NCBI GenBank assembly: GCA_035504335.1
Contig: DATJSD010000065.1
Coordinates: 76-64,075 of the forward strand
DNA from: Steroidobacteraceae bacterium
GTDB lineage: Bacteria; Pseudomonadota; Gammaproteobacteria; Steroidobacterales; Steroidobacteraceae
Direction: 5' to 3'
DNA: 64,000 bases
In this document: in pieces, positions 1-64,000 of the stretch
How positions within the stretch are numbered: the first letter of the stretch is position 1
Layout: each line of letters starts with the position of its first letter
The notes under the pieces: model-generated
The model's database searches: none
Seen by the model: the letters and a program-made list of their open reading frames with translations, nothing else
What the model was told of the DNA's origin: nothing
Program-made: the position numbers and the translations under genes

Positions 1-1136
1 TGCTGGTGGATGCCTCCGCGGTCACCGTGGCGCGCAGCCTGCACGCATTGTCGCCCGCCATCGAGCAGATCGTGAGCTTCGTGCCCCTGGCGCTGGAATC
101 GCGCCTGCCGGAATCCACGCCCCACCTGCTCTCGGTACTGGCCAGCCGAGCCTTGCTGCCGACATGCATCTACCTGGCCTGCGATGAGTTTGCTCTGGTG
201 GAGGGATGGCATCGGGAGCTGGAATTGGCCTACCGCACACTGGCGGTGGGTTGTCCGTTGATCCTGCGGGTCCGCCATCCCGACGTGACCGCCAGCGAGC
301 AGTCACTGCTCGCCGAAGAGGAGGCTCTCGACGTCGCGCCGCGGATGATTCACGACGCCTATCTGGAGCGTTGGCGACTTTCCGGACAGGCGGGTGGCGC
401 GACGACGGTGGACTGGGAGTCGTTGGCTTACGAATATCAGGAGGACAACCGCGCCGCAGCCGATCACTATTGGGTGAAGGCACGAGAGCTGGGATTTCTC
501 ATCGGGCAGGGCCACGCGGCCGCAGAGGCGGTGCTGCCGTCCGTGCCGCTCGAGCCGTCCGCGCCACTCGAGCCGCTCGCTCGCGCCGAGCATCGTCGCT
601 GGGTCGCCAGCCGGGCGCTGGCCGGGTGGCATTTCGGCGCACGACGAGACGATATGGCGAAGATCCATCCTGACCTGCAGCCCTGGGCCGCGCTGAATGA
701 GGCTGAGCGAGAAAAGGATCGTGACATCGTGCGAAGCACGGCCAGCGTGCTGCAGGCAGCCGGCTACCGCCCGAGGCCGATCTACCGGTTTTCCTGGCCG
801 CATCGGAGCGGCACGGCGCTCCGGCGCGAGGTTCGCACGGAACTGGCCGCCGCGGCAGTCTCCCAGGCGAGCGCGCACGCCCCCGCCGCGGTCGCGAATG
901 TAACGGTGCGCGTGGAGGATGCGATAACCTATGAGTGCGCCCAGGCATTGGGGGAACATCCGGGGCTGACGGTGTCGCTGGTGGTGTCGCGTTCTCTCGC
1001 GGGCCTGGCGGTGGCTGCGGGCAGTTCGACGCTTGCGGCAAACCGCCTCGCCGAGCGGGCGTGGGAGCTGTGGGATGTACCCGAAGACCAGGTCGAGCAG
1101 GTCATGGGTCGCTGGCCAACCTTGCGGCTGACGTAA
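1..1136 (+). CDS. RyR-domain protein, 5' end outside window
   Basis: ORF track 6..1136; the frame is open to the window edge, so the N-terminus is missing. EHRRWVASRALAGWHFG..KIHPDLQPW..LNEAEREKDRDIV fits the RyR repeat-domain consensus. A weaker copy precedes it (IHDAYLERW..WESLAYEYQEDNRAAADHY..LGF). Confidence 0.6.
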   Translation, partial: LVDASAVTVARSLHALSPAIEQIVSFVPLALESRLPESTPHLLSVLASRALLPTCIYLACDEFALVEGWHRELELAYRTLAVGCPLILRVRHPDVTASEQSLLAEEEALDVAPRMIHDAYLERWRLSGQAGGATTVDWESLAYEYQEDNRAAADHYWVKARELGFLIGQGHAAAEAVLPSVPLEPSAPLEPLARAEHRRWVASRALAGWHFGARRDDMAKIHPDLQPWAALNEAEREKDRDIVRSTASVLQAAGYRPRPIYRFSWPHRSGTALRREVRTELAAAAVSQASAHAPAAVANVTVRVEDAITYECAQALGEHPGLTVSLVVSRSLAGLAVAAGSSTLAANRLAERAWELWDVPEDQVEQVMGRWPTLRLT

Positions 1137-1160
1137 GCGACCGCTCACGGACAGGGCCTG

Positions 1161-2894
1161 ATGCGCTATCTAATGGCAGTGCTTGGCTTGCTGACAGCTC
1201 TGGCCGGGCCCATCGCCAATTCCCAGAGCTTTACGCGCCAACCGCATGCGAACGAGCTGGAGCACAGCTTTTATCCGAATGGCACACACGTGCTGATCAT
1301 CTGGGTAGCCCGCTACGCCCATCCGGAGGTCTGGCCGGATCTGCAGACGGCAGTTGACGCCAGCCGCATTCACGACCTTTTCATGGGTCGTGGTCTGCCG
1401 GGGTCGGATGTCCTGTCCGTGGGGCTGCCGGAATCGGCGGATGCGAGCGCCATCATGGGAGCCATACATGCCTTTGCAAGAACGCTGCCGCCCGAGGATC
1501 CCCGCGACGGCATACGGCATGGCCTGCGGGTAGTAGTCTATTTTGCGGGTCACGGTTATTCGAGAGGCGTGCAAGCGGGTCCTGAGCGATTCATCGGCTC
1601 GCACGGATACGCCGACTCGAGTGTGGGTTATCTGGTGCCGCCGAATGCAACCGACCCCGGCCGACTCAGCAGCGATGATCTGCGCACCATGATGGTGCCG
1701 CAGGCGGACTTCCTGAAGGCCGTGGGCAGCCTCAACGCCAGTGCGACGCTGGTGCTGTTGGACGCATGCTTCTCGGGTCTGGGTCTGGAGAACCTGCAGC
1801 AGGACGCGGGGACAGTGCCGCCGCTGAGTCCTGCTGAGCCGCAACGGGTGTTTCAGGTCATCACCGCCGGACAGGCCGACAGGACCGTGCCCGATGATAA
1901 TGTGTTCTCGGAACTGGTCGCCGCGGGACTCGACGGCGCCGCGGATCTCAACTTCGATGGACTGATCACGGGGACGGAGCTTGGAGAGTACCTTCGCGTT
2001 CGCATGACGGAGGAGTCCATCCGCGCCGGCCGCGTCCAGCAGACGCCACTGTTCGAGACCTACGTCGGTCCGGATATCCAGTACGCAGCGCCAGGTGAAA
2101 ACGAATTCGTCTCTCCCCAGCAGCTTCCCTTTCGGGCGGCGGTGAATTCAGTGTCAACGCCAGCACAGTTGCGTACGTTCCGTGACTGCGCTCTGTGTCC
2201 ATCCCTGCGGATTGTTCCGCGTCCACCGGGTGAGGTTGGCACCAACAGGTATCTTGCCATGGGTGTCACGGATGTCACGGCCGAGCAGTATGAGGCGTGC
2301 TTTCGCGCGGGCGGGTGTCTGCACTGGCCCAAGTCGGCGACGGACGGCTCGGGTCTGAAGCCCGTGACGGACGTCAACCGGAATGATGCTCTGGCGTATA
2401 CGAGCTGGCTGTCGTGCATGACGGGCAAGCGCTACCGCCTCCCGGCCAACTCCGAGTGGCAATACTTTGCAGCCGCCGACGCCCGGCGGTTGTCCGCGGG
2501 ATCGATCTCGAGAGCAGCACGAGCCGCCTGTCGCGGCTGCGGCAGCCTCTGGGACGGGCGCACGGCGGCGCCGGTGGCGTCTTTTCCGGCGGATGACTTC
2601 GGATTATTCGACGTGCTGGGAAATGTCTGGCAGTGGATGGGAGACTGCAGTGACAGCGATGGGGAGCGAGCCTGCAATCAGATGGGGCAGGTGCGCGGAG
2701 GCGCATTCACGACACGCCTCAGTGCCGTGGTGTCCCTACCCGTCGGGCGGCTTGCCTCGCGGGTGCGCGACAACAACATCGGCTTTCGCGTGGCACGCGA
2801 CATCGCAACGGTGAGTGCCGTGCGGATGGATTGCCAGGCCAGAGCGGGCCCCGCGCGATCCCCGATCGACACCATGCGCTCCGCATCAAAGTGA
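1161..2894 (+). CDS. exported caspase-like (peptidase C14) protein fused to an FGE-sulfatase/SUMF1 domain
   Basis: 577 aa. Signal-like N-terminus MRYLMAVLGLLTALAG. Caspase His/Cys dyad contexts YFAGHGYS and LVLLDACFSG. C-terminal FGE-fold motifs RYRLPANSEWQY, FGLFDVLGNVWQWMGDC, VRGGAF, NIGFRVARD. Confidence 0.8.
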   Translation: MRYLMAVLGLLTALAGPIANSQSFTRQPHANELEHSFYPNGTHVLIIWVARYAHPEVWPDLQTAVDASRIHDLFMGRGLPGSDVLSVGLPESADASAIMGAIHAFARTLPPEDPRDGIRHGLRVVVYFAGHGYSRGVQAGPERFIGSHGYADSSVGYLVPPNATDPGRLSSDDLRTMMVPQADFLKAVGSLNASATLVLLDACFSGLGLENLQQDAGTVPPLSPAEPQRVFQVITAGQADRTVPDDNVFSELVAAGLDGAADLNFDGLITGTELGEYLRVRMTEESIRAGRVQQTPLFETYVGPDIQYAAPGENEFVSPQQLPFRAAVNSVSTPAQLRTFRDCALCPSLRIVPRPPGEVGTNRYLAMGVTDVTAEQYEACFRAGGCLHWPKSATDGSGLKPVTDVNRNDALAYTSWLSCMTGKRYRLPANSEWQYFAAADARRLSAGSISRAARAACRGCGSLWDGRTAAPVASFPADDFGLFDVLGNVWQWMGDCSDSDGERACNQMGQVRGGAFTTRLSAVVSLPVGRLASRVRDNNIGFRVARDIATVSAVRMDCQARAGPARSPIDTMRSASK

Positions 2895-2920
2895 CTTGCA
2901 CCGAAGCCGGGGAACTACCG

Positions 2921-4291
2921 ATGTCAACGCAGACAGCCGTACCTACTGCGCCTGTGGTTTCACGGCCGGGCTCGAAACCTCGCAGTGCGCGGCTCTGGGG
3001 GCTGGGCCTCGCGGCGGTGATCGCCGCCGCGTGCCCCGGGGCTTGGGCGCAGCCCGCGCCAGATAAATCACCCTCGCCGGGCGGTGGTGGAACGATTCAG
3101 GCGGCCCGCGGGCTCGGCTTTTCAATCGAGTCGGAGATGCTGACGTATCGGGCGCTCGAGTCTAATAGCGTTGCGGTCGCGTGCGATGTCGCGGGCTATC
3201 TGCGCGGCGCGAGCGTGGATTTCAACGCTCAAACCCCTGGGGAATGCGCGCTGAACGGGGCCAGCACGGCCACCGCAAGCGTGATCGTCGCGCCGTTCGA
3301 TAGCTCCGCCTTCGAGAACTTCCGGGTCTGGCGGAGCGAGATGATGCTCATGCGCGAGCTGCACGATCGGGCGCAGCCATTGTGTCCGGAGGCGGGGCGC
3401 GGTCTGGCGAAGCAGCTGGCCCAGTCTGCGCTCTCGGCGGCCATCCCCGGAGGAGGTTCCTTGCTATCCCTCGCGCAGGGGTTGTTGGGGATCGGCGCGG
3501 CCAACCCCGGCACCGTCACGCCCGTAGGCGGCACGATCCAGGATCAGGCTTTCATGGACGCCGTGGCTCGCCAGCTGCACAGGCTGCATATCGTGGTGCT
3601 GATGCCCTCGACCTATGCTCCGTTCGACATCTCGGCGCCCGCTGCGCAGGAATCACCGTTTGTTTCAGGTGTGATGCAACTTCTGGATCTGCGCGCCTGT
3701 CTGGTGCGACAGGAAGCGGGTGATCTCGCCAAGGACCCGGACGCAACCAATGTCCGACAGCTGGTCGGCGATATCGATGCCTACGTCGGGGCCCTCCAGG
3801 GCTTTGGTGCCTCGCCTGTGAGCGATGCCACACCCGGCAGCCCAGCCGGCCGGGACTTGAGCGGCAAGAAGGCGGATGCCGGTGCCGTTTCGGTTTCCGT
3901 TTGGAGTGCGCCGCCGACTCTGCTGCTCGCGGTGCTGTCCGGTGACGGATTCGCTCAGGAGCTCGGCGTCAGCCCGACGACCGGCCTGCTGGCGATCGAT
4001 GAGAACTCGCCGCACGTGCTGCTGGTAAAGGCATTGGAATCGGGTGGCAGCGTGGCAACCTCCCGCGGCGGGATGCTGAGGAAATCGGAAACGCATTACA
4101 GCGGTGGCGCGGTGGGGACCTTTGCGATGTTCAGGTTGAACGGCGAGCTCGAATGCTCCGGGAACGTCTATGACTACGGCGACTCGGGCGACTCGGGCAA
4201 CTTCGCGCAGGGCATGCGCGCCTACCAGCCTGCGCCTGCCAAGCAGTACATCTTCCAACAGGGCAGTTGCCAGCGCGCGGCCGGTCAGTGA
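2921..4291 (+). CDS. hypothetical exported protein, no family recognised
   Basis: In-frame ATG at 2921, 26 nt after the upstream stop; the track start 2831 would overlap the upstream gene. Signal-like RSARLWGLGLAAVIAAACPGAWAQ. 456 aa with no recognisable motif. Confidence 0.55.
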   Translation: MSTQTAVPTAPVVSRPGSKPRSARLWGLGLAAVIAAACPGAWAQPAPDKSPSPGGGGTIQAARGLGFSIESEMLTYRALESNSVAVACDVAGYLRGASVDFNAQTPGECALNGASTATASVIVAPFDSSAFENFRVWRSEMMLMRELHDRAQPLCPEAGRGLAKQLAQSALSAAIPGGGSLLSLAQGLLGIGAANPGTVTPVGGTIQDQAFMDAVARQLHRLHIVVLMPSTYAPFDISAPAAQESPFVSGVMQLLDLRACLVRQEAGDLAKDPDATNVRQLVGDIDAYVGALQGFGASPVSDATPGSPAGRDLSGKKADAGAVSVSVWSAPPTLLLAVLSGDGFAQELGVSPTTGLLAIDENSPHVLLVKALESGGSVATSRGGMLRKSETHYSGGAVGTFAMFRLNGELECSGNVYDYGDSGDSGNFAQGMRAYQPAPAKQYIFQQGSCQRAAGQ

Positions 4292-6078
4292 CCCCGGCGG
4301 GGGAAGTGCATGATCGTCCAGGGCACGCGCCGCCCGGTCGCAATGGCGTTCCCCTGCTGATCGGTATCACCGGGCATCGCGACCTCGTGGAGCGGCAGAT
4401 TCCGCAGATCAGGGCGCTCCTGCGCAGCCTGCTGCAACGGCTGTCGGACGAGTACCCGTCCGTAGGCGCTGTGCTACTCACCTCGATGGCCGAAGGCGCC
4501 GATCTGCTGGCCGCGGAGGTGGCCATGGAGCTGGGAATCGCGACGACCTGCATCCTGCCTCACCCCGTCGCCGAAGCGCGTGCCAGCCTGGAGTCCGACT
4601 CCTCGCGACAGCGCTTCGATCAGATCTACCAGCGATCCAGCCACGTAAATATCGACGCAATGGTAGAGCTGCACCACGAGCGCATCGGCGAGGAGGCGCC
4701 AACCCACGAACGTCGCTTTCAGATCGCCGGGGCTGTCGTTGCACGCTTCAGCACCCTGTTGATCGCCGTATGGGACGGCAGACGCACGGCCCGTGCCGCC
4801 GGTACGGCTTGGGTGGTGGACTACCGCCGCCGCGCGCTCGGAGTCAGCGCGGCCCACGCGCCTCTCCCGGACGTTGACCTGTTGAGCGTCGACGACAACG
4901 ACCTCGTCTATGAGATCCGCTGCTCCCGTCGATCGCGGCCGGACCCCGAGGACGCCATCGCGGTGCAAGCCATGGGCTTCAGCGGACGCGGCGTGACCCA
5001 TGCGTGGGAGCTGCCGCGCAGCCTGCATCTGGTCCTGCAGCGCATGGAGGATCTCAATGAGGACATCGCGCGGTTCGCGGTGAATATCGCCGCCGAAAGC
5101 CGCAGTCTCTCCCCGCCGCACACCACCCCGCCATCACACCTGCGGCGTCTGGATGAGCTGTTTCGCGCAGTCGACTGGTTGGGCGAGCACTATCAACGCT
5201 GGTTCAATCAGACGTTGCGGATGCGCTATGCGCTCTGGGCGGCGATGGCGCTGCTGCTGGTTTCCTTCAAGAAGGATTCCCTGGGACCTTTCGGCATCGC
5301 GGCCATCGCCGGTGTCCTTGCGCTGTTCGGCGCGGGCTTCGCGCTTTCGCGATGGGCGCACCATCATGACTGGCACCGCAAGTACCTGGACTACCGGGCC
5401 CTGGCAGAGGGTCTCAGAGTGGAATTCTACTGGGAGCTGGCCGGCATCGAGCGTCACCCCGAGGGCGAGCTTGCTCACGAGGCCTTCCTGCAACGGCAGG
5501 ACATCGCGTTGCAATGGATCAGAGTGACCATGCGCACGGCCCGGCTGCGACTGGCGATTGAACGCACTCCCCCGACTCCGGACGGACTCGCCCACGCGGT
5601 AGCGGGCGGGATCGGGGCCGAAGAGCACCGCCAACCCGCCGGTCAACTGCGCTATTACCATACGGTCGTCGAGCGCTGCGAGCGTCGCGTGCGGATGCTC
5701 GAAGCGATCAAGGTCGCATTGCTGGCGGGCGGCTTGCTGTTGGCCGTTGTGTTCGCGGTGGAGCTCCTCGCGGTACGCGCACATCACAGCGGCTTCCCGG
5801 CGGCCACGCGTGAGCGCCTGCTGTTTGCCCTCGCGTTGCTGCCCGCCTTCGCCGCGATCTTTGATACCTACGTGGATCAAAAGGCCGATCGCGTGCTGCT
5901 GCGACAGTACCGTCACATGCGCGCACTGTTCCGCATCGCCAATCGCGAGTTGCGGGCCACCCGCTCGGATGCGGCCCGCAAGGGCATCCTCCGCTCGTTG
6001 GGGCATGCGTGTCTGGCCGAGCACGCTCAATGGGTACTCGGGTATCGGGACAAGCGCATAGAAGGACTGCGCTGGTAG
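4267..6078 (+). CDS. SLOG-like Rossmann domain fused to two SLATT-like 2TM modules (membrane protein)
   Basis: 603 aa. N-terminal LLIGITGHRDL and LLTSMAEGADLLAAEVAMELG resemble YpsA/DprA/LOG (SLOG) motifs. The C-terminal half has two pairs of hydrophobic helices, each followed by a charged helix (WHRKYLDYRALAEGLRVEFYW; VLLRQYRHMRALFRIANREL). An alternative GTG start at 4288 overlaps the upstream TGA. Confidence 0.6.
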   Translation: MPARGRSVTPAGEVHDRPGHAPPGRNGVPLLIGITGHRDLVERQIPQIRALLRSLLQRLSDEYPSVGAVLLTSMAEGADLLAAEVAMELGIATTCILPHPVAEARASLESDSSRQRFDQIYQRSSHVNIDAMVELHHERIGEEAPTHERRFQIAGAVVARFSTLLIAVWDGRRTARAAGTAWVVDYRRRALGVSAAHAPLPDVDLLSVDDNDLVYEIRCSRRSRPDPEDAIAVQAMGFSGRGVTHAWELPRSLHLVLQRMEDLNEDIARFAVNIAAESRSLSPPHTTPPSHLRRLDELFRAVDWLGEHYQRWFNQTLRMRYALWAAMALLLVSFKKDSLGPFGIAAIAGVLALFGAGFALSRWAHHHDWHRKYLDYRALAEGLRVEFYWELAGIERHPEGELAHEAFLQRQDIALQWIRVTMRTARLRLAIERTPPTPDGLAHAVAGGIGAEEHRQPAGQLRYYHTVVERCERRVRMLEAIKVALLAGGLLLAVVFAVELLAVRAHHSGFPAATRERLLFALALLPAFAAIFDTYVDQKADRVLLRQYRHMRALFRIANRELRATRSDAARKGILRSLGHACLAEHAQWVLGYRDKRIEGLRW

Positions 6079-6172
6079 CCGCCCGCTGCTCGAGCGGCCC
6101 CACTTCTACGAGTTCCGAGCCGGCGGCGAGCATCTGCCTGGGCTGCGGCCGACGGCGTGCCCCGCAGGCTCG

Positions 6173-6304
6173 TCAGCCGCCGGTATCCACCGTCGTGCCG
6201 CGGATGATGTTCTTCAGCGCAACCGCCCAACCCGACAGCAGCAGGGCGGACGAGGCGATGACCACGAACCAGTAGAAGGCTTTGGTCCTGATCTTATTCA
6301 GCAC
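6173..6304 (-). CDS. small single-TM protein (43 aa), absent from the ORF track
   Basis: Hand translation gives V(M)LNKIRTKAFYWFVVIASSALLLSGWAVALKNIIRGTTVDTGG*. GTG start, one clear hydrophobic helix, below the 60-aa track cutoff. Confidence 0.35.
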   Translation of the reverse strand: MLNKIRTKAFYWFVVIASSALLLSGWAVALKNIIRGTTVDTGG

Positions 6305-6432
6305 GGGAATCGCTCTTCTGGTCAGTGAGTGGGCTGATCATCATAGCATCGATCATCGGTCGGCCGCAGCCGCCCCTGGTCAGTCGCCCGCGCGCAAGTC
6401 GGCCCCGGGCAGCGCGCGCCTCCCGCGCTGCG

Positions 6433-7329
6433 TCAGCACACCATCAGGCGATGGCCGTCCGGATCGATCAGTTGGCGCGGCGCCGCGCCCGGTCGCTCGC
6501 CGGCGAACACCAGCCGCGTGGCAGCGACATCGTTGGAGTGGCCGTGGGCAGCGCCCACGGTGCTCCTGCCGGCCTGCCCGGTACCAGGCCCGGTACCGGG
6601 CCCGGTACCGGGCGCCGGCGCGCGGTAACACAGCAGCTCGAGGTGCGGGGGCGCCTGTGCGGTGCTGAGCGCGGTCACCTCCACCCGCACCTCTTCCAGG
6701 CCGTCGAGCCGCTGCTGCTCGGGCCCCTGATTGATCGATCGGGCGCTCACCTGCAACCCGAGGTTCTCGTAGAAGGCGATGCTGCGCGAGCTGTCCGCGA
6801 CCACGATCGCCGAGTGATCGATGCCACGAAACAGCATCGCGGCGCGGGCGGGTACCGCGACGGGCGCGGACGGTGATGCCGGAAACTCGAGCAGCTCCAG
6901 CGGATGGCCATCCGGATCGCGGAACTTGAACGCCGTCACGCCGCCGGAGCTGGCCGGCAGGCGCTGCGGCCCGTGCGTGGAGATCGCCGCCCAGCCGGCG
7001 ACCTGCCGCAGATGCGCGTACGCGCGCTGCATGTCCTCGACGACGATGGCGAAGTGCTGAAAGCGCAGATCGCAGGCCGAAACGCCCGGCGGGTAGCCGC
7101 GCCCCAGGGCGACGGGTTGCAGCAGCTGGAGCTGCTGCGCCCCGAGGCGCAGCAAGACGCTGTGCGCGGCGCCGCGCACGCCCGCGAGGCGTGTGGCCGT
7201 CGCCTCGGTGAGCATCTCGCTCGCCACGACACGGCAGCCGCAGGCGTCCTGGTAGAACTGCGCGAGTCGCGCCGCATCGGGGCTGATCAGACACAGCCGC
7301 GTGAGGCGCACGGCCCTGCCGCTGCTCAC
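6433..7329 (-). CDS. VOC (glyoxalase/bleomycin-resistance/dioxygenase) family protein, tandem domains
   Basis: Repeated VOC modules: FQHFAIVVEDMQRAYAHL..FKFRDPDGHPLELLEF; IDHSAIVVADSSRSIAFYENLG..PHLELLCY; LIDPDGHRLMV. The GTG start at 7329 overlaps the upstream TGA (GTGA). The track start 7536 lies inside the upstream gene. Confidence 0.8.
   Translation of the reverse strand: MSSGRAVRLTRLCLISPDAARLAQFYQDACGCRVVASEMLTEATATRLAGVRGAAHSVLLRLGAQQLQLLQPVALGRGYPPGVSACDLRFQHFAIVVEDMQRAYAHLRQVAGWAAISTHGPQRLPASSGGVTAFKFRDPDGHPLELLEFPASPSAPVAVPARAAMLFRGIDHSAIVVADSSRSIAFYENLGLQVSARSINQGPEQQRLDGLEEVRVEVTALSTAQAPPHLELLCYRAPAPGTGPGTGPGTGQAGRSTVGAAHGHSNDVAATRLVFAGERPGAAPRQLIDPDGHRLMVC
6577..6612. repeat. 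12-bp in-frame tandem repeat (3 copies) in the VOC gene
   Basis: cccggtacc(a/g)gg at 6577, 6589 and 6601, encoding PGTG repeats on the minus strand. Confidence 0.9.
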
Positions 7330-8228
7330 GGCCAGCGCACGCCGCGTCGGTTCAGAAAAATCGCGTACAGCGTGTGCGAGCCACCGATGAACAGGCGATT
7401 CTTCAGCGCGCCGCCGAAGGTCAGGTTCGAGACGCGATACGGCACGCGGATCTTGCCGAGCAGTCGGCCGTGCGGGTCGATGCAGTGCACGCCGTCCCCG
7501 GCGCTCGACCACAGATTGCCGTCCTCGTCGACACACAGCCCGTCGGCGTAGCCGGGCTCGATCTTGTGAAACAGCTCGCCGCCGGAGAGCCGCCCGCCGG
7601 CCTGCACCTCGAACACGCGGATGTACTGCCGGGGCTGATCGCGCGTCTGATCCCCGGTCTCGGCGATGTACAGCCGCCGCTCATCCGCAGAGAACGCGAG
7701 GCCGTTCGGCCCGTCGAAATCGGCCGCCACGATGCGCAGCTCGCCGCTGTCCGGGTCGAAGCGATACACGGCCGGAGCCAGCTCGGAGGACTGGCGTCCG
7801 CCTTCATAGTCCGACTGGATGCCATACAGCGGGTCGGTGAACCAGATCGAGCCGTCGGAGTGCACGGTCACGTCATTGGGCGAGTTGAGCCTGCGGCCCT
7901 GATAGCGATCGACCAGCCGCGTGACCTGCCCATCCAGCTCGGTACGCAGCAGGCAGCGCTCGCGGTGCGAGCACGAGATCAGCCGTCCCTGCCGATCGCG
8001 CGTCTGTCCATTCGCATACCCGGAGGGCTGGCGGTACACCGACACCCCCGCCTCCTCGATCCAGCGCATCGTGCGGTCGCGCGGCAGATCCTGGAACAGC
8101 AGGCAGCCCGCATCGCCCATCCACACCAGTCCCTCGATCCAGCGGAAACCCTCGGCAAGCCGCTCCAGCGGCGCGTTGGCGAGCACGTAGTGCGCAAACC
8201 GTGGATCATGAATCTCGACGTCCTGCAT
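7326..8228 (-). CDS. SMP-30/gluconolactonase/LRE family protein
   Basis: 300 aa. IEGLVWMGDAGCLLFQDLPRDR, NSPNDVTVHSDGSIWFTDP and PNGLAFSADERRLYIAE are typical of the gluconolactonase beta-propeller. Confidence 0.85.
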   Translation of the reverse strand: MQDVEIHDPRFAHYVLANAPLERLAEGFRWIEGLVWMGDAGCLLFQDLPRDRTMRWIEEAGVSVYRQPSGYANGQTRDRQGRLISCSHRERCLLRTELDGQVTRLVDRYQGRRLNSPNDVTVHSDGSIWFTDPLYGIQSDYEGGRQSSELAPAVYRFDPDSGELRIVAADFDGPNGLAFSADERRLYIAETGDQTRDQPRQYIRVFEVQAGGRLSGGELFHKIEPGYADGLCVDEDGNLWSSAGDGVHCIDPHGRLLGKIRVPYRVSNLTFGGALKNRLFIGGSHTLYAIFLNRRGVRWP

Positions 8229-8256
8229 GCGCTCGCCTCCGGCAGGTCCAGGAGCT

Positions 8257-8820
8257 TCAGGTCCAGGGGCACTGCGCCGTGCCCGCAGGCTGCGGGGGCT
8301 CGAGCGGCTCGAGCTGCACGAGCATCAGGACCGCGGGCTCCTGCCCGAGCGTGCCGGAGCGATGACCGCGCCGCCCGTCGCGCTCGCGGCAGCCCTGGTC
8401 GGCGCCGAATGACAGCTCCCCGGGCCCCATCTCGGTGCATGTGCCATCCATTGACTCCACGAACCATCGGCCCGACAGCGGCACGATCCATTGCGGTCGC
8501 GGGTTCTCGTGCCACTCACCGATCCATCCCACCGGCAACACGGTGATGAGCGCGCTCATCGGGCCGCTGTGGCGCGGGCCCTGCCACTGGGGCGCGGCCG
8601 ATGGCTGTATGGAGGCAAATTCGAAGTGGCTGAGCTGGCAGCGCCGCTGGTGACTGACGCCCTGTGCATCCGTCCACAGGTACCAGTACTGCACCGCTGG
8701 TGCGCGGCTCCTCGCCTGCGCGGGCGTGGCCGCGGGCGTGGCCGCGGGCTCGGGTGTAGCCGCGGGCTCGGGCCTGGCCGCGGGCGTTGGCGTGGGCGCG
8801 GGCTCGGGCGTATCGCTCAT
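8257..8820 (-). CDS. cupin-domain protein with Pro/Ala/Thr-rich N-terminus
   Basis: C-terminal part of track ORF 8257..10041, with ATG at 8820 (MSDTPEP..). The GEWHENPRPQWIVPLSGRWFVE..GPGELSFGADQ pattern is cupin-like. ATGA overlap with the upstream DoxX stop. Confidence 0.6.
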   Translation of the reverse strand: MSDTPEPAPTPTPAARPEPAATPEPAATPAATPAQARSRAPAVQYWYLWTDAQGVSHQRRCQLSHFEFASIQPSAAPQWQGPRHSGPMSALITVLPVGWIGEWHENPRPQWIVPLSGRWFVESMDGTCTEMGPGELSFGADQGCRERDGRRGHRSGTLGQEPAVLMLVQLEPLEPPQPAGTAQCPWT

Positions 8821-9341
8821 CGCTGCTCCGGCGCAGCCGCGCGGGCGGCGTACGGGTGTGTCGAGGCGAGCGGATCGTGCCAGAAGCGACGCAGCGTGGC
8901 CGCATCGGTACCGAACGCCAGCACCAGGAAACCGCCCGCCACCGCGAGATTTTTGCAGAAGTCCCAGAACAGCTCGCGACCGCCGCTCGCCCCGCGCAGG
9001 CGAAAGTCGCGGACCTTCCAGAACTGCTTCCACAGCAGCGCCGTGACGATGCAGTAGAGCGCGAGGATCAGCGCGGCAAGCCGATCGAACACACCCGTGA
9101 GCACCGCGAGCGACATCAGCACCTCGATGCCGAACCCGGCGGCGATCAGCAGCCGCGCCAGCGCTCGCGAAGCGGTCGCCTGCTGCGCCTGTTGCACCGC
9201 CGCGTCGAAGTTGAGCAGCTTGTCCAGAGCGCTGAACGGCAGAAACAGCAGCACCAGCAGACAGCGCACCGCCGCGATGGTCACCACGCTCAGCAAGGCT
9301 TGCTCCCGCGGCCGAGTCCCGACATACGCATTGTCGCGCAC
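8817..9341 (-). CDS. DoxX family membrane protein
   Basis: 174 aa with four hydrophobic segments. LLFLPFSALDKLLNF and the FWDFCKNLAVAGGFLVLA pattern are typical of DoxX. Confidence 0.7.
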   Translation of the reverse strand: MRDNAYVGTRPREQALLSVVTIAAVRCLLVLLFLPFSALDKLLNFDAAVQQAQQATASRALARLLIAAGFGIEVLMSLAVLTGVFDRLAALILALYCIVTALLWKQFWKVRDFRLRGASGGRELFWDFCKNLAVAGGFLVLAFGTDAATLRRFWHDPLASTHPYAARAAAPEQR

Positions 9342-9426
9342 ACCCGCGCTCTGGCAACATCGATCTGGCGCAGTGCGCGCCGCGGGCTGCGCCCCCTTCC
9401 AACTGTCCTACACGAGGAGTCATCGC

Positions 9427-10287
9427 GTGAACACTGCGAACCTGCCACCCTCGGCCCCCTCCTCCGGCGCCCCAGCAGTGACGGTCCCGCGCATCCTGGC
9501 GGGCCAGCGGGCGCTGGTCACCGGCGCGAACTCCGGCATCGGACGCGCGGTCGCCATCGCGCTCGGGCAGGCCGGTGCGGACGTCGTGGTCAACTACGTG
9601 GTCGGCGAGCCGGCCGCCGAGGCGGTAGTGCAGGAGGTGCGCAGCGCCGGCGTGCGCTCGTTCGCCTACCAGGCCGACGTCTCCTCCGAGGCGCAGGTGG
9701 ATGCCATGTTCGCGAGCGCCTGCGAGCAATTCGGCACCCTGGATATCCTGGTGGCCAACGCCGGGCTGCAGCGTGACGCGCCGTTCGCCTCGATGACGCT
9801 GGCGCAATGGAACACGGTCATCGGAGTCAACCTCACCGGGCAGTTCCTGTGCGCACGCGCCGCGGTGCGCGAGTTCCTGCGCCGCGGTGTCGTCCCCGCC
9901 GTATCGAGCGCGGCCGGCAAGATCATCTGCATGAGCTCGGTGCATCAGGAGATCCCCTGGGGAGGCCATCCCAACTACGCCAGCTCCAAGGGCGGCATCA
10001 AGCTGATGATGCAGAGCCTCGCGCAGGAGGTCGCCCCGCACCGCATCCGCGTCAACGGCATCGCTCCCGGAGCCATCCGCACGCCCATCAACACCGCCGC
10101 CTGGCAGACGCCCGAGGCGTACGCACGGCTGATGACGCTGGTGCCCTACCGGCGCATCGGCGAACCCGAGGACATCGCGCGCGCGGCCGTCTGGCTCGCT
10201 TCCGATCTATCCGACTACGTGGTCGGCAGCACGCTGTTCGTGGACGGCGGCATGACGCTGTACCCGGGATTCGCCACGGGTGGCTGA
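9427..10287 (+). CDS. SDR family oxidoreductase, glucose 1-dehydrogenase-like
   Basis: GTG at 9427, 7 nt after GAGGAG. VTGANSGIGRA (TGxxxGxG), NAG, and YASSKGG (YxxxK). In frame with track ORF 9097..10287. Confidence 0.85.
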   Translation: MNTANLPPSAPSSGAPAVTVPRILAGQRALVTGANSGIGRAVAIALGQAGADVVVNYVVGEPAAEAVVQEVRSAGVRSFAYQADVSSEAQVDAMFASACEQFGTLDILVANAGLQRDAPFASMTLAQWNTVIGVNLTGQFLCARAAVREFLRRGVVPAVSSAAGKIICMSSVHQEIPWGGHPNYASSKGGIKLMMQSLAQEVAPHRIRVNGIAPGAIRTPINTAAWQTPEAYARLMTLVPYRRIGEPEDIARAAVWLASDLSDYVVGSTLFVDGGMTLYPGFATGG

Positions 10288-10350
10288 GGCACGCGAGCCG
10301 CTGCACGGGAAGCTGGTGCAGGGGTAGCGAATGCGGAGCGGAGCGAAATC

Positions 10351-11916
10351 ATGCCCGACGCGCACTACGATCTGATCGTGATTGGCAGCGGCCCCGGGGG
10401 GGCCTCGCTGGCGCAGCGCCTTGCCCCGAGTGGACGGCGCATCCTGCTGCTCGAGCGCGGCGACTACCTGGTACGCACGCGTGCCAACTGGGATGCGCAA
10501 ACAGTGTTCGTGGATGCGGCCTATCAGGCTCAGGAGACCTGGTACGGACGCGATGGGCGCGCCTTCCATCCGGGGCTGCACTATTTCGTCGGCGGCAACT
10601 CCAAGTTCTACGGCGCGGCGCTGCTGCGCATGCGCGAGCGCGACTTCGGACAGATCGTGCACGCCGACGGCATCTCCCCGGCCTGGCCCCTGAGCTACAG
10701 CGACTTCGAGCCGTACTACGCCGAGGCCGAGCGGCTGTTTCACGTGCACGGCGCGCGCGGCGAGGACAGCACCGAGCCGCCGGCGAGCGGCCCGTTTCCC
10801 CATCCGGCGGTATCGCACGAGCCGCGCATCCAGGCGCTGAGCGACAGCCTGCGGCGCGACGGCCTGCACCCCTTTCACCTGCCCCTGGGCATCCTGCTCG
10901 ACGAGCGCGACGGCCGGCCGACACCGACCAGCATCTGCATCCGCTGCGACGCCTTCGATGGCTTTCCGTGCCTGTTGAACGGCAAGGCCGACGCTCAGGT
11001 GGTGTGCGTCGATCCGATGCTGCAGCGCTACCCCAACGTCACGCTGTTGACCGGGGCCTATGTCCAGAAGCTGCGCACCAACGCTGCCGGCACCGCGATC
11101 GAGGCCGTCGAGGTGGTGCGTCACGGACAGCGCGAGAGCTACGCGGCGCACCTGGTGGTGGTCGCCTGCGGCGCGCTGTCCTCCGCGCTGCTGCTGCTGC
11201 GCTCGGCGAACGAGCGTCACCCGCGGGGCCTCGCCAACCGCTCGGACCAGCTCGGGCGCAACTACATGCGCCACAATCAATCGATCCTGATGGCGCTGCT
11301 GCGCGAGCCCAACGACACGGTGTTCCAGAAGACCCTGGCCGTGAGCGACTACTACTTCGGCGCCGACGACTGGGAATATCCGCTCGGCCTGATCCAGATG
11401 TGCGCGACCTCGCACGCCGCGCAGATCCGCGGCGAGGCGCTGCCCGCATGGCTCGAGTGGGCGCCGAAGATGCCCTTCGAGATGATGGCCCGGCACTCCA
11501 TCGATTTCTGGCTGTCCAGCGAGGACCTGCCGCGTCCCGAGAACAGAATCTATTACGACGGGGATCGCGTGGTGCTCGACCTGACCGAGAACAACCTGGA
11601 GGCGCATCGTCGGCTCAGGAAGAAACTGGAGCGGCTGCTCGACTACGCCGATGCGCATCCGGTGCTGATGGAGCGCAATCTCTACCTCGGCAAGGACATC
11701 CCGATCGGCGGCACCGCCCACCAGGCCGGCACCGCGCGCTTCGGCAGCGATCCGGCCAGCTCCGTGCTGGACCTGCACTGCAAGGCCCACGAGCTCGACA
11801 ACCTGTATGTCACCGACGCGAGCTTCTTTCCTTCCATCGGCGCCGTCAATCCGACCCTGACCATCATCGCCAATGCCCTGCGCGTCGCCGATCACATCGG
11901 GCAGCGACTCAAGTGA
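10351..11916 (+). CDS. GMC family FAD-dependent oxidoreductase
   Basis: 521 aa. N-terminal YDLIVIGSGPGGASLA..LLLERG (FAD fold). C-terminal GTARFGSDP..VLD..HELDNLYVTDASFFPS is typical of the GMC C-terminal domain. Confidence 0.85.
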   Translation: MPDAHYDLIVIGSGPGGASLAQRLAPSGRRILLLERGDYLVRTRANWDAQTVFVDAAYQAQETWYGRDGRAFHPGLHYFVGGNSKFYGAALLRMRERDFGQIVHADGISPAWPLSYSDFEPYYAEAERLFHVHGARGEDSTEPPASGPFPHPAVSHEPRIQALSDSLRRDGLHPFHLPLGILLDERDGRPTPTSICIRCDAFDGFPCLLNGKADAQVVCVDPMLQRYPNVTLLTGAYVQKLRTNAAGTAIEAVEVVRHGQRESYAAHLVVVACGALSSALLLLRSANERHPRGLANRSDQLGRNYMRHNQSILMALLREPNDTVFQKTLAVSDYYFGADDWEYPLGLIQMCATSHAAQIRGEALPAWLEWAPKMPFEMMARHSIDFWLSSEDLPRPENRIYYDGDRVVLDLTENNLEAHRRLRKKLERLLDYADAHPVLMERNLYLGKDIPIGGTAHQAGTARFGSDPASSVLDLHCKAHELDNLYVTDASFFPSIGAVNPTLTIIANALRVADHIGQRLK

Positions 11917-11982
11917 TGCGCCGCCGGCCGTAGCTGGCCCGGCAGCCGGCGCAGCCGTGCCGGTGCCACCGTGCCCGGTCGG

Positions 11983-12627
11983 CTACGGCCGCGGCGGCAC
12001 CCAGCTGAAGCTGCGCAGCATCGCCTCGAGCACCCGGTCGTCGGCGGCGAAACGATCGGGCACGCTCTGCAGGTCCAGCCGATAGATCTCGCGATCACGG
12101 ACCACGATGACTTCGTCATACCGGTAGATGCGCGCGCTGCCCGCGCAGCGCACCGTCATCTGGTAGCGCCCCCCCGCGACACCCGCCAGCGAAACGCTCT
12201 CGCTGCGGTCCTGCAGCAGCGTATCGAACAGGCGCACGTTCATGCGGTCGCGCAGATGCACACCGGCGGCGGTGATGTCGTAGAGCGCGTCATAGCCGGC
12301 ATCGACGCGCAGCCGGGCGGTCGGTTTTACCGACAACACGATCCCGAAGCCACGCGGCGCGGCGTTTGCGCTCGTGTAGGCCGTCAGGCCAGGTGGGATG
12401 GTCACGGCATAACCGTACGTCGCGTTGACATAGCGGCCGCGGTGCGCGATGTTCGGGGCACGCTCGAAGTCAGGCGCCGGGATCGCGGCGCAGTAGGAAT
12501 TGGCGCGCTGCGCCCCACCGGGGTCGCGGCCGCCCGTCAGGGCGGGAGGACGCGTGCCGAGCACCACCACGAGCGCCACGGCAGCGGTAGCGCCCAGGGC
12601 AAGCGCCGCGGCGATCAGTCGTTTCAT
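11983..12627 (-). CDS. hypothetical exported protein
   Basis: Terminal 214 codons of track ORF 11983..14994, with ATG at 12627 (MKRLIAAALALGATAAVALVVVLG). Divergent from the kinase gene. No family recognised. Confidence 0.5.
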   Translation of the reverse strand: MKRLIAAALALGATAAVALVVVLGTRPPALTGGRDPGGAQRANSYCAAIPAPDFERAPNIAHRGRYVNATYGYAVTIPPGLTAYTSANAAPRGFGIVLSVKPTARLRVDAGYDALYDITAAGVHLRDRMNVRLFDTLLQDRSESVSLAGVAGGRYQMTVRCAGSARIYRYDEVIVVRDREIYRLDLQSVPDRFAADDRVLEAMLRSFSWVPPRP

Positions 12628-12777
12628 GGGCAGGCCGGGATTCAGGAGGCAGCATGCGGCAGCATAGCGCAGCCGAGCCGGCTGGGGCGTTGTCCTACAG
12701 CCTGCGGTGGTGGGGTCGGAAAGCCCTCTGCCGTTTTCCGCCGTTATCCTTGGATTCGATTGTCGAGCCAGCCACCC

Positions 12778-14943
12778 ATGTCCGCGACGCCTGAGCGCAA
12801 ACCCGAGCCGCTCGCCGAGCCCGCTGGTGACGAGGCGGACCCGCTGCGCGCCCTGGTCGACGCGATGCTCAGTGGGACGTACCGTGAGGAGTTCTACCTC
12901 TGGGACGTCGCCTCGCTGTGCCGCTCCAAGCCGGAGTTCGCGCGGCAATTGCTGGCGCTGATCGACCGCTATCAGCGCCTCGGACAGATGCCGGCCGCCC
13001 AGCATCGGCGCATCCGCCAGAGGATCGAGTCCAGCGTGACCTGGAGCGACGAGCGCCGGCCGGTCGGGCGCGGCCCGTGCGGCGAAGCCCAGCGCGGCGC
13101 ATCCCCTGACGGCGCGGCCCGCGCCGCGTCCGGTCCCACGCAGGACGCCTGGCCCGCGGCACTGGCCGATCTCACGATGACCACGCCGTTGCCCGCAGCC
13201 CCGGCGGTGGCTGCCTCCGCGGCGCCCGATACACCCGCGGCCCCGGCTGCGCTCGATGCACCCGACACGCCCGCCGCGTCCGCTGCGTCCGCTGCGCCCG
13301 CCGGCGGACCCGGGGTGATGGCCGCGGCACCGGGTCCGGGCGGGGTGCTGCGCGGCCGCTATGAGCTGCAGAGCCTGCTCGGCTCGGGCGGCATGGCCTC
13401 GGTCTACAAGGCCGTGGATCGCTATCGCTCGAGCCTGGGCCTGGAAGACTGTTACGTTGCGATCAAGATCGTCAATGCGCAGCGGGCGCAGCCGGCGGCC
13501 GTGACGGCGCTCGGACGCGAGTTCCATCATGCACAGCGGCTGTCGCATCCCAATGTGGTCAACGTCTACGAGATCGACCACGAGGGGGAAGCGAGCTTCT
13601 ACACGATGGAGCTGCTCGAGGGCGAGCGGCTCAGTCAGCTCTGCGAGCGTATCGGCGGGGCATTGCCGCCTCGTCAGGCGCTCGCGATCATCCGCGACAT
13701 CGGCTCGGCCATCGCGCACGCGCACTCGCGCGCGGTGGTGCACGGGGACCTGAAGCCCCACAACATCTTCGTCACTGTCGGCGGACAGATCCGGGTGCTG
13801 GATTTCGGCGGTCTCAGTCCGTCGCTGCCCGAGGTGCGGGAGGGGGAGCCCACGCTCGACGGCGAGCCTCGCGGCTACCGCGCCGCCACGCCCGCGTACG
13901 CCAGCTGCGAGCAGCTCGAGGGTCGGCGAGCCGAGCCATCCGACGACATCTATGCGCTGGCCTGCATCGCCTACGAGCTGTTCACCGGCCAACATCCTTA
14001 CGAGGGCAAATCCTCGCTGGGCGCGAGGGCGCAGCGGCTGCGGCCTCGCCGGCCGCATCGGCTGGGCGCGCGCGGCTGGCTTGCGCTGCGTCGGGCGCTG
14101 TCCTGGCAGCGCGAGCGCCGCCCCGCGCAGATCGGGCCCTGGCTCGAGCGCCTCGGCGTCGCGGCCGCGGTCGAGCATCTGCCCCCGTCCTACCAGCTGC
14201 GCTCGGTGGAGCCGCCACGGCTCTGGCCCACACGCCTGGCCGCCGCGGCGCTGGTGATGTGTCTCGCTGCGCTGACCGTCGCGATCACGCGCAGGGACGG
14301 GCTCTACTGGCCTCGCGTGCTCGCGTCCGCCGCGGCCACGCTGCACGCCGGCCGATACGCTGCACCGGCCACGACCACGGCCGCGGCCACGGCCACGGCC
14401 ACGACGACGGCCGCGGCCGGCGGGGGATCGGGTGTGCGCGCGGCGGCCGCGCCGCAAGCGCCGCAAGCGTCGCCCGACGCGCAGCCCCCGCCGGTACCGC
14501 AGCCGCCGCGCGCGGCCTCCCATCCGGCGGGGGTGCTCTTGCCGGTCAGCGCGGCCCCGGCCCGGCCCGCGCGCGCTGCCGGACGGACGGCCTCCGTGGC
14601 CCATCTCGGCGTTGCATTCGCCGCCTCCCACTATGCGGTCGACGATAACGCGCCGGCCGCGCGCCTGGTCGTGCGACGCACCGGCCGCTCGCGTGGCAAC
14701 GTGCGGTTCGTATGGTGGACCGTGCCCGACTCGGCCAAGGCCGACGTGGACTATGCGCCGCTCGGCCTGCGCACCGAGCTCATTCCAAGCGGCCAGAGGG
14801 ACCTGACGATCTACGTGCCGATCATCTCCAACCCCCTGCGACACAAGACCGCGACCTTCTACGTCGCGCTCGGTCCGGCGGACGCCTCCGACAGGAACGT
14901 GCCGGTGGCGCGGGCGAGCGTGACGATCGAGCGCGGGGATTAG
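12778..14943 (+). CDS. transmembrane Ser/Thr protein kinase with C-terminal Calx-beta-like domain
   Basis: ATG at 12778, in frame with track ORF 11971..14943. Hanks kinase motifs GSGGMASVYKA, VAIK, HGDLKPHNIF, VLDFG, PAYASCEQ. TM segment LAAAALVMCLAALTVAI. C-terminal FAASHYAVDDN..VVRRTG..GNVRFVWWT..AKADVDY..DLTIYVPI fits the Calx-beta pattern. Confidence 0.8.
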   Translation: MSATPERKPEPLAEPAGDEADPLRALVDAMLSGTYREEFYLWDVASLCRSKPEFARQLLALIDRYQRLGQMPAAQHRRIRQRIESSVTWSDERRPVGRGPCGEAQRGASPDGAARAASGPTQDAWPAALADLTMTTPLPAAPAVAASAAPDTPAAPAALDAPDTPAASAASAAPAGGPGVMAAAPGPGGVLRGRYELQSLLGSGGMASVYKAVDRYRSSLGLEDCYVAIKIVNAQRAQPAAVTALGREFHHAQRLSHPNVVNVYEIDHEGEASFYTMELLEGERLSQLCERIGGALPPRQALAIIRDIGSAIAHAHSRAVVHGDLKPHNIFVTVGGQIRVLDFGGLSPSLPEVREGEPTLDGEPRGYRAATPAYASCEQLEGRRAEPSDDIYALACIAYELFTGQHPYEGKSSLGARAQRLRPRRPHRLGARGWLALRRALSWQRERRPAQIGPWLERLGVAAAVEHLPPSYQLRSVEPPRLWPTRLAAAALVMCLAALTVAITRRDGLYWPRVLASAAATLHAGRYAAPATTTAAATATATTTAAAGGGSGVRAAAAPQAPQASPDAQPPPVPQPPRAASHPAGVLLPVSAAPARPARAAGRTASVAHLGVAFAASHYAVDDNAPAARLVVRRTGRSRGNVRFVWWTVPDSAKADVDYAPLGLRTELIPSGQRDLTIYVPIISNPLRHKTATFYVALGPADASDRNVPVARASVTIERGD

Positions 14944-14985
14944 ACTACCGATCCGCTCCCCGTTCGGCCGTCGCGAGGGTCCCGC

Positions 14986-16992
14986 GTGACACATCGAACA
15001 TCGCGCTGCCCGCGCGCCCTGGTGCTGCGCATCGCCTGCGCCTGCCTGCCCCTGGCCGTGCTGGCCGGTGCCGCCGCGCCGGCAGCCACACCGGCAACCG
15101 CGCCGGCACTCGCACCGGCAGCGGCACCGGCGCCGACGTCCCTATCGGTCCCAGCGCCCACGGCCAGCGACGTCGGGATGCAGGTGCGCACACAGCCCTG
15201 CACGGCCTGTCACGGCTCGCGCGGATACGCCACGCCCGACGGCTACTACCCGCGCATCGCCGGCAAGCCCGCCGGCTATCTGTTCCACCAGATGCTCAAC
15301 TTTCAGGCGGACCGCCGCCACTTCCCGATGATGGTGTATCTGATGCAGCTGCAGGATGCGGCGTATCTGCGCGAGCTGGCGCAGTACTTCGCCGCGCAGC
15401 GCCTGGCGTATCCGGCGCCCGAGCCGCCGCGGGTCGGCGCAGCTCTGCTCGAGCGCGGCCAACGGCTGGTCACCCAGGGGGACGCCGCGCGCGGCGTCCC
15501 CGCCTGTGAGGCTTGTCACGGCAGGGCATTGCTCGGCATCGAGCCCGCCGTGCCCGGATTGCTCGGCGTCTCGCAGGACTACCTGCTCGGCCAGCTCGGA
15601 GCCTGGCGCAGCGGCGCGCGCGCGGCCTATCCGCCCGATTGCATGGCGCGGATCGCGCGCCGCCTGCAGCCCGAGGACATCACGGCGGTGACCGCGTGGC
15701 TGGCCTCGCAGCCGGTGCCCGCGGGCGCCGGGCCGCAGCAGGGTTTCGCGGGCACGCCGCCCCTGCCGTGTGGGAGCTTCACGCAGACCGCGCCGCCGGC
15801 GCTGCTGTCCGGCGCCCCGGCGGCCCCGGGGTCCTCCGTGCGCGTCGAGCGCGGCCGTCAGCTCGTGGCGCTGGGTGGCTGCGAGGCCTGCCACACGGTC
15901 CGCGGCGGCGCGCCCTTCGCCGGCGGGCGCGCCATCCCCACACCCTTCGGAACGTTCTATTCACCCAACATCACGCCGGATGCGGACAGCGGCATCGGCG
16001 GCTGGAGTGCGGAGGATTTCTGGCGTGCCCTGCACGCGGGCGTGTCACGCGATGCCCGGCTGCTCTATCCGGTGTTTCCCTATACCAACTACACGCGCGT
16101 CACGCGCGAGGACGCCGACGCGATGTACGCCTATTTGCGTACGATCGCGCCGGTGAAGCGGGCGAACCAGCCGCACGCGCTGCGCTTCCCCTACGGATAC
16201 CGTCCGCTGCTGGCCGCCTGGCGGCTGCTGTTCTTCAGACCCGGCGTGTATCAGGCGGACGCACGGCGCAGCGCGGACTGGAATCGCGGCGCCTATCTGG
16301 TGCAGGGGCTGACCCATTGCAGCGCCTGCCACGAGGCGCGCAATGCCCTCGGCGCGCCGCGCGCGGGCGGCCATCCGTCCGGCGGTCAGGTGCTCAGCTG
16401 GTACGCGCCCTCGCTGCAGCGTCCCGATCAGGCGGGCCTGCAGAACTGGAGCGTGGCGGACATCGTGTCGCTGCTGCAGACCGGCGTCGTGCATGACGCG
16501 GCGATCGACGCCACGGCGCTCGGACCGATGGCCGAGGTGGTGTACTCCAGCCTGCAGTACGTGGCGCCCGCGCAGCTGCGCGACATGGCGCTGTACCTGC
16601 GCTCGCTGCCGGTGTCGGCCGGGTCCACGGCCCCGGCGGCACGTCCGGCCGACCAGGTGCTGTACGACGGCGCGGCGCTGTATGCGCGGCGCTGCGCCAG
16701 CTGTCACGGCGGCAGCGGTGAGGGTCTTGCCGGGCACGGACCGCCGCTCGCCGGCAACCGCGCCGTGACCCTGCAGCCGGCGGTGGATCCGATCCGCGTG
16801 CTGCTCTACGGTGGCTTTGCCGCCGGCACACACGGCGATCCGCGCCCCCTCGGCATGCCGCCGTATGCGTCAACGCTCGACGACACGCAGATCGCGGCGG
16901 TGCTGAGCTACGTGCGCAGCGCCTGGGGCAACGCGGGCGCGCCGGTGGACCCGACCGAGGTGACGCGCAATCGCAACGGGCCGCTGTGGTGA
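14986..16992 (+). CDS. five-heme c-type cytochrome (diheme c4-like N-terminal part fused to a triheme dehydrogenase-type cytochrome c subunit)
   Basis: Five CxxCH motifs: CTACH, CEACH, CEACH, CSACH, CASCH. Signal-like N-terminus. The C-terminal 430 aa resembles the cytochrome c subunits of membrane alcohol/gluconate dehydrogenases (FGTFYSPNITPD, YPVFPYTNY). Confidence 0.8.
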   Translation: MTHRTSRCPRALVLRIACACLPLAVLAGAAAPAATPATAPALAPAAAPAPTSLSVPAPTASDVGMQVRTQPCTACHGSRGYATPDGYYPRIAGKPAGYLFHQMLNFQADRRHFPMMVYLMQLQDAAYLRELAQYFAAQRLAYPAPEPPRVGAALLERGQRLVTQGDAARGVPACEACHGRALLGIEPAVPGLLGVSQDYLLGQLGAWRSGARAAYPPDCMARIARRLQPEDITAVTAWLASQPVPAGAGPQQGFAGTPPLPCGSFTQTAPPALLSGAPAAPGSSVRVERGRQLVALGGCEACHTVRGGAPFAGGRAIPTPFGTFYSPNITPDADSGIGGWSAEDFWRALHAGVSRDARLLYPVFPYTNYTRVTREDADAMYAYLRTIAPVKRANQPHALRFPYGYRPLLAAWRLLFFRPGVYQADARRSADWNRGAYLVQGLTHCSACHEARNALGAPRAGGHPSGGQVLSWYAPSLQRPDQAGLQNWSVADIVSLLQTGVVHDAAIDATALGPMAEVVYSSLQYVAPAQLRDMALYLRSLPVSAGSTAPAARPADQVLYDGAALYARRCASCHGGSGEGLAGHGPPLAGNRAVTLQPAVDPIRVLLYGGFAAGTHGDPRPLGMPPYASTLDDTQIAAVLSYVRSAWGNAGAPVDPTEVTRNRNGPLW

Positions 16993-16999
16993 TGCCCGT

Positions 17000-17130
17000 G
17001 ATCGGCAGCAGTACTCGGCATCGCCGACGTGTGTAGATATGGAGACCCTTCAGGAGAATACGTTTAACGTATTCTCCTGAAGGGTCTCCGTATCTACACG
17101 GGTTGCATACGCCGGGTACTGCTGCCGATC
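17000..17130. repeat. 131-bp nested palindromic element at a convergent gene junction
   Basis: The outer 15-bp inverted repeat is perfect (17000-17014 vs 17116-17130). The inner 34-bp arms (17031-17064 vs 17066-17099) have one T/G mismatch. The inner arms are AT-richer and carry CTTCAGGAGAAT. Confidence 0.85.
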
Positions 17131-19051
17131 AGGGGATGAACACCCCGTCGCGGTCGATCGCCCCGATGCGGCGCAGATAGCGGATGATCTGCTCGGCCGC
17201 CTGCTCGGGGCGGGTGTCGCGCGTATCGATGTGGATCTCCGGATTCTCCGGCGGCTCATACGGGGAATCGATGCCGGTGAAGTTGCGGATGTCGCCGGCG
17301 CGCGCGCGGCGGTACAGGCCCTTGGGGTCGCGCCTTTCGGCCTCCTCCAGCGGCGTATCGATATAGATCTCGCAGAACTCGCCCGGACCGAGCAGCGAGC
17401 GCGCCAGGCGCCGCTCGGCGCGGAACGGCGAGATGAACGACACCAGCACGATCAGCCCGGCGTCGGTCATCAGACGCGCCACCTCGCCCACGCGGCGGAT
17501 GTTCTCGACGCGGTCCGCATCGGTGAATCCCAGGTCGCGACACAGTCCGTGGCGTACGTTATCGCCGTCGAGCAGGTAGGTGTGCCGCCCCATGCTGTAC
17601 AGGCGCTTCTCCACCAGGTTGGCGACGGTGGATTTGCCCGCGCCCGACAGTCCCGTGAACCACAGCACGCAGGCCTTCTGACGCTTCTGCTCCGAGCGCG
17701 CCGTCTGGTCGATGTCCAGCGCCTGCCAGTGCACGTCCTGCGCGCGGCGCACCGCGCCGTGCAGCAGCCCGGCGCCGACGGTGCCGTTGCTGATGCGGTC
17801 GATCAGGATGAAGCCGCCGGTGTCGCGGTTCTGCTCGTAGGGGTCGAAGGCCAGCGGCTGGTCGGTGCTCACGTGCACCAGACCGATCTCGTTCAGCTCC
17901 AGCTGGCGTGCCGCGAGTTTCTCCAGCGTGTTGACGTTGATCTTGTGCTTGAGCGGGGCGAGGGTCGCCGACACGGTGCGCGTACCGCACTTGAGCAGGT
18001 AGGGCCGGCCGGGCAGCATCGGCTCCTCGCTCATCCACACCACCGTCGCCTCGAACAGCTCGCCCACCGCCGGCGGGGCGGCGGCCGCCGCCAGCATGTC
18101 TCCGCGGCTGATGTCGATCTGCTCCTGCAGCACCAGCGTGACCGACTGACCGCTCTGCGCGTGCTGCACCTCGCGCTCACCGATCAGGATGCGCGCCACG
18201 TGGCCGCTCAGCCCCGAGGGCAGCACCACCAGCGGATCCCCGACGCGTACGCTGCCGCCGACGATCAGACCCGCATAGCCGCGAAACTCCTGATTGGGTC
18301 GGTTCACCCACTGCACCGGCATGCGCAATGCCTGTGCGCCCGCGGGCCGCAGCGCCGGCACACGCTCCAGATGAGCCAGCAGCGTCGGCCCGGTGTACCA
18401 GGGCATGCGCCCGCCGGCCTCGATGACGTTGTCGCCGCGCAGCGCCGACAGCGGCATCGCCACGATGTCGGTGAGACCGATCTGCGCGGCGAAGTCACGG
18501 TAGTCCTGCTCGATGCTGCGGAACACCGGCTCGGCGTACCCGACCAGGTCCATCTTGTTGACCGCGAGCACCACGCGCCGGATGCCCAGCAGCGCGCACA
18601 GGTAGCTGTGCCGCCGCGTCTGCGTGAGCACGCCCTTGCGCGCGTCCACCAGGATGATCGCGAGCTCCGCGGTCGAGGCCCCGGTGACCATGTTGCGCGT
18701 GTACTGCTCGTGCCCGGGAGTATCGGCCACGATGAACTTGCGGTGCGGCGTGGCGAAGAAGCGGTAGGCCACATCGATGGTGATGCCCTGCTCGCGCTCG
18801 GCGGCCAGGCCATCCACCAGCAGCGCGAAATCCAGCTCCCCGCCCTGCGTGCCGAGGCGGCGCGAGTCGCGCTCGAGGGCGCTCAGCTGATCCTCGAACA
18901 GCGCGCGCGACTCGTACAGCAGCCGGCCGATGAGCGTGCTCTTGCCGTCATCGACGCTGCCGCAGGTGATGAAGCGCAGCAGGTCCTTGTCCGCCTGCGC
19001 CGCGAGCCATGCGTCCAGCTGCGGCGGCAGCGGATTCGGTTCGGCATTCAT
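17129..19051 (-). CDS. cysN: bifunctional sulfate adenylyltransferase subunit 1 / adenylylsulfate kinase
   Basis: 640 aa. GTPase motifs [18 protein letters not shown]. The C-terminal APS kinase part has [11 protein letters not shown]. Confidence 0.92.
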
Positions 19052-19974
19052 CAGAAGTAGCCTTCCTGCTTCTTGCGCTCCATCGACGCGGCGGCGTCGT
19101 GGTCGATCACCCGCCCCTGCCGCTCCGAGGTGCGGGCCGCGAGCATCTCCGCGATGATGGCCGGCAGCGAATCGGCCTCGCTCTCGATCGCGCCGGTGAG
19201 CGGATAGCAGCCGAGGGTGCGAAAGCGCACCTTGCGCAGCTGCGGCCGCTCGCCGGGCGCGAGCGGCAGGCGCTCGTCGTCCACCATGATCAGCGCGCCG
19301 TCACGCTCCACCACGGGGCGCTCGCGCGCGAAGTACAGCGGCACGATTTCGATGCCCTCCTGGTAGATGTACTGCCACACGTCGAGCTCGGTCCAGTTCG
19401 ACAGCGGAAACACGCGCAGGCTCTCCCCCTTGGTCATGCGCGCATTGTAGAGGCGCCACAGCTCGGGCCGCTGACGCTTCGGATCCCAGCGATGCTGCGC
19501 CGAGCGCAGCGAGAACACGCGCTCCTTGGCGCGCGATTTCTCCTCATCGCGCCGCGCCCCGCCGAAGGCGGCGTCGAAGCCGTAGCGATCCAGGGCCTGC
19601 TTGAGCGCCTGGGTTTTCATGATGTCGGTGTGCACGGCCGGGCCGTGCACGAACGGATTGATGCCCATCGCCAGCCCCTCGGCGTTGACGTGCACCAGGA
19701 GCTTGAGGCCCAGGCGCTGCGCGGTACGGTCGCGGAAGGCGATCATGTCGCGGAACTTCCAGGTGGTGTCCACGTGCAGCAGCGGAAACGGCAGGGGCGC
19801 CGGGTGAAACGCCTTCAGCGCCAGGTGCAGCATCACCGAGCTGTCCTTGCCGATCGAGTAGAGCATCACGGGGTTGGCGCATTCGGCCACCACCTCGCGC
19901 AGGATGTGAATGCTCTCGGCCTCGAGCCGATCGAGATGGGATAATGGGCTGATGCGGGCGGTGGCATTCTCCAT
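19051..19974 (-). CDS. cysD: sulfate adenylyltransferase subunit 2
   Basis: 307 aa. PAPS-reductase-fold motif [14 protein letters not shown] and a CysD-typical C-terminus. Its stop overlaps the cysN ATG (TGATG). Confidence 0.92.
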
Positions 19975-19990
19975 GGGGGGCGGTCGGGCG

Positions 19991-20048
19991 CTATGCGGTG
20001 GCGGGGGTTGTGCTCTGCGGGCCGTCTCTGCGGGTGATGCTGTGCGGG
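19991..20048. promoter_or_regulatory. four direct CTnTGCGG(G) repeats in the cysD / hemD-like divergent intergenic region
   Basis: ctatgcgg 19991, ctctgcgg 20013, ctctgcggg 20026, ctgtgcggg 20040, with spacings of 22, 13 and 14 nt. Any function is inferred from position only. Confidence 0.25.
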
Positions 20049-20129
20049 TAAGCGCTTGAAGCTGCAGCGATTCTATCGGCTTGCCGACGTTATGTGCTTA
20101 TTCGATGAGCGCGCTGTGCGCTACATCCC

Positions 20130-20972
20130 ATGAATGAGCCGCTGGCCGGGCGGGTCATCGCCATCGCCGAGACGCGCGAGCTCGAGGTGTTCGCCGCCCT
20201 GCTCGAGCGGCGCGGCGCCCGGGTGCTGCGCTATCCGCTGGTGCAGATCGTCGATGCCCCCGACCCGGCCCCGGTGCTCGAGTGGTGCCGGCGCTTCGCC
20301 GCGGGCGGCTGCGACGATCTGATCCTGCTCACCGGGGAGGGTCTGCGGCGCCTGTGTGGCTGCATGGAACGGCACGAGCCGGCGCTGCGCGCGCCGTTCA
20401 TCGCAGCGCTCGGCCGCACGCGCACGATCACGCGCGGGCCCAAGCCGGCGCGCGCGCTGCGCGAGCTGGGCCTCGGCGCCGATCTGCCGGCGCTCGAGCC
20501 CACGACCGCGGGAGTCATCCAGACGCTGCGCACGCTCGACCTGCGCGCCCGGCGCGTGGGCGTGCAGCTGTACGGCGCGGAGGCGAACGAGCCGCTGATG
20601 CGCTTTCTGGCCGAGGCCGGCGCCGTCGCGTTGCCGGTCGCCCCGTACCGCTATGCGCAGGCCGCGAGCGCCGCGGCCGTGTGCGAGCTGCTCGAGCGCA
20701 TGCGCGCCGGCGCGGTCGACGCCATCGCCTTCACCAGCGCGGCGCAGGTCGAGCGGCTGTTTCGTGCCGAGCCGCCCGAGCGCGTGCGCGCCGCGCTCGC
20801 GGCCACGCGCGTGGCCGCCGTGGGCCCGCTGGTCGCCGCCGCGCTCGCGGCGCACGGGGCCAGCGTGCAGAGCGTGCCCGAGTCCGCCTGGTTCATGAAG
20901 CCGCTCACCGCGGCGCTCGTCGCCTCCCTGCAGCGCGGCGAGCCGCTGTCAGGCGCGCAGCCGCGGCTCTGA
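20130..20972 (+). CDS. uroporphyrinogen-III synthase (HEM4) family protein
   Basis: 280 aa. Two-lobed HemD-like pattern (RVLRYPLVQIV..DDLILLTGEG..; VDAIAFTSAAQVERLF). Confidence 0.65.
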   Translation: MNEPLAGRVIAIAETRELEVFAALLERRGARVLRYPLVQIVDAPDPAPVLEWCRRFAAGGCDDLILLTGEGLRRLCGCMERHEPALRAPFIAALGRTRTITRGPKPARALRELGLGADLPALEPTTAGVIQTLRTLDLRARRVGVQLYGAEANEPLMRFLAEAGAVALPVAPYRYAQAASAAAVCELLERMRAGAVDAIAFTSAAQVERLFRAEPPERVRAALAATRVAAVGPLVAAALAAHGASVQSVPESAWFMKPLTAALVASLQRGEPLSGAQPRL

Positions 20973-21047
20973 GCGCACCGGCCGCAGCCGAGGGCGGCCG
21001 CAGGCGCACCGGCAGGGGCGCCGCACGCCGGCCGCAGCCTGGCCGTA

Positions 21048-21569
21048 CTAGCCGTACATGCGGCTGAGGTATCCGAGGAACTGCTCGAGCTCGGGCCTGG
21101 TGAAGCGGCTGGCCATGTGCCGCTCGAGCTGGCGCACCTGCGCCATCAACGATTCGAACTCCGCCGAGCCCGCCTCGGTCAGGGAGATGCCCTGGCGCCG
21201 CCGATCGCGTACCGAGCGGCGCCGCTCGATCAGTCCGGCACGCTCCAGACGGTCCAGCAGCGCGACGATGCTCGCCTTGTCGACCCCCAGATGCGTCCCG
21301 AGCTCGATCTGCGCGATACCGGGGTTGAAGCGCACCAGACACATCAGACTGAAGAGGCCAGGCCGGATCTTGTGCTCGCCGATGAAGCTGACATAAGTGC
21401 GCCAGGAGGCCTGGTTCGCGCGGCGCAGGTTGTAGCCGAGCAGCTTGGGCAGCACGCCCAGATCGACCTTGGCGCCGGCGGCGCGCTCGCCCCGCTCCGC
21501 GCGCTCGGCGCGCTTCACCAATGCCGCACGCCGTGCGCGCGCGCTGTTGCCACTGCCCGCTGCTTCCAT
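21048..21569 (-). CDS. MarR family transcriptional regulator
   Basis: Winged-helix signature LGTHLGVDKASIVALLDRLERAGLIERRRSVRDRRRQGISLTEAG. Confidence 0.85.
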   Translation of the reverse strand: MEAAGSGNSARARRAALVKRAERAERGERAAGAKVDLGVLPKLLGYNLRRANQASWRTYVSFIGEHKIRPGLFSLMCLVRFNPGIAQIELGTHLGVDKASIVALLDRLERAGLIERRRSVRDRRRQGISLTEAGSAEFESLMAQVRQLERHMASRFTRPELEQFLGYLSRMYG

Positions 21570-21735
21570 AGACTCTCGAATCCCCGGTTGGCGACCACAC
21601 GGGCCGGTCGAGCCGCTCGCGGCCCGTGACAGTAGTATATTTTCGTTATCGTTCGCACTGCAAATAGATGGAATCCCGGGCGGTTTGGCCAGCGCACCGG
21701 TGCGCCGTGCGGGCCGCCCGCCGGCACACGGGCCG

Positions 21736-21755
21736 CGTACGGGCAGCCCCGTACG
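21736..21755 (-). terminator. short GC hairpin downstream of aguB (weak terminator candidate)
   Basis: cgtacggg-cagc-cccgtacg forms an 8-bp stem about 40 nt after the aguB stop. There is no U tract. Confidence 0.2.
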
Positions 21756-21791
21756 TCAGCCGCGCCGCGGCAGGCGTCCGCCCGCCGCCGG

Positions 21792-22676
21792 TCAGCCGTG
21801 CGTCGTCAGCGCGGCGTACAGATCCGGCCGCCGGTCACGAAACACGAACCAGCCATCGCGCGCGCTCTTGAGCGCCGCCAGGTCGAAGCTCGCGCTGACG
21901 GTCGCCTCCGCGTCCTGGGGCGCCTCGCCGAGCAGCGCGCCGCTCGCATCGGCGATGAAGGAGGAGCCGTAGAAGCGGATGCTGACCGACGGATCGAGTC
22001 GTGAGTATTCGGTGCCGATGCGGTTGGCGGCGGCGAGCGGCACGAGATTGGCGGCGGCATGGCCCTGCTGGGTGCGCTGCCAGTGCAGGCGCGAATCCAC
22101 CGGGGGCGCGGGGGCCGGCTCGCTGCCGATCGCGGTCGGGTACAGCAGCAGCTCCGCGCCGGCCAGCGCCATGATGCGCGCGCACTCCGGAAACCACTGA
22201 TCCCAGCAGATCCCCACGCCGAGCCGTCCGAAGCGCGTGTCCCAGACGCGAAATCCGCTGTCGCCGGCGGTGAAGTAGAACTTCTCCTGGTACCCCGGGC
22301 CGTCCGGGATGTGTGACTTGCGATAGATCCCGAGCCGCCGGCCGTCCGCGTCGAACAGCGCCATCGAGTTGAAATACACGTTGCCCGCACGCTCGAAGAA
22401 GCTCACGGGCAGCACCACGCCGAGCTCGCCGGCCAGGGCGCCGAAGCGGCGCAGCAGCGGGCTGTCGGCGGCGCTCTGCGCGAGCGCCAGATGGCGCACG
22501 TCCTGCTCGATGCAGAAATACGGCGTGGCGAACAGCTCCGGCAGCAGGATGATCTGGGCGCCCTGGGCGTGCGCGGCGCGCACCATGCGCTCGGCGCGCG
22601 CCAGGTTGGCCGGCAGGTCCCACGTGCAGGCGAACTGCAGCGCGGCCACGGTGACGCGCCGGCCCGGGTCGTTCAT
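21792..22676 (-). CDS. aguB: N-carbamoylputrescine amidase (carbon-nitrogen hydrolase)
   Basis: 294 aa. ILLPELF, IPDGPGYQEKFYFTAGD, GICWDQWFPECAR (catalytic Cys context). Confidence 0.88.
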   Translation of the reverse strand: MNDPGRRVTVAALQFACTWDLPANLARAERMVRAAHAQGAQIILLPELFATPYFCIEQDVRHLALAQSAADSPLLRRFGALAGELGVVLPVSFFERAGNVYFNSMALFDADGRRLGIYRKSHIPDGPGYQEKFYFTAGDSGFRVWDTRFGRLGVGICWDQWFPECARIMALAGAELLLYPTAIGSEPAPAPPVDSRLHWQRTQQGHAAANLVPLAAANRIGTEYSRLDPSVSIRFYGSSFIADASGALLGEAPQDAEATVSASFDLAALKSARDGWFVFRDRRPDLYAALTTHG

Positions 22677-23764
22677 GACGGCACGGGCTGCTCGATCGAG
22701 GGCACGGGCTGCTCGATCGAGGGCACGGCCGGCTCGCCCGTGCGCCCGTGCACGCGCGCGGTGATCGCGATGGCGGTGCGCAGCGCGTGCAGCCCATCCT
22801 CCCCGCTGACCACCGGCGCGCGCTCACCGCGCACCGCCGCCAGAAACGCCTGGATCTCGGCCAGCAGGGCATCACCCGGCTCGAAGCTCTGCTCCTCGAT
22901 GTGTACCGGCAATGCCAGCTGCGCGGCCGACGGCGACCCGGGGCCCTGCGCCGCGCGCGCGGCCTGCGCCGGCGTCGGGGCCCCCTGCGCGGTCAGCGCC
23001 TGCGGCGCGGGGTCGCGCGCCGCACGCTTGCGGATCACGGTGAGGATCTTCTGCTGCAGGTCGATCGACAGGTAGGCGTCATCGCGAAAGATGCGCAGCT
23101 TGCGCTCGGTCTTCAGGCTCACGCGGCTCGCGGTCACGTTGGCGACGCAGCCGTTCTGGAAGCGCAGGCGCGCGTTGGCGATGTCGGCCTCGCTGGAGAA
23201 TACCGCGGTGCCGATCGCGTCCAGCGCCGTCACCGGGCTGCGCACGATCATCTGCAGCAGGTCGATGTCGTGGATCATCAGGTCGAGCACCACATCGACG
23301 TCGGTGCCGCGCTCGCGGAAGGGCGCGAGCCGCTGGCACTCGATGAAACGCGCCCCCGACAGCAGCGGTTCGGCCGCCAGGATGGCGGGGTTGAAGCGCT
23401 CGAGGTGTCCGACCTGCAGGATGCGGCCGCACTCGCGGGCGGCCCGCACCAGCCGCTCGGCCTGTGCCACGTCCTCCGCGATGGGCTTCTCCACCAGCAC
23501 GTGGGCGCCGGCCCGCAGGCAGGCGAGCGAGATCTCGGCGTGCGTCGGCGTCGGCGTGGCGATGCTCACGGCATCCACCTGGCCGAGCAGGCCGCGATAG
23601 TCCTCGTAGGCGCGGGTGCCCAGCTCGGCCGCGACCCGCGCCGCCACCGCCGCCTGCGCGTCGGCGATCCCGATGAGCTCGCAGTCGGGCAGCTGGGCGT
23701 ACTTCTGCGCGTGAAAACGGCCCAGGTAGCCGGTGCCGATGACTGCCGCTCTGATTTTTCCCAT
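22673..23764 (-). CDS. Gfo/Idh/MocA family oxidoreductase
   Basis: ATG at 23764 (MGKIRAAVIGTGYLGRFHAQKY), NAD Rossmann fold, EKP motif (VLVEKPIA). Internal Ala/Pro-rich insertion and a C-terminal EQPVPSI repeat. ATGA overlap with the aguB start. Confidence 0.85.
   Translation of the reverse strand: MGKIRAAVIGTGYLGRFHAQKYAQLPDCELIGIADAQAAVAARVAAELGTRAYEDYRGLLGQVDAVSIATPTPTHAEISLACLRAGAHVLVEKPIAEDVAQAERLVRAARECGRILQVGHLERFNPAILAAEPLLSGARFIECQRLAPFRERGTDVDVVLDLMIHDIDLLQMIVRSPVTALDAIGTAVFSSEADIANARLRFQNGCVANVTASRVSLKTERKLRIFRDDAYLSIDLQQKILTVIRKRAARDPAPQALTAQGAPTPAQAARAAQGPGSPSAAQLALPVHIEEQSFEPGDALLAEIQAFLAAVRGERAPVVSGEDGLHALRTAIAITARVHGRTGEPAVPSIEQPVPSIEQPVPS
22680..22736. repeat. 21-bp in-frame tandem repeat (2.7 copies) at the 3' end of the Gfo/Idh/MocA gene
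   Basis: ggcacgggctgctcgatcgag at 22680-22700 and 22701-21, with a partial third copy. Confidence 0.9.
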
Positions 23765-23776
23765 GCCAGGGCTATT

Positions 23777-24103
23777 ATGCCCAAAGCCATGACCAGCGGA
23801 GCCGAAGCATCGGGCGGGGCATCGGGCGGCCGACTGAGCCGCTACCTCGCGGCGCACGCGTTCGCCCGCGAGCTGCTGGCCGCCGCGCTGTGCCTGCTGC
23901 TCGGACTGGTGGTGATGCCCTGTCTGATCTGGGCCCTGGGGCGCGCGAGCCTCGGACCCTATGAGCACGGCGGGGTGTTCGCCCTGTGGCGCGATTTTCT
24001 CGGCGGACTGGCCGGCGGCTCCGAGGCCTTCTGGCTGGTGCTGTGCGCACCGTATCTGCTGCTCTGGCTGCTGCGCGGCGGCCGGCGGCTGCTACATAAC
24101 TGA
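23777..24103 (+). CDS. hypothetical small membrane protein
   Basis: C-terminal part of track ORF 22748..24103, with ATG at 23777. Two hydrophobic helices (LLAAALCLLLGLVVMPCLIWAL; FWLVLCAPYLLLWLL). Confidence 0.4.
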   Translation: MPKAMTSGAEASGGASGGRLSRYLAAHAFARELLAAALCLLLGLVVMPCLIWALGRASLGPYEHGGVFALWRDFLGGLAGGSEAFWLVLCAPYLLLWLLRGGRRLLHN

Positions 24104-24232
24104 GCGCCGCGATGACATAACCGGCACCGGCCCGTCGCCCGCCCGCGGCGCGCGCGCGCCGGCACCCCCGCGCGTGATAGCTCTCTCAATTCCTGCAATG
24201 CGCATGCAGGCGCGGGGGGCCTATGCCATCCT

Positions 24233-24604
24233 ATGCTGAAGGGGAAGTGTTTGCGGGGCATCGACCCCGCCGAAGACATGAGCGAGCCGAGCAGCAGCGG
24301 GGCCGAGCACAGCGGGCGGGATGAGGTGGCGCAGGAGCAGCCGCGGCGCACCCGCGAGCAGATCCTGCGCGAGTTCAAGCTGGCGCTGGCGATCGGCGAT
24401 GGCTCGCTGCTGGAGGTCGACCAGGATCGCGCCCGCGGCTTCGACCCTTACGATAACAGCCTGGGAGGCCGCAGGGGCGGCCGTGGCCCCGGGATCGGCG
24501 GCGGCTCCGGCGGCCCTGGCGGCCCCGGCCCCGGCATCGGCCAGGGTACGGCCGCTGGCCCAGAGCCCCTCGGCCCGGGCGGCAGGCGGTGGCCTCGGCG
24601 CTGA
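24233..24604 (+). CDS. hypothetical Gly-rich protein (doubtful)
   Basis: Only non-overlapping ORF upstream of prc. Alternative ATG at 24278. No family recognised and the tail is low-complexity Gly/Pro. Confidence 0.25.
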   Translation: MLKGKCLRGIDPAEDMSEPSSSGAEHSGRDEVAQEQPRRTREQILREFKLALAIGDGSLLEVDQDRARGFDPYDNSLGGRRGGRGPGIGGGSGGPGGPGPGIGQGTAAGPEPLGPGGRRWPRR

Positions 24605-24720
24605 ATCCCGCGCTCGCTGCCCCCCGCTTCACCGCAACACCGATTGAATCGGCGGCGTACAGGCTATAGCCTGCTATGCTGTTGCCTGGGTAACTCCCCG
24701 CTGGAAGGCGCCTCACAAGC

Positions 24721-26865
24721 ATGTCGCAACTGTCCCGCTCCTGGCGCAAGCTCTCTGCGCCTCTGGCCCTGGCCGCCCTCGGGCTGCTGGTCCTGTCGGC
24801 CGCCGGATCCTCGGGCGCCCCTGCCGCCACCGGCCTGCTGCCCGCCGGCGCCCTGGCGCCCACCACGCAGCAGCGTCTGCTCGCCCCGCGCATCGCCGCG
24901 ATTCTCGAGCAGAACCACTACCGGCACATTCCGATCGACCAGCATCTGTCGCCGCTGGTGTTCCAGCACTTGCTGACCACGCTCGACGGCCAGCACAGCT
25001 ATTTTCTCGCCAGCGACATCGCCGGTTTCCAGCGCTGGAAGTACCGCTTCGGCGACATGATCCATACCGGTGAGCTCGATCCGGCCTTCCTGATCTTCAA
25101 CGTCTTCCAGCAGCGCAACCGCGAACGCATCCACTATGCGCTGCAGCTGCTCAATACAGAGCCGGATTGGACCACCGACGAGAGCTTCACGGTCGACCGC
25201 GAGCACGCCGACTGGCCGGCGACCGAGCAGCAGATGGACGAGCTGTGGCGCCTGCGGGTCAAGAACGACGCCATTTCGCTGATGCTGAACGGCAAGACCT
25301 GGCCGCAGGCGGCCGACGCGCTGCGCAAGCGCTACGAGAGCGTGCTCAAGCGCATCGGCGAGGTGAGCCCGGAGGACGTGTTCGAGGCGCTGATGAATTC
25401 CTACTGCGCGGCCTACGATCCGCATTCCAATTACTTTTCGCCGCGCAGCTCCGAGGAATACCGCATTCAGATGAGCCAGCAGTATCAGGGCATCGGCGCT
25501 TCCCTGACGCAGAACGACGATTACGTCACCGTCACCAACATCCTGCCGGGCGGCCCGGCGGCCACCGACGGTACGCTCAAGCCGAACGACCGCATCACCG
25601 CGGTGGGCCAGGGTCGCACCGGCCCGATGGTCGATATCATCGGCTGGCGCGTCGATGACGTGGTGCAGCTGATCCGCGGCCGCGAGGGAACCGTCGTGCG
25701 GCTGCAGATCCTGCCGGCCGGGGCCACCCCCGGCACCCCCGAGCACACGCTCGCCCTCACGCGCAACAAGGTCACGCTGCAGGATGGGGCGCCGAAAAAA
25801 GAGCTGCGGCAGATCACCCGCAACGGGCACGTCTACAAGATCGGCATCATCACGATTCCGGAGTTCTATAACAACATGGAGGACTCCGGCGGCGGCGGCA
25901 CCACCAATCGCAGCACCACCAACGACGTGCGGCGCCTGCTGCAGCAGTTCGCGGCCCAGGGCGGCATCGACGGGCTGGTGCTGGATCTGCGCGGTGACGG
26001 CGGCGGCTATCTGCCCGAGGCGATCGGCCTGACGCACCTGTTCATCAGCGGCGGCCCGGTGGTGCAGCTGCGCGACACCACCGGACAGCTGGAAGTGCTC
26101 GATCAGCCCGATACCGGCCAGGTGTACTCCGGGCCGCTCGCCGTGCTGGTGGACCGCACCAGTGCTTCGGCGTCCGAGATCTTCGCCGGCGCCATCCAGG
26201 ACTATCACCGCGGCCTGATCATCGGCCAGACGACCTTCGGCAAGGGCACGGTGCAGAGCGTCATTCCGCTCGACCGCTGGTCCGCGCAACCCCTGCAGGG
26301 CCAGGTCACCGTCACCATCGGCAAGTTCTACCGCGTCACCGGCGAGAGCACGCAGCTGCGCGGAGTCACCCCCGACATCGTGCTGCCCTCGCCGATCAGC
26401 CTCAAGGACGTCGGCGAGAGCATCATGGACAACGCGCTGCCCTGGGATCGCATCGCGCCGGTGGCCTTCCACCCGCTGATGGGCTCGGCGCGCCTGGTGA
26501 AGACGCTGGCCGTCGAGCAGCAGGACCGCGCCATGCATAACGCGGACTATCAGTGGCTGCTGGCGAGCCTCGCCATGCTCGACCAGGCGCGCGACGAGAA
26601 GACGCTGTCGCTCAACCTCGCGCAGCGCCAGCGGGAACGCACGATGCAGGATCAGGAGCGGCTCGCCGAGGAGAACGCGCGCCGCGCCGCCGACGGACTG
26701 CCGACGCTCAAATCGGTCGCCGACATCAACGCGACCGACGAGCCGGACGTCATCCTGGCGCAGGCCGTGGACATCATGGCCGATGAGGTCACGGGCGCCG
26801 CCAGCACCGAGGTGGTGCCGCAGGTGGTGCGCCGCCAGGTGGTCGCTCCGGCAACCACGCCGTAG
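24721..26865 (+). CDS. prc: tail-specific (C-terminal processing) protease
   Basis: 714 aa, signal peptide, PDZ region, S41 catalytic region GLVLDLRGDGGGYL..SASASEIFAGA..GKGTVQ. Confidence 0.9.
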   Translation: MSQLSRSWRKLSAPLALAALGLLVLSAAGSSGAPAATGLLPAGALAPTTQQRLLAPRIAAILEQNHYRHIPIDQHLSPLVFQHLLTTLDGQHSYFLASDIAGFQRWKYRFGDMIHTGELDPAFLIFNVFQQRNRERIHYALQLLNTEPDWTTDESFTVDREHADWPATEQQMDELWRLRVKNDAISLMLNGKTWPQAADALRKRYESVLKRIGEVSPEDVFEALMNSYCAAYDPHSNYFSPRSSEEYRIQMSQQYQGIGASLTQNDDYVTVTNILPGGPAATDGTLKPNDRITAVGQGRTGPMVDIIGWRVDDVVQLIRGREGTVVRLQILPAGATPGTPEHTLALTRNKVTLQDGAPKKELRQITRNGHVYKIGIITIPEFYNNMEDSGGGGTTNRSTTNDVRRLLQQFAAQGGIDGLVLDLRGDGGGYLPEAIGLTHLFISGGPVVQLRDTTGQLEVLDQPDTGQVYSGPLAVLVDRTSASASEIFAGAIQDYHRGLIIGQTTFGKGTVQSVIPLDRWSAQPLQGQVTVTIGKFYRVTGESTQLRGVTPDIVLPSPISLKDVGESIMDNALPWDRIAPVAFHPLMGSARLVKTLAVEQQDRAMHNADYQWLLASLAMLDQARDEKTLSLNLAQRQRERTMQDQERLAEENARRAADGLPTLKSVADINATDEPDVILAQAVDIMADEVTGAASTEVVPQVVRRQVVAPATTP

Positions 26866-27023
26866 ATTCAGGCAGCGCTGCGCATAGAGTGACCGCACCC
26901 ATGGATGGGGAGGATGTCTTCAGGGGAATTGGTCTGATCAATTCCCCTGAAGACATCCTCCGCATCCATGGGTGTCGCCCCTTGCTCTGAGCACCGCTCC
27001 CTGAACCTACGGCGTGGTTGCCG
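26849..27023. repeat. 175-bp nested palindromic element at a convergent gene junction
   Basis: Outer 24-bp arms (26849-26872 vs 27000-27023) have 1 mismatch, and the left arm includes the prc stop codon. Inner 35-bp arms (26896-26930 vs 26940-26974) have 1 mismatch and carry CTTCAGGGGAAT. Confidence 0.85.
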
Positions 27024-28055
27024 TCAGCGCAGCAGCACCCGGTAGATCTCCCACAGGTCGTCGGCCAGCACCTTGGTGCCGTCGACCGCCGCACTCAGGC
27101 TCTCGGCCGTCGGTACGGTGTCCGCGGCGTTGCGGTACCTGGCCAGCTCGCGCAGCCGCTCGGAACGCTGCTTGATATCGCTCTGCAGTCGCTCGCGACC
27201 CTGCACCAGCACGCGGGCGGCGGCGATCTGCGCCATGGTGGCCTCGCACTGCACGCGATCACCATAGTCCTCCCGCGGCGGCTCGCGCAGCGAGGTCGCC
27301 TCGCGCGCCAGCTCCATCATCGGGGTGTGCTGCAGCCGCTCGAACAGCACCTGCCCATAGGCGATCGCGGCGATGTTGATGGCGCGGCGCGCGTCCAGCG
27401 ACAGCCCCGCGAATTCCGGCTGCGGCTCGCCGGCCACCCGCTCGCAGGCGGCGCGCGCGCCGTCCAGCTCCTGTATGCACAGCATCGACTGCAGGTTCGC
27501 GGCCTGCAGGCTGCGTCGCACCCGCCGGCGCGCAAAGTAATGCCAGAAGCGCTGCAGCCCCAGCAGCTGCTGCTCGTGCTGGGCGACCTGCGCGCGCGCC
27601 TCCGCGGCGCGCGCCTCCGCGTCGCGCAGCTCGCTCTCGACGCTCTGGCGGCGCGCGAACACACGGCGATTGTGCTCGGCGAAGAAGGCGCGCCGCTCGC
27701 GCGCCTCCTGCTGCGCGGCGAGCTCGGCCACGAACTGCGTGAGCACGCTGCGCCCCTGCGCCCACAGCTCGCGCAGCTGGTAGAACACCAGCGCCGGATA
27801 GCCGCTCTCGGGCAGCCCGAGGCGCGCCTCCAGGCCCTGCAGCATCTCCTGCACGCGCGCCGTGGCACCTTCCTGCTGCTTGACCCGCTCCTTGAGGCGG
27901 TGCACCTCGTCCTGCAGACCGCTGTAGGCCTTCTTGAGCTCGGCGCGGTTGCGGAACAGGTGCAGGACCCGGTCGTCGTCGATGCCTCTTCGAGGCGCGG
28001 CGCCGCCCAGGCGCAGGAAGCCCAGCTGTCGAATGAATTGTATGAGTGGCGCCAT
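27024..28055 (-). CDS. hypothetical protein, predicted coiled-coil
   Basis: 343 aa, no TM segment. Long charged heptad-like stretches (ELKKAYSGLQDEVHRLKERVKQQE..). No family recognised. Confidence 0.55.
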   Translation of the reverse strand: MAPLIQFIRQLGFLRLGGAAPRRGIDDDRVLHLFRNRAELKKAYSGLQDEVHRLKERVKQQEGATARVQEMLQGLEARLGLPESGYPALVFYQLRELWAQGRSVLTQFVAELAAQQEARERRAFFAEHNRRVFARRQSVESELRDAEARAAEARAQVAQHEQQLLGLQRFWHYFARRRVRRSLQAANLQSMLCIQELDGARAACERVAGEPQPEFAGLSLDARRAINIAAIAYGQVLFERLQHTPMMELAREATSLREPPREDYGDRVQCEATMAQIAAARVLVQGRERLQSDIKQRSERLRELARYRNAADTVPTAESLSAAVDGTKVLADDLWEIYRVLLR

Positions 28056-28112
28056 CCTGCACGCGGTGCCACCGACCGACCGGCCCGGATGGCCGCTCCC
28101 GGGGCGTCGGCG

Positions 28113-28589
28113 TCAATCGGGCGCTGCTGTCAGGAACCGGTGGCCCCGCTCCGCGCAGTATTCCAGCCACTTATTTAGCATCATGTTGCGCGCCCAACGC
28201 TGCTGCAGTTCACGTTCTGCCGGGCGCATCGTCCGGTACGGCGCGCCGCGCGCTGTCTGCGGCATCTCGACCTCCAGCAGCCGTGCATCGTGGTAGGCGC
28301 GCAGGCGCAGGTCCGGCAGCCGTTCCGGCGAGGGCACGCCGGGCGTGCCTGCGGCGGCCGGCAGCAGGTACGTCAGCGACAGACAGCTGGTGTAGCGCAT
28401 GTGATCGAGCACCGCCAGCTGCAGCACGCAATCGCCCGCGACGCGCGACCACAGCGTGCCGCACAGTCGCGCCGGATCGCCCGCCAGCTGCACGAAGCGC
28501 ACGTGATTGCTCTCGTAGAGACTCATCAGCGCGACGAAGGTTCGCGGCCGCGCACGCCAGGACACCCGGATGTTCGCATCACACAGCAT
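28113..28589 (-). CDS. DUF1249 (YqiB-like) protein
   Basis: ATG at 28589, in frame with track ORF 28113..28649. LYESNHVRFVQL and YHDARLLEV resemble the DUF1249 family. Its size of 158 aa fits. Confidence 0.6.
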   Translation of the reverse strand: MLCDANIRVSWRARPRTFVALMSLYESNHVRFVQLAGDPARLCGTLWSRVAGDCVLQLAVLDHMRYTSCLSLTYLLPAAAGTPGVPSPERLPDLRLRAYHDARLLEVEMPQTARGAPYRTMRPAERELQQRWARNMMLNKWLEYCAERGHRFLTAAPD

Positions 28590-28650
28590 GCGGGAACTAT
28601 AGCATGCATGGCGCGCCGCCCGCGCGCGCCCACGCGCCCCCGCGCCCACG

Positions 28651-28685
28651 CGCGCCTCGCATCAGCCACGCGCCTCGCATCAGCC
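28651..28685. repeat. 18-bp-period tandem duplication spanning the orn stop codon
   Basis: cgcgcctcgcatcagcc occurs at 28651-28667 and again at 28669-28685. The second copy contains the orn stop (28680-28682). Confidence 0.8.
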
Positions 28686-29225
28686 CGCGAGGAACATGTG
28701 CGTGCGGTAGTGACGCAGCTCGCTGATCGACTCCTCGATATCCGCCCGCGCCAGGTGCGCCGACTGCTTCTTGAAGCCGGACAGCACCGAGGGCATCCAG
28801 CGGCGCGCCAGCTCCTTGAGCGTGCTCACGTCGAGATTGCGGTAGTGGAAGAAGCGCTCGAGCTCGGGCATGAGGCGCGCGAGAAAACGCCGATCCTGGC
28901 AGATGCTGTTGCCGCACATCGGCGACAGTCCCGGGGGCACGTGCATGCTCAGAAACAGCAGCGTCTGGCGCTCGGCCTCCTGCAGCGTCATGCGGCTCGC
29001 GCGCACCCGCGCGATCAGGCCCGAATTCGAGTGCTGGCGCTGGTTCCACGCGTCCATGCGCGCGAGCACCTCCTCGGGCTGATGGATCACGATCTCCGGA
29101 CCCTCGGCGACGATGTTCAGGTTCTTGTCGGTCACCACCGTGGCGATCTCGATGATCTGATCGCTGTCCGGCAGCAGTCCGGTCATCTCCAGATCGATCC
29201 AGATGAGGTGCTCGTGATTCACCAT
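28680..29225 (-). CDS. orn: oligoribonuclease
   Basis: 181 aa. [11 protein letters not shown] (DEDD exonuclease motif I) and the H..DI.ES C-terminal motif. Confidence 0.92.
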
Positions 29226-29442
29226 GCCATGGGATCCCGGACAGCGGCAGTTGAGCCATCATAGCAAGGATTGCCGGCGCGTTTGCCGCTCGGAGCCGCG
29301 GCGCGCTCCTACGAGAGCGCACCGCCGCGCAGCCTCGCGTGCCGTCGGGGGCGGCGCGTGCCGCGGCGCCGCCGTACGGGCTCGCGCGCGCCGGCGCGCG
29401 CGGTCACCGGTGCCGCCGTGCGAGCTCGCCGGTGCCGGCGCG

Positions 29443-30042
29443 TCAGCTCAGCGCCTGGCGGCCGGCCAGAGCGTGCGCGAGCGTACCGCCGTCGACATAT
29501 TCGAGCTCACCGCCGATCGGCACGCCATGCGCGATGCGGCTGGCGATGATGCCGCGTGCGCGCACCAGCTCGCACAGAAAGTGCGCCGTGGCCTCCCCCT
29601 CCACCGTGGGATTGGTCGCGAGAATGACCTCGCGAACCGAGCCGTCCGCGAGCTGCGCTTCCAGCTCGCGCACCCCGAGCTGCTCGGGCCCCACGCCATC
29701 GAGCGGCGAGAGATGACCCATCAGCACGAAATAGCGCCCGCGATAGCTCGCCGATTGCTCGATCGCGACCACATCGGCCGGCGACTCCACGATGCACAGC
29801 GTCGCGGCATCGCGCTGCGGCTGCGCGCAGATCGCGCACAGCGAGCCCTCGGTCAGCATGCGACAGCGGCTGCAGCGGCCGACGCGCTCGAGCGCCTGCG
29901 ACAGCGCCTGCACCAGGGCGCGGGCGCCCGGCCGGCCATCCTGCAGCAGGTGAAAGGCCATGCGCTGCGCTCCCTTCGGCCCGACTCCCGGCAGCGCGCG
30001 CAGCGCCTCGATCAGCATGCTCAACGCCGCGGAGTGCTTCAT
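29443..30042 (-). CDS. recR: recombination protein RecR
   Basis: 199 aa. [11 protein letters not shown] helix-hairpin-helix, C4 zinc finger CSRC..C..C, Toprim segment. Confidence 0.92.
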
Positions 30043-30058
30043 GGAGTCCGCTGGCCGC

Positions 30059-30379
30059 TCAGAACGGCAGCTTCATGCCCGGTGGCAACGACATGCCACC
30101 CATCAGCGAGGACATCTTCGCCTGCGTCGCGCTCTCCACCCGATGCACCGCATCGTTGACCGCCGCGGCGATCAGGTCCTCGAGCATCTCGCGATCCTCG
30201 CCGACGATCGATGGCTCGATCTGCACCCGCTTGACCTCGTGCCGTCCGGTCATCGTCACCTTGATCATGCCGCCGCCGGCCTCGCCGGTGACCTCGAGCG
30301 TGGCGATCTCCGCCTGTGCCTTCTGCAGGTTCGCCTGCAGCGCCTGTGCCTGTCGCATGAACTGGTTCATGTTCGCCAT
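30059..30379 (-). CDS. ybaB: YbaB/EbfC nucleoid-associated protein
   Basis: 106 aa, [26 protein letters not shown]. Conserved position between dnaX and recR. Confidence 0.9.
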
Positions 30380-30394
30380 CGGGCCATCCCTCCA

Positions 30395-32074
30395 TCACTC
30401 GTTCGGTTCCAGCGGTCGCACCGAATCGGGCACGACGCTCGCGCCGAAGCGCTCCTTGAAGGCCGCCACCGTCGGATCGGCGTCGAACAGCGCGCGCGCC
30501 TGCGCGGCGCGCGCCGCTGCGCCTCTCTCGCGCGCGCCGGCCAGCGTCTGCGGCTGACCCTCGAGCATCTCGAACTGCAGGCGCACCGGGCCGCCAAAGT
30601 GCCGCGCCAGCGCCTGGGTGAGCTTGTCCTCCAGCGTCGCGGTACGCAGCGACGCGCGCCGCGCATCCAGCGCCAGGCGCACCGTGGCCCCTTCCCGTCC
30701 GAGCAGCACGCAATTTTCCGCCAGCTGTCGCGGCATGCCCTGCTCGAGCTGCGCGACGATCGCGGTCCACTCCTCCGGAACCGCCGGAACCGCCGGCACC
30801 GCCGGCGCCGCCGCGGCGGCAGCCTCCGCGGCCGCATCGGGCACGGAGCTGGCCGCCGCCAGCGCGGCTCCGGGCGCCAGCGCAGCTCCTGCCGGCACCG
30901 CAGCTTCGGCCGGCACCGCAGCTTCGGCCGGCAGCGCAGCTTCGGCCGGCAGCACAGCTTCGGCCGGCAGCGCGCCGGCTCCGGCGCCGGGAGGCCGGAA
31001 GGCGAGCATGCGGATCAGGCACATGCGAAAACCGGTACGCGCATCGGGCGCGAGCGCCAGGTCGCGCCGCCCGAGGATTGCGGTCTGATAGAACAGCTGC
31101 ACGTCCTCCGCACCCATCTGTCGCGCGAGCCGCTCGAGCAGCTGCGCATCGTGCAGCTCGTCGCCCTCGTAGGCGCTCAGCAGCTGCTTGAGCGCCACCC
31201 GCTCGAGCAGCGCAGCGAGCTGCTGCAGCAGCTGCGCGTAGTCGGGCGAGCGCTCCTCGAGCCGCTGCGCGTAGTCGAGCAGCGCGGCGGCGTCGGCGCG
31301 CGCCAGCAGCTCCGCCAGTCGCACCGCGTGCTCGCGCTCCAAGGTGCCGAGCATGGCGCGCGCGTCCGCCTCCAGCGCGCGCCCGTTCCCGTAGGCGAGC
31401 AGCTGATCCAGCAGCGACAGCGCATCGCGCAGGCTGCCGTCGCCCGCCTGCGCCACCAGCTGCACCGCCGCCGGCTCGTAGCCGATGTTCTCGGCCTGCA
31501 GGATGTGCGCGAGCCGCGCCGCGATCAGCGCCAGCGGCAGCGGCTTGAGGTTGAACTGCAGGCAGCGCGACAGCACCGTGACCGGCAGCTTCTGCGGGTC
31601 GGTCGTGGCCAGCAGGAACTTCACGTGCGGCGGCGGCTCCTCCAGTGTCTTCAGCAGCGCGTTGAAGGAGTGCGCCGAGAGCATGTGCACCTCGTCGATG
31701 AGGTAGATCTTGTAGCGGCTGCGCGTGGGCGCGTACTGCACGTTGTCCAGCAGCTCGCGCGTGTCGTCCACGCGCGTGCGCGAGGCCGCATCGACCTCGA
31801 TCAGGTCGACGCTGCGCCCCGCGTCGATCTCGCGGCAGCTGGCGCACTCCCCGCACGGCTCCGGGCCCTCGCCGCGCTCGCAGTTGAGGCACTTGGCGAG
31901 AATGCGCGCGACCGTGGTCTTGCCCACGCCGCGGGTCCCGGCGAACAAAAACGCGTGATGCACGCGGCCGCTCTGCAGGGCGTTGACCAGCGCGCGCAGC
32001 ACGTGCTCCTGGCCGGTCATCTCGGCGAAGCGGCGCGGCCGCCAAGTGCGGGCCAGTGCGGTGTAGGCGCTCAT
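30395..32074 (-). CDS. dnaX: DNA polymerase III subunits gamma/tau
   Basis: 559 aa. AAA+ clamp-loader motifs GTRGVGKTT, zinc module C..C..C..C, DEVHML, SRC. Confidence 0.92.
30883..30972. repeat. 18-bp in-frame tandem repeat (5 copies) inside dnaX
   Basis: cagcttcggccggca(c/g)c(g/a) units at 30883, 30901, 30919, 30937 and 30955. They encode the (P)AEAxxP hexapeptide array. Confidence 0.9.
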
Positions 32075-32186
32075 CGGATCGGCAATTGTCGCATCGGTGC
32101 CGGTGTGTTGGGGGGATTCGTCAGCGCCGCCGGCTGCGGCGGCTGCGAGCCGCGCCCCGGGCCTGCCGCCCGGCAGGGCACCGGGA

Positions 32187-32299
32187 GGTGATCCGCACCA
32201 GTGCGAGCTTCGGCACCCGACCGTTCCGTTACCGCTGCTCCCTTCCGGGCCTGACGGGGTTCACGGTAGGTCGTCGCGAAGGTACCGGCGCGGACCACC
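32187..32299 (-). ncRNA. ffs: signal recognition particle RNA (4.5S, small bacterial type)
   Basis: The minus strand reads ..GUCAGGCCCGGAAGGGAGCAGC.., matching the conserved domain IV CAGGUCCGGAAGGAAGCAGC with its GGAA tetraloop. The 5' GGUGGUCCGCGCC and 3' GGUGCGGAUCACC ends pair. It sits in the canonical position upstream of dnaX. End coordinates are approximate. Confidence 0.85.
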
Positions 32300-32442
32300 A
32301 TAGACCTGGGGCGGATCGGGGACCTGCGGCGCGGGGACTTTCCGACCCCGGCGGCGCATCCGGCGACCGCCCGGTGCCGCTGAGTCGGCGCGAGCATCCT
32401 ACCACATCGGGTACCCGCCAACCGCCGCGCACCAACGGGCAA

Positions 32443-33438
32443 TCAGTGCGCCGGATTGCAGGTCGGCGTCCCGCAGGCATCCGGCACTTCGACCTGCACC
32501 GTCGTGTGCTCCACGTGCAGCCGCTCGCGCAGCCGCTCATGGATCTGCTTCGGGACGCCATGGCCATCGACGCCGGGAGCCATGCTCGCGTGCAGCGTCA
32601 CGGTGGGCAGCTCGCCGGTCATCGACCACACGTGGATGTCGTGGACCTCGATGAGTCCCGGAACGTGACCGATCAGCTCGGCTTCGATGCGCCTGACATC
32701 GAACCCGGCCGGCACGCTCTGCAGCAGCACGTTGGCGGATTCGCGGGTGAGGACCCAGGCCGAACGCAGCACCAGCGCCGCCACCAGCAGCGACAGCAGA
32801 GGATCGGCGAGGCGCCATCCCCTGAGGAGGATCAGCAGTGCGGCAACGCTCGCCGCTCCCGAGCCGAGCAGATCGCTCAGCACATGTGCGCGTGCCCCGC
32901 GCTCATTGAGCGAGCGCGCACCGGAGAGCGCGAGAAAGGCCGTCAGGTTGGCGAGCCCACCGGCCAGCGCGACGCCCAGCATCCATCGGCCGTCGACCGC
33001 GGGCACGTGAACCAGGCGCCGGACCGCCTCGTACACGACCCAGGCGGTCAGTATCAGCAGCGCCTGCCCATTCACGAAGGCCGCGAGCGGCTGGTAGCGT
33101 CTGTGGCCGTAGGTGCGCCGCTCATCGGGCGGGCGGCGACCCCAGCGGATCGCCACGACGGCCAGCGCCAGCGCGGCGCAATCCGCCAGCATATGGGCCG
33201 CTTCCGCCAGCAGCGCGATCGAGTTCGCGAGGCAGGCGCCGACGGCCTCGACCACCGTGAAGGTTGCGAGAATCGCCAGCGCGACCAGCAGCCGACGCTC
33301 CCCGCCATCGCCCGCGTCATGAGCGCTCGTGGCATGAGCGCCGTGCGCATGGGCGCCGTGCGCATGGGCGGGCCTTTCTTTCCTTCTCTGGACGGGTCCT
33401 TCTCTGGACTGGCGGAGAGGGCGGGATTCGAACTGCAA
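32443..33438 (-). CDS. cation diffusion facilitator (CzcD/ZitB-like) metal exporter
   Basis: 331 aa. His-rich N-terminus (HAHGAHAHGAH), TM1/TM2 motif NSIALLAEAAHMLAD, C-terminal cytoplasmic domain. The only ATG/GTG/TTG start upstream of TM1 is the TTG at 33438. Codons 3-10 are encoded by the tRNA-Ser 3' fragment. Confidence 0.8.
   Translation of the reverse strand: MQFESRPLRQSREGPVQRRKERPAHAHGAHAHGAHATSAHDAGDGGERRLLVALAILATFTVVEAVGACLANSIALLAEAAHMLADCAALALAVVAIRWGRRPPDERRTYGHRRYQPLAAFVNGQALLILTAWVVYEAVRRLVHVPAVDGRWMLGVALAGGLANLTAFLALSGARSLNERGARAHVLSDLLGSGAASVAALLILLRGWRLADPLLSLLVAALVLRSAWVLTRESANVLLQSVPAGFDVRRIEAELIGHVPGLIEVHDIHVWSMTGELPTVTLHASMAPGVDGHGVPKQIHERLRERLHVEHTTVQVEVPDACGTPTCNPAH
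33410..33433 (-). other. 24-nt duplicate of the tRNA-Ser 3' end (att-like direct repeat)
   Basis: tggcggagagggCgggattcgaac matches 35986-36009 (tggcggagagggTgggattcgaac) at 23 of 24 nt, in the same orientation. There is no T-stem partner or anticodon arm, so it is not a functional tRNA. Confidence 0.8.
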
Positions 33439-33630
33439 GCGAATTCAGGCCTCACTCCCTGCTCGTGCGTAAATCCGCCCACGCACGACGGGTCGATTAT
33501 AGTCGCTGCTGCACCGCAGCATTGGCTTTCAGCTGGCGAGCTCGCGAACCCGCTGCTCGGCGGCCGCTCCGTCCTTCATCGGCTCATCCACGACGAAGCG
33601 GAAGCGCACTGCCGGATCCTTCAGGGCATC

Positions 33631-34014
33631 TCACTCCTCCGTGAAGGAATATGCTGCCAGCTTGTTGCCATCCAGATCTCGCACATAGGCGGCAAAGGCG
33701 TTAGGCGCCCAGGAGCGCGGACCTACTGCGCCCTCGTCTTTGGCTCCGGCCGCCAAAGCAGCCTCGTGGAAAGCCGCCACCGCGGCCCGGTTCGGCGCCG
33801 CGAAACTGATGGTGCCGCCGTTCGCGTGCGTCGCTGGCCCACCGTCCGCCGGCTTGAGCACGAAGAACTCCGGGCCGCCCTGGCCCCAGATCGAACCGTT
33901 GTCTCCGAGATCCTTCACCCGGCTGATCCCCAGGGGAGCCAGTATTCGATCGTAGAAAGTGCGCGCCCGACCCAGATCGTTCGTACCTACCGTTACGTGC
34001 GTGAAAATAGGCAT
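33631..34014 (-). CDS. VOC/glyoxalase family protein
   Basis: ATG at 34014 preceded by AGGAGA. MPIFTHVTVGTNDLGRARTFYD..YVRDLDGNKL is typical of small VOC proteins. Confidence 0.8.
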   Translation of the reverse strand: MPIFTHVTVGTNDLGRARTFYDRILAPLGISRVKDLGDNGSIWGQGGPEFFVLKPADGGPATHANGGTISFAAPNRAAVAAFHEAALAAGAKDEGAVGPRSWAPNAFAAYVRDLDGNKLAAYSFTEE

Positions 34015-34036
34015 GGATGTCTCCTGCATACTCGAC

Positions 34037-34456
34037 TTATTTCTGAGCAAAGGCCCAAACGTTTCCGAAGGGATCCACGACCATTCGTGCCTGCTTGCCT
34101 CCATAGGAAGGCGCAAGGGCCGCATCCGGGTGAAACCTGCCGCCAGCTTGAATCACCCGCTGGGCCAGCTGCGCCGGGTCTGCCACGTAAACAATGAGCC
34201 CCAAAAATGGCGCGTCCAGGTCCTTGGCGAGAGAGGCAAGACTCATGGAATCTTCTTCTTCTCCCTTGGGAGTAATCGTCAACCCCAGGCCGCCTATGTC
34301 GATTCCGAGCTTTAGAAGCAGCCCTTCGGGCGACGACAGACGAAACACTTCCTGCGCCTGCAGCGCTTGCCCGTAAAACCTCGCCGCATCATCGATACTG
34401 GGGACCTCGATGTGTACGCGCCGCTCCGGTCCCAGGCCTGTCATATCTATCAACAT
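34037..34456 (-). CDS. VOC/glyoxalase-like protein
   Basis: ATG at 34456 (alternative 34444). HIEVPSIDDAARFYGQAL..MVVDPFGNVWAF is VOC-like. Confidence 0.65.
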   Translation of the reverse strand: MLIDMTGLGPERRVHIEVPSIDDAARFYGQALQAQEVFRLSSPEGLLLKLGIDIGGLGLTITPKGEEEDSMSLASLAKDLDAPFLGLIVYVADPAQLAQRVIQAGGRFHPDAALAPSYGGKQARMVVDPFGNVWAFAQK

Positions 34457-34647
34457 GCCTTTTGTCCCGATCTGGCTACCACGGTGCGTCAGGAGGGCGG
34501 TTGGAGCCAATCCCGCTCGCTGCATCTGTAATGTTATATTATTACATTCTCCGCCGGCAAATAAGCCGCCGGCGCGCAGACCCTCATACTGCCGGCAATG
34601 ATGTCGGAGCAACCAATACCTCAAGGGCCACTGAAGAAGGGGACGTT

Positions 34648-35253
34648 ATGATCAAGTTGATCACTGGACTCGCGATCGCGACCGGCACCGCCTTGTCCTT
34701 GTCAGCGTTCGGACAGGCTCCGCCCGCGGCCGCCACCGGCCCCGTCGATCAGGCTGCCGTGGAGCAGAACAAGACGATGGCCCAGGAGCTCTTCAGCGTA
34801 TCGATGGCTCAGAGGGTAGCGGTGTTGGCAAAGCTGGAGTCGCCCGATTTTGTCGATCACAATCCGATGTTCGCGCTCTTCGACAAACTCAATAATGTAA
34901 GCGGCAGCGCCGGCTTGCGATTGTTCTTCGCAACGATGCGGAAGCTCAATGCCGGCGGCACGGCGCGTCGGGGAGCCGCCCGCGGACCGGCATCGCCCGC
35001 CGGCAACGCGCTCTACCAAGTGATGGCGCGCCCGGACTTCTTCATGGTGATTCACGAGCAGTATCGGCCAGAACCCTCGAACCCCGGGAAGTTTTACGCG
35101 GTGTACACATTCGATGCGTTCAGGGTTGCGAATGGAATGCTCACCGAGCACTGGGACGGCGCCACGTTGCCCTCGCCCCTGCCGATTTACCTGCGCGTGC
35201 CGGCAGACAAGCTGCAGCCCGGTAGAAGCCCGGCGCCCGCCCATGCGGGTTGA
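34648..35253 (+). CDS. exported SnoaL-like / NTF2-fold (ester cyclase-like) protein
   Basis: ATG at 34648 after GAAGGGGA. Signal peptide MIKLITGLAIATGTALSLSAFGQA. NKTMAQELF..SPDFVDHNP..FRVANGMLTEHWD resembles predicted ester cyclases. Confidence 0.55.
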   Translation: MIKLITGLAIATGTALSLSAFGQAPPAAATGPVDQAAVEQNKTMAQELFSVSMAQRVAVLAKLESPDFVDHNPMFALFDKLNNVSGSAGLRLFFATMRKLNAGGTARRGAARGPASPAGNALYQVMARPDFFMVIHEQYRPEPSNPGKFYAVYTFDAFRVANGMLTEHWDGATLPSPLPIYLRVPADKLQPGRSPAPAHAG

Positions 35254-35365
35254 CCTGCACGGATCTGCGCCACTTCCGAGGCGACGACGGCGTCTTCTAT
35301 GCGAATGGATAACGAAGGTTCGCCTATAATGGCTGTTGGCGACCACGCTTGGCCTCGCCGATACC

Positions 35366-35848
35366 ATGACAACCACACGGAAAAAGTCCGCAGCTCATAA
35401 CCACGCGCATTGCGTCTCACGCGCCTTGGCTACCGCGGAAACGGTCTGCGCAGAGAAACAAGCGCAGTTCACGCCGCTTCGTCGGCGCGTCCTGGAGATC
35501 GTCTGGAGACAGCACGAGCCAATCGGGGCATACGAGATTCTTGCCGAACTGGCCAAGGACCGCGAAAAGGCGGCTCCTCCCTCGGTCTATCGAGCGCTCG
35601 ACTTCTTGCGGGACGTCGGCCTGGTCCATCGACTGGATTCGTTGAATGCGTTCCTGGGTTGCGACCACCCGCAGACCGACCATAGTGAGCAATTCCTCGT
35701 CTGCGGACGGTGCCACCGGGTCGCGGAGATCGCGGACTCCGTGTTGACTCGCTCGATCCTCGGTCGGATGCGCGCACTCGGCTTCCAGCCCGGGCAATCC
35801 CGGGTCGAAATCAAGGCGATCTGCTCACGCTGCGCCGCCGCTCACTGA
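35366..35848 (+). CDS. zur: Fur family regulator, Zur-like
   Basis: ATG at 35366. RRRVLEIVW..PIGAYEI.., SVYRALDFL, C..C ... C..C metal sites (LVCGRCHRV, ICSRC). Confidence 0.8.
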   Translation: MTTTRKKSAAHNHAHCVSRALATAETVCAEKQAQFTPLRRRVLEIVWRQHEPIGAYEILAELAKDREKAAPPSVYRALDFLRDVGLVHRLDSLNAFLGCDHPQTDHSEQFLVCGRCHRVAEIADSVLTRSILGRMRALGFQPGQSRVEIKAICSRCAAAH

Positions 35849-35885
35849 GTCCGACGTCGGCGGCACGACATCCGAGCTGCCGCTC

Positions 35886-35905
35886 GATGGCATCCGGGTG
35901 CCATC
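35886..35905 (+). terminator. hairpin downstream of zur (weak terminator candidate)
   Basis: gatggca-tccggg-tgccatc followed by gtctcgattcgtt. 7-bp stem and a poor T tract. Confidence 0.3.
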
Positions 35906-35985
35906 GTCTCGATTCGTTGAGGCAGGTGGATGCGACAGACCGGCGCATCGGATGATGAAAGTCACGCAACCCCCGGTTCGAGAGT

Positions 35986-36077
35986 TGGCGGAGAGGGTGG
36001 GATTCGAACCCACGAACACCCGTGAAGATGTTACTGGAATTCCAGTCCAGCGCCTTCGACCGCTCGGCCACCTCTCC
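35986..36077 (-). tRNA. tRNA-Ser (anticodon GGA)
   Basis: The hand-folded reverse complement is GGAGAGG..CCTCTCC-G-CCA. Anticodon stem CTGGA/TCCAG with loop CTGGAAT, long variable arm, T-loop GGTTCGAATCC, encoded CCA. Confidence 0.92.
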
Positions 36078-36125
36078 TCTAAACAACTATGTAAATACAA
36101 TATCTTATAAATACGACTGAATCCT
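36078..36125 (-). promoter_or_regulatory. AT-rich stretch immediately upstream of tRNA-Ser (probable promoter region)
   Basis: tctaaacaactatgtaaatacaatatcttataaatacgactgaatcc is very AT-rich for this genome. TTTACA- and TATAAG-like hexamers lie on the minus strand. The exact boxes are not resolved. Confidence 0.3.
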
Positions 36126-36185
36126 CATGACCACGATATGCGCGCCCGTGCGCCGTGGCCATGGGCCATCCCGGCGCCGCGGATT

Positions 36186-36530
36186 CTACTGCGCTGCGGG
36201 GGCCGGCGTGGTGCGGCGGATCGGCGGCGTGGGCACCTCGGGGACGTACTTCGGCGGCCAGTACAGGCACGGGGCGTTGCGCGCTCGCGGCGGCGTCGGC
36301 GTATCCAGCCTCGGAATGGTGACCCCGCCGGCCGTGTTGGGGCCGTTCAGACCGGGCGGCGCCTTCAGCGGCGCCAGGGACTGCGCATTGCCGGCGAAGT
36401 ACGGGTTGCGGCAGCCGACGTCGCTGTGCCCGCGATGCAGCAGCGCGCATCCGGGCAGCAGCAGCGCGGCTGCCAGGCAGGCCAGCAGCGCACCGACCCT
36501 GGCGCGCTCGCCGCGAAGAGCATGCCTCAC
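36186..36530 (-). CDS. small lipoprotein in the dapA-downstream (BamC) position
   Basis: The GTG at 36530 overlaps the dapA TGA (GTGA). Lipobox ALLACLAAALLLPGC. 114 aa, much shorter than a typical BamC. Confidence 0.6.
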   Translation of the reverse strand: MRHALRGERARVGALLACLAAALLLPGCALLHRGHSDVGCRNPYFAGNAQSLAPLKAPPGLNGPNTAGGVTIPRLDTPTPPRARNAPCLYWPPKYVPEVPTPPIRRTTPAPAAQ

Positions 36531-37531
36531 GCGAACTTCGCCTGCGTACGCGACGCCCTGTTGGCGGCCGTACCGGTCGCTGCCGGCATCGCCGGCAGAG
36601 GTGCCAACGGCGCTGGCTGCAGCCCCTGCAGCCCCTGCAGCTGGCGCTGCGCGGCCTCGAACGCCGCGCGCACGCGCGCGTGCAGCGGCTCGGACAATGG
36701 CGTCAGCGGCAGGCGGATGCCCGGGCCGATGAGTCCCTGCTGCGCCAGCAGCCACTTGACCGGAATCGGGCTGGTCTCGACGAACAGCGCCTGATGCAGC
36801 GCATTCAGACAGGCATCGAGCTGCCGCGTCGCCTGCGAGTCCGCGCCAAGGGCCAGGGCGCACAGCCGCGCCATCGCCTGCGGCACGACATTGGCGGTCA
36901 CCGAGATCACTCCGCGAGCGCCATTGAGCATCGCCTCGGCGCAGGTGCCGTCATCGCCGGACAGCACGGCGAAGCGGCCGTTCTGCGCCTCGCGGGTCAG
37001 CGCCACGAGCTCGCGCACGCGCTGCACCGCGCTGCCCGAGACGGCTTCCTTGACCGCCACGATGCGCGGCAGCTGCGCCAGCCGCGCCACCGTCGCGGGC
37101 AGCAGATCCACCGCGGTGCGCGCCGGCACGTTGTAAAGCACCACCGGCACCTCGGAAGCCGAGGCCACCGCCTCGAAGTGCCGGTACAACCCCTCTTGCG
37201 TCGGGCGATTGTACGGGGGCGTCACGACCAGCAGCGCATCGACCCCGGCGGCCGACAGCACCCGCGCCCGCTGCACCGTCGCAGCGGTGCTGCTCTCTCC
37301 GGCCCCCGCGATCAGCGCGACGCGTCCGCGCAGCAGCGCTCGCGCGCTCGCGAGCAGCTGCAGCAGCTCCGGCTCGGCGAGTGTGGCCGCCTCACCGGTC
37401 GTGCCTGCCACGACGATGCCCGCGGTGCCTGCGGCCACGTGCAGCTCGAGCAGCCGCTCCCACGCAGACCAGTCGATGCCGCCATCGGCGTGCATCGGAG
37501 TCACGATCGCGACCAGGCTGCCCGAGAACAT
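36527..37531 (-). CDS. dapA: 4-hydroxy-tetrahydrodipicolinate synthase
   Basis: MFSGSLVAIVTPM.., GTTGEAATL, YNVPARTAVDL, KEA (active-site Lys context). Has a roughly 40-aa C-terminal extension. Confidence 0.92.
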   Translation of the reverse strand: MFSGSLVAIVTPMHADGGIDWSAWERLLELHVAAGTAGIVVAGTTGEAATLAEPELLQLLASARALLRGRVALIAGAGESSTAATVQRARVLSAAGVDALLVVTPPYNRPTQEGLYRHFEAVASASEVPVVLYNVPARTAVDLLPATVARLAQLPRIVAVKEAVSGSAVQRVRELVALTREAQNGRFAVLSGDDGTCAEAMLNGARGVISVTANVVPQAMARLCALALGADSQATRQLDACLNALHQALFVETSPIPVKWLLAQQGLIGPGIRLPLTPLSEPLHARVRAAFEAAQRQLQGLQGLQPAPLAPLPAMPAATGTAANRASRTQAKFA

Positions 37532-37823
37532 TGGCTGGTAGTGGATGGAAATGGCACGGAAGATGAGAAGCGTACGATGTTACGGGCCAGGCCTCCCCGG
37601 GTGCAAGCCGGTCGCCGTGCCCGACGCGCCGTGCCGCGGCGGTACCTGCCGCCTTGGCCTTGCCGCCGTCATGACCGCCGCCATGACCGGCGCGGTAGCC
37701 GGCGCGGTAGCCGGCGCCTTGACCGCGGCCGTGCCTCGCCGGCAAGGCCGGCCCTTCGCGGCGCCGCGGCCACTGCCGTTCGCAAGGCGCCCGACTCCCG
37801 GTACACTGCCTGGCACCACTGCG

Positions 37824-38366
37824 ATGTCCGACCCGATGAAACAGCACCTCGCCGTCTCCGCCATCGGTAGCGACCGCACCGGCATGGTCCACGAGCTCAC
37901 ACGCATCATCAGCGAATGCGGCGGCAACGTCGCCGAGAGCCGCATGACGGCACTGGGCGCAGAGTTCGCCATGCTGCTGCTGGTGAGCGGAAACTGGCAC
38001 GCGCTCGCGCGCATCGAGTCGGAGCTGACGCGCCTGGCCGAGGGCGGCGGCCTCAGTGTGCACCTCAAGCGCACCGAGCCGCGCACCGCGCGCACCGACA
38101 TGCTGCCCTACTCCGTCGACATCGTGAGCCTCGACCAGGCGGGCATCGTCGCCGGACTGTCCGGCTTCTTCGCCTCCCGTGGCATCGACATCAGCGATGT
38201 GTCCACGCGCGCCTACCCCGCCGCCCATACCGGCGCCCCGATGTTCGCCACGCAGATGGTCGTGCAGGTGCCGGCCAAGCTGCACATCGCCCAGCTGCGC
38301 GAGGAATTCATGGACTTCTGCGATTCACTGAACCTGGACGCCATCCTCGAGCCCGTCAAATCATGA
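37824..38366 (+). CDS. gcvR: glycine cleavage system transcriptional repressor (tandem ACT domains)
   Basis: ATG at 37824. LAVSAIGSDRTGMVHELTRIISECGGNV and VDIVSLDQAGIVAGLSGFFASRGIDI. Conserved dapA/gcvR/bcp neighbourhood. Confidence 0.8.
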   Translation: MSDPMKQHLAVSAIGSDRTGMVHELTRIISECGGNVAESRMTALGAEFAMLLLVSGNWHALARIESELTRLAEGGGLSVHLKRTEPRTARTDMLPYSVDIVSLDQAGIVAGLSGFFASRGIDISDVSTRAYPAAHTGAPMFATQMVVQVPAKLHIAQLREEFMDFCDSLNLDAILEPVKS

Positions 38367-39055
38367 GCCGACCCCGAGCCCCACGCGCAGCCCCCGCCGC
38401 GCGCGGCGCGCGCGCACACCCCGGCAAGGCGAAGGCCGCCCCGACCCGTGCCGCCCCGACCCGTGCCGCCACGACCCGTGCCGCCACGACCCGCGCCGCA
38501 CGCCCGCCACGCGCCGCCCCGACCCGTGCCACCCGCCCGACCCGCGCGGCCCCCGTGCCTCGCGCCGCCGCGCCCCGCCGCGCGGCGGTGGCCGGCGTCG
38601 CGCTCGGGTCCCCGGTGGCGGATTTCTCGCTACCCGCCACCGGCGGGGCGGACTGGCGCCTGTCCGGGGCCCTGGGCCGCAAGCTGGTGGTGTACTTCTA
38701 CCCGCGCGACAACACGCCGGGCTGCACGCTCGAGGGCCGTGATTTCGCCGCGCTCGCGGCGCGCTTCGCCGCCGCCGGCACCGACATCGTGGGGATCTCG
38801 CGCGACAGCCTCGCCTCGCACGAGAAATTTCGCGACAAGATGGCCTTCCCGTTTCCGCTGCTGTCCGACGCCGACGAGACGATTTGCCGGCAGTTCGACG
38901 TCATCCGGCAAAAGCATCTGTATGGCCGCTCCTTCCCGGGCATCGAGCGCAGCACCTTCCTGCTCGACGCGCACGGGGTGCTGCGCCGCGAGTGGCGCAA
39001 GGTGCGGGTGAGCGGACACGCGCAAGCGGTGCTGGCAGCCGCCGAATCGTTGTGA
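38363..39055 (+). CDS. bcp: thiol peroxidase Bcp (peroxiredoxin) with basic Ala/Pro/Thr/Arg-rich N-terminal extension
   Basis: The ATG at 38363 overlaps the gcvR TGA (ATGA). The Prx core begins near PVADFSLP and includes VVYFYPRDNTPGCT. An alternative GTG start at 38588 would remove the extension. Confidence 0.8.
   Translation: MSRPRAPRAAPAARGARAHPGKAKAAPTRAAPTRAATTRAATTRAARPPRAAPTRATRPTRAAPVPRAAAPRRAAVAGVALGSPVADFSLPATGGADWRLSGALGRKLVVYFYPRDNTPGCTLEGRDFAALAARFAAAGTDIVGISRDSLASHEKFRDKMAFPFPLLSDADETICRQFDVIRQKHLYGRSFPGIERSTFLLDAHGVLRREWRKVRVSGHAQAVLAAAESL
38435..38494. repeat. 15-bp in-frame tandem repeat (4 contiguous copies plus degenerate copies to about 38545)
   Basis: gccgcc(c/a)cgacccg(t/c) units at 38435, 38450, 38465 and 38480. 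They encode A-A-P/T-T-R pentapeptides. Confidence 0.9.
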
Positions 39056-40458
39056 AGGTCGCCCCCCGCCGGCTGTTCGTGCTCGACACCAACGTGTTGA
39101 TGCACGATCCGACCGCGATATTCCGCTTCGAGGAGCACGACGTGTACCTGCCCATGGTCGTGCTCGAGGAGCTGGACGCCAACAAGAAGGGCCTGTCGGA
39201 AGCCTCGCGCAACGCGCGCCAGGTCAGCCGCTTTCTGGACGACATGATGCGCGACGTCGTCAAGGAGCAGATCGATTCGGGGCTGCCCATTCCATCCGGT
39301 TTCAGCGGCAATCACGGCAAGCGCCCGCCCAGCGGACGCCTGTTCTTCCAGACGCGCGCGCTGCCGGGCGGACTGCCCGAGGGCCTGCCCGGGGCCGGTG
39401 CCGACAATGCGATCCTCGGGCAAACCCTCGCCCTGCAGCGCCAGGAGCCCGGCACGCGGGTGACGCTGGTGTCCAAGGACATCAATCTGCGCATCAAGGC
39501 CGCGATCGTGGGCGTGCATGCCGAGGACTATTACAGCGATCGCACGATCGAAGACGCGGACGTGCTGTACACCGGGGTGCAGCTGCTGCCCGCGGACTTC
39601 TGGGAGCGCCATGGCCGCGACATGCGCTCCTGGAAGGAAGGGGATCGCACCTGGTATCAGCTCAGCGGGCCGACCGCGAGCGCCTGGTGGCCGAACCTGT
39701 TCGTCTATCAGGAGGAGCCCGGCGGCATCGAGGCGATCGTGCGCGGCGTGCAGGCGCAGTCCGCGCGGCTGGAGCTGACGCGGGATTTTCGCAGCGAGCG
39801 GCACGGCGTCTGGGGCATCACCGCGCGCAACCGCGAGCAGAGCTTTGCGCTGAATCTGCTGCTCGACCCGGACATCGACTGCGTGACGCTGCTCGGGCCG
39901 GCCGGCAGCGGCAAGACGCTGCTCGCGCTGGCCGCAGGGCTCACGCTCACGCTCGAGCGCAATCGCTTTCTCGAGATCATCATGACGCGCGTGACCGTGC
40001 CGCTCGGGGAGGACATCGGCTTCCTGCCCGGCACGGAGGAGGAGAAGATGGAGCCCTGGATGGGCGCGCTGATGGACAACCTGGAGGTTCTGACGCACAG
40101 CGACGAGGGCGGCAGCTGGGGTCGTGCGGCCACCAACGATCTGCTGCGCAACCGCATCAAGATCCGTTCCCTGAACTTCATGCGCGGGCGCACCTTCCTG
40201 AACCGCTTCATCATCCTGGACGAGGCTCAGAATCTCACGCCCAAGCAGATGAAGGCGCTGGTCACCCGCGCCGGCCCGGGCAGCAAGCTGGTGTGTCTGG
40301 GCAACATCGCGCAGATCGACACCCCATACCTGACCGAGACGACCTGCGGCCTCACTTATGTCGTTAATCGCTTTCGCGGCTGGGCACACGCCGGCCACGT
40401 GACCCTGGCACGCGGGGAGCGCTCGCGGCTGGCAGACTATGCCTCCGAAGCGTTGTAG
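39052..40458 (+). CDS. PhoH-like ATPase with N-terminal PIN domain (PhoH2/YlaK type)
   Basis: The GTG at 39052 overlaps the bcp TGA. PIN motif FVLDTNVLMHDP. Walker A GPAGSGKT. ILDEAQN. C-terminal PhoH signature. Confidence 0.85.
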   Translation: MKVAPRRLFVLDTNVLMHDPTAIFRFEEHDVYLPMVVLEELDANKKGLSEASRNARQVSRFLDDMMRDVVKEQIDSGLPIPSGFSGNHGKRPPSGRLFFQTRALPGGLPEGLPGAGADNAILGQTLALQRQEPGTRVTLVSKDINLRIKAAIVGVHAEDYYSDRTIEDADVLYTGVQLLPADFWERHGRDMRSWKEGDRTWYQLSGPTASAWWPNLFVYQEEPGGIEAIVRGVQAQSARLELTRDFRSERHGVWGITARNREQSFALNLLLDPDIDCVTLLGPAGSGKTLLALAAGLTLTLERNRFLEIIMTRVTVPLGEDIGFLPGTEEEKMEPWMGALMDNLEVLTHSDEGGSWGRAATNDLLRNRIKIRSLNFMRGRTFLNRFIILDEAQNLTPKQMKALVTRAGPGSKLVCLGNIAQIDTPYLTETTCGLTYVVNRFRGWAHAGHVTLARGERSRLADYASEAL

Positions 40459-40573
40459 TGTATGGGGATCGCGTGTCGGGACTGTCCGGGGACGACGACC
40501 GCGGCCCGGCCCAGGGCGGAACCCTCACGGACACGGTAAGTCGAAACCCCGGCTGACGCGTTGGAAGGACTCT

Positions 40574-42319
40574 ATGCGCCGTACCTTCGCCGCCTGTATG
40601 GGCTGCCTGCTGATGTTGAGCAGCTCCTGGAGCTTCGCGCTCGGGGGCGTGCAGCCGGCGGCCCCATCGGCGGATACCCCATCGGCGGGCGCCCAGCCCG
40701 CCGGCAGCTCGGCCCCGTCCGCCGCCCCGCCTGCGGCCGCGGGCAGCGGCGCCAGCCTGCCCTACCCGCAGACCGATAACCCCTATCCGCTCTATCCCGG
40801 CAATCCCAGGGCGAACCCGCCCGCACCGCCGCCTCCGATCAACGAGAGCGACCTCACCACCGGGCCGCCCACGCTCGCGCCCGACAACCTGCCGCAGACG
40901 GAAACCTCCGACAACAACCTGTTCGGCAGCCTGCCGGATCTGGGCAGTCCGGAGAACGCGGCGCTCAGTATGGGCGACGAGGCTGAGATCGGGCAGATGG
41001 TGCTCAAGCAGATCCGTGACGCGCACCTGCTGCTCGACGACCCCGAGGTCGATGATTACCTGCAGACCCTCGGCATGCGTCTGGCCTCCGAGGCGCACGA
41101 TCCGGGCCAGCAGTTCCACTACCACTGCATGAACGACAATGAGATCAACTCCTTCGCGACCTTCGGCGGCCAGATCTTCATCTTCAGCGGCCTGATCCTG
41201 ATCAGCGACAACGAATCGGAGCTGGCCGCCGTGATGGCGCACGAGACCGGTCACGTCGTGCAGCGCCATATCGCGCGCGACCTGGTGGCCCAGAGCCACC
41301 TGTCGATGGAGTCGATGGCCGCCATGCTGGCCGCCGTGCTGATCGGCGTCGCCGCCCGCGGCGACAACAACGGCGAGGCCGCAGAAGGGGCCATCGCGAT
41401 GGCCAACGCCGTCGAATTCCAGAAGAGCATCAACTTCACGCGCAGCGAGGAGATCGAGGCGGATTACGTTGGCATTCACCTGCTTGCGGCCGCCGGTTTC
41501 GATCCGGACTACATGGCCGAGATGTTCGAGCGGCTGGGGCAGACCGAGGGGCTGCAGGGCAGCGAGATCCCGGCCATCCTGCAGGACCACCCGGTCACTC
41601 CCGAGCGCATCGCGGCCGCGCGCGAGCGCGCCGCGCAGTTCCCGCGGCTGGCGCACTACGTCGAGTCGCAGAGCTATCCGTTCATCAAGGAGCGCGTGCG
41701 CGTGCTGTCGGCCACGCCCGATGACAACATCGGGCAGTACTACGCCCGGCTGCGCGCGGCGCGCCCATTGACCGCGGCGGAGCGCTATGGCCAGGCCCTG
41801 GTGCAGATGCGCACCGGCCAGGCCGCCGCGGCGGTGCCGACGCTGCGCGAGCTGCGCGCCGAGTACCCCGAGCTGGTGCTGCTCTACTCCGCGCTCGCAC
41901 AGGCGCTCGCGGCGGCCGGTCAGACGCGCGACTCGCTCGCCGAGTTCGCCCGGGCCGCGCAGCTGTTTCCCGAGAACGTGCCGCTGACGGTCGACTACGC
42001 CGAGACGCTCATGAAGATCGGCAGACCCGAACAGGCCCATCGGATGCTGCTGGACCTGTTCAATCTGGTGGAGCCCACCCCGCCGCAGATTCAGCTCACG
42101 GCGCTCGCGGCCAATGCCGCCGGCGACACCGCCGATGCCTACTACTACATGGGTCAATACAGCCTCGCCAACGGCGATCTGGGGCTCGCCAACCAGGAGC
42201 TCGAGCTCGCGCTGCGCGTGCCGCATCTGTCGGAGGTGCAGCGCGAGCGCTTCCGCGCGATGCTGCAACAGGTGCGCGACTGGATGCGCGAACAGCAACA
42301 GGCACGGCACCGGGGCTGA
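40574..42319 (+). CDS. M48 family metalloprotease with TPR region (BepA/YfgC-like)
   Basis: ATG at 40574 after GGAAGGA. Signal peptide, HExxH (MAHETGHVVQRH), C-terminal TPR-like helices. Pro/Ala-rich N-terminal linker. Confidence 0.8.
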   Translation: MRRTFAACMGCLLMLSSSWSFALGGVQPAAPSADTPSAGAQPAGSSAPSAAPPAAAGSGASLPYPQTDNPYPLYPGNPRANPPAPPPPINESDLTTGPPTLAPDNLPQTETSDNNLFGSLPDLGSPENAALSMGDEAEIGQMVLKQIRDAHLLLDDPEVDDYLQTLGMRLASEAHDPGQQFHYHCMNDNEINSFATFGGQIFIFSGLILISDNESELAAVMAHETGHVVQRHIARDLVAQSHLSMESMAAMLAAVLIGVAARGDNNGEAAEGAIAMANAVEFQKSINFTRSEEIEADYVGIHLLAAAGFDPDYMAEMFERLGQTEGLQGSEIPAILQDHPVTPERIAAARERAAQFPRLAHYVESQSYPFIKERVRVLSATPDDNIGQYYARLRAARPLTAAERYGQALVQMRTGQAAAAVPTLRELRAEYPELVLLYSALAQALAAAGQTRDSLAEFARAAQLFPENVPLTVDYAETLMKIGRPEQAHRMLLDLFNLVEPTPPQIQLTALAANAAGDTADAYYYMGQYSLANGDLGLANQELELALRVPHLSEVQRERFRAMLQQVRDWMREQQQARHRG

Positions 42320-42437
42320 TCCACGCCCGGCACCTGAACGCAACGTGTCGGCAGGACACCTGCCGGGGCCGCCCAGCCCCAGCCGCGGGGCGCCGCGGCA
42401 GACTAACCCGAGCGGACGGCTGCTAAACTGGCCGCTC

Positions 42438-43385
42438 ATGCCCAGATTCCCGTCGACCACCGCGCTCGTCGTGACGCTGCTCGGGCTGAGCGGCTGCGCC
42501 ACGCTGCCGGCGGGCAAGCCCGCCCCGGGGGATCCGTGGGAGCGCATGAACCGCTCGATCTGGAGCTTCGACAACGCCTTCGATCACGCGCTGCTGCGAC
42601 CGGTGGCGAGCGGCTACGTGCGCTATACCCCTGCGCCCGTACGCCACGGGGTGCATAACTTCATCACCAACCTGACGTACTCGGACACGGTGGTCAACGA
42701 CCTGCTGCAGGGGAAGTTCAACGACTGCGCCAGCGACGTCGCACGGCTGGTGGTCAACAGCGTGCTGGGCGTCGGCGGGCTGCTCGATCCGGCCTCCCAC
42801 ATGAATCTGGGCCTGCACGATACGGACTTCGGCCAGACGCTGGGCATCTGGGGGCTGCACCGCGGACCGTTCCTGATGCTGCCCTTTCTGGGCCCCTCGG
42901 ATGTGCGCGACACCTTCGGACTGGCGGGCGACACCTACCTCGAGCCCTATCCCTACATTCCCAATCAGTACGCCAGCTGGGGGGTGTACCTGGTCGGCAA
43001 GGTCGATGAGCGCTCCGGGCTGCTCGCGGAGGATCAGTTGATCGACAGCGCCTACGACTCGTATGCCTTCGTGCGCAACACCTATCTGCAGCAGCGCGAA
43101 TTCAAGGTGCACGGCAGCCAGCCGGAAACCCCCGAGCAGCTGTTCCCCGGGGCGGATCTGGGCCCGAGCACCCCTGCGCCTGCCCCTGCGCCCGCGCCTG
43201 CGCCGCAGGGCGCAGCGGCTCCGCCGAGCGCTGCGCCATCGCCGAGCGCTGCGCCATCGCCGAGCGCGGCGCCATCGCCGAGCGCGGCGCCATCGCCGAG
43301 CGCGGCGCCCCCGCCAGGCGCGGCACCCCCGCAGGGCGCGGCGCCCGCGCCGGGCGCGGCGCCGGGCGCAACGCCCCCGCGGTGA
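42438..43385 (+). CDS. mlaA: MlaA/VacJ family outer-membrane lipoprotein
   Basis: ATG at 42438. Lipobox LLGLSGC. DPWERMNR, FN..LLRP.A..Y, NDLLQGK, GPFLMLPFLGPS. C-terminal PSAAPS repeat tail. Confidence 0.88.
   Translation: MPRFPSTTALVVTLLGLSGCATLPAGKPAPGDPWERMNRSIWSFDNAFDHALLRPVASGYVRYTPAPVRHGVHNFITNLTYSDTVVNDLLQGKFNDCASDVARLVVNSVLGVGGLLDPASHMNLGLHDTDFGQTLGIWGLHRGPFLMLPFLGPSDVRDTFGLAGDTYLEPYPYIPNQYASWGVYLVGKVDERSGLLAEDQLIDSAYDSYAFVRNTYLQQREFKVHGSQPETPEQLFPGADLGPSTPAPAPAPAPAPQGAAAPPSAAPSPSAAPSPSAAPSPSAAPSPSAAPPPGAAPPQGAAPAPGAAPGATPPR
43223..43312. repeat. 18-bp in-frame tandem repeat (5 copies) at the mlaA 3' end
   Basis: gccgagcgc(t/g)gcgccatc units at 43223, 43241, 43259, 43277 and 43295. 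Confidence 0.9.
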
Positions 43386-43388
43386 GCA

Positions 43389-44117
43389 GTGGTGTCGGCC
43401 CCCGCGCCCGAGCTGCCGCCCGCGCCGCTGCTGTCCATACAGGGGCTCTGCAAGAGCTACGGCGCGCGCAACGGCGCGGTGCTCGATGGGCTGGAGCTGC
43501 AGCTCGCGGCGGGCGAGTACGTGGCGATCATGGGCGAATCGGGCGCGGGCAAGTCGACGCTGCTGAACCTGATCGCCGGGCTCGACCAGCCCGACCGGGG
43601 CAGCGTGCTGCTCGACGGGGTCGATATCGCGCATCTGGACGACGATGAGCGCACGCGCCTGCGACGCGCGCATCTGGGCTTCGTGTTCCAGGCATTTCAC
43701 GTGCTGCCGTACCTGACGGTGCTGCAGAACGTCACCCTGCCGCTGGACCTGCTGCACGTGCCGCTCGCGCAGCGCGCGCCGCGCGCGCGGTACTGCCTCG
43801 AGCGCTGCGGCATCCTAGCCCTGGCCGAGCGCTACCCGCGCGAGCTGTCCGGCGGGGAACTGCAGCGCGTTGCGATCGCGCGCGCCCTGGTGCACGAGCC
43901 ACGCCTGGTACTGGCCGACGAGCCGACCGGCAACCTGGATGCGCGCGCGGCCGCACAGATCCTGCAGTTGCTGCGCGAGCAGCTGCACGCCACCGGCGCC
44001 GGGGCGATTCTGATCACGCACTCCCCCGCGGCCGCGAGCAGCGCGGACCGCATTCTGCGCCTGGCCGGCGGACGGCTGACGGCGCGGCCGCAGGTGTCGG
44101 CCGCACCGCACCCGTGA
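43389..44117 (+). CDS. ABC transporter ATP-binding protein (MacB/LolD/AttE-like)
   Basis: Walker A GESGAGKST, signature LSGGELQRV, Walker B LVLADEPTGNLD. GTG start 3 nt after the mlaA stop. Confidence 0.88.
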   Translation: MVSAPAPELPPAPLLSIQGLCKSYGARNGAVLDGLELQLAAGEYVAIMGESGAGKSTLLNLIAGLDQPDRGSVLLDGVDIAHLDDDERTRLRRAHLGFVFQAFHVLPYLTVLQNVTLPLDLLHVPLAQRAPRARYCLERCGILALAERYPRELSGGELQRVAIARALVHEPRLVLADEPTGNLDARAAAQILQLLREQLHATGAGAILITHSPAAASSADRILRLAGGRLTARPQVSAAPHP

Positions 44118-44136
44118 GGCGCCCGATGCCCCCGCG

Positions 44137-46794
44137 ATGCCCCCGCGACGCTACCGTGATGCCTGCGTGATGCGCAGCACTCGCGGCACGGCGCCCAGCG
44201 CCGCCGGCTGGGTCAGCTGGCGCCTGCTGGCGCGCATGCAGCTCTCCGAGCAGCCGCTGCGCACGCTCGCCACGGTGCTCGCCATCGCGCTGGGCGTGGC
44301 GCTGGGCGCGGCGGTGTACCTGATCAATGCGGACGCGCTGGCGGAGTTCGACAGCGCCACGCGACGCGTGGTCGGGGATGCCGATCTGATCGTCCGCGGG
44401 CCGCCGGCAGGCTTCGATGAGCAGCTGTTCGTCAGGCTGGCACGGGATCCGGCGGTCGCCGAGGCGAGCCCGATGCTCGAGCTGCAGCTGGCGCTGCCCT
44501 CGCCGGGCACCCCGCCCGCGGGCGACGCCGCGTCGCGCACGGGCGACGCCGCGTCGCGCACCGCCCCGCGTGCCGCGCCGCGCGGCGATGAGACGCTGCA
44601 GGTGCTGGGCCTGGATCCCTTTCGCGCCGCCGCGCTGCAGCCGGCACTGGTCGGCGCGCTCGGCCCGGATATCACACGCCTGTTCGCCCACGACGCCATC
44701 GTGCTCAGCGATGCGGCCGCCGCCGAGCTGCGGCTGCAGCCGGGAGACACGCTGCGCGTGATCGTCGGCAGCGCGACACGCTCGCTGCGCGTCGTGGACG
44801 TGCTGCCCGCCGGCGCCTATCCGGACGCCCTGGGCGTGATGGACATCGCCGCGGCCCAATGGATGCTCGGACATCTGGGGCGGCTCGATCGCATCGACCT
44901 GCGGCTGCGGGCAGGCGCCGATGCCACGGCCTTTCGCCGCCGGCTCGGCGCCCTGCTGCCACCCGGAGTGGTTGCCACCACGCCGCCCATCGAGAACGGC
45001 CGCGCCGCCACGGCGACGCGCGCCTACCGCGTGAATCTCAACATGCTCGCGCTGGTCGCGCTGCTCACCGGGGCATTCCTGGTGTTCGCCACGCAGTCGC
45101 TGTCGGTGCTGCGCCGGCGCGCGGCGCTCGGTCTGCTGCGCGCCCTCGGGGTCACCCGCGGGGAGCTGCGCCGCGCGCTGCTGGGCGAGGGGGCGGCGAT
45201 CGGGGCCGCCGGCTCATTGCTCGGACTCGCCCTGGGCGCGGCGACCGCGACGCTGGTGCTGCGCTCTCTGGGCGCGGATCTGGGTAACCGGCAGCTGACG
45301 GCGCTGCACGCGAGCTTCGGCGTGCATCCCTGGGCGATGCTCGGCTTTGCGATGCTGGGCACGCTGGCGGCCGCGATCGGCGCGTGGCTGCCGGCCTGCG
45401 AGGCGGCGCGCCGTGCGCCGGCGGCCGCTCTGAAGGCCGGAGACGTCGAGCCGCGGCTCGCGCGGCTGCCGACGAGGTCCCCGGGGCTCGCGCTGCTCGC
45501 CGCGGGGGCGCTGCTCGCCTGGCTGCCACCGCTCGCCGGGCTGCCGCTCGCCGGCTACCTGTCGGTCGGATGCCTGCTGATCGGCGCGGTGCTGCTCGTG
45601 CCCTGGTTGACGCACTCGGTCATGCAGGCGCTGCCGCACACCGGCCACGTGGTGCTCGACGCTTCGGTCGCGCAGCTGCGCGGCAGCGCCGGCTCGGCCA
45701 CGGTCAGCCTGGCGACCGTGATCGTCAGCTTCAGCCTGATGGTGGCCATGGCCATCATGGTGCACTCGTTCCGCGACTCCTTCGAGCTGTGGCTGGTGAG
45801 GCTGCTGCCGGCGGACCTGTCGCTGCGCGCCGCGCCAGGCAGCGATTCGGTGCGCCTGAGCGAGCAGGAGCAGCGGCGCATCGCGCGGCTGCCCCAGGTC
45901 GCGCGCGCCGAATTCGAGCATCAGCAGCCGCTGTACCTGCGCGCCGATGATCCGGCGGTGACGCTGATCGCGCAGGATATCTCCGCCGATCGCGCCGCCG
46001 GCGTGCTGCCGCTGGTACAAAGCGCCGCGCGGCCGCTACCGACGGGCGCGCGCGCCGCATGGATCTCCGAAGCGCTGCGCGACCGGGGCATCGGGCAGCC
46101 GGGCGGCTGGATCGAATTGCCGCTGGCGGGCCGCGAGCGAAGATTTTTCATTGCCGGAGTGTGGCGCGACTACGTGCATCCGGACGGCGCGGTCGTGATC
46201 TCACGCGCCGACTACGTGGCCTGCACCGCCGACCACAGTGCGACGCAGGCACAGATCTGGCAGCGTCCGGGGGCCGACACTGCCGGCACCGAGGCCGCCA
46301 TCCGTGCGCAGCTGGCGAGCCCCGGAGCCGTGCAGCTGCTGTCCGACTCGCAGCTGCGCGAGCGCTCGCTGCGCGCCTTCGATCGCGCGTTCGTGATCAC
46401 CTACGCGCTCGAGGCGGTGGCGGTGCTGATCGGTCTGGCCGGCATCAGCGTGGCCGCCAGCGCGGGGGCGCTCGCGCGGCGCGGTCAGTTCGGCATGCTG
46501 CGGCACCTCGGGCTGCTGCGCCGGCAGGTGCTCGGGATGCTCGCCTGCGAGGGCGTGCTGCAGAGCGCGCTGGCCGTGGCGTGCGGTCTGGCCCTCGGGG
46601 TGGTGCTCAGCCTGGTGCTGGTGTACGTGATCAACCGCGAGTCGTTCCACTGGAGCATCGACCTGTCGGTGCCGTGGAGCACGCTGGCGGCGCTGAGCCT
46701 GATACTGATCGGCGCGGCCGCATGCACCGCTCTGTGGAGCGGACGCGCCGCCATGGGAGCCGACGTGGTGCGCGCCGTGCGGGAGGATTGGTGA
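44137..46794 (+). CDS. FtsX-family ABC transporter permease with duplicated FtsX domains
   Basis: 885 aa. Two blocks of 4 TM helices with FtsX-like loops (LGVTRGELRRALLGEG; LGLLRRQVLGMLACEG). The start is uncertain (44137 or ATG at 44170). Confidence 0.8.
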   Translation: MPPRRYRDACVMRSTRGTAPSAAGWVSWRLLARMQLSEQPLRTLATVLAIALGVALGAAVYLINADALAEFDSATRRVVGDADLIVRGPPAGFDEQLFVRLARDPAVAEASPMLELQLALPSPGTPPAGDAASRTGDAASRTAPRAAPRGDETLQVLGLDPFRAAALQPALVGALGPDITRLFAHDAIVLSDAAAAELRLQPGDTLRVIVGSATRSLRVVDVLPAGAYPDALGVMDIAAAQWMLGHLGRLDRIDLRLRAGADATAFRRRLGALLPPGVVATTPPIENGRAATATRAYRVNLNMLALVALLTGAFLVFATQSLSVLRRRAALGLLRALGVTRGELRRALLGEGAAIGAAGSLLGLALGAATATLVLRSLGADLGNRQLTALHASFGVHPWAMLGFAMLGTLAAAIGAWLPACEAARRAPAAALKAGDVEPRLARLPTRSPGLALLAAGALLAWLPPLAGLPLAGYLSVGCLLIGAVLLVPWLTHSVMQALPHTGHVVLDASVAQLRGSAGSATVSLATVIVSFSLMVAMAIMVHSFRDSFELWLVRLLPADLSLRAAPGSDSVRLSEQEQRRIARLPQVARAEFEHQQPLYLRADDPAVTLIAQDISADRAAGVLPLVQSAARPLPTGARAAWISEALRDRGIGQPGGWIELPLAGRERRFFIAGVWRDYVHPDGAVVISRADYVACTADHSATQAQIWQRPGADTAGTEAAIRAQLASPGAVQLLSDSQLRERSLRAFDRAFVITYALEAVAVLIGLAGISVAASAGALARRGQFGMLRHLGLLRRQVLGMLACEGVLQSALAVACGLALGVVLSLVLVYVINRESFHWSIDLSVPWSTLAALSLILIGAAACTALWSGRAAMGADVVRAVREDW
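44521..44562. repeat. 21-bp in-frame tandem duplication in the permease gene
   Basis: ggcgacgccgcgtcgcgcac(g/c) at 44521 and 44542, encoding GDAASRT twice. Confidence 0.9.
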
Positions 46795-48032
46795 GCGCGG
46801 TCCGTGCCGCGGCGGCGCTGGCGCTGGCGCTCGCGCTCGCGCTGCTGCCGGGCGTCGCGCCCACGACGGCGGCCACGAGCGCGGCGGACACGAGCGCGGC
46901 GAACACGAGCGCCTCGAGCGGCGTGCCCGCCTCCGGCCCGGCCCCCGCGGGCGCCTACCCGGGTGGGGACTCCGCGCAGGTGGTGCCGGGCCGTACGCTG
47001 CAATTCCCGCGCGACTACGGCAGCCACCCGCAGTTCGGCATCGAATGGTGGTATGTCACCGGCTGGCTGCGCGATGCGTACCAACACTCGCTGGGCTTTC
47101 AGATCACCTTCTTTCGCGTGAAGCCGACGCTGGACGCCGACAATCCGAGCGCCTTCACTCCCCGGCAGCTGCTGATCGCTCATTGCGCATTGAGCGATCC
47201 GGCGCATGGACGGCTGTGGCAGGACCAGCGCATCCGGCGCGCGGGGCTGGGCCTGGCCGAGGCGGCGAGCGGCGATACGCGCGTGTGGATCGATGACTGG
47301 CGGCTCGAGCGGCACGCCGCCGCCGGCGGGGGGAGCGTCTATCGCGCGCAGCTGCAGGCCGATGACTTCGCCCTGGACCTGACGCTCTCGGGCGCTGCGC
47401 CACCGATGCTCAATGGCGTGGCGGGCTTCAGCCAGAAGGGACCCGCGCCGAGCTCGGCGAGCGAGTACTACAGCGAGCCGCACCTCGCGGTCAGCGGCAG
47501 CGTGGTGCGCTCGGGCCGGCGCGCGACGGTGCAGGGCGAGGCCTGGCTGGATCACGAATGGGCCAGCGAGTACCTGGATCCGCGGGCGCGGGGTTGGGAC
47601 TGGGTGGGACTGAATCTGGACGATGGCGGTGCGCTGATGGCGTTCGTGATCCGCGACCGCCGGGGCAGACCCTACTGGGCGGGCGGCACGCTGCGCGACG
47701 CGGCCGGCCATACGCGCACGTTCGGCCCGGGCGACATCGCCTTCACGCCCCTGTCGTACTGGCGCTCACCGCGCAGCGGTGTGCGCTACCCGGTGAGCGA
47801 GCGCGTGCGCGTGGGGCCGCGCCAGTACGTGCTCGCGCCGCTCATGAACGATCAGGAGTTCGACGCGCGCCTGACCAGCGGTGCGTTCTACTGGGAAGGG
47901 GCCGTGACGGCCCGCGCCGTCGGGCCCGTCGGGCACGCCGGGCGCGCGGGGCTCGCCGGGCCCGCGGCGGCGGGCGCCGGCCGCGGCTACCTGGAGCTGA
48001 CCGGCTATGATCGTCCGCTGTCGCTGCGGTAA
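46791..48032 (+). CDS. AttH-like / CrtC-like lipocalin-fold exported protein
   Basis: The GTG at 46791 overlaps the permease TGA and follows GGGAGGA. Signal peptide. [22 protein letters not shown] and AWLDHEW motifs are typical of AttH / hydroxyneurosporene-synthase-like proteins. Confidence 0.75.
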
Positions 48033-49984
48033 CCGCGCCAGGCGCGCAGCGCCGCGAGCGCGCCGCGTCGACCGCGCAGGCGCGCACGCATCAGCGCCGG
48101 GGCGACCGATTGCCACCATTCGAGGATGCGCACCTCGAGGCTGGCGCGGTCCAGCCCCGCGCTGACCAGGCAATCCTCGCGCGAGCCGTGCTCGACGAAG
48201 CGGTCCGGGATGCCGCAGTTGAGCACCGGCAGACGCACCTCCGCCGCCAGCAGCGCCTCGTTGATGGCGCTGCCGGCCCCGCCGGCCACCGCGTTTTCCT
48301 CCACCGTGACGATCGCATCGTGCTCGGCGGCGATCTCCAGCAGGGTGTCGCGATCCAGCGGCTTGACGAAGCGCATGTTCACGAGGGTCAGATCATGCGT
48401 CTCGGCCAGTGCCTCGCACGCGCAGACCATGGGGCCGAAGGCGAGGATCGCCAGACCCTGCCCCACGCGGCGCACCTGCGCCTTGCCGATCGGATAGGGG
48501 AACATCGGGCTCTGCGCCTTCACGCCCGGCCCCGCGCCACGCGGATAGCGCACGGCCGCCGGCTGCCCGCAGACCAATGCCGTGTACAGCATCTGCCGAC
48601 ATTCGTTCTCATCCGCCGGCGCCATGATCACCAGGTTCGGAATGCAGCGCTGATACGAGAGGTCGAAGCTGCCCTGGTGGGTCGCACCGTCCCCACCCAC
48701 CAGCCCCGCGCGGTCCACGGCGAACACCACCGGCAGCTTCTGCAGCGCCACGTCGTGGATCAGCTGGTCGTAGGCACGCTGCAGGAAGGTCGAATAGATC
48801 GCCACCACCGGCTTCAGTCCGTCGCAGGCCATGCCGGCGGCCACCGTCACGGCGTGCTGCTCGGCGATGCCGACGTCGAAGTAGCGCGCCGGGAAGCGCC
48901 TGGAGAACTCCACCAGGCCGGAGCCCTCGCGCATCGCGGGGGTGATGGCCACCACGCGCTCATCGAGCGCGGCGATGTCGTTGAGCCACTGTCCGAAGAC
49001 CTGCGAGTAGCTCGGTCCGCTGCTCTTTTCCTTGAGGACGACACCGGTGCGCGGATCGAATGGGCCGGGGCCGTGCCAGGTGATCGGATCGGCCTCGGCG
49101 GGTGCGTATCCCTTGCCCTTGGTGGTCACCACGTGCAGCAGGTGCGGGCCCTGGCGCTCACGCAGATTGCGCAGTGTCGCCACCAGAGCTCCCAGATCGT
49201 GGCCGTCGATCGGACCGACGTAGTGCAGGCCCATGTCGTCGAAGATGGTCTCCGGTCGCATGATCCCGCGCACGAAGGCCTGGGAGCTGCGCGCCAGCGC
49301 CAGCGCCGGCGGCACGCGTCGCAGCAGCCGCTTGCCGCTGGCGCGCAAATCCGCGTAACGCTTGCTCGACAGCAGCCGCGCGAGGTAGTTGGAGAAGGCG
49401 CCGATCGCTTCCGAGATCGACATGTCGTTGTCGTTGAGCACCACCAGCATGTCCAGGTCGAGCGAGCCGATGTGGTTGAGCGCCTCGAAGGCCATCCCCG
49501 CGCTCATCGCCCCATCGCCGATCACCGCGGCCACGCGCCGCGATTGACCGGTGCGCGCGGCGGCGATCGCCATGCCGAGCGCGGCGCTCAACGAGGTGCT
49601 CGAGTGTCCGGCGCCGAAGGCGTCGTAGGGACTCTCGTGGCGGGCGAGGAACGGGGCGAGGCCGCCCTTGTGCTTGATCGTCGAGAGCCGCTCGCGCCGC
49701 CCGGTCAGCACCTTGTGCGGATAGGCCTGGTGCCCGACGTCCCACACCAGCCGATCGTGCGGGGTCTGGTAGACGTAATGCAGCGCCACGGTCAGCTCGA
49801 CCGCACCCAGCCCCGCGGCGAAGTGACCGCCCTTCTGGCTGACCGCCTCGATCAGATAGGCGCGCAGCTCCTGCGTCACCTGCGGCAGCTCGGCCTGCGG
49901 CAGCCGCCGCAGGTCCGCGGGCGACTCGATCGCGCTCAACAGCGGGTAGGCGTCCACGGTCGGCATGATGCGCTCCGTGTCCAT
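48005..49984 (-). CDS. dxs: 1-deoxy-D-xylulose-5-phosphate synthase
   Basis: ATG at 49984, 8 nt after the ispA stop. [24 protein letters not shown] (TPP motif), transketolase-like C-terminus. Its 3' end overlaps the convergent AttH-like gene by 28 nt. Confidence 0.92.
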
Positions 49985-49991
49985 TGCGGCC

Positions 49992-50897
49992 TCAGTTGCG
50001 ACGCGCCAGCAGCCAGCCCGACACCGCGCGCAGCGGCTCGGCGGCCGCGCCGAAGCTCTCGAGCGCCTCGTGCGCCTGCTCGTGCAGCCGCTGCATGCGC
50101 TCGCGCGCCGCTCCGACGCCCGACAGCACCGCGTAGGTGGGACGCGCCTGGCGCACATCGGCGCCGACCGCCTTGCCGAGCGTGGCGACGTCACCGGTCG
50201 CGTCGAGCACGTCGTCCTTGATCTGAAATGCCAGCCCGACGGCGCGCGCGTAGCGCTCCAGTGCCGCGTGCGCTTCGCGGGACAGGCGCGCCACGCAGGC
50301 CGCCGCCATCATGACGCTCGCGCGGATCAGCGCTCCGGTCTTGCGCTCGTGCATCGCCTCGACCTCTGAGACCGACAGGCTGCGCCCCTTGGCCGCAAGA
50401 TCGATCGCCTGTCCGCCGGCCATGCCCAGGCTGCCGCTCGCCTGCGCGAGCAGCTCCACGAGCCGCAGGCGAATGCCCGCGTCGGCCGGCAGCGCCGCAT
50501 CGCGCGACAGCAGCTCGAAGGCGAGCGGCTGCAGCGCATCGCCCACCAGCACGGCCGTGGCCTCGTCGTAGGCGCGATGGCAGGTCGGCTTGCCGCGCCG
50601 CAGGTCATCGTTGTCCATCGCCGGCAGGTCATCGTGCACCAGCGAGTAGGCGTGGATCAGCTCCACCGCGCAGGCCGCCGCCTCCACCTGCTCCTCGGTC
50701 AGCCCGAGCGTACGGGCGGTGGCGAACAGCAGCACCGGCCGCACGCGCTTGCCCCCACCCAGCACCGCATAGCGCATGGCCGCGTGCAGCCGCTCGGGCA
50801 CACGCTCGGGGCCCGGCAGCCGCGCCGCCAGCGCCTGCTCGATGCGCTGCTGCCAGGAGTGCAGCTGTGCCGGGAAGCCCTCGCCGGAGACGTCCAT
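49992..50897 (-). CDS. ispA: (2E,6E)-farnesyl diphosphate synthase
   Basis: ATG at 50897 after GGAGG. First and second Asp-rich motifs [17 protein letters not shown] and FQIKDDVLD. Confidence 0.9.
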
Positions 50898-50919
50898 GAC
50901 GGCCTCCGCGCCCACGCCG

Positions 50920-52083
50920 CTAGGTCTCCGTGCCGGCCGTGGCGTCGCCGCGCACCGCTCGCCTGACCGCGTGCACCGGAACGGTCGCCTCGGCCGCGGG
51001 TCGCGCGTGCTCGTGATGGCGCCGCTCGTCGTAGACGAACGCCACCTCGGGAGCCATGGGTCCCTCGACGCGCGGGCCACGCAGGCGTACCGCCAAGGCC
51101 TTGAGCGGGTGACGCAGCGTGTCCTCGATGGCCGTGCCCTCGAAGCCGCAGTGCGCCATGCAGTTGTCGCAGCGCGGATCCACCCCGACGCCGTAGCGCG
51201 TCCAGTCGGTGTCGTCCATCAGCTCGCGATAACTCGACACGTACCCATCGTCGGCGCGCAGGTAGCACGGCCGCTGCCAGCCGAAGATGTTGTAGGTGGG
51301 ATTGCTCCACGGGGTGCAGTGATAGGTCTGGTTGCCGGCGAGGAAGTCGAGGAACAGCCCGGACTGGTTGAACACCCAGCGCCGCCGGCTGTGCGCACCG
51401 CGCGCGAAGATGTCGCGAAACAGCTGCTTGCTCTCGGTGCGTCCCATGAACACGTCGTGACGCGGCGCGTGCTCGTAGTGGTAGCCCGGGGAGATGGTGA
51501 TCGCCTCGACGCCCAGGGAGGTGGCGAAGTCGAAGAATTCGGCGACCTCGTCCGGATCCTCCTTGGAGAACAGCGTGCAATTGATGGTGACGCGAAAGCC
51601 ACGCTCGCGCAGCAGCCTGATCGCCGCCACGGCCTTGTCGAATACGCCCTCCTCGCACACCGAGGCGTCGTGGCGCTCGCGATTGCCGTCCAGGTGGATG
51701 GAGAAGGTCAGGTACGGGGAGGGCTGGTACTCGTCGATGTGCCGCTTGAGCAGGATCGCGTTGCTGCACAGGTAGATGAATTTCTTGCGCTCGATGATGC
51801 CGCGAACGATCTGCGGCATCTCCTTGTGGATCAGCGGCTCGCCGCCGGGAATCGACACGATCGGCGCGCCGCACTCATCCACGGCGCGCAGCGCGTCCTG
51901 CACGCTCATGCGCCGCTGCAGGATCTCCTTCGGATAATCGATCTTGCCGCAGCCCGCGCACGCGAGGTTGCACTGGAACAGCGGCTCGAGCATCAGCACC
52001 AGCGGATATCGGGCGTCGCCGCGCAGCTTGCGCGCCAGGATGTACTGGCCCACCCGATATTTCTGGATCAGCGGAATCCCCAT
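50920..52083 (-). CDS. hpnH: adenosyl-hopene transferase (radical SAM)
   Basis: ATG at 52083. CNLACAGC radical-SAM cluster motif. Strong resemblance to HpnH (PLVLMLEPLFQCNL, YHCTPWSNPTYNIFGWQRPCYL). Confidence 0.88.
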   Translation of the reverse strand: MGIPLIQKYRVGQYILARKLRGDARYPLVLMLEPLFQCNLACAGCGKIDYPKEILQRRMSVQDALRAVDECGAPIVSIPGGEPLIHKEMPQIVRGIIERKKFIYLCSNAILLKRHIDEYQPSPYLTFSIHLDGNRERHDASVCEEGVFDKAVAAIRLLRERGFRVTINCTLFSKEDPDEVAEFFDFATSLGVEAITISPGYHYEHAPRHDVFMGRTESKQLFRDIFARGAHSRRRWVFNQSGLFLDFLAGNQTYHCTPWSNPTYNIFGWQRPCYLRADDGYVSSYRELMDDTDWTRYGVGVDPRCDNCMAHCGFEGTAIEDTLRHPLKALAVRLRGPRVEGPMAPEVAFVYDERRHHEHARPAAEATVPVHAVRRAVRGDATAGTET

Positions 52084-52742
52084 GCTCGCGTGCCTCCCGG
52101 TAGCAGGATGTCGTTCAGGTGATCGCGCTGGATCTGCTGCCACTCGAGCTTGAACCAGGGCGTGTAGTGCTCCGCCGGGTCCGCCAGCTGTGCCTGCAGC
52201 TCCGCCAGCCCCATCCAGCGCCAGTCGCTGACCTCCGCGTGGTTGGCGCGTACCGGGGTGCTGCTGCGGCCGTAGAACACCGAGCACAGTTCATACTCGG
52301 CGCTGCCGGAATCGTATTGCGCCTGATACTTGAACTTGAACAGGAATGTCAGCGCACAGTGCAGTCCGAGCTCCTCCATCAGGCGGCGGTGGATCGCCGT
52401 GCTCATGCTCTCCCCGCAGCGCGGGTGGCTGCAGCAGCTGTTGGACCAGTAGCTGGGCCACAGACTCTTGCCGGCACTGCGCTGCTGCACCAGCAGCTCG
52501 TCGCGCGCATTGAAAATGAACAGCGAGAACGCCCGGTGCAGCACCCCGCCGCCGGCGTGACAGTCGGCCTTGGCCATGTGGCCGATCTCGCGATCCGCAT
52601 CGTCAACCAGGATGAGCTGCTCGGCGCCTGGCGCGCCTTCGAGGTCAGCCGGCGCTCCGCCCGCGGCCTCGGGCTCGACGCCGCCGTCCTGGCGGTCGAC
52701 CAACTGGTGCTTTTTTCTTACAGTATTTCGCAATTCCGTCAA
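52068..52742 (-). CDS. idi: isopentenyl-diphosphate delta-isomerase, type 1 (Nudix)
   Basis: LHRAFSLFIFN, WSNSCCSHP, E..RRL.EELG motifs. TTG start at 52742, so the true N-terminus is uncertain. Overlaps the hpnH start by 16 nt. Confidence 0.85.
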   Translation of the reverse strand: MTELRNTVRKKHQLVDRQDGGVEPEAAGGAPADLEGAPGAEQLILVDDADREIGHMAKADCHAGGGVLHRAFSLFIFNARDELLVQQRSAGKSLWPSYWSNSCCSHPRCGESMSTAIHRRLMEELGLHCALTFLFKFKYQAQYDSGSAEYELCSVFYGRSSTPVRANHAEVSDWRWMGLAELQAQLADPAEHYTPWFKLEWQQIQRDHLNDILLPGGTRAWGFR

Positions 52743-52849
52743 GCAGTTTCTCCGTTCGTATTAGTGGCCGACGTCAGCGATCCGGTACGCGCCCAGGCGC
52801 ACCGAGCCTGCTTACCAGAACGGTGCAGACGCACAGATAATACACAGTC

Positions 52850-54088
52850 ATGGGGAGTTGGCCAGTTTTATCTGTCGCGATGCACGAAATAGCGGCCATT
52901 GTAGGGAGTTTACTGACCGCGTCGGCAGCGCTGTACGCCCTGTGCGCCGCGGTGGTGATGCGCCGGGCGCGCCGCGCGCTCGCGCCGGATCAGGCCCTGC
53001 AGCCCCCCTCCCCGCCGGTGACGATACTGAAGGCGCTGTGCGGCGCCGAGCCGGGCCTGCGCGCGCAGCTGCGCTCCTTCTGTGGCCAAAACTACCCAGT
53101 CTTCCAGGTGGTCTTCGGCGTGCGCGACGCCGCCGATCCGGCACTGCAGGTGGTGCAGGAGCTGCGGGCGGAATTTCCCGGGCTGGATTGCACCGTGGTC
53201 GTCGATCCCACCCTGCACGGCTGCAACAACAAGGTCAGCAACCTGCTCAACATGCTGCCGCGCGCCTGCCATCCGCTGCTGGTGATGGCCGACAGCGACG
53301 TCATCGCCCCGCCGGACTATCTGCGGCGCATCGTCGCGCCGCTGGCCGACCCCGGTGTGGGCCTGGTGACCTGTGCCTACTTCGGCCGGCCCGTGACGGC
53401 GCCCGCGAGCGCCCACGGCGCGGCACTGCCGGCACTGCCGGCGCCGCCGGCAGCGCCGCCGCGCCTCACCTCGCGGCTCGGGGCCATGTTCATCAACGAG
53501 TGGTTCATGCCCGCGGTGCTGCTGGCGGCGCGCTTCGGCTCGCGCTCGTTCGTTTCCGGCGCAACGATTGCGATGCGCGCCGAGGTGCTCGCGGCGATCG
53601 GCGGACTGACACCCCTGGCCGATCAGCTGGCCGATGACTACAGGCTCGGCGAGCGGGTGCGGCGGCACGGATGGCGCATCGTGCTGTCGGACGTCGCCGT
53701 CGAGACCACGGTCAGCGAGCCGGGGCTGCGGGCGCTGTGCCGCCACGAGCTGCGCTGGCTGCGCACGATCCAGTCGGCCCAGCCCCTCGGCTACGCCTGC
53801 TGCTTCCCGAGTCTGGCCCTGCCCACGGCCCTGGTCGGCGCGGCGCTGGCGGGATTTCACGCTGTGGCGTTGGCGCTGCTGGGCATCACTGCCGCCGCCC
53901 GTCTCGTGCTACATTATTTTGCAGGTGCAGACGACCTCCGGCAGCGCCGCACAGATGTGGCGCTGGTACCACTGCGCGATGCGCTGCTGGCGGTACTCTG
54001 GGTCTGGAGCTTCCGCAGGCGCGAAGTCGTGTGGCGCGAGCAGCGCTTCGGAATCGGTGCGGATGGCTCGCTGCGCCGGGTCGGTTGA
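52850..54088 (+). CDS. hpnI: hopanoid-associated GT2 glycosyltransferase
   Basis: 412 aa. TILKALCG..E, DSDV, and the ceramide-glucosyltransferase-like QxxRW region (HELRWLRT). Immediately upstream of hpnJ and hpnK. The start is uncertain (52850 or 52880). Confidence 0.75.
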   Translation: MGSWPVLSVAMHEIAAIVGSLLTASAALYALCAAVVMRRARRALAPDQALQPPSPPVTILKALCGAEPGLRAQLRSFCGQNYPVFQVVFGVRDAADPALQVVQELRAEFPGLDCTVVVDPTLHGCNNKVSNLLNMLPRACHPLLVMADSDVIAPPDYLRRIVAPLADPGVGLVTCAYFGRPVTAPASAHGAALPALPAPPAAPPRLTSRLGAMFINEWFMPAVLLAARFGSRSFVSGATIAMRAEVLAAIGGLTPLADQLADDYRLGERVRRHGWRIVLSDVAVETTVSEPGLRALCRHELRWLRTIQSAQPLGYACCFPSLALPTALVGAALAGFHAVALALLGITAAARLVLHYFAGADDLRQRRTDVALVPLRDALLAVLWVWSFRRREVVWREQRFGIGADGSLRRVG

Positions 54089-54167
54089 TCTGAGCAGCGT
54101 GTGCCAAGACAGCGCTCTGGTGCCGTGACCATACTCGAGATGCCATGACAGAACTCAAGGATCAGCG

Positions 54168-55589
54168 ATGAAGACCCTCTTTCTGCACCCCCCTTCATTC
54201 GACGGCTTCGACGGCGGCGCCGGCTCGCGCTACCAGGCCAAGCGGGAGATCCGCTCGTTCTGGTACCCCACATGGATCGCGCAGCCCGCGGCGCTGGTGC
54301 CCGACAGCCGCCTGCTGGATGCTCCGGCCGACGGCCTGTCGCTGCAGGAGGTGCTGCCGCTCGCCAGCCAGTACGAGCTGATCGTCATGCACACCAGCTC
54401 GCCGTCGTTTCCGACCGATGCGCATACCGCGGAGCTGCTGAAGGAGCGCAACCCCGCGCTCAGGATCGGCATGGTCGGGGCCAAGGTGGCGGTGGATCCG
54501 GTCGCCGCGCTCGCGGCCAGTCCCGCCATCGACTTCGTGGCGCGCGAGGAATTCGACTACACCTGCAAGGAAGTGGCCGAGGGCCGGCCGTTCGCCGAGA
54601 TCGCCGGCCTGTCGTTCCAGGACGAGTCGCGGCGCGTGCAGCACAACCCGCCGCGGCCGATGCTCGCCGACATGGACGAGCTGCCATGGGTCGCGCCCGT
54701 CTACCAGCGCGACCTGACGATCGAGAACTACTTCATCGGCTACCTCAAGCACCCGTACGTGTCGTTCTACACCGGGCGCGGCTGCCGCTCCAAATGCACC
54801 GTCTGTCTGTGGCCGCAGACGGTCGGCGGCCACCGCTACCGCGTGCGCAGCGTGCAGAGCGTGCTCGATGAGGTGCAGTGGATCCGCGACCACCTGCCCC
54901 AGGTGAAGGAGATCTTCTTCGACGACGATACGTTCACCGACTTTCGCCCGCGCGCGGAGGAGATCGCCCGCGGACTCGGGCGCCTCGGGGTCACCTGGTC
55001 GTGCAACGCCAAGGCCAATGTGCCCTACGAGACCCTGAAGGTCATGAAGGACAACGGCCTGCGGCTGCTGCTGGTGGGCTACGAGTCGGGCAACGATCAG
55101 ATCCTGCACAACATCCGCAAGGGCATGCGCGCCGATATCGCGCGCCGCTTCACGCGCGACTGCCGCAAGCTCGGCGTCATGGTGCACGGCACCTTCATCC
55201 TCGGTCTGCCGGGGGAGACCCAGGAGACCATACTCGAGACCATGCGCTTCGCCATGGAGATCAACCCGAACACCATCCAGGTGTCGCTCGCCGCCCCGTA
55301 CCCCGGTACCGAGCTGTACCGCCAGGCGGTGGCGAACGGCTGGCTCACGGAGAATGCGGCCGCCAACCTGGTGAATGATCGCGGGGTGCAGCTCTCGCCC
55401 ATCAGCTACCCGCATCTGTCGGCCGAGCAGATGTTTCATGGGGTCGAGACCTTCTATCGGCGCTTCTACTTCCGGCCGCGCAAGATCGGCGAGCTGCTGG
55501 CCGAGATGATGAGCAGCTGGGACATGACCAAGCGAAGGCTTCGAGAGGGCGTGGAGTTCTTCCGCTTCCTGCGCGCGCATGAGGCCTGA
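54168..55589 (+). CDS. hpnJ: hopanoid biosynthesis B12-binding radical SAM protein
   Basis: 473 aa. MKTLFLHPPSFDGFDGGAGSRYQ.., radical SAM CRSKCTVC motif. Confidence 0.85.
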   Translation: MKTLFLHPPSFDGFDGGAGSRYQAKREIRSFWYPTWIAQPAALVPDSRLLDAPADGLSLQEVLPLASQYELIVMHTSSPSFPTDAHTAELLKERNPALRIGMVGAKVAVDPVAALAASPAIDFVAREEFDYTCKEVAEGRPFAEIAGLSFQDESRRVQHNPPRPMLADMDELPWVAPVYQRDLTIENYFIGYLKHPYVSFYTGRGCRSKCTVCLWPQTVGGHRYRVRSVQSVLDEVQWIRDHLPQVKEIFFDDDTFTDFRPRAEEIARGLGRLGVTWSCNAKANVPYETLKVMKDNGLRLLLVGYESGNDQILHNIRKGMRADIARRFTRDCRKLGVMVHGTFILGLPGETQETILETMRFAMEINPNTIQVSLAAPYPGTELYRQAVANGWLTENAAANLVNDRGVQLSPISYPHLSAEQMFHGVETFYRRFYFRPRKIGELLAEMMSSWDMTKRRLREGVEFFRFLRAHEA

Positions 55590-56457
55590 ACGCTTCCTGA
55601 TCGTGACGGCCGACGATTTCGGCCTGCACGAGGCGGTGAACGAGGCCGTCGAGCTGGCGAGCCGTGCCGGCACGCTGAGCGCGGCGAGCCTGATGGTGGG
55701 CGCCCCCGCCACGGCCGACGCCGTGCGGCGCGCGCGCGAGCTGCCGAGCTTGCGCGTGGGGCTGCACCTGGTGCTCACGGACGGTGCCCCGGTGCTTCCC
55801 GAGCGCGAGATCAGCGCGCTGGTGGACGGACAGGGACGCTTCCGCAGCCGTCTGGTCACGGACGCGGCCCGCTACTTCCTGTCCCCGGCGGCGCGCCGGC
55901 AGCTGGAAGCGGAGATCCGCGCGCAGTTCAAGGTGTTCGTCGCCACCGGTCTGCCGCTCGATCACGTGAACGCGCACAAGCACTTTCACATTCACCCGAC
56001 GGTACTCGGGTTGCTGCTGCGCGTGGGGCGCGAGTTCGGCGTGCGCGCGGTGCGCGTGCCGTACGAGCCGGCGGCGCTGCTGCAGCCGCCCTCGCTGATG
56101 GCGCGCCTGGCCGGCTGGAGCATGACGCCGTGGTTGCGGCTGATGAAGCGCCGCCTGCAGCGCGCCGGGGTGCTGTGCAACGACCAGCTGCTCGGCATTC
56201 ATCACAGCGGCGCGATGAACGAGACCACGCTGCTCGAGGCGCTCAAGCGCCTGCCGTTCGGCGTGACCGAGATCTATCTGCATCCCGCCACGGTCTCCGG
56301 CGCGGTCATCGCCCGTTCGATGAGCGGCTATCGGCATGCCGATGAGCTCGCTGCGCTGCGCAGCCCGCGCATCCGCTCGGCCGTGACGCAGATGCGCGCG
56401 GCCTGCGGCGGCTACGGTGATCTGGTGCGACTGCGCAGTCAGCGCTACGCCGCCTGA
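55579..56457 (+). CDS. hpnK: hopanoid biosynthesis YdjC-like deacetylase
   Basis: 292 aa. LIVTADDFGL..VN..I, HVNAHKHFH (YdjC fold). Confidence 0.85.
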   Translation: MRPERFLIVTADDFGLHEAVNEAVELASRAGTLSAASLMVGAPATADAVRRARELPSLRVGLHLVLTDGAPVLPEREISALVDGQGRFRSRLVTDAARYFLSPAARRQLEAEIRAQFKVFVATGLPLDHVNAHKHFHIHPTVLGLLLRVGREFGVRAVRVPYEPAALLQPPSLMARLAGWSMTPWLRLMKRRLQRAGVLCNDQLLGIHHSGAMNETTLLEALKRLPFGVTEIYLHPATVSGAVIARSMSGYRHADELAALRSPRIRSAVTQMRAACGGYGDLVRLRSQRYAA

Positions 56458-56514
56458 AGCGCGAGCTGCTGGGCCTGTGCCTGCAGGAGAACGAGCGCCC
56501 GTGATCCGCGCCGC

Positions 56515-57498
56515 ATGAAATACGTCGCCTACGGCGGTGACGGCGACGCGGCGTCGCTGCACATCCAGGAGACCGAGGCTCCGCGGCCCGGGGCGGGCGA
56601 GATCCTGATTCGCGTGCAGGCGGCCGGCGTCAATCGGCCCGATGTGCTGCAGCGTCAGGGCAAGTATGCGCCGCCGCCGGACGCCTCACCGATCCTCGGG
56701 CTGGAGGTCGCGGGCACGGTGGCGGCCGTTGGCGCGGACGTCGATGAGTGGCAGGTCGGGGACCGGGTCTGCGCGCTGGTGCCCGGCGGCGGCTACGCCG
56801 AGTACTGCGTCACCCCCGCGCGCCACGCTCTGCCCATCCCCGCCGGGCTGTCGCTCGAGGCGGCGGCGGGCCTGCCCGAGGTATGGTTCACGGTGTGGGC
56901 CAATCTGGTGGATCTCGCCCAGCTGCGCGCCGGGGAGTGGCTGCTGGTGCACGGGGGCGCCAGCGGCATCGGCCTGGCGGCCCTGCAGCTGGCCACCCAC
57001 CTGAATGCCCGGCCGATCGTCACCGTCGGCAGCGAGGACAAGGCGCGCTTCTGCCGCGACTTCGGCGCATGCGCCGCCATCGAATACCATCGTGATGACT
57101 TCGTCGAGCGCTCGCTGGCATTGACCGGTGGTGAGGGCGTCGATGTGGTGCTCGACATGGTGGGGGCCGCCTACCTGGAGCGCAACCTGCGGGTCCTGCG
57201 GCAGGACGGTCGCCTGGTGCTGATCGGTTTCATGCAGGGCAGCCGCGGGCAGATCGATCTGCGGCCCGTGCTCGCCAAGCGGCTGCGCCTCACGGGCTCG
57301 GCCATGCGCCCGCGCAGCATCGCCGAGAAGGCCGCGATCCGCGCGGCGCTGCTGCAGCACATCTGGCCGGCGATCGCCGCCGGCCGCATCCGCAGCCACG
57401 TGCATGCGGTCTTTCCGCTGGCGCAGGCGAGCGAGGCGCACCGGCTCATGGAGAGCGGGCGGCACGTGGGCAAGATCGTTCTGCGGGTGGCCGGGTAG
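56515..57498 (+). CDS. NAD(P)H:quinone oxidoreductase (MDR/zeta-crystallin family)
   Basis: 327 aa. GVNRPDVLQRQGKY, HGGASGIGLAALQLA, GKIVL C-terminus. Confidence 0.85.
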   Translation: MKYVAYGGDGDAASLHIQETEAPRPGAGEILIRVQAAGVNRPDVLQRQGKYAPPPDASPILGLEVAGTVAAVGADVDEWQVGDRVCALVPGGGYAEYCVTPARHALPIPAGLSLEAAAGLPEVWFTVWANLVDLAQLRAGEWLLVHGGASGIGLAALQLATHLNARPIVTVGSEDKARFCRDFGACAAIEYHRDDFVERSLALTGGEGVDVVLDMVGAAYLERNLRVLRQDGRLVLIGFMQGSRGQIDLRPVLAKRLRLTGSAMRPRSIAEKAAIRAALLQHIWPAIAAGRIRSHVHAVFPLAQASEAHRLMESGRHVGKIVLRVAG

Positions 57499-57516
57499 TG
57501 CGCCGCCGCTCATCCG

Positions 57517-57906
57517 ATGCTGCTGTCACGCGTCCTGGTCGACCTGGTGCTGCTGGTGCACGGCGCCTTCGCGCTGTTCGTCGTGCTGGGCGGCTGGCTG
57601 GTGCGGCGCTGGCGCCTGCTCGCCTGGCTGCACCTGCCCTGCGCGGCCTGGGGTGCGACCGTGGAGCTCACCGGCTGGCTGTGCCCGCTGACGGGACTGG
57701 AGAATACGCTGCGCGTCGCGGCCGGCGAGACTCCCTACAGCGGTGACTTCCTGCAGCACTATCTGACCTCAGCGCTCTACCCGGCGGCGCTCACGCGCTC
57801 GATGCAGCTGGGCCTGGCGGCCCTCGTGGTGCTGATCAACCTGGCGGCCTACGGCCGCCTGTGGCGCGGGCGCGGCCACCGCGGGCGCGGCCACCGCGCG
57901 CGCTGA
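57517..57906 (+). CDS. DUF2784-like membrane protein
   Basis: 129 aa. LVLLVHGAFALFVVLGG..HLPCAAWGATVELTGWLCPLT pattern. Confidence 0.65.
   Translation: MLLSRVLVDLVLLVHGAFALFVVLGGWLVRRWRLLAWLHLPCAAWGATVELTGWLCPLTGLENTLRVAAGETPYSGDFLQHYLTSALYPAALTRSMQLGLAALVVLINLAAYGRLWRGRGHRGRGHRAR
57865..57894. repeat. 15-bp in-frame tandem duplication at the 3' end of the DUF2784-like gene
   Basis: cgcgggcgcggccac at 57865 and 57880, encoding RGRGH twice. Confidence 0.9.
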
Positions 57907-57929
57907 GCCGCGCCGCGGCGGACACCTGC

Positions 57930-58916
57930 TCACCCGCACAGGCCTGTGGCCCGAAACCAATGGATCGCGTCCTCGAGCGCCTGCTGCGGCGGGCGCCAGC
58001 GATAGCCCAGCTCGGCGGCCGCCTTGGCGCTGGAAAAGAACATGTGGTGACGCGCCATGCGCACGCCGTCCACCGTGATACGCGTGTCGCCGCCGGTCAG
58101 CCGGGCATACGCCTCGGCGAGGTAGGCGAGCGGCAGGACCAGCGCGTGCGGCAGGCGCACGCGCGGCGGGGAGCGGCCGACGAGCTGCGCAATCGTGGTG
58201 AGAATCTGTCGCAGCGTCATATCGGTGCCGCCCAGAATGTAGCGCTCGCCGATGCGACCGCGCTCGAAGGCGAGCCGGTGGCCCTCGGCCACGTCGTCGA
58301 CGTGCACGATGTTCAGCCCCGTATCGACGTAGGCCGGCATGCGCCCGTTGGCCGCGTCCAGCACGATCCGCCCGGTCGGCGTGGGCTTGATGTCCCCCGG
58401 GCCGATCGGCGTGGAGGGATTGACGATCACCACCGGCAGCCCGGCATGAGCGGCCTCCCGTACCCACTGCTCGGCGAGATACTTGGAGCGCTTGTAATGC
58501 CCGATCATGTCCGACAACTGCGCGGGCGTCTGCTCGTCGGCGGGCTGCCCGTCGGCGCGCAGCCCCAGCGTGGCGACGCTGCTGGTGTAGACGATGCGCG
58601 CGACGCCCGCGCGGCGCGCGGCCTCCAGCAGCCGGCGCGTGCCCTGCACGTTGCTGCGATACAGGCTCTGCGGATCACTCGTCCAGAGCCGATACTCGGC
58701 GGCCACGTGAAACAGCGCCGGGCAGCCCGCGAGCGCGCGCTCGAGCGAGGCGTCGTCGCCCAGCTCGCCGACGGCGATCTCCACGCCGAGACCCTCGAGA
58801 TTGCGCCGATCGGAGCTGGCGCGCACCAGCGCGCGCACCGGCCAGCCCGCGCGCAGCAGCGCCCGCACCACGGCCGCCCCGACGAAGCCGCTGGCGCCGG
58901 TGACCAGCGCTTTCAC
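57930..58916 (-). CDS. hpnA: hopanoid-associated NAD-dependent sugar epimerase/dehydratase
   Basis: The GTG at 58916 overlaps the hpnG TGA. VTGASGFVG Rossmann motif, YKRSK (YxxxK). Confidence 0.85.
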   Translation of the reverse strand: MKALVTGASGFVGAAVVRALLRAGWPVRALVRASSDRRNLEGLGVEIAVGELGDDASLERALAGCPALFHVAAEYRLWTSDPQSLYRSNVQGTRRLLEAARRAGVARIVYTSSVATLGLRADGQPADEQTPAQLSDMIGHYKRSKYLAEQWVREAAHAGLPVVIVNPSTPIGPGDIKPTPTGRIVLDAANGRMPAYVDTGLNIVHVDDVAEGHRLAFERGRIGERYILGGTDMTLRQILTTIAQLVGRSPPRVRLPHALVLPLAYLAEAYARLTGGDTRITVDGVRMARHHMFFSSAKAAAELGYRWRPPQQALEDAIHWFRATGLCG

Positions 58917-59680
58917 GGCTCCGCCCGCGCCCCGGCCGGCACCGCGGGTCGGCTCCAGGCGGCTCGCGCGCAGCGCCGCAGCACACGCAGCGCCGCGCGG
59001 TAGCGGCGCGCGAGCCGCAGCAGCCCCGGCCACGCGGCCGGCCGGCACAGCAGCCTCAGCCACGCGAGCCTGCCGAGCATCGTGCGCGGCTCGGCCGCGG
59101 CGAGCGTGCCCAGCAGCGGCGGCAGCGTATCCGCCGCGGTATCGGCGATCACGCGCACCACCATGAAGGGCAGACCGTAGAGGCCGGCCACGACGCCCAC
59201 CGCCGCGCTCTCCAGATCCACCGCCAGCGCCGCACTCTGCTCAAACAATCCGGCCTTGAGCGACGCCTCGCAGGCCACCTCGCCGCGCGTCAGGACCGCC
59301 CCCTGCCTGACAGCGCCCTGCCGCGCCAGCGCGGCGTACAGCTCACCGCGCCAGCGGTCCGAGGTGCGCAGCCGGGCGCGTGCCGCGACGGCCACCGGCT
59401 GCAGGCCGTCCAGCTGCAGCGTCAGCGGCGTCTCGCAGATCACCTCGCTGGCCAGCACGATGTCCCCGCAGCCCAGCGCCGGATCGAGCGCGCCAGCGAC
59501 GCCCCAGCACAGCAGCGACCCCGCGCCCGCGCGCACCAGCGCCAGCGCGCTGCGCGCCGCGCGCTCGCAGCCCATGCCGCTGACGCGCACCATGAGCCCA
59601 GCGCGCTCGCCGCCCACACTGCGCGCTTCGGCGCGCAGCGCGGCGACCACTCCCGTGACGTTGCGGCCGACGGGGCTCAC
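58913..59680 (-). CDS. hpnG: hopanoid-associated phosphorylase/nucleosidase (PNP_UDP fold)
   Basis: 255 aa. VSGMGCERA, GVAGALDP, AVDLESAAV motifs of MTA/SAH-nucleosidase-like enzymes. Located between shc and hpnA. Confidence 0.8.
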   Translation of the reverse strand: MSPVGRNVTGVVAALRAEARSVGGERAGLMVRVSGMGCERAARSALALVRAGAGSLLCWGVAGALDPALGCGDIVLASEVICETPLTLQLDGLQPVAVAARARLRTSDRWRGELYAALARQGAVRQGAVLTRGEVACEASLKAGLFEQSAALAVDLESAAVGVVAGLYGLPFMVVRVIADTAADTLPPLLGTLAAAEPRTMLGRLAWLRLLCRPAAWPGLLRLARRYRAALRVLRRCARAAWSRPAVPAGARAEP

Positions 59681-59693
59681 GACTCACCGCCCG

Positions 59694-61742
59694 TCAGCGA
59701 TGCGTCAGGCGTTGACGTTGGCGGTAGCTCGCCAGCGCCCACAGCGGAAAGTAGGCGCAGTAGCCGTGATATTTGAGGTAGAACACGCGCGGAAAGCCCG
59801 GCGCCGTGAAGCTCGGATCATCCCACAGGCCCCCGGGCCGCTGGTTGCGCAGCAGATAATCGACACCGCGATCGATCAGCGCCGCGTCCTCGCAGCCCAC
59901 CGCCAGCAGCCCGAGCAGCGCCCAGGCGGTCTGGTAGGGGGTGCTGGCCAGACCACCTCCGGCCAGCGCCGCGTCCTGATAGCTGTCGTTGCTCTCGCCC
60001 CAGCCGCCGTCCTCGTTCTGGCGGGCGCGCAGCCAATCGATCGCGCGCCGCACGCTCGGATCGCGCACATCGAAGCCGGCGGCCGCGAAGGCCGCGAGCA
60101 CCGACCAGGTGCCGTAGATGTAGTTGCTGCCCCAGCGACCGAACCAGCAGCCGCTGGCCTCCTGCTCGTCGCGCAGATAGGCCACCGCCGCCGCGAGCAC
60201 CGGCTGATGTCGCGCGTGCGCGCGACGCGCCAGCGCCGTCACCACGCGGCCGGTCACATCGGCGGTCGGCGGGTCGAGCAGCGCCCCGTGGTCGGCGAAC
60301 GGGATGTGATTGAGGTAGTAGTAGGTGTTGTCGACGTCGAATGACGCAAAGCCCCCGTTCTTGCTCTGCATGCCCGCGAGCCAGTCGAGCGCGCGCTCGA
60401 CCGCGGCGTCGTGCGAGCCGTCGCCGCCGCGGGCGGCATCGGCGGCGGCGGACTCGTCGCGCCCGGCATCGGCCGCATTGGCATCGGCCGCATTGGCCGC
60501 CTCGGCCGGCTCGGTCACGGCCACTTCGGCCACGGCCGGCTGATCGAGCATCGCCCAGGCGACCACGGCGGTGTCGTCGAGGTCCGGGTAATAGTCGTTG
60601 CGGTACTGGAACGCCCAGCCGCCGCCGGCCAGGTGCGGGCGGCGCACGCGCCAGTCCCCGGGCGCCTGTGCCGACAGCTGCAGCGGCCGCAGCCATTGCA
60701 GCGCGCGCGCCGCGGCCAGCTGCGCCGCCTCGCTGCCCTCGGCCTGCAGCGCCAGGGCGGCCAGCGCCGTGTCCCACACCGGCGAGAGGCACGGCTGGCA
60801 ATAGGCACGGCTGTCGCCCACCACCAGGAGCTTGCGCAGCGCGCGCTCGGCCAGGCGGCGGTGCGGATCCTCGGGCGGGTAGCCGAGCAGCACCATGACC
60901 TCGAGCGCATTGACCATCGCCGGAAAGATCGCCCCGAGCCCGTCCTCGCCGTTCAGACGCTCCAGGATCCAGTGCTCCGCGCGCCGCATCGCCAGGGCGC
61001 GCATGCGGCGCGGAATCCACGCATCGGCGATGCGCCCGGCGCGATCGAGCAGCATGAACAGGCGGTTGATCGGCCCGCGGCGGCGAAAGTAGTGCCGCTC
61101 GCGCTCCGGCGGCACCGTGAACAGCTCGCGTATGCCCACGCCCCCCGCGTTCACCGCCCGCGCGCGCAGCGTGCACAACACCAGCAGCGGCACCATGACG
61201 GTACGCGACCAGTAGGACACCTTGTCCAGGTGGAATGGAAACCAGCTCGGCAGCAGCATGATCTCCACCGGGATGTACGGCACCGCGCGCCAGGGTACCT
61301 GGCCGAACATCGCCAGGGTGATGCGTGTGAAGACATTGGCGCGCGCCGCCCCGCCATGCTCGAGGATCGCCCGCCGCGCGCGCTGCATGTGCGGCGCCTC
61401 GACGCTGTCGCCCGCGAGCTTCAGCGCGTAGTAGGCCTTGACACTGCAGCTGATGTCGAACGCCCCGCCGTGGTAGAGCGGCCAGCCGCCGTGCTCGGCC
61501 TGACGCTCGCGCAGGTACACCGCCAGCTTGGCCTGCAGCGGCGCGTCCAGCGCGGCCAGAAAGTGCATCATCAGGATGTATTCGGCCGGGATGGTGCAGT
61601 CGGCTTCCAGCTCGAAGGACCAGTGTCCGTCGGCATGCTGCAGATCCAGCAGCGCAGCGCGCGCGCGCAGCACGGCGCGGTCCAGATCCGACGCGCCGAT
61701 GCCGCCGGGGATCGCAGCATCCAGTGCTCGCTCTACCGCCAC
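59694..61742 (-). CDS. shc: squalene-hopene cyclase
   Basis: GTG at 61742, 7 nt after GAGGA and 8 nt after the sqs stop. Multiple QW repeats, the DDTA catalytic motif (DLDDTAVV), GGWGE. Ala/Asp-rich insertion. Confidence 0.92.
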   Translation of the reverse strand: MAVERALDAAIPGGIGASDLDRAVLRARAALLDLQHADGHWSFELEADCTIPAEYILMMHFLAALDAPLQAKLAVYLRERQAEHGGWPLYHGGAFDISCSVKAYYALKLAGDSVEAPHMQRARRAILEHGGAARANVFTRITLAMFGQVPWRAVPYIPVEIMLLPSWFPFHLDKVSYWSRTVMVPLLVLCTLRARAVNAGGVGIRELFTVPPERERHYFRRRGPINRLFMLLDRAGRIADAWIPRRMRALAMRRAEHWILERLNGEDGLGAIFPAMVNALEVMVLLGYPPEDPHRRLAERALRKLLVVGDSRAYCQPCLSPVWDTALAALALQAEGSEAAQLAAARALQWLRPLQLSAQAPGDWRVRRPHLAGGGWAFQYRNDYYPDLDDTAVVAWAMLDQPAVAEVAVTEPAEAANAADANAADAGRDESAAADAARGGDGSHDAAVERALDWLAGMQSKNGGFASFDVDNTYYYLNHIPFADHGALLDPPTADVTGRVVTALARRAHARHQPVLAAAVAYLRDEQEASGCWFGRWGSNYIYGTWSVLAAFAAAGFDVRDPSVRRAIDWLRARQNEDGGWGESNDSYQDAALAGGGLASTPYQTAWALLGLLAVGCEDAALIDRGVDYLLRNQRPGGLWDDPSFTAPGFPRVFYLKYHGYCAYFPLWALASYRQRQRLTHR
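60466..60495. repeat. 15-bp in-frame tandem duplication inside shc
   Basis: gcatcggccgcattg at 60466 and 60481, encoding the ANAAD ANAAD insertion. Confidence 0.9.
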
Positions 61743-61752
61743 GCGGGTGTCC

Positions 61753-62886
61753 TCAGCTGCCCGAGGCGGAATGCAGGCTCGCTTCCCGCTCGCGCTCCCA
61801 TTGCTGACGGATCGGGGGATGCAGCTCCGAGCCGCCGCGCGCATTCGGCTGCGTGATGAGCGGCAGATCGCGCGCCGCATAGTTGAACAGGCGCGTGAGC
61901 ATGCGGTCGCTGTGCACCGTCAGGTTGGAGAGGGCGGTTACCATCATCACCTCGCGCCGCGAGATCTTGACCTGTGCACCGGCGGTAAAATGCGGATTAT
62001 CCTTGATCGAGCGCAGCGTGAGCAGCGCCAGGCCGATCGACCAGGAGCAGAACCGGCGGATGCCGGTCTCGTGCGAGGGGATCAGCAGCGTGAAGGACAA
62101 TGCGTGACGCAGATGCCCGTGGGCGATGCCGATGAGCTCCTGCAGGCTGTCGCAGAAGCTCTGCTCGTCGCGCGCGCGCAGCAGGTCCAGCTCGAAGCCA
62201 CGGCGCGCGAATACCTCCTGGGGCAGCCAGCAGGCGCCGCGGCTGCGGTCCTCCCACAGGTCCTTCAGAATGTTGGTCATCTGCAGTCCCTGCCCGAAGG
62301 ACGGAGCCAGGCGCCGCAGCGCCGCGGCGTGTGCATTGATCTCGGGCGAGTACGTGCAGAACAGGTCGGTGAGCATCTCGCCCACCACGCCGGCCACATG
62401 GTAGCAGTAGCTGTCCATGTCCTTCAGGCCCGGCAGGCCGCGCACGCTCGCGCTGCGCTGGAAGTGATGCATGCCCACGCACATGATCTCCACGCAGCGG
62501 CCGATCGCCTTCTGCGCGCGCGGGTCGAGGCCGTGACACACGCGCATCACGCGCGCCATGTTGGCGATCAGGTCGCGCTCGTGCACCGAGGTCTGCTCCG
62601 ACAGCCGCGGCGTGAGCTCGCGCGCGAGCGCCTCGGCATCGGCCGCGCCGGCGGCCACGCGGCTGAAGGCCGTCAGGTAGTGCAGCTTCTGCGCGGCCGA
62701 CAGACTCGGCTCGTCCTCGATCGTGTCGGCCAGACGGCACAGCAGGTAAGCCGTCGTGACGGCCTTGCGCAGGTCCGCCGGCAGCTGCGGGATGGTCAGC
62801 GCGAAGGTACGCGACACGTACACCAGGACGTGCCGCTGGTACTTCTCGTCCGCTTCCGCATCCACTTGCGTGGGCTCTCGAGTCAT
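61753..62886 (-). CDS. sqs: squalene synthase (single-enzyme, eukaryote-like type)
   Basis: ATG at 62886. YLLCRLADTIEDE, YCYHVAGVVGEMLT, GQGLQMTNILKDLWED..ACWLPQEVF fit the SQS pattern rather than the shorter HpnC/HpnD proteins. Confidence 0.8.
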   Translation of the reverse strand: MTREPTQVDAEADEKYQRHVLVYVSRTFALTIPQLPADLRKAVTTAYLLCRLADTIEDEPSLSAAQKLHYLTAFSRVAAGAADAEALARELTPRLSEQTSVHERDLIANMARVMRVCHGLDPRAQKAIGRCVEIMCVGMHHFQRSASVRGLPGLKDMDSYCYHVAGVVGEMLTDLFCTYSPEINAHAAALRRLAPSFGQGLQMTNILKDLWEDRSRGACWLPQEVFARRGFELDLLRARDEQSFCDSLQELIGIAHGHLRHALSFTLLIPSHETGIRRFCSWSIGLALLTLRSIKDNPHFTAGAQVKISRREVMMVTALSNLTVHSDRMLTRLFNYAARDLPLITQPNARGGSELHPPIRQQWEREREASLHSASGS

Positions 62887-62967
62887 GGCGCTCCCGATGT
62901 CGATCGCACCACCGTCTCCCCATGAATTGCATACACTATTGCCGGCGCGAGAGAGGCGTCCCACCCG

Positions 62968-64000
62968 GTGCATAGTTCCAGAACGGCCCTGACTGGGTTG
63001 AGCCCCAGTGCACCCGGATGGCCCCGGCCCCCCGCCGCGCGCCCCGGGAGTATCGCCTGTCTGGCGCTGATTTGCAGCCTCATCGTGGCCGGCGCCCCGG
63101 GGCGCGCGGCCGCCATCGACTGGTCCGGGTGGTTGAATCCCTCGACCGCCCCCTTCCTACCCATTCCCGAGATCGACATCGATCCGGACAGCGGCAAGAC
63201 CATCGGCCTGATGCCCACCCTGCTGCAGACCGCCGCCGATGGCACCATCGAGCGCATCATCTCTCCCGACGTTTACCGGAACAGCTACTTTGGCTGGGGG
63301 GTCGGCGCGAGCATCTACGCCTTCCCGTCCGCCGACACGCAATGGTCGGTACAAAGCGACATCGAGCAGCACGTCGAGCGGCAGGTCGACTTCAACTACC
63401 AGACCGGACTGCTGCGCGAGCGGCCCTGGTCCTTCACCGGACAGCTGGAGTACTACCGCGACGGCACGCCGCGCTTCTTCGGCGTCGGCAACGACACCAC
63501 CCTGGCGGACCAGACCAATTACACCAGCGCGGAGGAGCTGGTGCAGGCCATGCCGGGCTGGAACCTCACGCGGCACCTGCAGGTCGCCTATCTGCTGCAG
63601 ACCGAGACCGTGAAGGTGCTGCCGGGCTCGATCCCGGGAATCCCCTCGATCCAGCGGCGCTTCGGCGCCGCGGGCAGCCTCGGCACCACCAGCATGACCC
63701 TCAACCGCGCGCTGCTGTTCTACGACACGCGCGACAGCCTGACCCTGCCGACGCGTGGCGTGCAGGTCATCGGCTACGCCGGCATGGCCGCGCGCGGCGG
63801 ATTCCTCAATGCCTCGCTCTACAGCGAAGCGGGCGCCGAGGCTCGCGCCTACCTGCCCTTTGGCGCGCGCACGGTGCTCGCCCTGCACGGAGCGCTGCGT
63901 TACCTCCTGCGGGCGCACCGGTTGCCCTTCTGGGCGCTGAGCACCATCGGGGGAGATCGCGCGTACATCGGCGGACCGCAGCCGTTGCGCGGCTTCGGCC
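62968..64000 (+). CDS. Omp85/BamA-TamA-like outer-membrane protein, 3' end outside window (not in the ORF track)
   Basis: Hand translation of frame 1 shows an ORF open from 62926 to the window end. GTG at 62968 (TTG at 62998 is an alternative). Signal-like IACLALICSLIVAGAPGRAAA. Beta-barrel-like alternating pattern and YDTRDSLTLPTRG, typical of surface-antigen D15 barrels. Confidence 0.65.
   Translation, partial: MHSSRTALTGLSPSAPGWPRPPAARPGSIACLALICSLIVAGAPGRAAAIDWSGWLNPSTAPFLPIPEIDIDPDSGKTIGLMPTLLQTAADGTIERIISPDVYRNSYFGWGVGASIYAFPSADTQWSVQSDIEQHVERQVDFNYQTGLLRERPWSFTGQLEYYRDGTPRFFGVGNDTTLADQTNYTSAEELVQAMPGWNLTRHLQVAYLLQTETVKVLPGSIPGIPSIQRRFGAAGSLGTTSMTLNRALLFYDTRDSLTLPTRGVQVIGYAGMAARGGFLNASLYSEAGAEARAYLPFGARTVLALHGALRYLLRAHRLPFWALSTIGGDRAYIGGPQPLRGFG

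Follow-up and report, generated by a model that had tools for sequence, protein, structure and literature searches.

The first 6,078 nt of the window (the whole 64,000-nt stretch of Steroidobacteraceae DNA analyzed here) are the tail of a conserved, uncharacterized bacterial gene cluster, and the best reading of the four-gene unit found there is a conflict or membrane-effector role, as the original prediction had proposed. The four genes (3-6078) share one direction, the + strand. They encode a membrane-anchored, Rossmann-like/RyR-domain protein (ORF1, 3..1136), an exported caspase-like protease with a noncatalytic FGE-like, C-type-lectin-fold domain (ORF2, 1161..2894, 577 aa), an exported cysteine-rich protein of an uncharacterized family that partners exported caspase-type peptidases (ORF3, 2921..4291, 456 aa), and a membrane protein with a SLOG fold and two SLATT-like two-helix modules (ORF4, 4288..6078, 596 aa). 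The predicted coordinates and junctions were confirmed: a 24-nt gap containing the Shine-Dalgarno-like stretch GGACAGGG precedes ORF2, a 26-nt gap precedes the ATG of ORF3 at 2921, and ORF4 starts at GTG 4288, overlapping the TGA of ORF3 (4289-4291) as GTGA, which is also the start in the public gene call (P0001, 596 aa). These gaps and the 4-nt start/stop overlap indicate that the four genes are cotranscribed, and the view of the four genes as one unit is further borne out by the same gene set recurring in changed order in other loci (L065/L119, L071/72, and L153). No promoter-like sites were found inside 1-7000, nor any excess of terminator-like sites.

In composition, the stretch is foreign to its surroundings. 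Its G+C content is 65.8%, versus 70.2% in the rest of the window, and it is the lowest among 116 sliding 6,078-nt windows; an earlier hand count for 1161-1290 was right (57.7%), while the figure of “well over 70%” given for the remainder was slightly overstated. GC3 of the four ORFs was 0.73 to 0.79, versus 0.876 ± 0.027 (minimum, 0.818) for 14 genes elsewhere in the window. The low GC3 together with a patchy spread across phyla fits horizontal transfer. The genes flanking 1-6078 are housekeeping genes, with no defense island, and about 75 nt beyond the window's upstream edge the contig stops, cutting off the 5' part of the cluster.

The cluster was found again in at least five independent loci with its gene order shuffled. 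In L065/L119, an nSTAND1-TPR gene is divergent from genes for a C14 caspase (743 aa), a RyR protein (706 aa), the caspase-FGE fusion, ORF3, and an ORF4 homologue; in L071/72, the order is ORF4 homologue, C14, RyR, caspase-FGE, and ORF3. Locus L153, which is without ORF3, has C14 divergent from RyR and caspase-FGE, with nSTAND1-TPR and an ORF4 homologue nearby. In L151/152 and L154, also without ORF3, RyR, caspase-FGE, and nSTAND1-TPR are followed by a four-helix membrane protein of 389 to 390 aa; its matches to SLATT are weak, and it stands where the SLOG-4TM gene is missing. RyR and SLOG-4TM genes are adjacent also in Armatimonadota (L057 and L058). On the suggested check of gene neighborhoods, caspase-FGE and RyR genes do co-occur with ORF4 homologues in other loci. 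In every complete related locus, there are genes for nSTAND1-TPR and for another exported caspase, about 700 aa long. The earlier statement that no STAND NTPase is present holds for the truncated contig only; across a six-frame translation of the whole 64-kb window, no TIR, DUF4062, or nSTAND1 homologue was found. The second caspase of the related clusters passes Peptidase_C14 (52.9 bits) and matches the PADLOC caspase model (E 3.7e-15). The N termini of the nSTAND1-TPR proteins gave consistent weak matches to DUF4062 (E 2e-4 to 0.27) and matched the PADLOC candidate PDC-S60, and DUF4062-AAA-TPR proteins adjoin ORF4 homologues in L055 and L063 (E about 2e-13). A SMODS/CD-NTase cyclase (CBASS) was absent from the four ORFs (Pfam) and from the gene lists of the related loci.

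ORF1, open to the window edge, is the C-terminal 377 aa of a protein whose gene is cut at its 5' end where the contig stops; its full-length relatives have 560 to 706 aa. NCBI lists the identical protein, with 402 aa and on a contig of 64,377 nt, as [quoted passage not shown] The predicted RyR domain (about nt 567-767, aa 189-255) scored well above the Pfam gathering cut-off (E 1.9e-13; 50.9 bits versus 27.4). The full-length homologue in L065 has 3 to 4 N-terminal membrane helices and a GxGxxG-type motif, and profile-profile comparison identifies K+-channel/TrkA_N/RyR proteins as homologues of the family along about 400 columns (probability, 99.9%; E 5e-35).

ORF2, whose homologues (40 to 64% identity) always lie downstream of a RyR gene, proved to be the exported caspase-FGE fusion that had been predicted. 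Following a predicted signal peptide (about 1161-1223), the caspase region (about 1293-2060) carries the catalytic His motif YFAGHG (aa 127-132, nt 1539-1556) and the catalytic Cys motif DACFSG (aa 201-206, nt 1761-1778), intact, in the correct order, and both kept in the L065 homologue. Its matches to Peptidase_C14 (Pfam; E 0.0054; 16.9 bits versus a gathering score of 21.4) and caspase_w_EACC1 (NCBIfam; E 5.6e-9; 35.8 bits versus 140) are below the cut-offs. We accepted such subthreshold caspase, SLOG, and SLATT matches on the strength of the His/Cys pair, of structure searches, and of the recurrence of the same weak matches in homologues. The FGE-like domain (about 2232-2798) passes Pfam FGE-sulfatase (E 4.7e-24; 85.9 bits versus a cut-off of 23.3). 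At the position that we take, from human and bacterial FGE, to hold the catalytic Cys pair of true FGEs, the ORF2 segment RGGAFTTRLSAVV contains no cysteine, and the C-terminal segment ...VRGGAFTTRLSAVVSLPVGRL... is cysteine free. The closest solved structure is PvdO (5hha, E 1.7e-12), a protein not known to have the catalytic residues of FGE or to generate formylglycine.

ORF3 begins with a predicted signal peptide (about 2921-3049) and matched nothing in Pfam, NCBIfam, PADLOC, or PHROG, and its AF2 model (pLDDT 70.6) found no fold match in the PDB (best E 0.38). It is no “orphan,” as first described: it has at least 395 homologues, and an exported C14 caspase gene lies within 1.5 kb of the ORF3 homologue in 31/51 loci, the ORF3-family gene either following the caspase gene at a distance of 25 to 39 nt or pointing away from it divergently; in other loci of the family, CHAT peptidases are the neighbors. 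A hydrophobic leader is present at the N terminus of each of the 42 aligned members, and cysteines make up 6 of the 47 invariant columns of that alignment.

For ORF4, the proposed SLOG plus two SLATT-like modules stand at the level of fold and motif, by structure search, with HMM scores below family thresholds. The AF2 model (pLDDT 81; pTM 0.83; aa 21-120 with pLDDT >90) supports a Rossmann-like three-layer alpha/beta SLOG fold, as known from LOG, DprA, YpsA, and MoCo carrier proteins, for the modeled N-terminal domain (about 4351-4992). Foldseek matched the N-terminal ~145 aa to ShosA (8zva), DprA (4ljr/5mll/3uqz), and MoCo carrier protein/TM1055 (2iz7, 1rcu) at a probability of 1.00 and E values of 3.5e-3 to 8e-2. 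Matches to the type II LOG 5wq3 (probability, 0.38 to 0.44; E 0.59) and to TRPM chains (probability, 0.41 to 0.51; very high rmsd) were weak. A profile search of PDB sequences recovered nothing, and the Pfam YAcAr match (E 0.022; 15 bits versus 28.2) is below the cut-off, as in 18/38 family members (best, 9e-4). Invariant among the 38 sequences are G26, G29, H30, R31, and D32 (GxxGHRDL), G70-A71-D72-L73 (GADL), and A171-G172-T173-A174 (AGTA), Gly-rich motifs that may form ligand-contact loops. The C-terminal half has four hydrophobic segments and long helices in the AF2 model (283-327/334-360 and 452-497/505-531) and is modeled as two copies of a hairpin plus a helical cytoplasmic region (about 5134-5562 and about 5641-6075), as the SLATT architecture requires. 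Its matches to DUF4231 (E 0.006; 17.4 bits versus 24.7; subthreshold in 23/38 members, best 7.6e-4), Pfam SLATT_1 (E 0.02), and NCBIfam SLATT_3 (E 3e-4; 20.8 bits versus 45) and SLATT_1 (E 7e-4) all fall below the cut-offs, and no curated SLATT or SLOG HMM cut-off was reached by ORF4 or by the 38 family members. At E ≤1e-3, the family numbers 8,043 representative clusters, and Pfam contains no model of it; at tblastn sensitivity, neither plasmids nor phages yielded a relative.

Neighborhoods of ORF4 homologues were counted over the 51 loci that offer 3 kb of flank or more. In 27/51, there is a TIR or DUF4062 gene no more than 5 kb away, mostly as the immediate neighbor, and an nSTAND1-TPR gene is near in another 8/51; the resulting 35/51 with TIR-like or STAND-TPR genes come from Gammaproteobacteria, Eremiobacterota, Armatimonadota, and Thermoplasmatales archaea. 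The neighboring TIR domains match Thoeris ThsB-type models (PADLOC). The SLATT-like half of ORF4 is both fused to a SLOG fold and TIR associated, the partnering expected of the SLATT type. Other neighbors at ORF4 and ORF3 loci are caspase, CHAT, legumain (C13), and trypsin peptidases, and some ORF4 neighbors are CHASE4-PAS-GGDEF-EAL signaling proteins. The ORF4 of the window belongs to clade A, being 43 to 75% identical to TIR/STAND-TPR-associated copies and about 32% identical to the clade B copies of the other RyR clusters, a mismatch that suggests a swapped-in gene. Clade A is near universal and syntenic in Steroidobacteraceae whether or not partners are present, its neighbors being comM-like and cytochrome c genes; its conserved place even without them (as in L004) is also compatible with a housekeeping role.

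We give an even chance to the proposal that a STAND-linked conflict cluster of the abortive-infection/programmed-death type was acquired horizontally and that 1-6078 is its downstream part, the 5' end being cut off where the contig stops. Support comes from a gene set conserved despite shuffled order, from the TIR-like/STAND-TPR genes in 35/51 ORF4 loci, and from the intact caspase dyad together with the ORF3-caspase linkage (31/51). Against it count the lack of any sensor, TIR, or STAND gene in the 64-kb window, the housekeeping flanks, the lack of plasmid- or phage-borne ORF4 relatives, the subthreshold SLATT and SLOG HMMs, the absence of a PADLOC model matched by any of the four proteins, the failure of two “SLOG and 4TM” operons to defend E. 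coli, and the syntenic site of clade A even where partners are missing. A further point against is that each pairwise link also occurs alone (ORF3 and caspase without ORF4 or RyR, ORF4 without caspases, and RyR-caspase-FGE without ORF3).

An alternative is that separate modules are merely neighbors here: an extracytoplasmic proteolysis pair (the exported caspase-lectin protein and ORF3) acting on envelope or secreted proteins, and ORF4 as a lineage-conserved, nucleotide-gated membrane protein with partners of its own. ORF3-caspase pairs in Acidobacteriota do lack RyR and ORF4 genes, caspase-FGE, ORF3, and RyR are absent beside most ORF4 homologues, L151 and L154 have RyR and caspase-FGE without ORF3, and the clade A identity of ORF4 points the same way. 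Such a set of mere neighbors is nevertheless somewhat unlikely, given that rearrangement has not separated the five genes in L065, in L071, or (ORF3 being absent) in L153, that the junctions in the window indicate cotranscription, that RyR and SLOG-4TM are again adjacent in a distant phylum, and that a different four-helix protein stands in where the SLOG-4TM gene is missing. We regard as distinctly unlikely that the genes serve nonimmune physiological signaling, with the RCK/RyR-type and SLOG-gated four-helix proteins as a nucleotide- or ion-gated channel pair that controls membrane potential, envelope stress, or developmental cell death and has periplasmic proteases as output. The K+-channel homology of ORF1, the near-universal synteny of clade A, the CHASE4-PAS-GGDEF-EAL neighbors, and the weak Foldseek matches of ORF4 to TRPM channels, which pair a SLOG-type domain with a channel, are in keeping with such signaling, but TIR-like and STAND-TPR genes are typical of immune systems and the TIRs match ThsB-type models, the peptidase neighbors, variable partners, and patchy phyla are hallmarks of conflict systems, and 1-6078 is compositionally foreign to its genome. 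It is hardly credible that ORF2 matures sulfatases as a true formylglycine-generating enzyme, or that a diversity-generating retroelement has it as its variable target, despite its strong FGE-sulfatase match and the fact that such elements usually target FGE/lectin domains (PMC7159879, PMC10907252), since it lacks the Cys pair and has PvdO as its best solved relative, no sulfatase is among the four genes or the next gene called downstream, its 3' end (2600-2894) has no direct or inverted repeat in the whole 64-kb window, and reverse transcriptases are absent from all related-locus gene lists.

The view that the operon fits no named system was also overstated, as several known systems resemble the conflict cluster in part. 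In type I Thoeris, cADPR-type signals are sensed by SLOG (the SIR2-SLOG effector ThsA), and the type VII effector is a SLATT protein (ThsH); ORF4 combines a SLOG sensor fold with SLATT-like hairpins, and many of its homologues sit directly beside TIR-domain genes. Under the name “4TM SLOG,” a 2025 preprint counts its architecture among putative, unvalidated effectors of Thoeris (bioRxiv 10.64898/2025.12.03.692087); two “SLOG and 4TM” operons gave no defense in E. coli (same source), their likeness to ORF4 being one of architecture, and the two TIR sequences given for that class had no match in any ORF4-family locus examined. In contrast to Thoeris, no TIR gene is present in this window, the partners are a RyR membrane protein, exported caspases, and ORF3, and the TIR-like partners of ORF4 relatives are fused to TPR, WD40, or STAND modules rather than being small ThsB-type proteins. 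DUF4062 (“NIR”) is the TIR-like NADase effector of Avs proteins (bioRxiv 10.64898/2026.09.04.749371, 10.64898/2026.05.01.722283), such as PsAvs2 (the former source). Their layout is shared by the nSTAND1-TPR proteins of the RyR clusters, in which the DUF4062-like N terminus is weak. Avs proteins are, however, described as single-gene NAD+ depleters, whereas the STAND protein here (absent from the window, present in L065, L151, L153, and L154) is linked to SLOG-4TM and proteases, and its proposed NADase product would be a signal. Caspase and FGE/lectin domains recur in STAND-centered conflict systems (Kaur et al. 2020, PMC7159879; Dore et al. 2024, PMC10907252), which likewise place a caspase-superfamily peptidase N-terminal to an FGE-type lectin domain, bring together STAND NTPases, TPR, TIR, and SLATT, and swap components modularly. 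They differ in their MoxR-vWA pair, EACC1/effector-associated adaptor domains, and diversity-generating retroelement, all absent here, and in that both caspases here carry predicted export signals; neither a RyR-domain protein (0 occurrences of RyR) nor the ORF3 family is mentioned in the paper compared. [quoted passage not shown] Unlike gasdermins, ORF3 has a signal peptide, six conserved cysteines, and no detected fold relative, and both it and the caspase are predicted to act outside the cytoplasm.

A further likeness, of architecture only, is to TRPM2 and ryanodine receptors, the RyR repeat being the domain found in ORF1. TRPM2 binds ADP-ribose in its SLOG-type region. TRPM channels join an N-terminal SLOG-type domain to a membrane channel (after Burroughs et al. 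2015); ORF4 differs in that its membrane part consists of two SLATT-like hairpins instead of a six-helix TRP channel.

From domain content, we infer how the conflict cluster might work. Complete relatives have genes for six proteins: a sensor/switch (a DUF4062-like, TIR-like NADase N terminus with nSTAND1 and TPR), the ~700-aa exported caspase, and proteins of the ORF1 to ORF4 types. On detecting an invader, the cytoplasmic TPR/STAND protein would oligomerize, and its TIR-like domain would convert NAD+ to ADP-ribose or a derivative. This nucleotide would be bound by the cytoplasmic SLOG domain of ORF4, and possibly also by the Rossmann/RyR protein, whereupon the SLATT-like helices would permeabilize or depolarize the inner membrane. 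The exported caspases would act in the periplasm, with the lectin-like domain of ORF2 choosing the targets and ORF3 serving as their substrate, pro-effector, or regulator. The mechanism gives no reason for tying a nucleotide signal in the cytoplasm to proteases in the periplasm, which counts against it.

In its boldest form, which we consider improbable, the cluster would be a trans-envelope immune or suicide device: a cytoplasmic NAD-derived signal from the TIR-like STAND sensor would be read by a SLOG-gated SLATT pore together with the RCK/RyR protein, and opening would license the periplasmic caspases, which would process the ORF3 family to yield an effector acting on the envelope. If true, it would be the first caspase-type immunity executed outside the cytoplasm, and the sensor modules found later in ADP-ribose-gated TRPM2 and ryanodine receptors would already have been together in bacteria.

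The window opens with four genes on the + strand: ORF1 (3–1136, open at the window edge), encoding a RyR-domain protein; ORF2 (1161–2894), a caspase-FGE fusion; ORF3 (2921–4291); and ORF4 (4288–6078), a SLOG domain with two SLATT-like segments, for which the public gene call (P0001) has the same GTG start. Gaps of 24 and 26 nt, each gene start being preceded by a purine-rich, Shine-Dalgarno-like stretch, separate ORF1 from ORF2 and ORF2 from ORF3, and ORF3 and ORF4 are joined by a GTGA start/stop overlap; inside the four-gene unit, promoter-like sites were absent and terminator-like sites were not in excess. The G+C content of 1–6078 is 65.8%, versus 70.2% in the remaining window, and is the lowest among 116 equal-sized sliding windows; GC3 is 0.73 to 0.79 in the four ORFs versus 0.876 ± 0.027 in 14 other window genes. 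A recount of 1161–1290 gave 57.7% G+C, in agreement with the approximately 58% first estimated by hand. The DNA comes from a metagenome-assembled Steroidobacteraceae genome, the public contigs of which begin at window position 3 in one case (L001) and about 75 nt before that in the other (P0241, a 64,377-nt contig whose NCBI product, “RyR domain-containing protein, partial,” is identical to ORF1) and do not contain the 5′ part of the cluster; because only about 25 further codons lie upstream, the operon is truncated in the assembly.

Several features lie elsewhere in the window. Downstream of the cluster, a gene for a 721-aa protein kinase (Pkinase) with a weak Calx-beta match (about 12742–14907; L001 12740–14905) adjoins a multiheme cytochrome c gene and is probably unrelated to the cluster. 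A near-perfect hairpin of two 70-nt arms (86% complementary, 1 nt between them) at 16995–17135 lies between convergent genes ending near 16992 (+) and 17129 (−) and may represent either a repeat element or a long terminator. An 18-nt unit (CGCCGAGCGC[T/G]GCGCCAT-like) is repeated nine times head to tail at 43186–43383, immediately 5′ of an ORF starting near 43386, and a 15-nt unit (CGACCCGTGCCGCC-like) is repeated four times in tandem at 38427–38511, between two called ORFs.

Related loci, reached via homologues of ORF3 and ORF1, show that the four-gene feature is real and conserved. In another Steroidobacteraceae genome (L065/L066, the same locus as L119), a divergent gene for a STAND NTPase with a TPR sensor region (nSTAND1-TPR) accompanies genes for an exported caspase (743 aa), a RyR protein (706 aa), a caspase-FGE fusion, and homologues of ORF3 and ORF4, the last four being 50%, 55%, 50%, and 31% identical to their window counterparts. 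The same five genes recur in L071/L072 with the ORF4 homologue first, and in L153 the caspase gene is divergent from the RyR–caspase-FGE pair, with nSTAND1-TPR and an ORF4 homologue nearby. In L151/L152 and L154, the order is RyR, caspase-FGE, and nSTAND1-TPR, followed, in place of the ORF4-type (SLOG-4TM) gene, by one for a 389- to 390-aa protein with four membrane helices (L151 9598–10767; L154 13577–14749; copies 73% identical) that has weak SLATT_1/DUF4231 matches only. Genes for the RyR protein and the caspase-FGE fusion, overlapping or abutting at their start and stop codons, form an invariant core together with nSTAND1-TPR and a gene for an exported caspase of ~700 aa; ORF3 and SLOG-4TM genes often accompany this core. 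Given the nSTAND1-TPR genes of these related clusters, the original prediction’s claim that STAND NTPases are absent does not hold for the system as a whole. Beside the L154 cluster, a gene that runs off the locus (14785–17078) has a 1,425-aa product that Pfam matches both to TIR_2/TIR and to VipA and VipB, sheath proteins of type VI secretion; this would be an unusual fusion, and because translation at these coordinates met stop codons, its frame or gene model is provisional.

These arrangements bear on whether the cluster is one system or a set of separate modules that are merely co-located. ORF1 to ORF3 are 50 to 64% identical between L065, L071, and the window. The ORF4 of the window belongs to family clade A, which is 43 to 75% identical to copies beside TIR/STAND-TPR genes, the window protein itself being about 50% identical to them, and the other RyR clusters carry clade B (L066 9387–11135; L071 1789–3510; L153 10303–12042), about 32% identical to clade A; this difference in clade suggests that one ORF4 paralogue was swapped for another in place in the window cluster. 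That the gene set is kept together through rearrangement speaks for a functional link among the cluster genes, and we regard mere co-location as a serious, if unlikely, alternative.

The AF2 model of ORF4 was confident (pLDDT 81, pTM 0.83). In a structure search, probability reached 1.00 for matches of the N-terminal ~145 residues to ShosA, DprA, a MoCo carrier protein, and TM1055, and 0.38 to 0.44 for the weaker match to type-II LOG; as modeled, this domain is a SLOG fold. GxxGHRDL, GADL, and AGTA are invariant motifs of the family, and the C-terminal half forms two helical hairpins with hydrophobic membrane segments. Matches of ORF4 to DUF4231, SLATT_1, SLATT_3, and YAcAr were always subthreshold and recurred across homologues (DUF4231 in 23 of 38, YAcAr in 18 of 38). 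This mostly full-length family numbers 8,043 representative clusters at E ≤ 1e−3 and 1,231 at E ≤ 1e−30 and has no Pfam model; tblastn of ORF4 against plasmids and phages returned no match.

A genome scan yielded 57 ORF4-family loci, in Steroidobacteraceae, other Gammaproteobacteria, Eremiobacterota, Armatimonadota, Thermoplasmatales archaea, and others. After four loci from earlier look-ups were added, 51 had flanks of 3 kb or more, and neighborhoods were counted in these: a gene for TIR or for DUF4062, a TIR-like NADase domain, lay within 5 kb of the ORF4 homologue in 27, mostly immediately adjoining, nSTAND1-TPR lay nearby in 8, and one or the other was present in 35. Partner architectures included ThsB-type TIR-TPR, a second TIR-TPR family, TIR-NPHP3_N STAND, TIR-WD40, and DUF4062-AAA-TPR; the N termini of nSTAND1-TPR proteins gave consistent weak DUF4062 matches and also matched the PADLOC candidate PDC-S60. 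ORF4 homologues without TIR neighbors often had a legumain-type Peptidase_C13 gene (~463 aa) directly upstream on the same strand (L013 to L016, L021, and L043), and a trypsin gene (~450 aa) lay directly downstream on the same strand in L033, L035, L037, L040, and L048. In Steroidobacteraceae, the clade A gene of L002/L003, L004, and L008 occupies a syntenic site, with a comM-like Mg-chelatase gene on one side and cytochrome c/acyl-carrier/ketoacyl-synthase genes on the other; next to the clade A gene, nSTAND1-TPR and a ~300-aa gene are inserted in some genomes and absent in others. A protein of ~290 to 430 aa recurs beside the TIR-TPR or nSTAND1-TPR partner (L002 5386–6276; L005 3431–4291, with a PEP-CTERM domain; L010 6868–7938, with a weak NIDO match; and 5 other loci).

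A non-immune channel or signaling device is the alternative brought to mind by ORF1. Its RyR domain is significant (E 1.9e−13), and its full-length relatives (560 to 706 aa) consist of three to four N-terminal membrane helices, a GxGxxG-type Rossmann-like segment, the RyR domain, and a conserved C-terminal region; in profile-profile comparison, this family aligned with K+-channel/TrkA_N/RyR proteins over ~400 columns (probability 99.9%, E 5e−35). PADLOC matched none of the four proteins, and PHROGs matched only the RyR and FGE domains. In Armatimonadota, a K+-channel/TrkA_N/RyR gene lies directly upstream of the ORF4 homologue, an arrangement in a distant phylum that again links RyR with SLOG-4TM. 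With STAND or TIR partners this common beside SLOG-4TM genes, we consider a non-immune device improbable. The RyR and SLOG-4TM pairing is not universal: in L155 (4149–7423), the gene for a TrkA_N-RyR protein is followed by one for an unrelated, exported, cysteine-rich lipoprotein-like protein (455 aa; no family match, no similarity to ORF3 or ORF4). Pairing of a RyR protein with an exported cysteine-rich protein may be a wider theme.

ORF2 combines a signal peptide, a caspase-type domain with intact motifs (His in YFAGHG, Cys in DACFSG) that falls under the cut-off for Pfam Peptidase_C14, and a strong FGE-sulfatase domain (E 4.7e−24) nearest to PvdO. The latter lacks cysteines at what we take to be the position of the catalytic pair in true FGEs. 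We dismiss as negligible the notions that ORF2 is a true FGE enzyme, ruled out by the missing cysteines, or a diversity-generating retroelement target, for which the window contains no template repeat. By analogy with the “FGS” domains of Kaur et al. 2020, we read the FGE-like domain as a putative lectin-fold binding module.

The domain reading in the original prediction was largely right, except that ORF3 is no orphan, having at least 395 homologues of ~450 aa. All aligned members carry an N-terminal leader, cysteines account for 6 of the 47 invariant columns, and several long motifs show almost no variation. ORF3 matched no family in any library searched, its AF2 model (pLDDT 70.6) found no credible PDB match in a fold search, and neither ORF3 nor ORF4 matched PDB sequences in profile searches. 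Among 51 metagenomic loci with sufficient flank, 31 had a C14 caspase gene within 1.5 kb of the ORF3 homologue: in 12 it lay upstream in the same orientation, and in 18 it was divergent (six-frame searches, as for the ORF4-TIR/STAND counts); at other loci, CHAT peptidases lay alongside. Those neighboring caspases whose N termini were read (L065, L068, and two in L069) carry export signals.

In our reading, the cluster is a previously undescribed variant among the STAND/TIR-linked nucleotide-signaling conflict systems, one with three uncharacterized families, and not a categorically new kind of system. In type I Thoeris, 3′cADPR is sensed by SLOG, and in type VII, SLATT is the effector (bioRxiv 10.64898/2025.12.03.692087); the same study lists “SLOG and 4TM”/“4TM SLOG” among putative effectors, two “SLOG and 4TM” operons giving no defense in E. 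coli. The likeness of ORF4 to that class is in architecture only, and the class’s two published TIR sequences matched nothing in any locus. In Avs proteins laid out as DUF4062-STAND-TPR, the DUF4062 domain serves as a TIR-like NADase effector; the two papers describing this mention neither SLOG nor SLATT partners (bioRxiv 10.64898/2026.09.04.749371 and 10.64898/2026.05.01.722283). Kaur et al. 2020 (PMC7159879) describe conflict systems in which caspase-FGS fusions, STAND NTPases, and SLATT recur, and never mention RyR; we found no paper combining “RyR domain” with “SLATT” or tying RyR domains to these systems.

In the reading to which we commit, the window contains the effector half of a conflict system linked to STAND. 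From the observed domain content and gene linkage, we infer a mechanism in which a TPR/STAND sensor would become activated, and its TIR-like domain would produce an NAD-derived nucleotide; binding of this nucleotide by the ORF4 SLOG domain would cause the SLATT-like helices to breach or depolarize the membrane. The Rossmann/RyR protein may add a second membrane component that responds to nucleotides or ions. The caspases, being exported, would work in the periplasm, one with a lectin-type targeting domain, and ORF3 could be their substrate, pro-effector, or regulator. The weakest link in this scheme is the coupling of a cytoplasmic signal to periplasmic proteolysis.

Three families without functional annotation, two of them large, occur together in the cluster: SLOG-4TM, the exported cysteine-rich family tied to exported caspases, and the RyR/Rossmann membrane protein, a relative of RCK-gated K+ channels. 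Should the proposed coupling hold, TIR/NADase immune signaling would acquire a new effector class, ADP-ribose from Avs-like NADases could be a signal and not just a by-product of NAD+ depletion, and caspase-type proteolysis would shift to the periplasm. The cluster also offers bacterial RyR domains a concrete, testable function.

Follow-up and report, generated by a model that had tools for sequence, protein, structure and literature searches.

What does the single polypeptide encoded close to one end of a Steroidobacteraceae contig (DATJSD010000065.1) do, in which an initial annotation had recognised a SLOG-like sensor followed by two SLATT-like membrane modules? We addressed this question for a stretch of 64,000 nucleotides (the window) that contains the gene. 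The polypeptide proved to be encoded by one uninterrupted frame, which aligns full length to more than 1,200 homologues (Table 1). GTG codons at 4288 and 4306 are alternative in-frame starts; the first of these, the start called in public databases (596 aa), overlaps the stop of the upstream gene as GTGA, suggesting that the two genes are co-translated. All the peptides that had been quoted were found, with LLIGITGHRDL at residues 30-40, LLTSMAEGADLLAAEVAMELG at residues 70-90 and, further on, both helix pairs, each accompanied by its charged helix. In 42 relatives sharing 45-54% identity, G33, G36, H37, R38, D39, A75, G77, A78, D79, W169, G171, G179 and T180 are invariant, while H37, W169, R377, E381, W417, G579, E585 and W589 remain so in 68 relatives at 23-42% identity, so these motifs are not there by chance. 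A scan of positions 1-7000 for promoters and terminators gave none exceeding shuffled expectation.

Table 1 Features of the target gene and its upstream neighbours (window positions; residues of the 603-aa protein)
Feature	Residues	Positions	Strand	Basis or remark
RyR-domain protein, C-terminal 377 aa		3..1136	+	cut by contig end 75 bases before window
Exported caspase-like + FGE-sulfatase (FGS) protein		1161..2894	+	signal peptide MRYLMAVLGLLTALAGPIANSQS
unk486, exported protein, upstream gene		2831..4291	+	stop overlaps target GTG 4288
Whole target ORF		4267..6078	+	single intact frame, 603 aa from TTG 4267
SLOG-like (DprA/YpsA/LOG-type) alpha/beta domain	~28-240	4348..4986	+	AF2 model, Foldseek, invariant columns
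Helical linker, SLOG to SLATT module 1	~241-289	4987..5133	+	AF2 helices 251-269, 271-277
SLATT-like module 1 (DUF4231/SLATT_3-like)	~290-440	5134..5586	+	profiles, hydropathy, AF2
Module 1 lead helix, then TM1	~316-335	5212-5271	+	
Module 1 TM2	~337-366	5275-5364	+	amphipathic helix WHRKYLDYRALAEGLRVEFYW next
SLATT-like module 2 (SLATT_1-like)	~455-603	5629..6075	+	profiles, hydropathy, AF2
Module 2 lead helix, then TM3	~478-506	5698-5784	+	
Module 2 TM4	~514-538	5806-5880	+	helix VLLRQYRHMRALFRIANREL, conserved C-terminal helix LGHACLAEHAQWVLGYRDKR

In the AlphaFold2 (AF2) model of the protein (pLDDT 81 overall, above 90 across most of residues 30-130), the N-terminal domain adopts the Rossmann-like three-layer alpha/beta arrangement with a parallel sheet that characterises SLOG domains (strands 30-36, 68-72, 92-97, 125-128 and 164-169), so that the initial reading of this region stands. 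When the domain was searched with Foldseek, the high-probability (0.98-1.00) local matches were SLOG-superfamily proteins without exception. Matches in the PDB comprised ShosA (8zva), DprA (3uqz, 4ljr, 5mll), a Moco carrier (2iz7), TM1055 (1rcu) and LOG (5wq3), and those in the viral library BFVD comprised DprA-like, YspA/cpYpsA SLOG and DUF2493 proteins (TMt up to 0.74, E down to 9e-5). At the sequence level, no Pfam SLOG family matched the target above its curated threshold. YAcAr (PF10686), one of these families, aligned to residues 35-93 with an E of 0.023 and 15 bits, under its 28.2-bit cut-off, and was weakly matched by 19 of the 42 close relatives and by 5 of the 68 distant ones (best E 1.9e-4). 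PDB sequences searched with the family alignment profile returned no match, even at an E of 10. The glycine-rich loops that follow strands 1 and 2 in SLOG proteins, together with their GGxGT-like motif, have invariant or almost invariant equivalents in the target: GxxGHRD (G33-x-x-G36-H37-R38-D39), SxAxGAD (S73-x-A75-x-G77-A78-D79), WDG (W169-D170-G171) and AGT (A178-G179-T180). By analogy with other SLOG domains, they may form a ligand pocket.

The name SLATT itself refers to association or fusion with SLOG. The family, reportedly defined by Burroughs and colleagues in 2015 (Pfam SLATT_1-6 and DUF4231; NCBIfam SLATT_1-6), is like the target in its 2-TM hairpin with flanking helices and in its association with SLOG and nucleotide-signal enzymes, but the target carries two different SLATT-type modules in tandem, under the curated cut-offs. 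The SLATT layout of a long helix, two adjacent TM helices and an amphipathic helix occurs twice in the AF2 model, at residues 290-392 and 459-564, with the long helix in each case running into the first TM segment (H290-336/H341-367/H369-392 in module 1, H459-504/H512-538/H541-564 in module 2). Kyte-Doolittle analysis of the target and of the 42-sequence alignment gave four TM-like segments in two pairs, and the predicted topology has the N-terminus inside and every soluble part in the cytoplasm.

Each module was then found to match SLATT profiles separately. Module 1 matched DUF4231 over residues 302-387 (E 6e-3, 17.4 bits, under the 24.7 cut-off) and NCBIfam SLATT_3 (E 3e-4, 20.8 bits, under the cut-off of 45), and module 2, as fragment 446-603, matched Pfam SLATT_1 near threshold along positions 9-122 of the 122-position profile (E 5.3e-5, 23.7 bits, cut-off 26.3). 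Although the target lies under every curated Pfam and NCBIfam cut-off, the matches recur among relatives: 33 of 68 match DUF4231 (best 2.3e-7) and 46 of 68 SLATT_3 in a consistent register for module 1, and for module 2 Pfam SLATT_1 is matched by 28 of 45 (best 5e-7) and NCBIfam SLATT_1 by 25 of 45 (best 2e-7). SLATT-type families are thus matched by 25-46 of 45-68 relatives, with E values down to 1e-7 to 1e-10, whereas other TM families each match only 1-3 members. Both helical modules of the C-terminal half show similarity to SLATT/DUF4231 profiles, under the cut-offs in the target itself. A PADLOC scan of the target and six neighbours gave no matches, and no solved SLATT structure was among the Foldseek matches in the PDB.

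The module had also been described as duplicated. While the repeated helix layout agrees with this, direct comparison of the two modules by hhalign gave a weak, in-register alignment (P 0.004, probability 9%), which leaves internal duplication unproven by this route; the N-terminal domain matched neither module in the same kind of comparison. As for the novelty claimed for the architecture, the two SLATT-like modules are present in the target, but a SLOG-less tandem-SLATT protein exists as well, and a class named 'SLOG and 4TM' or '4TM SLOG' is already listed as a putative Thoeris effector in the supplementary tables of a preprint of December 2025 (bioRxiv 10.64898/2025.12.03.692087). The target is a further member of a kind of protein already predicted in the literature. 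Taken together, the SLOG-type AF2 fold and the recurrent SLATT profile matches support a SLOG-like domain joined to two SLATT-like modules in one chain, from which we infer the 'sensor-effector' and 'pore-forming' roles.

This family is very large: clustering at 50% identity still leaves more than 4,500 groups, and at least 580 species carry a member. Even so, Pfam, NCBIfam and PADLOC miss it at their curated cut-offs. Its distribution is patchy and accessory, with a copy in 82 of the 301 genomes of the order, in 28 of 72 genera and, within the genus, in 2 of 6 genomes, and Pfam searches of ten longer members revealed no further recognisable domains. A TIR_2/ThsB_TIR-1TM-TPR protein is encoded next to the family gene in 42 of 80 genomic loci and a DUF4062-nSTAND1-1TM-TPR protein in 8, giving 50 loci with one or the other; among the 53 loci flanked by 4 kb or more on either side, such a partner is present in 38 and absent in 15. 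In one locus (L087), the effector and partner genes overlap by 4 nt. The partners are laid out like receptors: the TIR or STAND head lies inside, a single TM helix crosses the membrane and a TPR array is outside. Across 44 partner TIR heads the WxxxE motif (W103, E107) is 97% conserved, with E107 at what we take to be the catalytic position of TIR NADases. The association of SLATT proteins with a maker or sensor of nucleotide signals is seen here both in the SLOG domain fused in cis and, across the family, in the TIR genes next to 42 of the 80 loci.

In light of these data, the target is probably a nucleotide-gated, membrane-disrupting inner-membrane effector of a bacterial conflict system of the anti-phage type. 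A small signal derived from a nucleotide would be received by its cytoplasmic SLOG domain. This domain shares one chain with two SLATT 2-TM hairpin modules, and the bound ligand would alter how the hairpins pack or oligomerise; the resulting breach or depolarisation of the membrane would stop the cell, by abortive infection or growth arrest. Where a TIR partner is present, its head may produce a signal from NAD (ADPR or a molecule like cADPR), which the SLOG domain would bind, with the SLATT pair then killing or arresting the cell. A 4-TM part built of two SLATT modules and gated by a fused SLOG domain offers a testable model for one of the putative Thoeris-like effector classes, just as a TIR or STAND partner with extracytoplasmic TPRs offers one for the sensing of envelope events.

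The nearest described systems share parts of this scheme. In the accessible part of the preprint, the 'SLOG and 4TM' class resembles the target by description in its SLOG domain, its four TM segments, its position beside TIR genes and its predicted response to a TIR-made signal, but the 4TM part is not presented there as two SLATT units. In type I Thoeris, as outlined in the same text, the SLOG domain of ThsA (SIR2-SLOG) binds 3'cADPR, and a receptor for a TIR-made ADPR derivative is again fused to a killing domain, although the output is a soluble SIR2 NADase rather than a membrane module; no sequence-level match was seen between the target and the ThsA SLOG domain, and the closest SLOG relatives of the target are of the DprA/YspA type. 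ThsH, the SLATT effector of type VII Thoeris, is activated by canonical cADPR and likewise acts in the membrane downstream of a TIR signal maker, by a proposed oligomeric breach (bioRxiv 10.64898/2025.12.03.692087). As annotated in the portion available, ThsH has a SLATT domain without SLOG and a ligand pocket proposed to lie between SLATT protomers, whereas the target has a dedicated SLOG domain and two SLATT modules per chain. When the preprint's TIR domains (4TM SLOG, types I, III and VII) were compared with our partners by BLAST, only marginal matches to type III TIR4 were found. Defence by a further system, DRT10, depends on a SLATT protein (bioRxiv 10.64898/2026.04.29.721553).

The window copy differs from the 'SLOG and 4TM' class, and from most members of its own family, in lacking a TIR gene in its operon or locus, including the 6 kb of its cassette. 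It sits in a lower-GC island, where it follows a recurring cassette that runs caspase, RyR membrane protein, exported caspase-FGE protein and exported unk486. The same cassette with a SLOG-2xSLATT gene is found again in loci L098/L099, where a divergent nSTAND1-TPR gene is also present, and in loci L101/L102; in one relative the nSTAND1-TPR gene precedes the cassette. The unk486 protein likely starts at ATG 2921, which leads into a signal peptide (...LWGLGLAAVIAAACPGAWAQPAP), and its model (pLDDT 69) gave no significant fold match; full-length relatives of the RyR protein are about 700 aa long with N-terminal TM helices. Three neighbours from the window gave no tblastn matches in the 80 family loci and so are not usual partners of the family, and an HMM of the RyR protein matched none of 849 neighbour ORFs of these loci. 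A possible sharing of contigs by homologues of unk486 and of the effector was rejected, as look-ups gave different contigs.

In the MAG, which is 92.65% complete and whose contig ends inside the cassette, there was no TIR_2 or nSTAND1 match above cut-off. A weak TIR_2 match was a false positive (prolyl-tRNA synthetase), the nSTAND1 matches were all P-loop noise under the cut-off, and the sole match to a TIR-TPR query covered the TPR part alone. Because no partner is visible here and the nSTAND1-TPR gene precedes the cassette in a relative, the signal source for the window copy is probably encoded just past the point where the contig stops, or somewhere else.

Kaur et al. (2020, eLife, PMC7159879) described NTP-dependent conflict systems with caspase, FGS, TIR, SLATT and nSTAND components, in which SLATT proteins are nucleotide-responsive pore-forming effectors. 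The caspase-like peptidases and FGS domain of the window cassette, and the nSTAND1-TPR protein of its relatives, are in line with these systems, but their vWA-MoxR, GAP1 and EAD components were not seen at the window locus and RyR domains, present in the cassette, do not occur in that paper. It is conceivable, if rather doubtful, that the five-gene island (caspase, membrane RyR protein, exported caspase-FGE protein, exported unk486 and SLOG-2xSLATT) is a self-standing, previously undescribed envelope-surveillance system, to which an nSTAND1-1TM-TPR receptor would probably also belong. Periplasmic recognition proteins would then relay news of an envelope attack through the membrane to a head domain on the cytoplasmic side, whose nucleotide product would open the SLOG-gated double-SLATT pore; if so, RyR domains would be regular components of TIR/STAND-SLOG signalling in bacteria. 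For the window alone the gain is modest: a hypothetical protein is annotated and a recurring caspase-RyR-FGE island is recognised.

TRPM2 is gated by ADPR, and its N-terminal MHR1/2 region has a SLOG fold. By comparison with this channel, the SLOG domain of the target could gate a small four-TM channel that tunes physiology to cues from the envelope, which the periplasmic TPR, FGE and unk486 proteins would pick up, the target then being a non-lethal ligand-gated ion channel or envelope-stress transducer rather than an agent of abortive infection. The receptor-like topology of the partners and the two exported proteins of the cassette would suit such a role, and so would the report, in the accessible text of the preprint, that two 'SLOG and 4TM' systems gave no phage defence in E. 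coli MG1655 (bioRxiv 10.64898/2025.12.03.692087), a result that also counts against an anti-phage effector if those systems are homologous to this family. By BLAST, the TIR domains of these two systems (Ca. Nitrospira nitrosa, Streptomyces sp.) have no similarity to the TIR-1TM-TPR partners; the exact protein of the Nitrospira system was not found, and the contig of its best homologue has no effector. TRPM2 and TRPM8 appear among weak Foldseek matches (probability 0.14-0.30), but these are not significant. The patchy accessory distribution, together with an island containing caspases, TIR, CHAT, patatin and STAND, is typical of conflict systems, and characterised SLATT proteins are toxic defence effectors, all of which makes a non-lethal channel unlikely.

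A role for the N-terminal domain other than that of a signal receptor appears more improbable again. As a LOG-type nucleotide N-glycosidase it would make or destroy a signal at the membrane, and as a DprA/ShosA-like ssDNA-binding module it would sense invading DNA directly; the best fold matches are indeed DprA and ShosA, which are DNA-binding SLOG members, and LOG-type hydrolases, and a catalytic pocket could be made up of the conserved H37/R38/D39, D79, D170 and G179-T180. However, of the LOG motif PGGxGTxxE the family consensus (GGTAxVV) keeps GGT but lacks the glutamate, the AF2 model has no nucleic-acid-binding extension, and the fusion to twin SLATT modules and the linkage to TIR fit a receptor role, as in ThsA.

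Finally, it is very unlikely that the gene is a decaying, non-functional remnant of an acquired island that has lost its partner, despite the lack of a detected TIR or nSTAND1 gene in the MAG, its long branch and its many substitutions at conserved sites, because the frame is intact over 603 codons with all deep invariants kept, the AF2 model is confident, the arrangement of cassette plus effector is repeated in other genomes, the overlap with the upstream stop suggests co-translation, and the contig breaks inside the cassette, so that a partner may simply be unassembled. The window copy deviates at 38 of 216 conserved columns, where the median is 6, the most substitutions of this kind in its clade, with W448G at the start of module 2 among them, and in the tree it is a long-branch member, sister to the nSTAND1-linked clade. 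The cassette marker was found in 1 of the 301 genomes of the order.

The initial annotation had read one gene of the window as encoding a single polypeptide in which a SLOG-like sensor is followed by two tandem SLATT-like modules, each with two transmembrane (TM) helices, and all the peptides that it quoted were found in the translated frame. Besides the TTG that opens this frame, two other in-frame starts exist (GTG 4288 and GTG 4306), of which the former is used by the public protein database (596 aa) and overlaps the preceding gene's stop codon as GTGA. In hydropathy profiles, both of the protein itself and of 42 aligned relatives, the two helix pairs show up as four TM-like segments, ~316-335/337-366 in module 1 (residues ~290-440) and ~478-506/514-538 in module 2 (residues ~455-603).

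Features of the window locus (window coordinates), and examples of partner genes and of double-SLOG variants at other loci (L) and in genomes and contigs of the order (G:C)
Feature	Position	Strand	Remarks
RyR-domain protein	3-1136	+	truncated where the contig ends, 75 bases ahead of the window
caspase-like + FGE-sulfatase (FGS) fusion, predicted exported	1161-2894	+	clear signal peptide
unk486, predicted exported, ~455 aa	2831-4291	+	likely start ATG 2921; conserved cysteines
SLOG-2xSLATT ORF	4267-6078	+	single open frame, 603 aa from TTG 4267
TIR-1TM-TPR partner examples	L023:5286-7496; L056:9756-11882; 40 other loci
SLOG-SLOG-SLATT-SLATT frames	G231:C5:1174247-1176712; G150:C1:238540-240990; G077:C3:303772-306240		also family cluster P0125

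When the window protein was scanned on its own, Pfam and NCBIfam returned sub-threshold matches only, to the same families that had been predicted: YAcAr, a SLOG family (35-93), DUF4231 and SLATT_3 (~297-387) and SLATT_1 (460-503). The name SLATT itself denotes association with SLOG. In 68 divergent relatives, NCBIfam matched SLATT_3 in 46 and SLATT_1 in 35 (best 4.8e-10), and Pfam matched DUF4231 in 33 (best 2.3e-7), SLATT_1 in 17 and SLATT_3 in 14, while unrelated TM families matched one to three members each and none more. Module 2 was also scanned in isolation (residues 446-603 of 45 members). Pfam SLATT_1 matched 28 of these fragments (best 5e-7) and NCBIfam SLATT_1 matched 25; the window's own fragment aligned to positions 9-122 of the 122 in the Pfam profile (E 5.3e-5, 23.7 bits against a cut-off of 26.3). 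From this recurrence and the isolated scan of module 2, module 1 appears, by profile matching, to be DUF4231/SLATT_3-like and module 2 SLATT_1-like, each independently. Aligned directly as profiles, the two modules matched in register but weakly (P 0.004), so a common origin would rest on their separate SLATT matches.

The 42-sequence alignment yielded a confident AlphaFold2 model (pLDDT 81, pTM 0.83), with an N-terminal beta-alpha-beta domain and a C-terminal half in which the same helix layout occurs twice. Every high-probability Foldseek match of the N-terminal domain belongs to the SLOG superfamily, including ShosA, DprA (three species), the Chlamydomonas Moco carrier, TM1055 and a type-II LOG in the PDB, and DprA-like, YspA/cpYpsA SLOG, DUF2493 and LOG-like proteins in a viral library (TMt up to 0.74). 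No solved SLATT structure was among the structural matches of the model. Frame, motifs and TM pairs thus bear out the original observation, and its interpretation is supported by the recurrence of SLOG/SLATT matches in relatives, the isolated module 2 scan and the structural comparison.

In the 42-relative alignment, GxxGHRD (33-39), AxGAD (75-79), W169, G171 and G179-T180 are invariant at 45-54% identity; across the 68 divergent relatives, at 23-42% identity, H37, W169, R377, E381, W417, G579, E585 and W589 still are. Judged from these alignments, the motifs of the protein are strongly constrained. Because it has four TM helices and lacks a signal peptide, we infer a cytoplasmic location for the SLOG domain, the stretch between the modules and the C-terminal helices.

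The family is large. In the 90% collection the window protein has full-length homologues numbering more than 1,213; every one is annotated as hypothetical, and Pfam domains are precomputed for none of them. At 50% identity there are 4,542 clusters with E <= 1e-3, mostly of 560-600 aa. A scan of species genomes found the gene in at least 580 species, the best 80 of which belong without exception to the Gammaproteobacteria; cultured members of Dyella, Rhodanobacter, Lysobacter, Rehaibacterium and Noviluteimonas are among them. Within the window's order it occurs in 82 of 301 genomes and 28 of 72 genera, and in two of the six genomes of its own genus, an accessory pattern. In some members, with frames of ~850 aa, the SLOG-like domain at the N-terminus is duplicated. 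At two further loci, a 333-aa protein (L103:3652-4653; also L104) has two SLATT-like 2-TM modules (faint DUF4231 and SLATT_1 matches) without SLOG, so two SLATT units per chain are not unique to the window protein; its neighbour is a TIR protein of 641 aa, in an island of Terriglobales type that also carries caspase-TPR and patatin genes.

De novo clustering of neighbouring ORFs across the 80 best loci revealed one dominant family directly upstream, mostly on the same strand. By Pfam it takes two forms, TIR_2/ThsB_TIR with TPR repeats (~700-780 aa; 42 loci) and DUF4062-nSTAND1 with TPR (~1,150-1,250 aa; eight loci), and of the 53 loci flanked by 4 kb or more on each side, 38 have a partner. 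At one locus (L087) the TIR-TPR gene and the effector gene overlap by 4 nt. Each partner has exactly one TM helix, placed between head and TPR array, and, since no signal peptide is present, a receptor-like topology is probable, which would place the head in the cytoplasm and the TPRs in the periplasm. A WxxxE motif, which in TIR NADases holds the catalytic glutamate, is 97% conserved in the TIR heads. No RyR proteins were found in the 80 TIR-type loci. In 11 of the 80, a small ORF of one recurring family (~155 aa; e.g. L023:4615-5088) closely precedes the effector in the same orientation.

Alongside the domain identities, partner linkage and accessory distribution established here, the best-supported reading of the SLOG-2xSLATT protein is that of a signal-gated membrane effector. 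Its cytoplasmic SLOG receptor would bind a second messenger derived from a nucleotide, most likely one made from NAD by the TIR (or DUF4062/STAND) head of the partner, upon which the tandem SLATT hairpins would switch to a membrane-breaching or depolarising state. Ligand, gating and lethality are proposed here by analogy. According to a preprint (bioRxiv 10.64898/2025.12.03.692087), the SLOG of ThsA binds 3'cADPR, a model for SLOG as receptor, and ThsH, the SLATT effector of type VII Thoeris, is activated by cADPR, a model for the SLATT output; SLATT effectors of CBASS and DRT10 (DRT10: bioRxiv 10.64898/2026.04.29.721553) extend the analogy. A non-lethal gated channel or envelope-stress transducer, which would share the tandem hairpins and the receptor-like partner, is an unlikely alternative. 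Somewhat less likely still is that the DprA/LOG-like domain is enzymatic or DNA-binding, a domain whose structural matches include DprA and LOG and which is fused to two membrane modules.

The same preprint, a December 2025 study of TIR systems, lists 'SLOG and 4TM' ('4TM SLOG') among putative effectors beside TIR genes, and two such systems, from Ca. Nitrospira nitrosa COMA1 and Streptomyces sp. GKU 895, gave no defence in E. coli (bioRxiv 10.64898/2025.12.03.692087). By its described architecture this class may be related to the present family; the TIR domains of the two published systems are not similar to the family's partners. The window protein is a divergent member of a widespread, already predicted kind with a putative function.

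Less expected is the attachment of this effector to a caspase-RyR-FGE-unk486 island, which merits a study of its own. In the window there is no TIR/nSTAND1 partner gene, and three other genes lie upstream on the same strand. The four co-directional genes (1-6078) have a GC content of 64-67%, against 69-75% downstream, and among the order's 301 genomes unk486 occurs in that of the window alone; both features suggest that the block was acquired horizontally as an island, which the contig end truncates. Across the whole MAG (92.65% complete, 144 contigs), neither TIR_2 nor nSTAND1 gave a gene above cut-off, and the partner may just have been missed in assembly, given that the contig breaks off within the cassette. 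In the effector tree the window copy sits on a long branch as sister to the Steroidobacteraceae clade linked to nSTAND1; of 216 columns conserved at 90% or more within its clade, it carries substitutions at 38 (median 6). That it is an orphaned remnant in this genome seems improbable: every deep invariant is kept and the frame is intact. The effector of another cassette locus (L098) is placed elsewhere in the tree, which suggests that the effector joined the cassette more than once, or that cassette copies evolve fast.

The caspase-like/FGE product matches NCBIfam 'caspase, EACC1-associated type' weakly and, given its signal peptide, its caspase-like domain would be periplasmic. unk486 had no match in Pfam, NCBIfam or fold searches (model pLDDT 69), and adjoins a Peptidase_C14 caspase-like gene in every locus examined. 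Around its relatives the order is caspase (~740 aa), RyR (~700 aa), caspase/FGE, unk486, with RyR always between the two caspase-like genes; in full-length RyR relatives (e.g. L098:3158-5278) TM helices at the N-terminus and a Rossmann-like GxGxxG stretch come ahead of the RyR domain. A SLOG-2xSLATT gene follows the cassette at L098 and L099, where the gene ahead of the cassette encodes a divergent nSTAND1-TPR protein that shares the DUF4062-type head, and lies before the cassette at L101 and L102. At more distant unk486 loci the Peptidase_C14 neighbour is constant, and TIR, SLATT_1, CHAT, patatin, TPR and WD40 genes are variably present. One cassette locus lacks a SLOG-2xSLATT gene; there, directly after unk486 and on the opposite strand, a gene (L100:8380-9324) encodes a protein of 314 aa that matches TIR_2 weakly.
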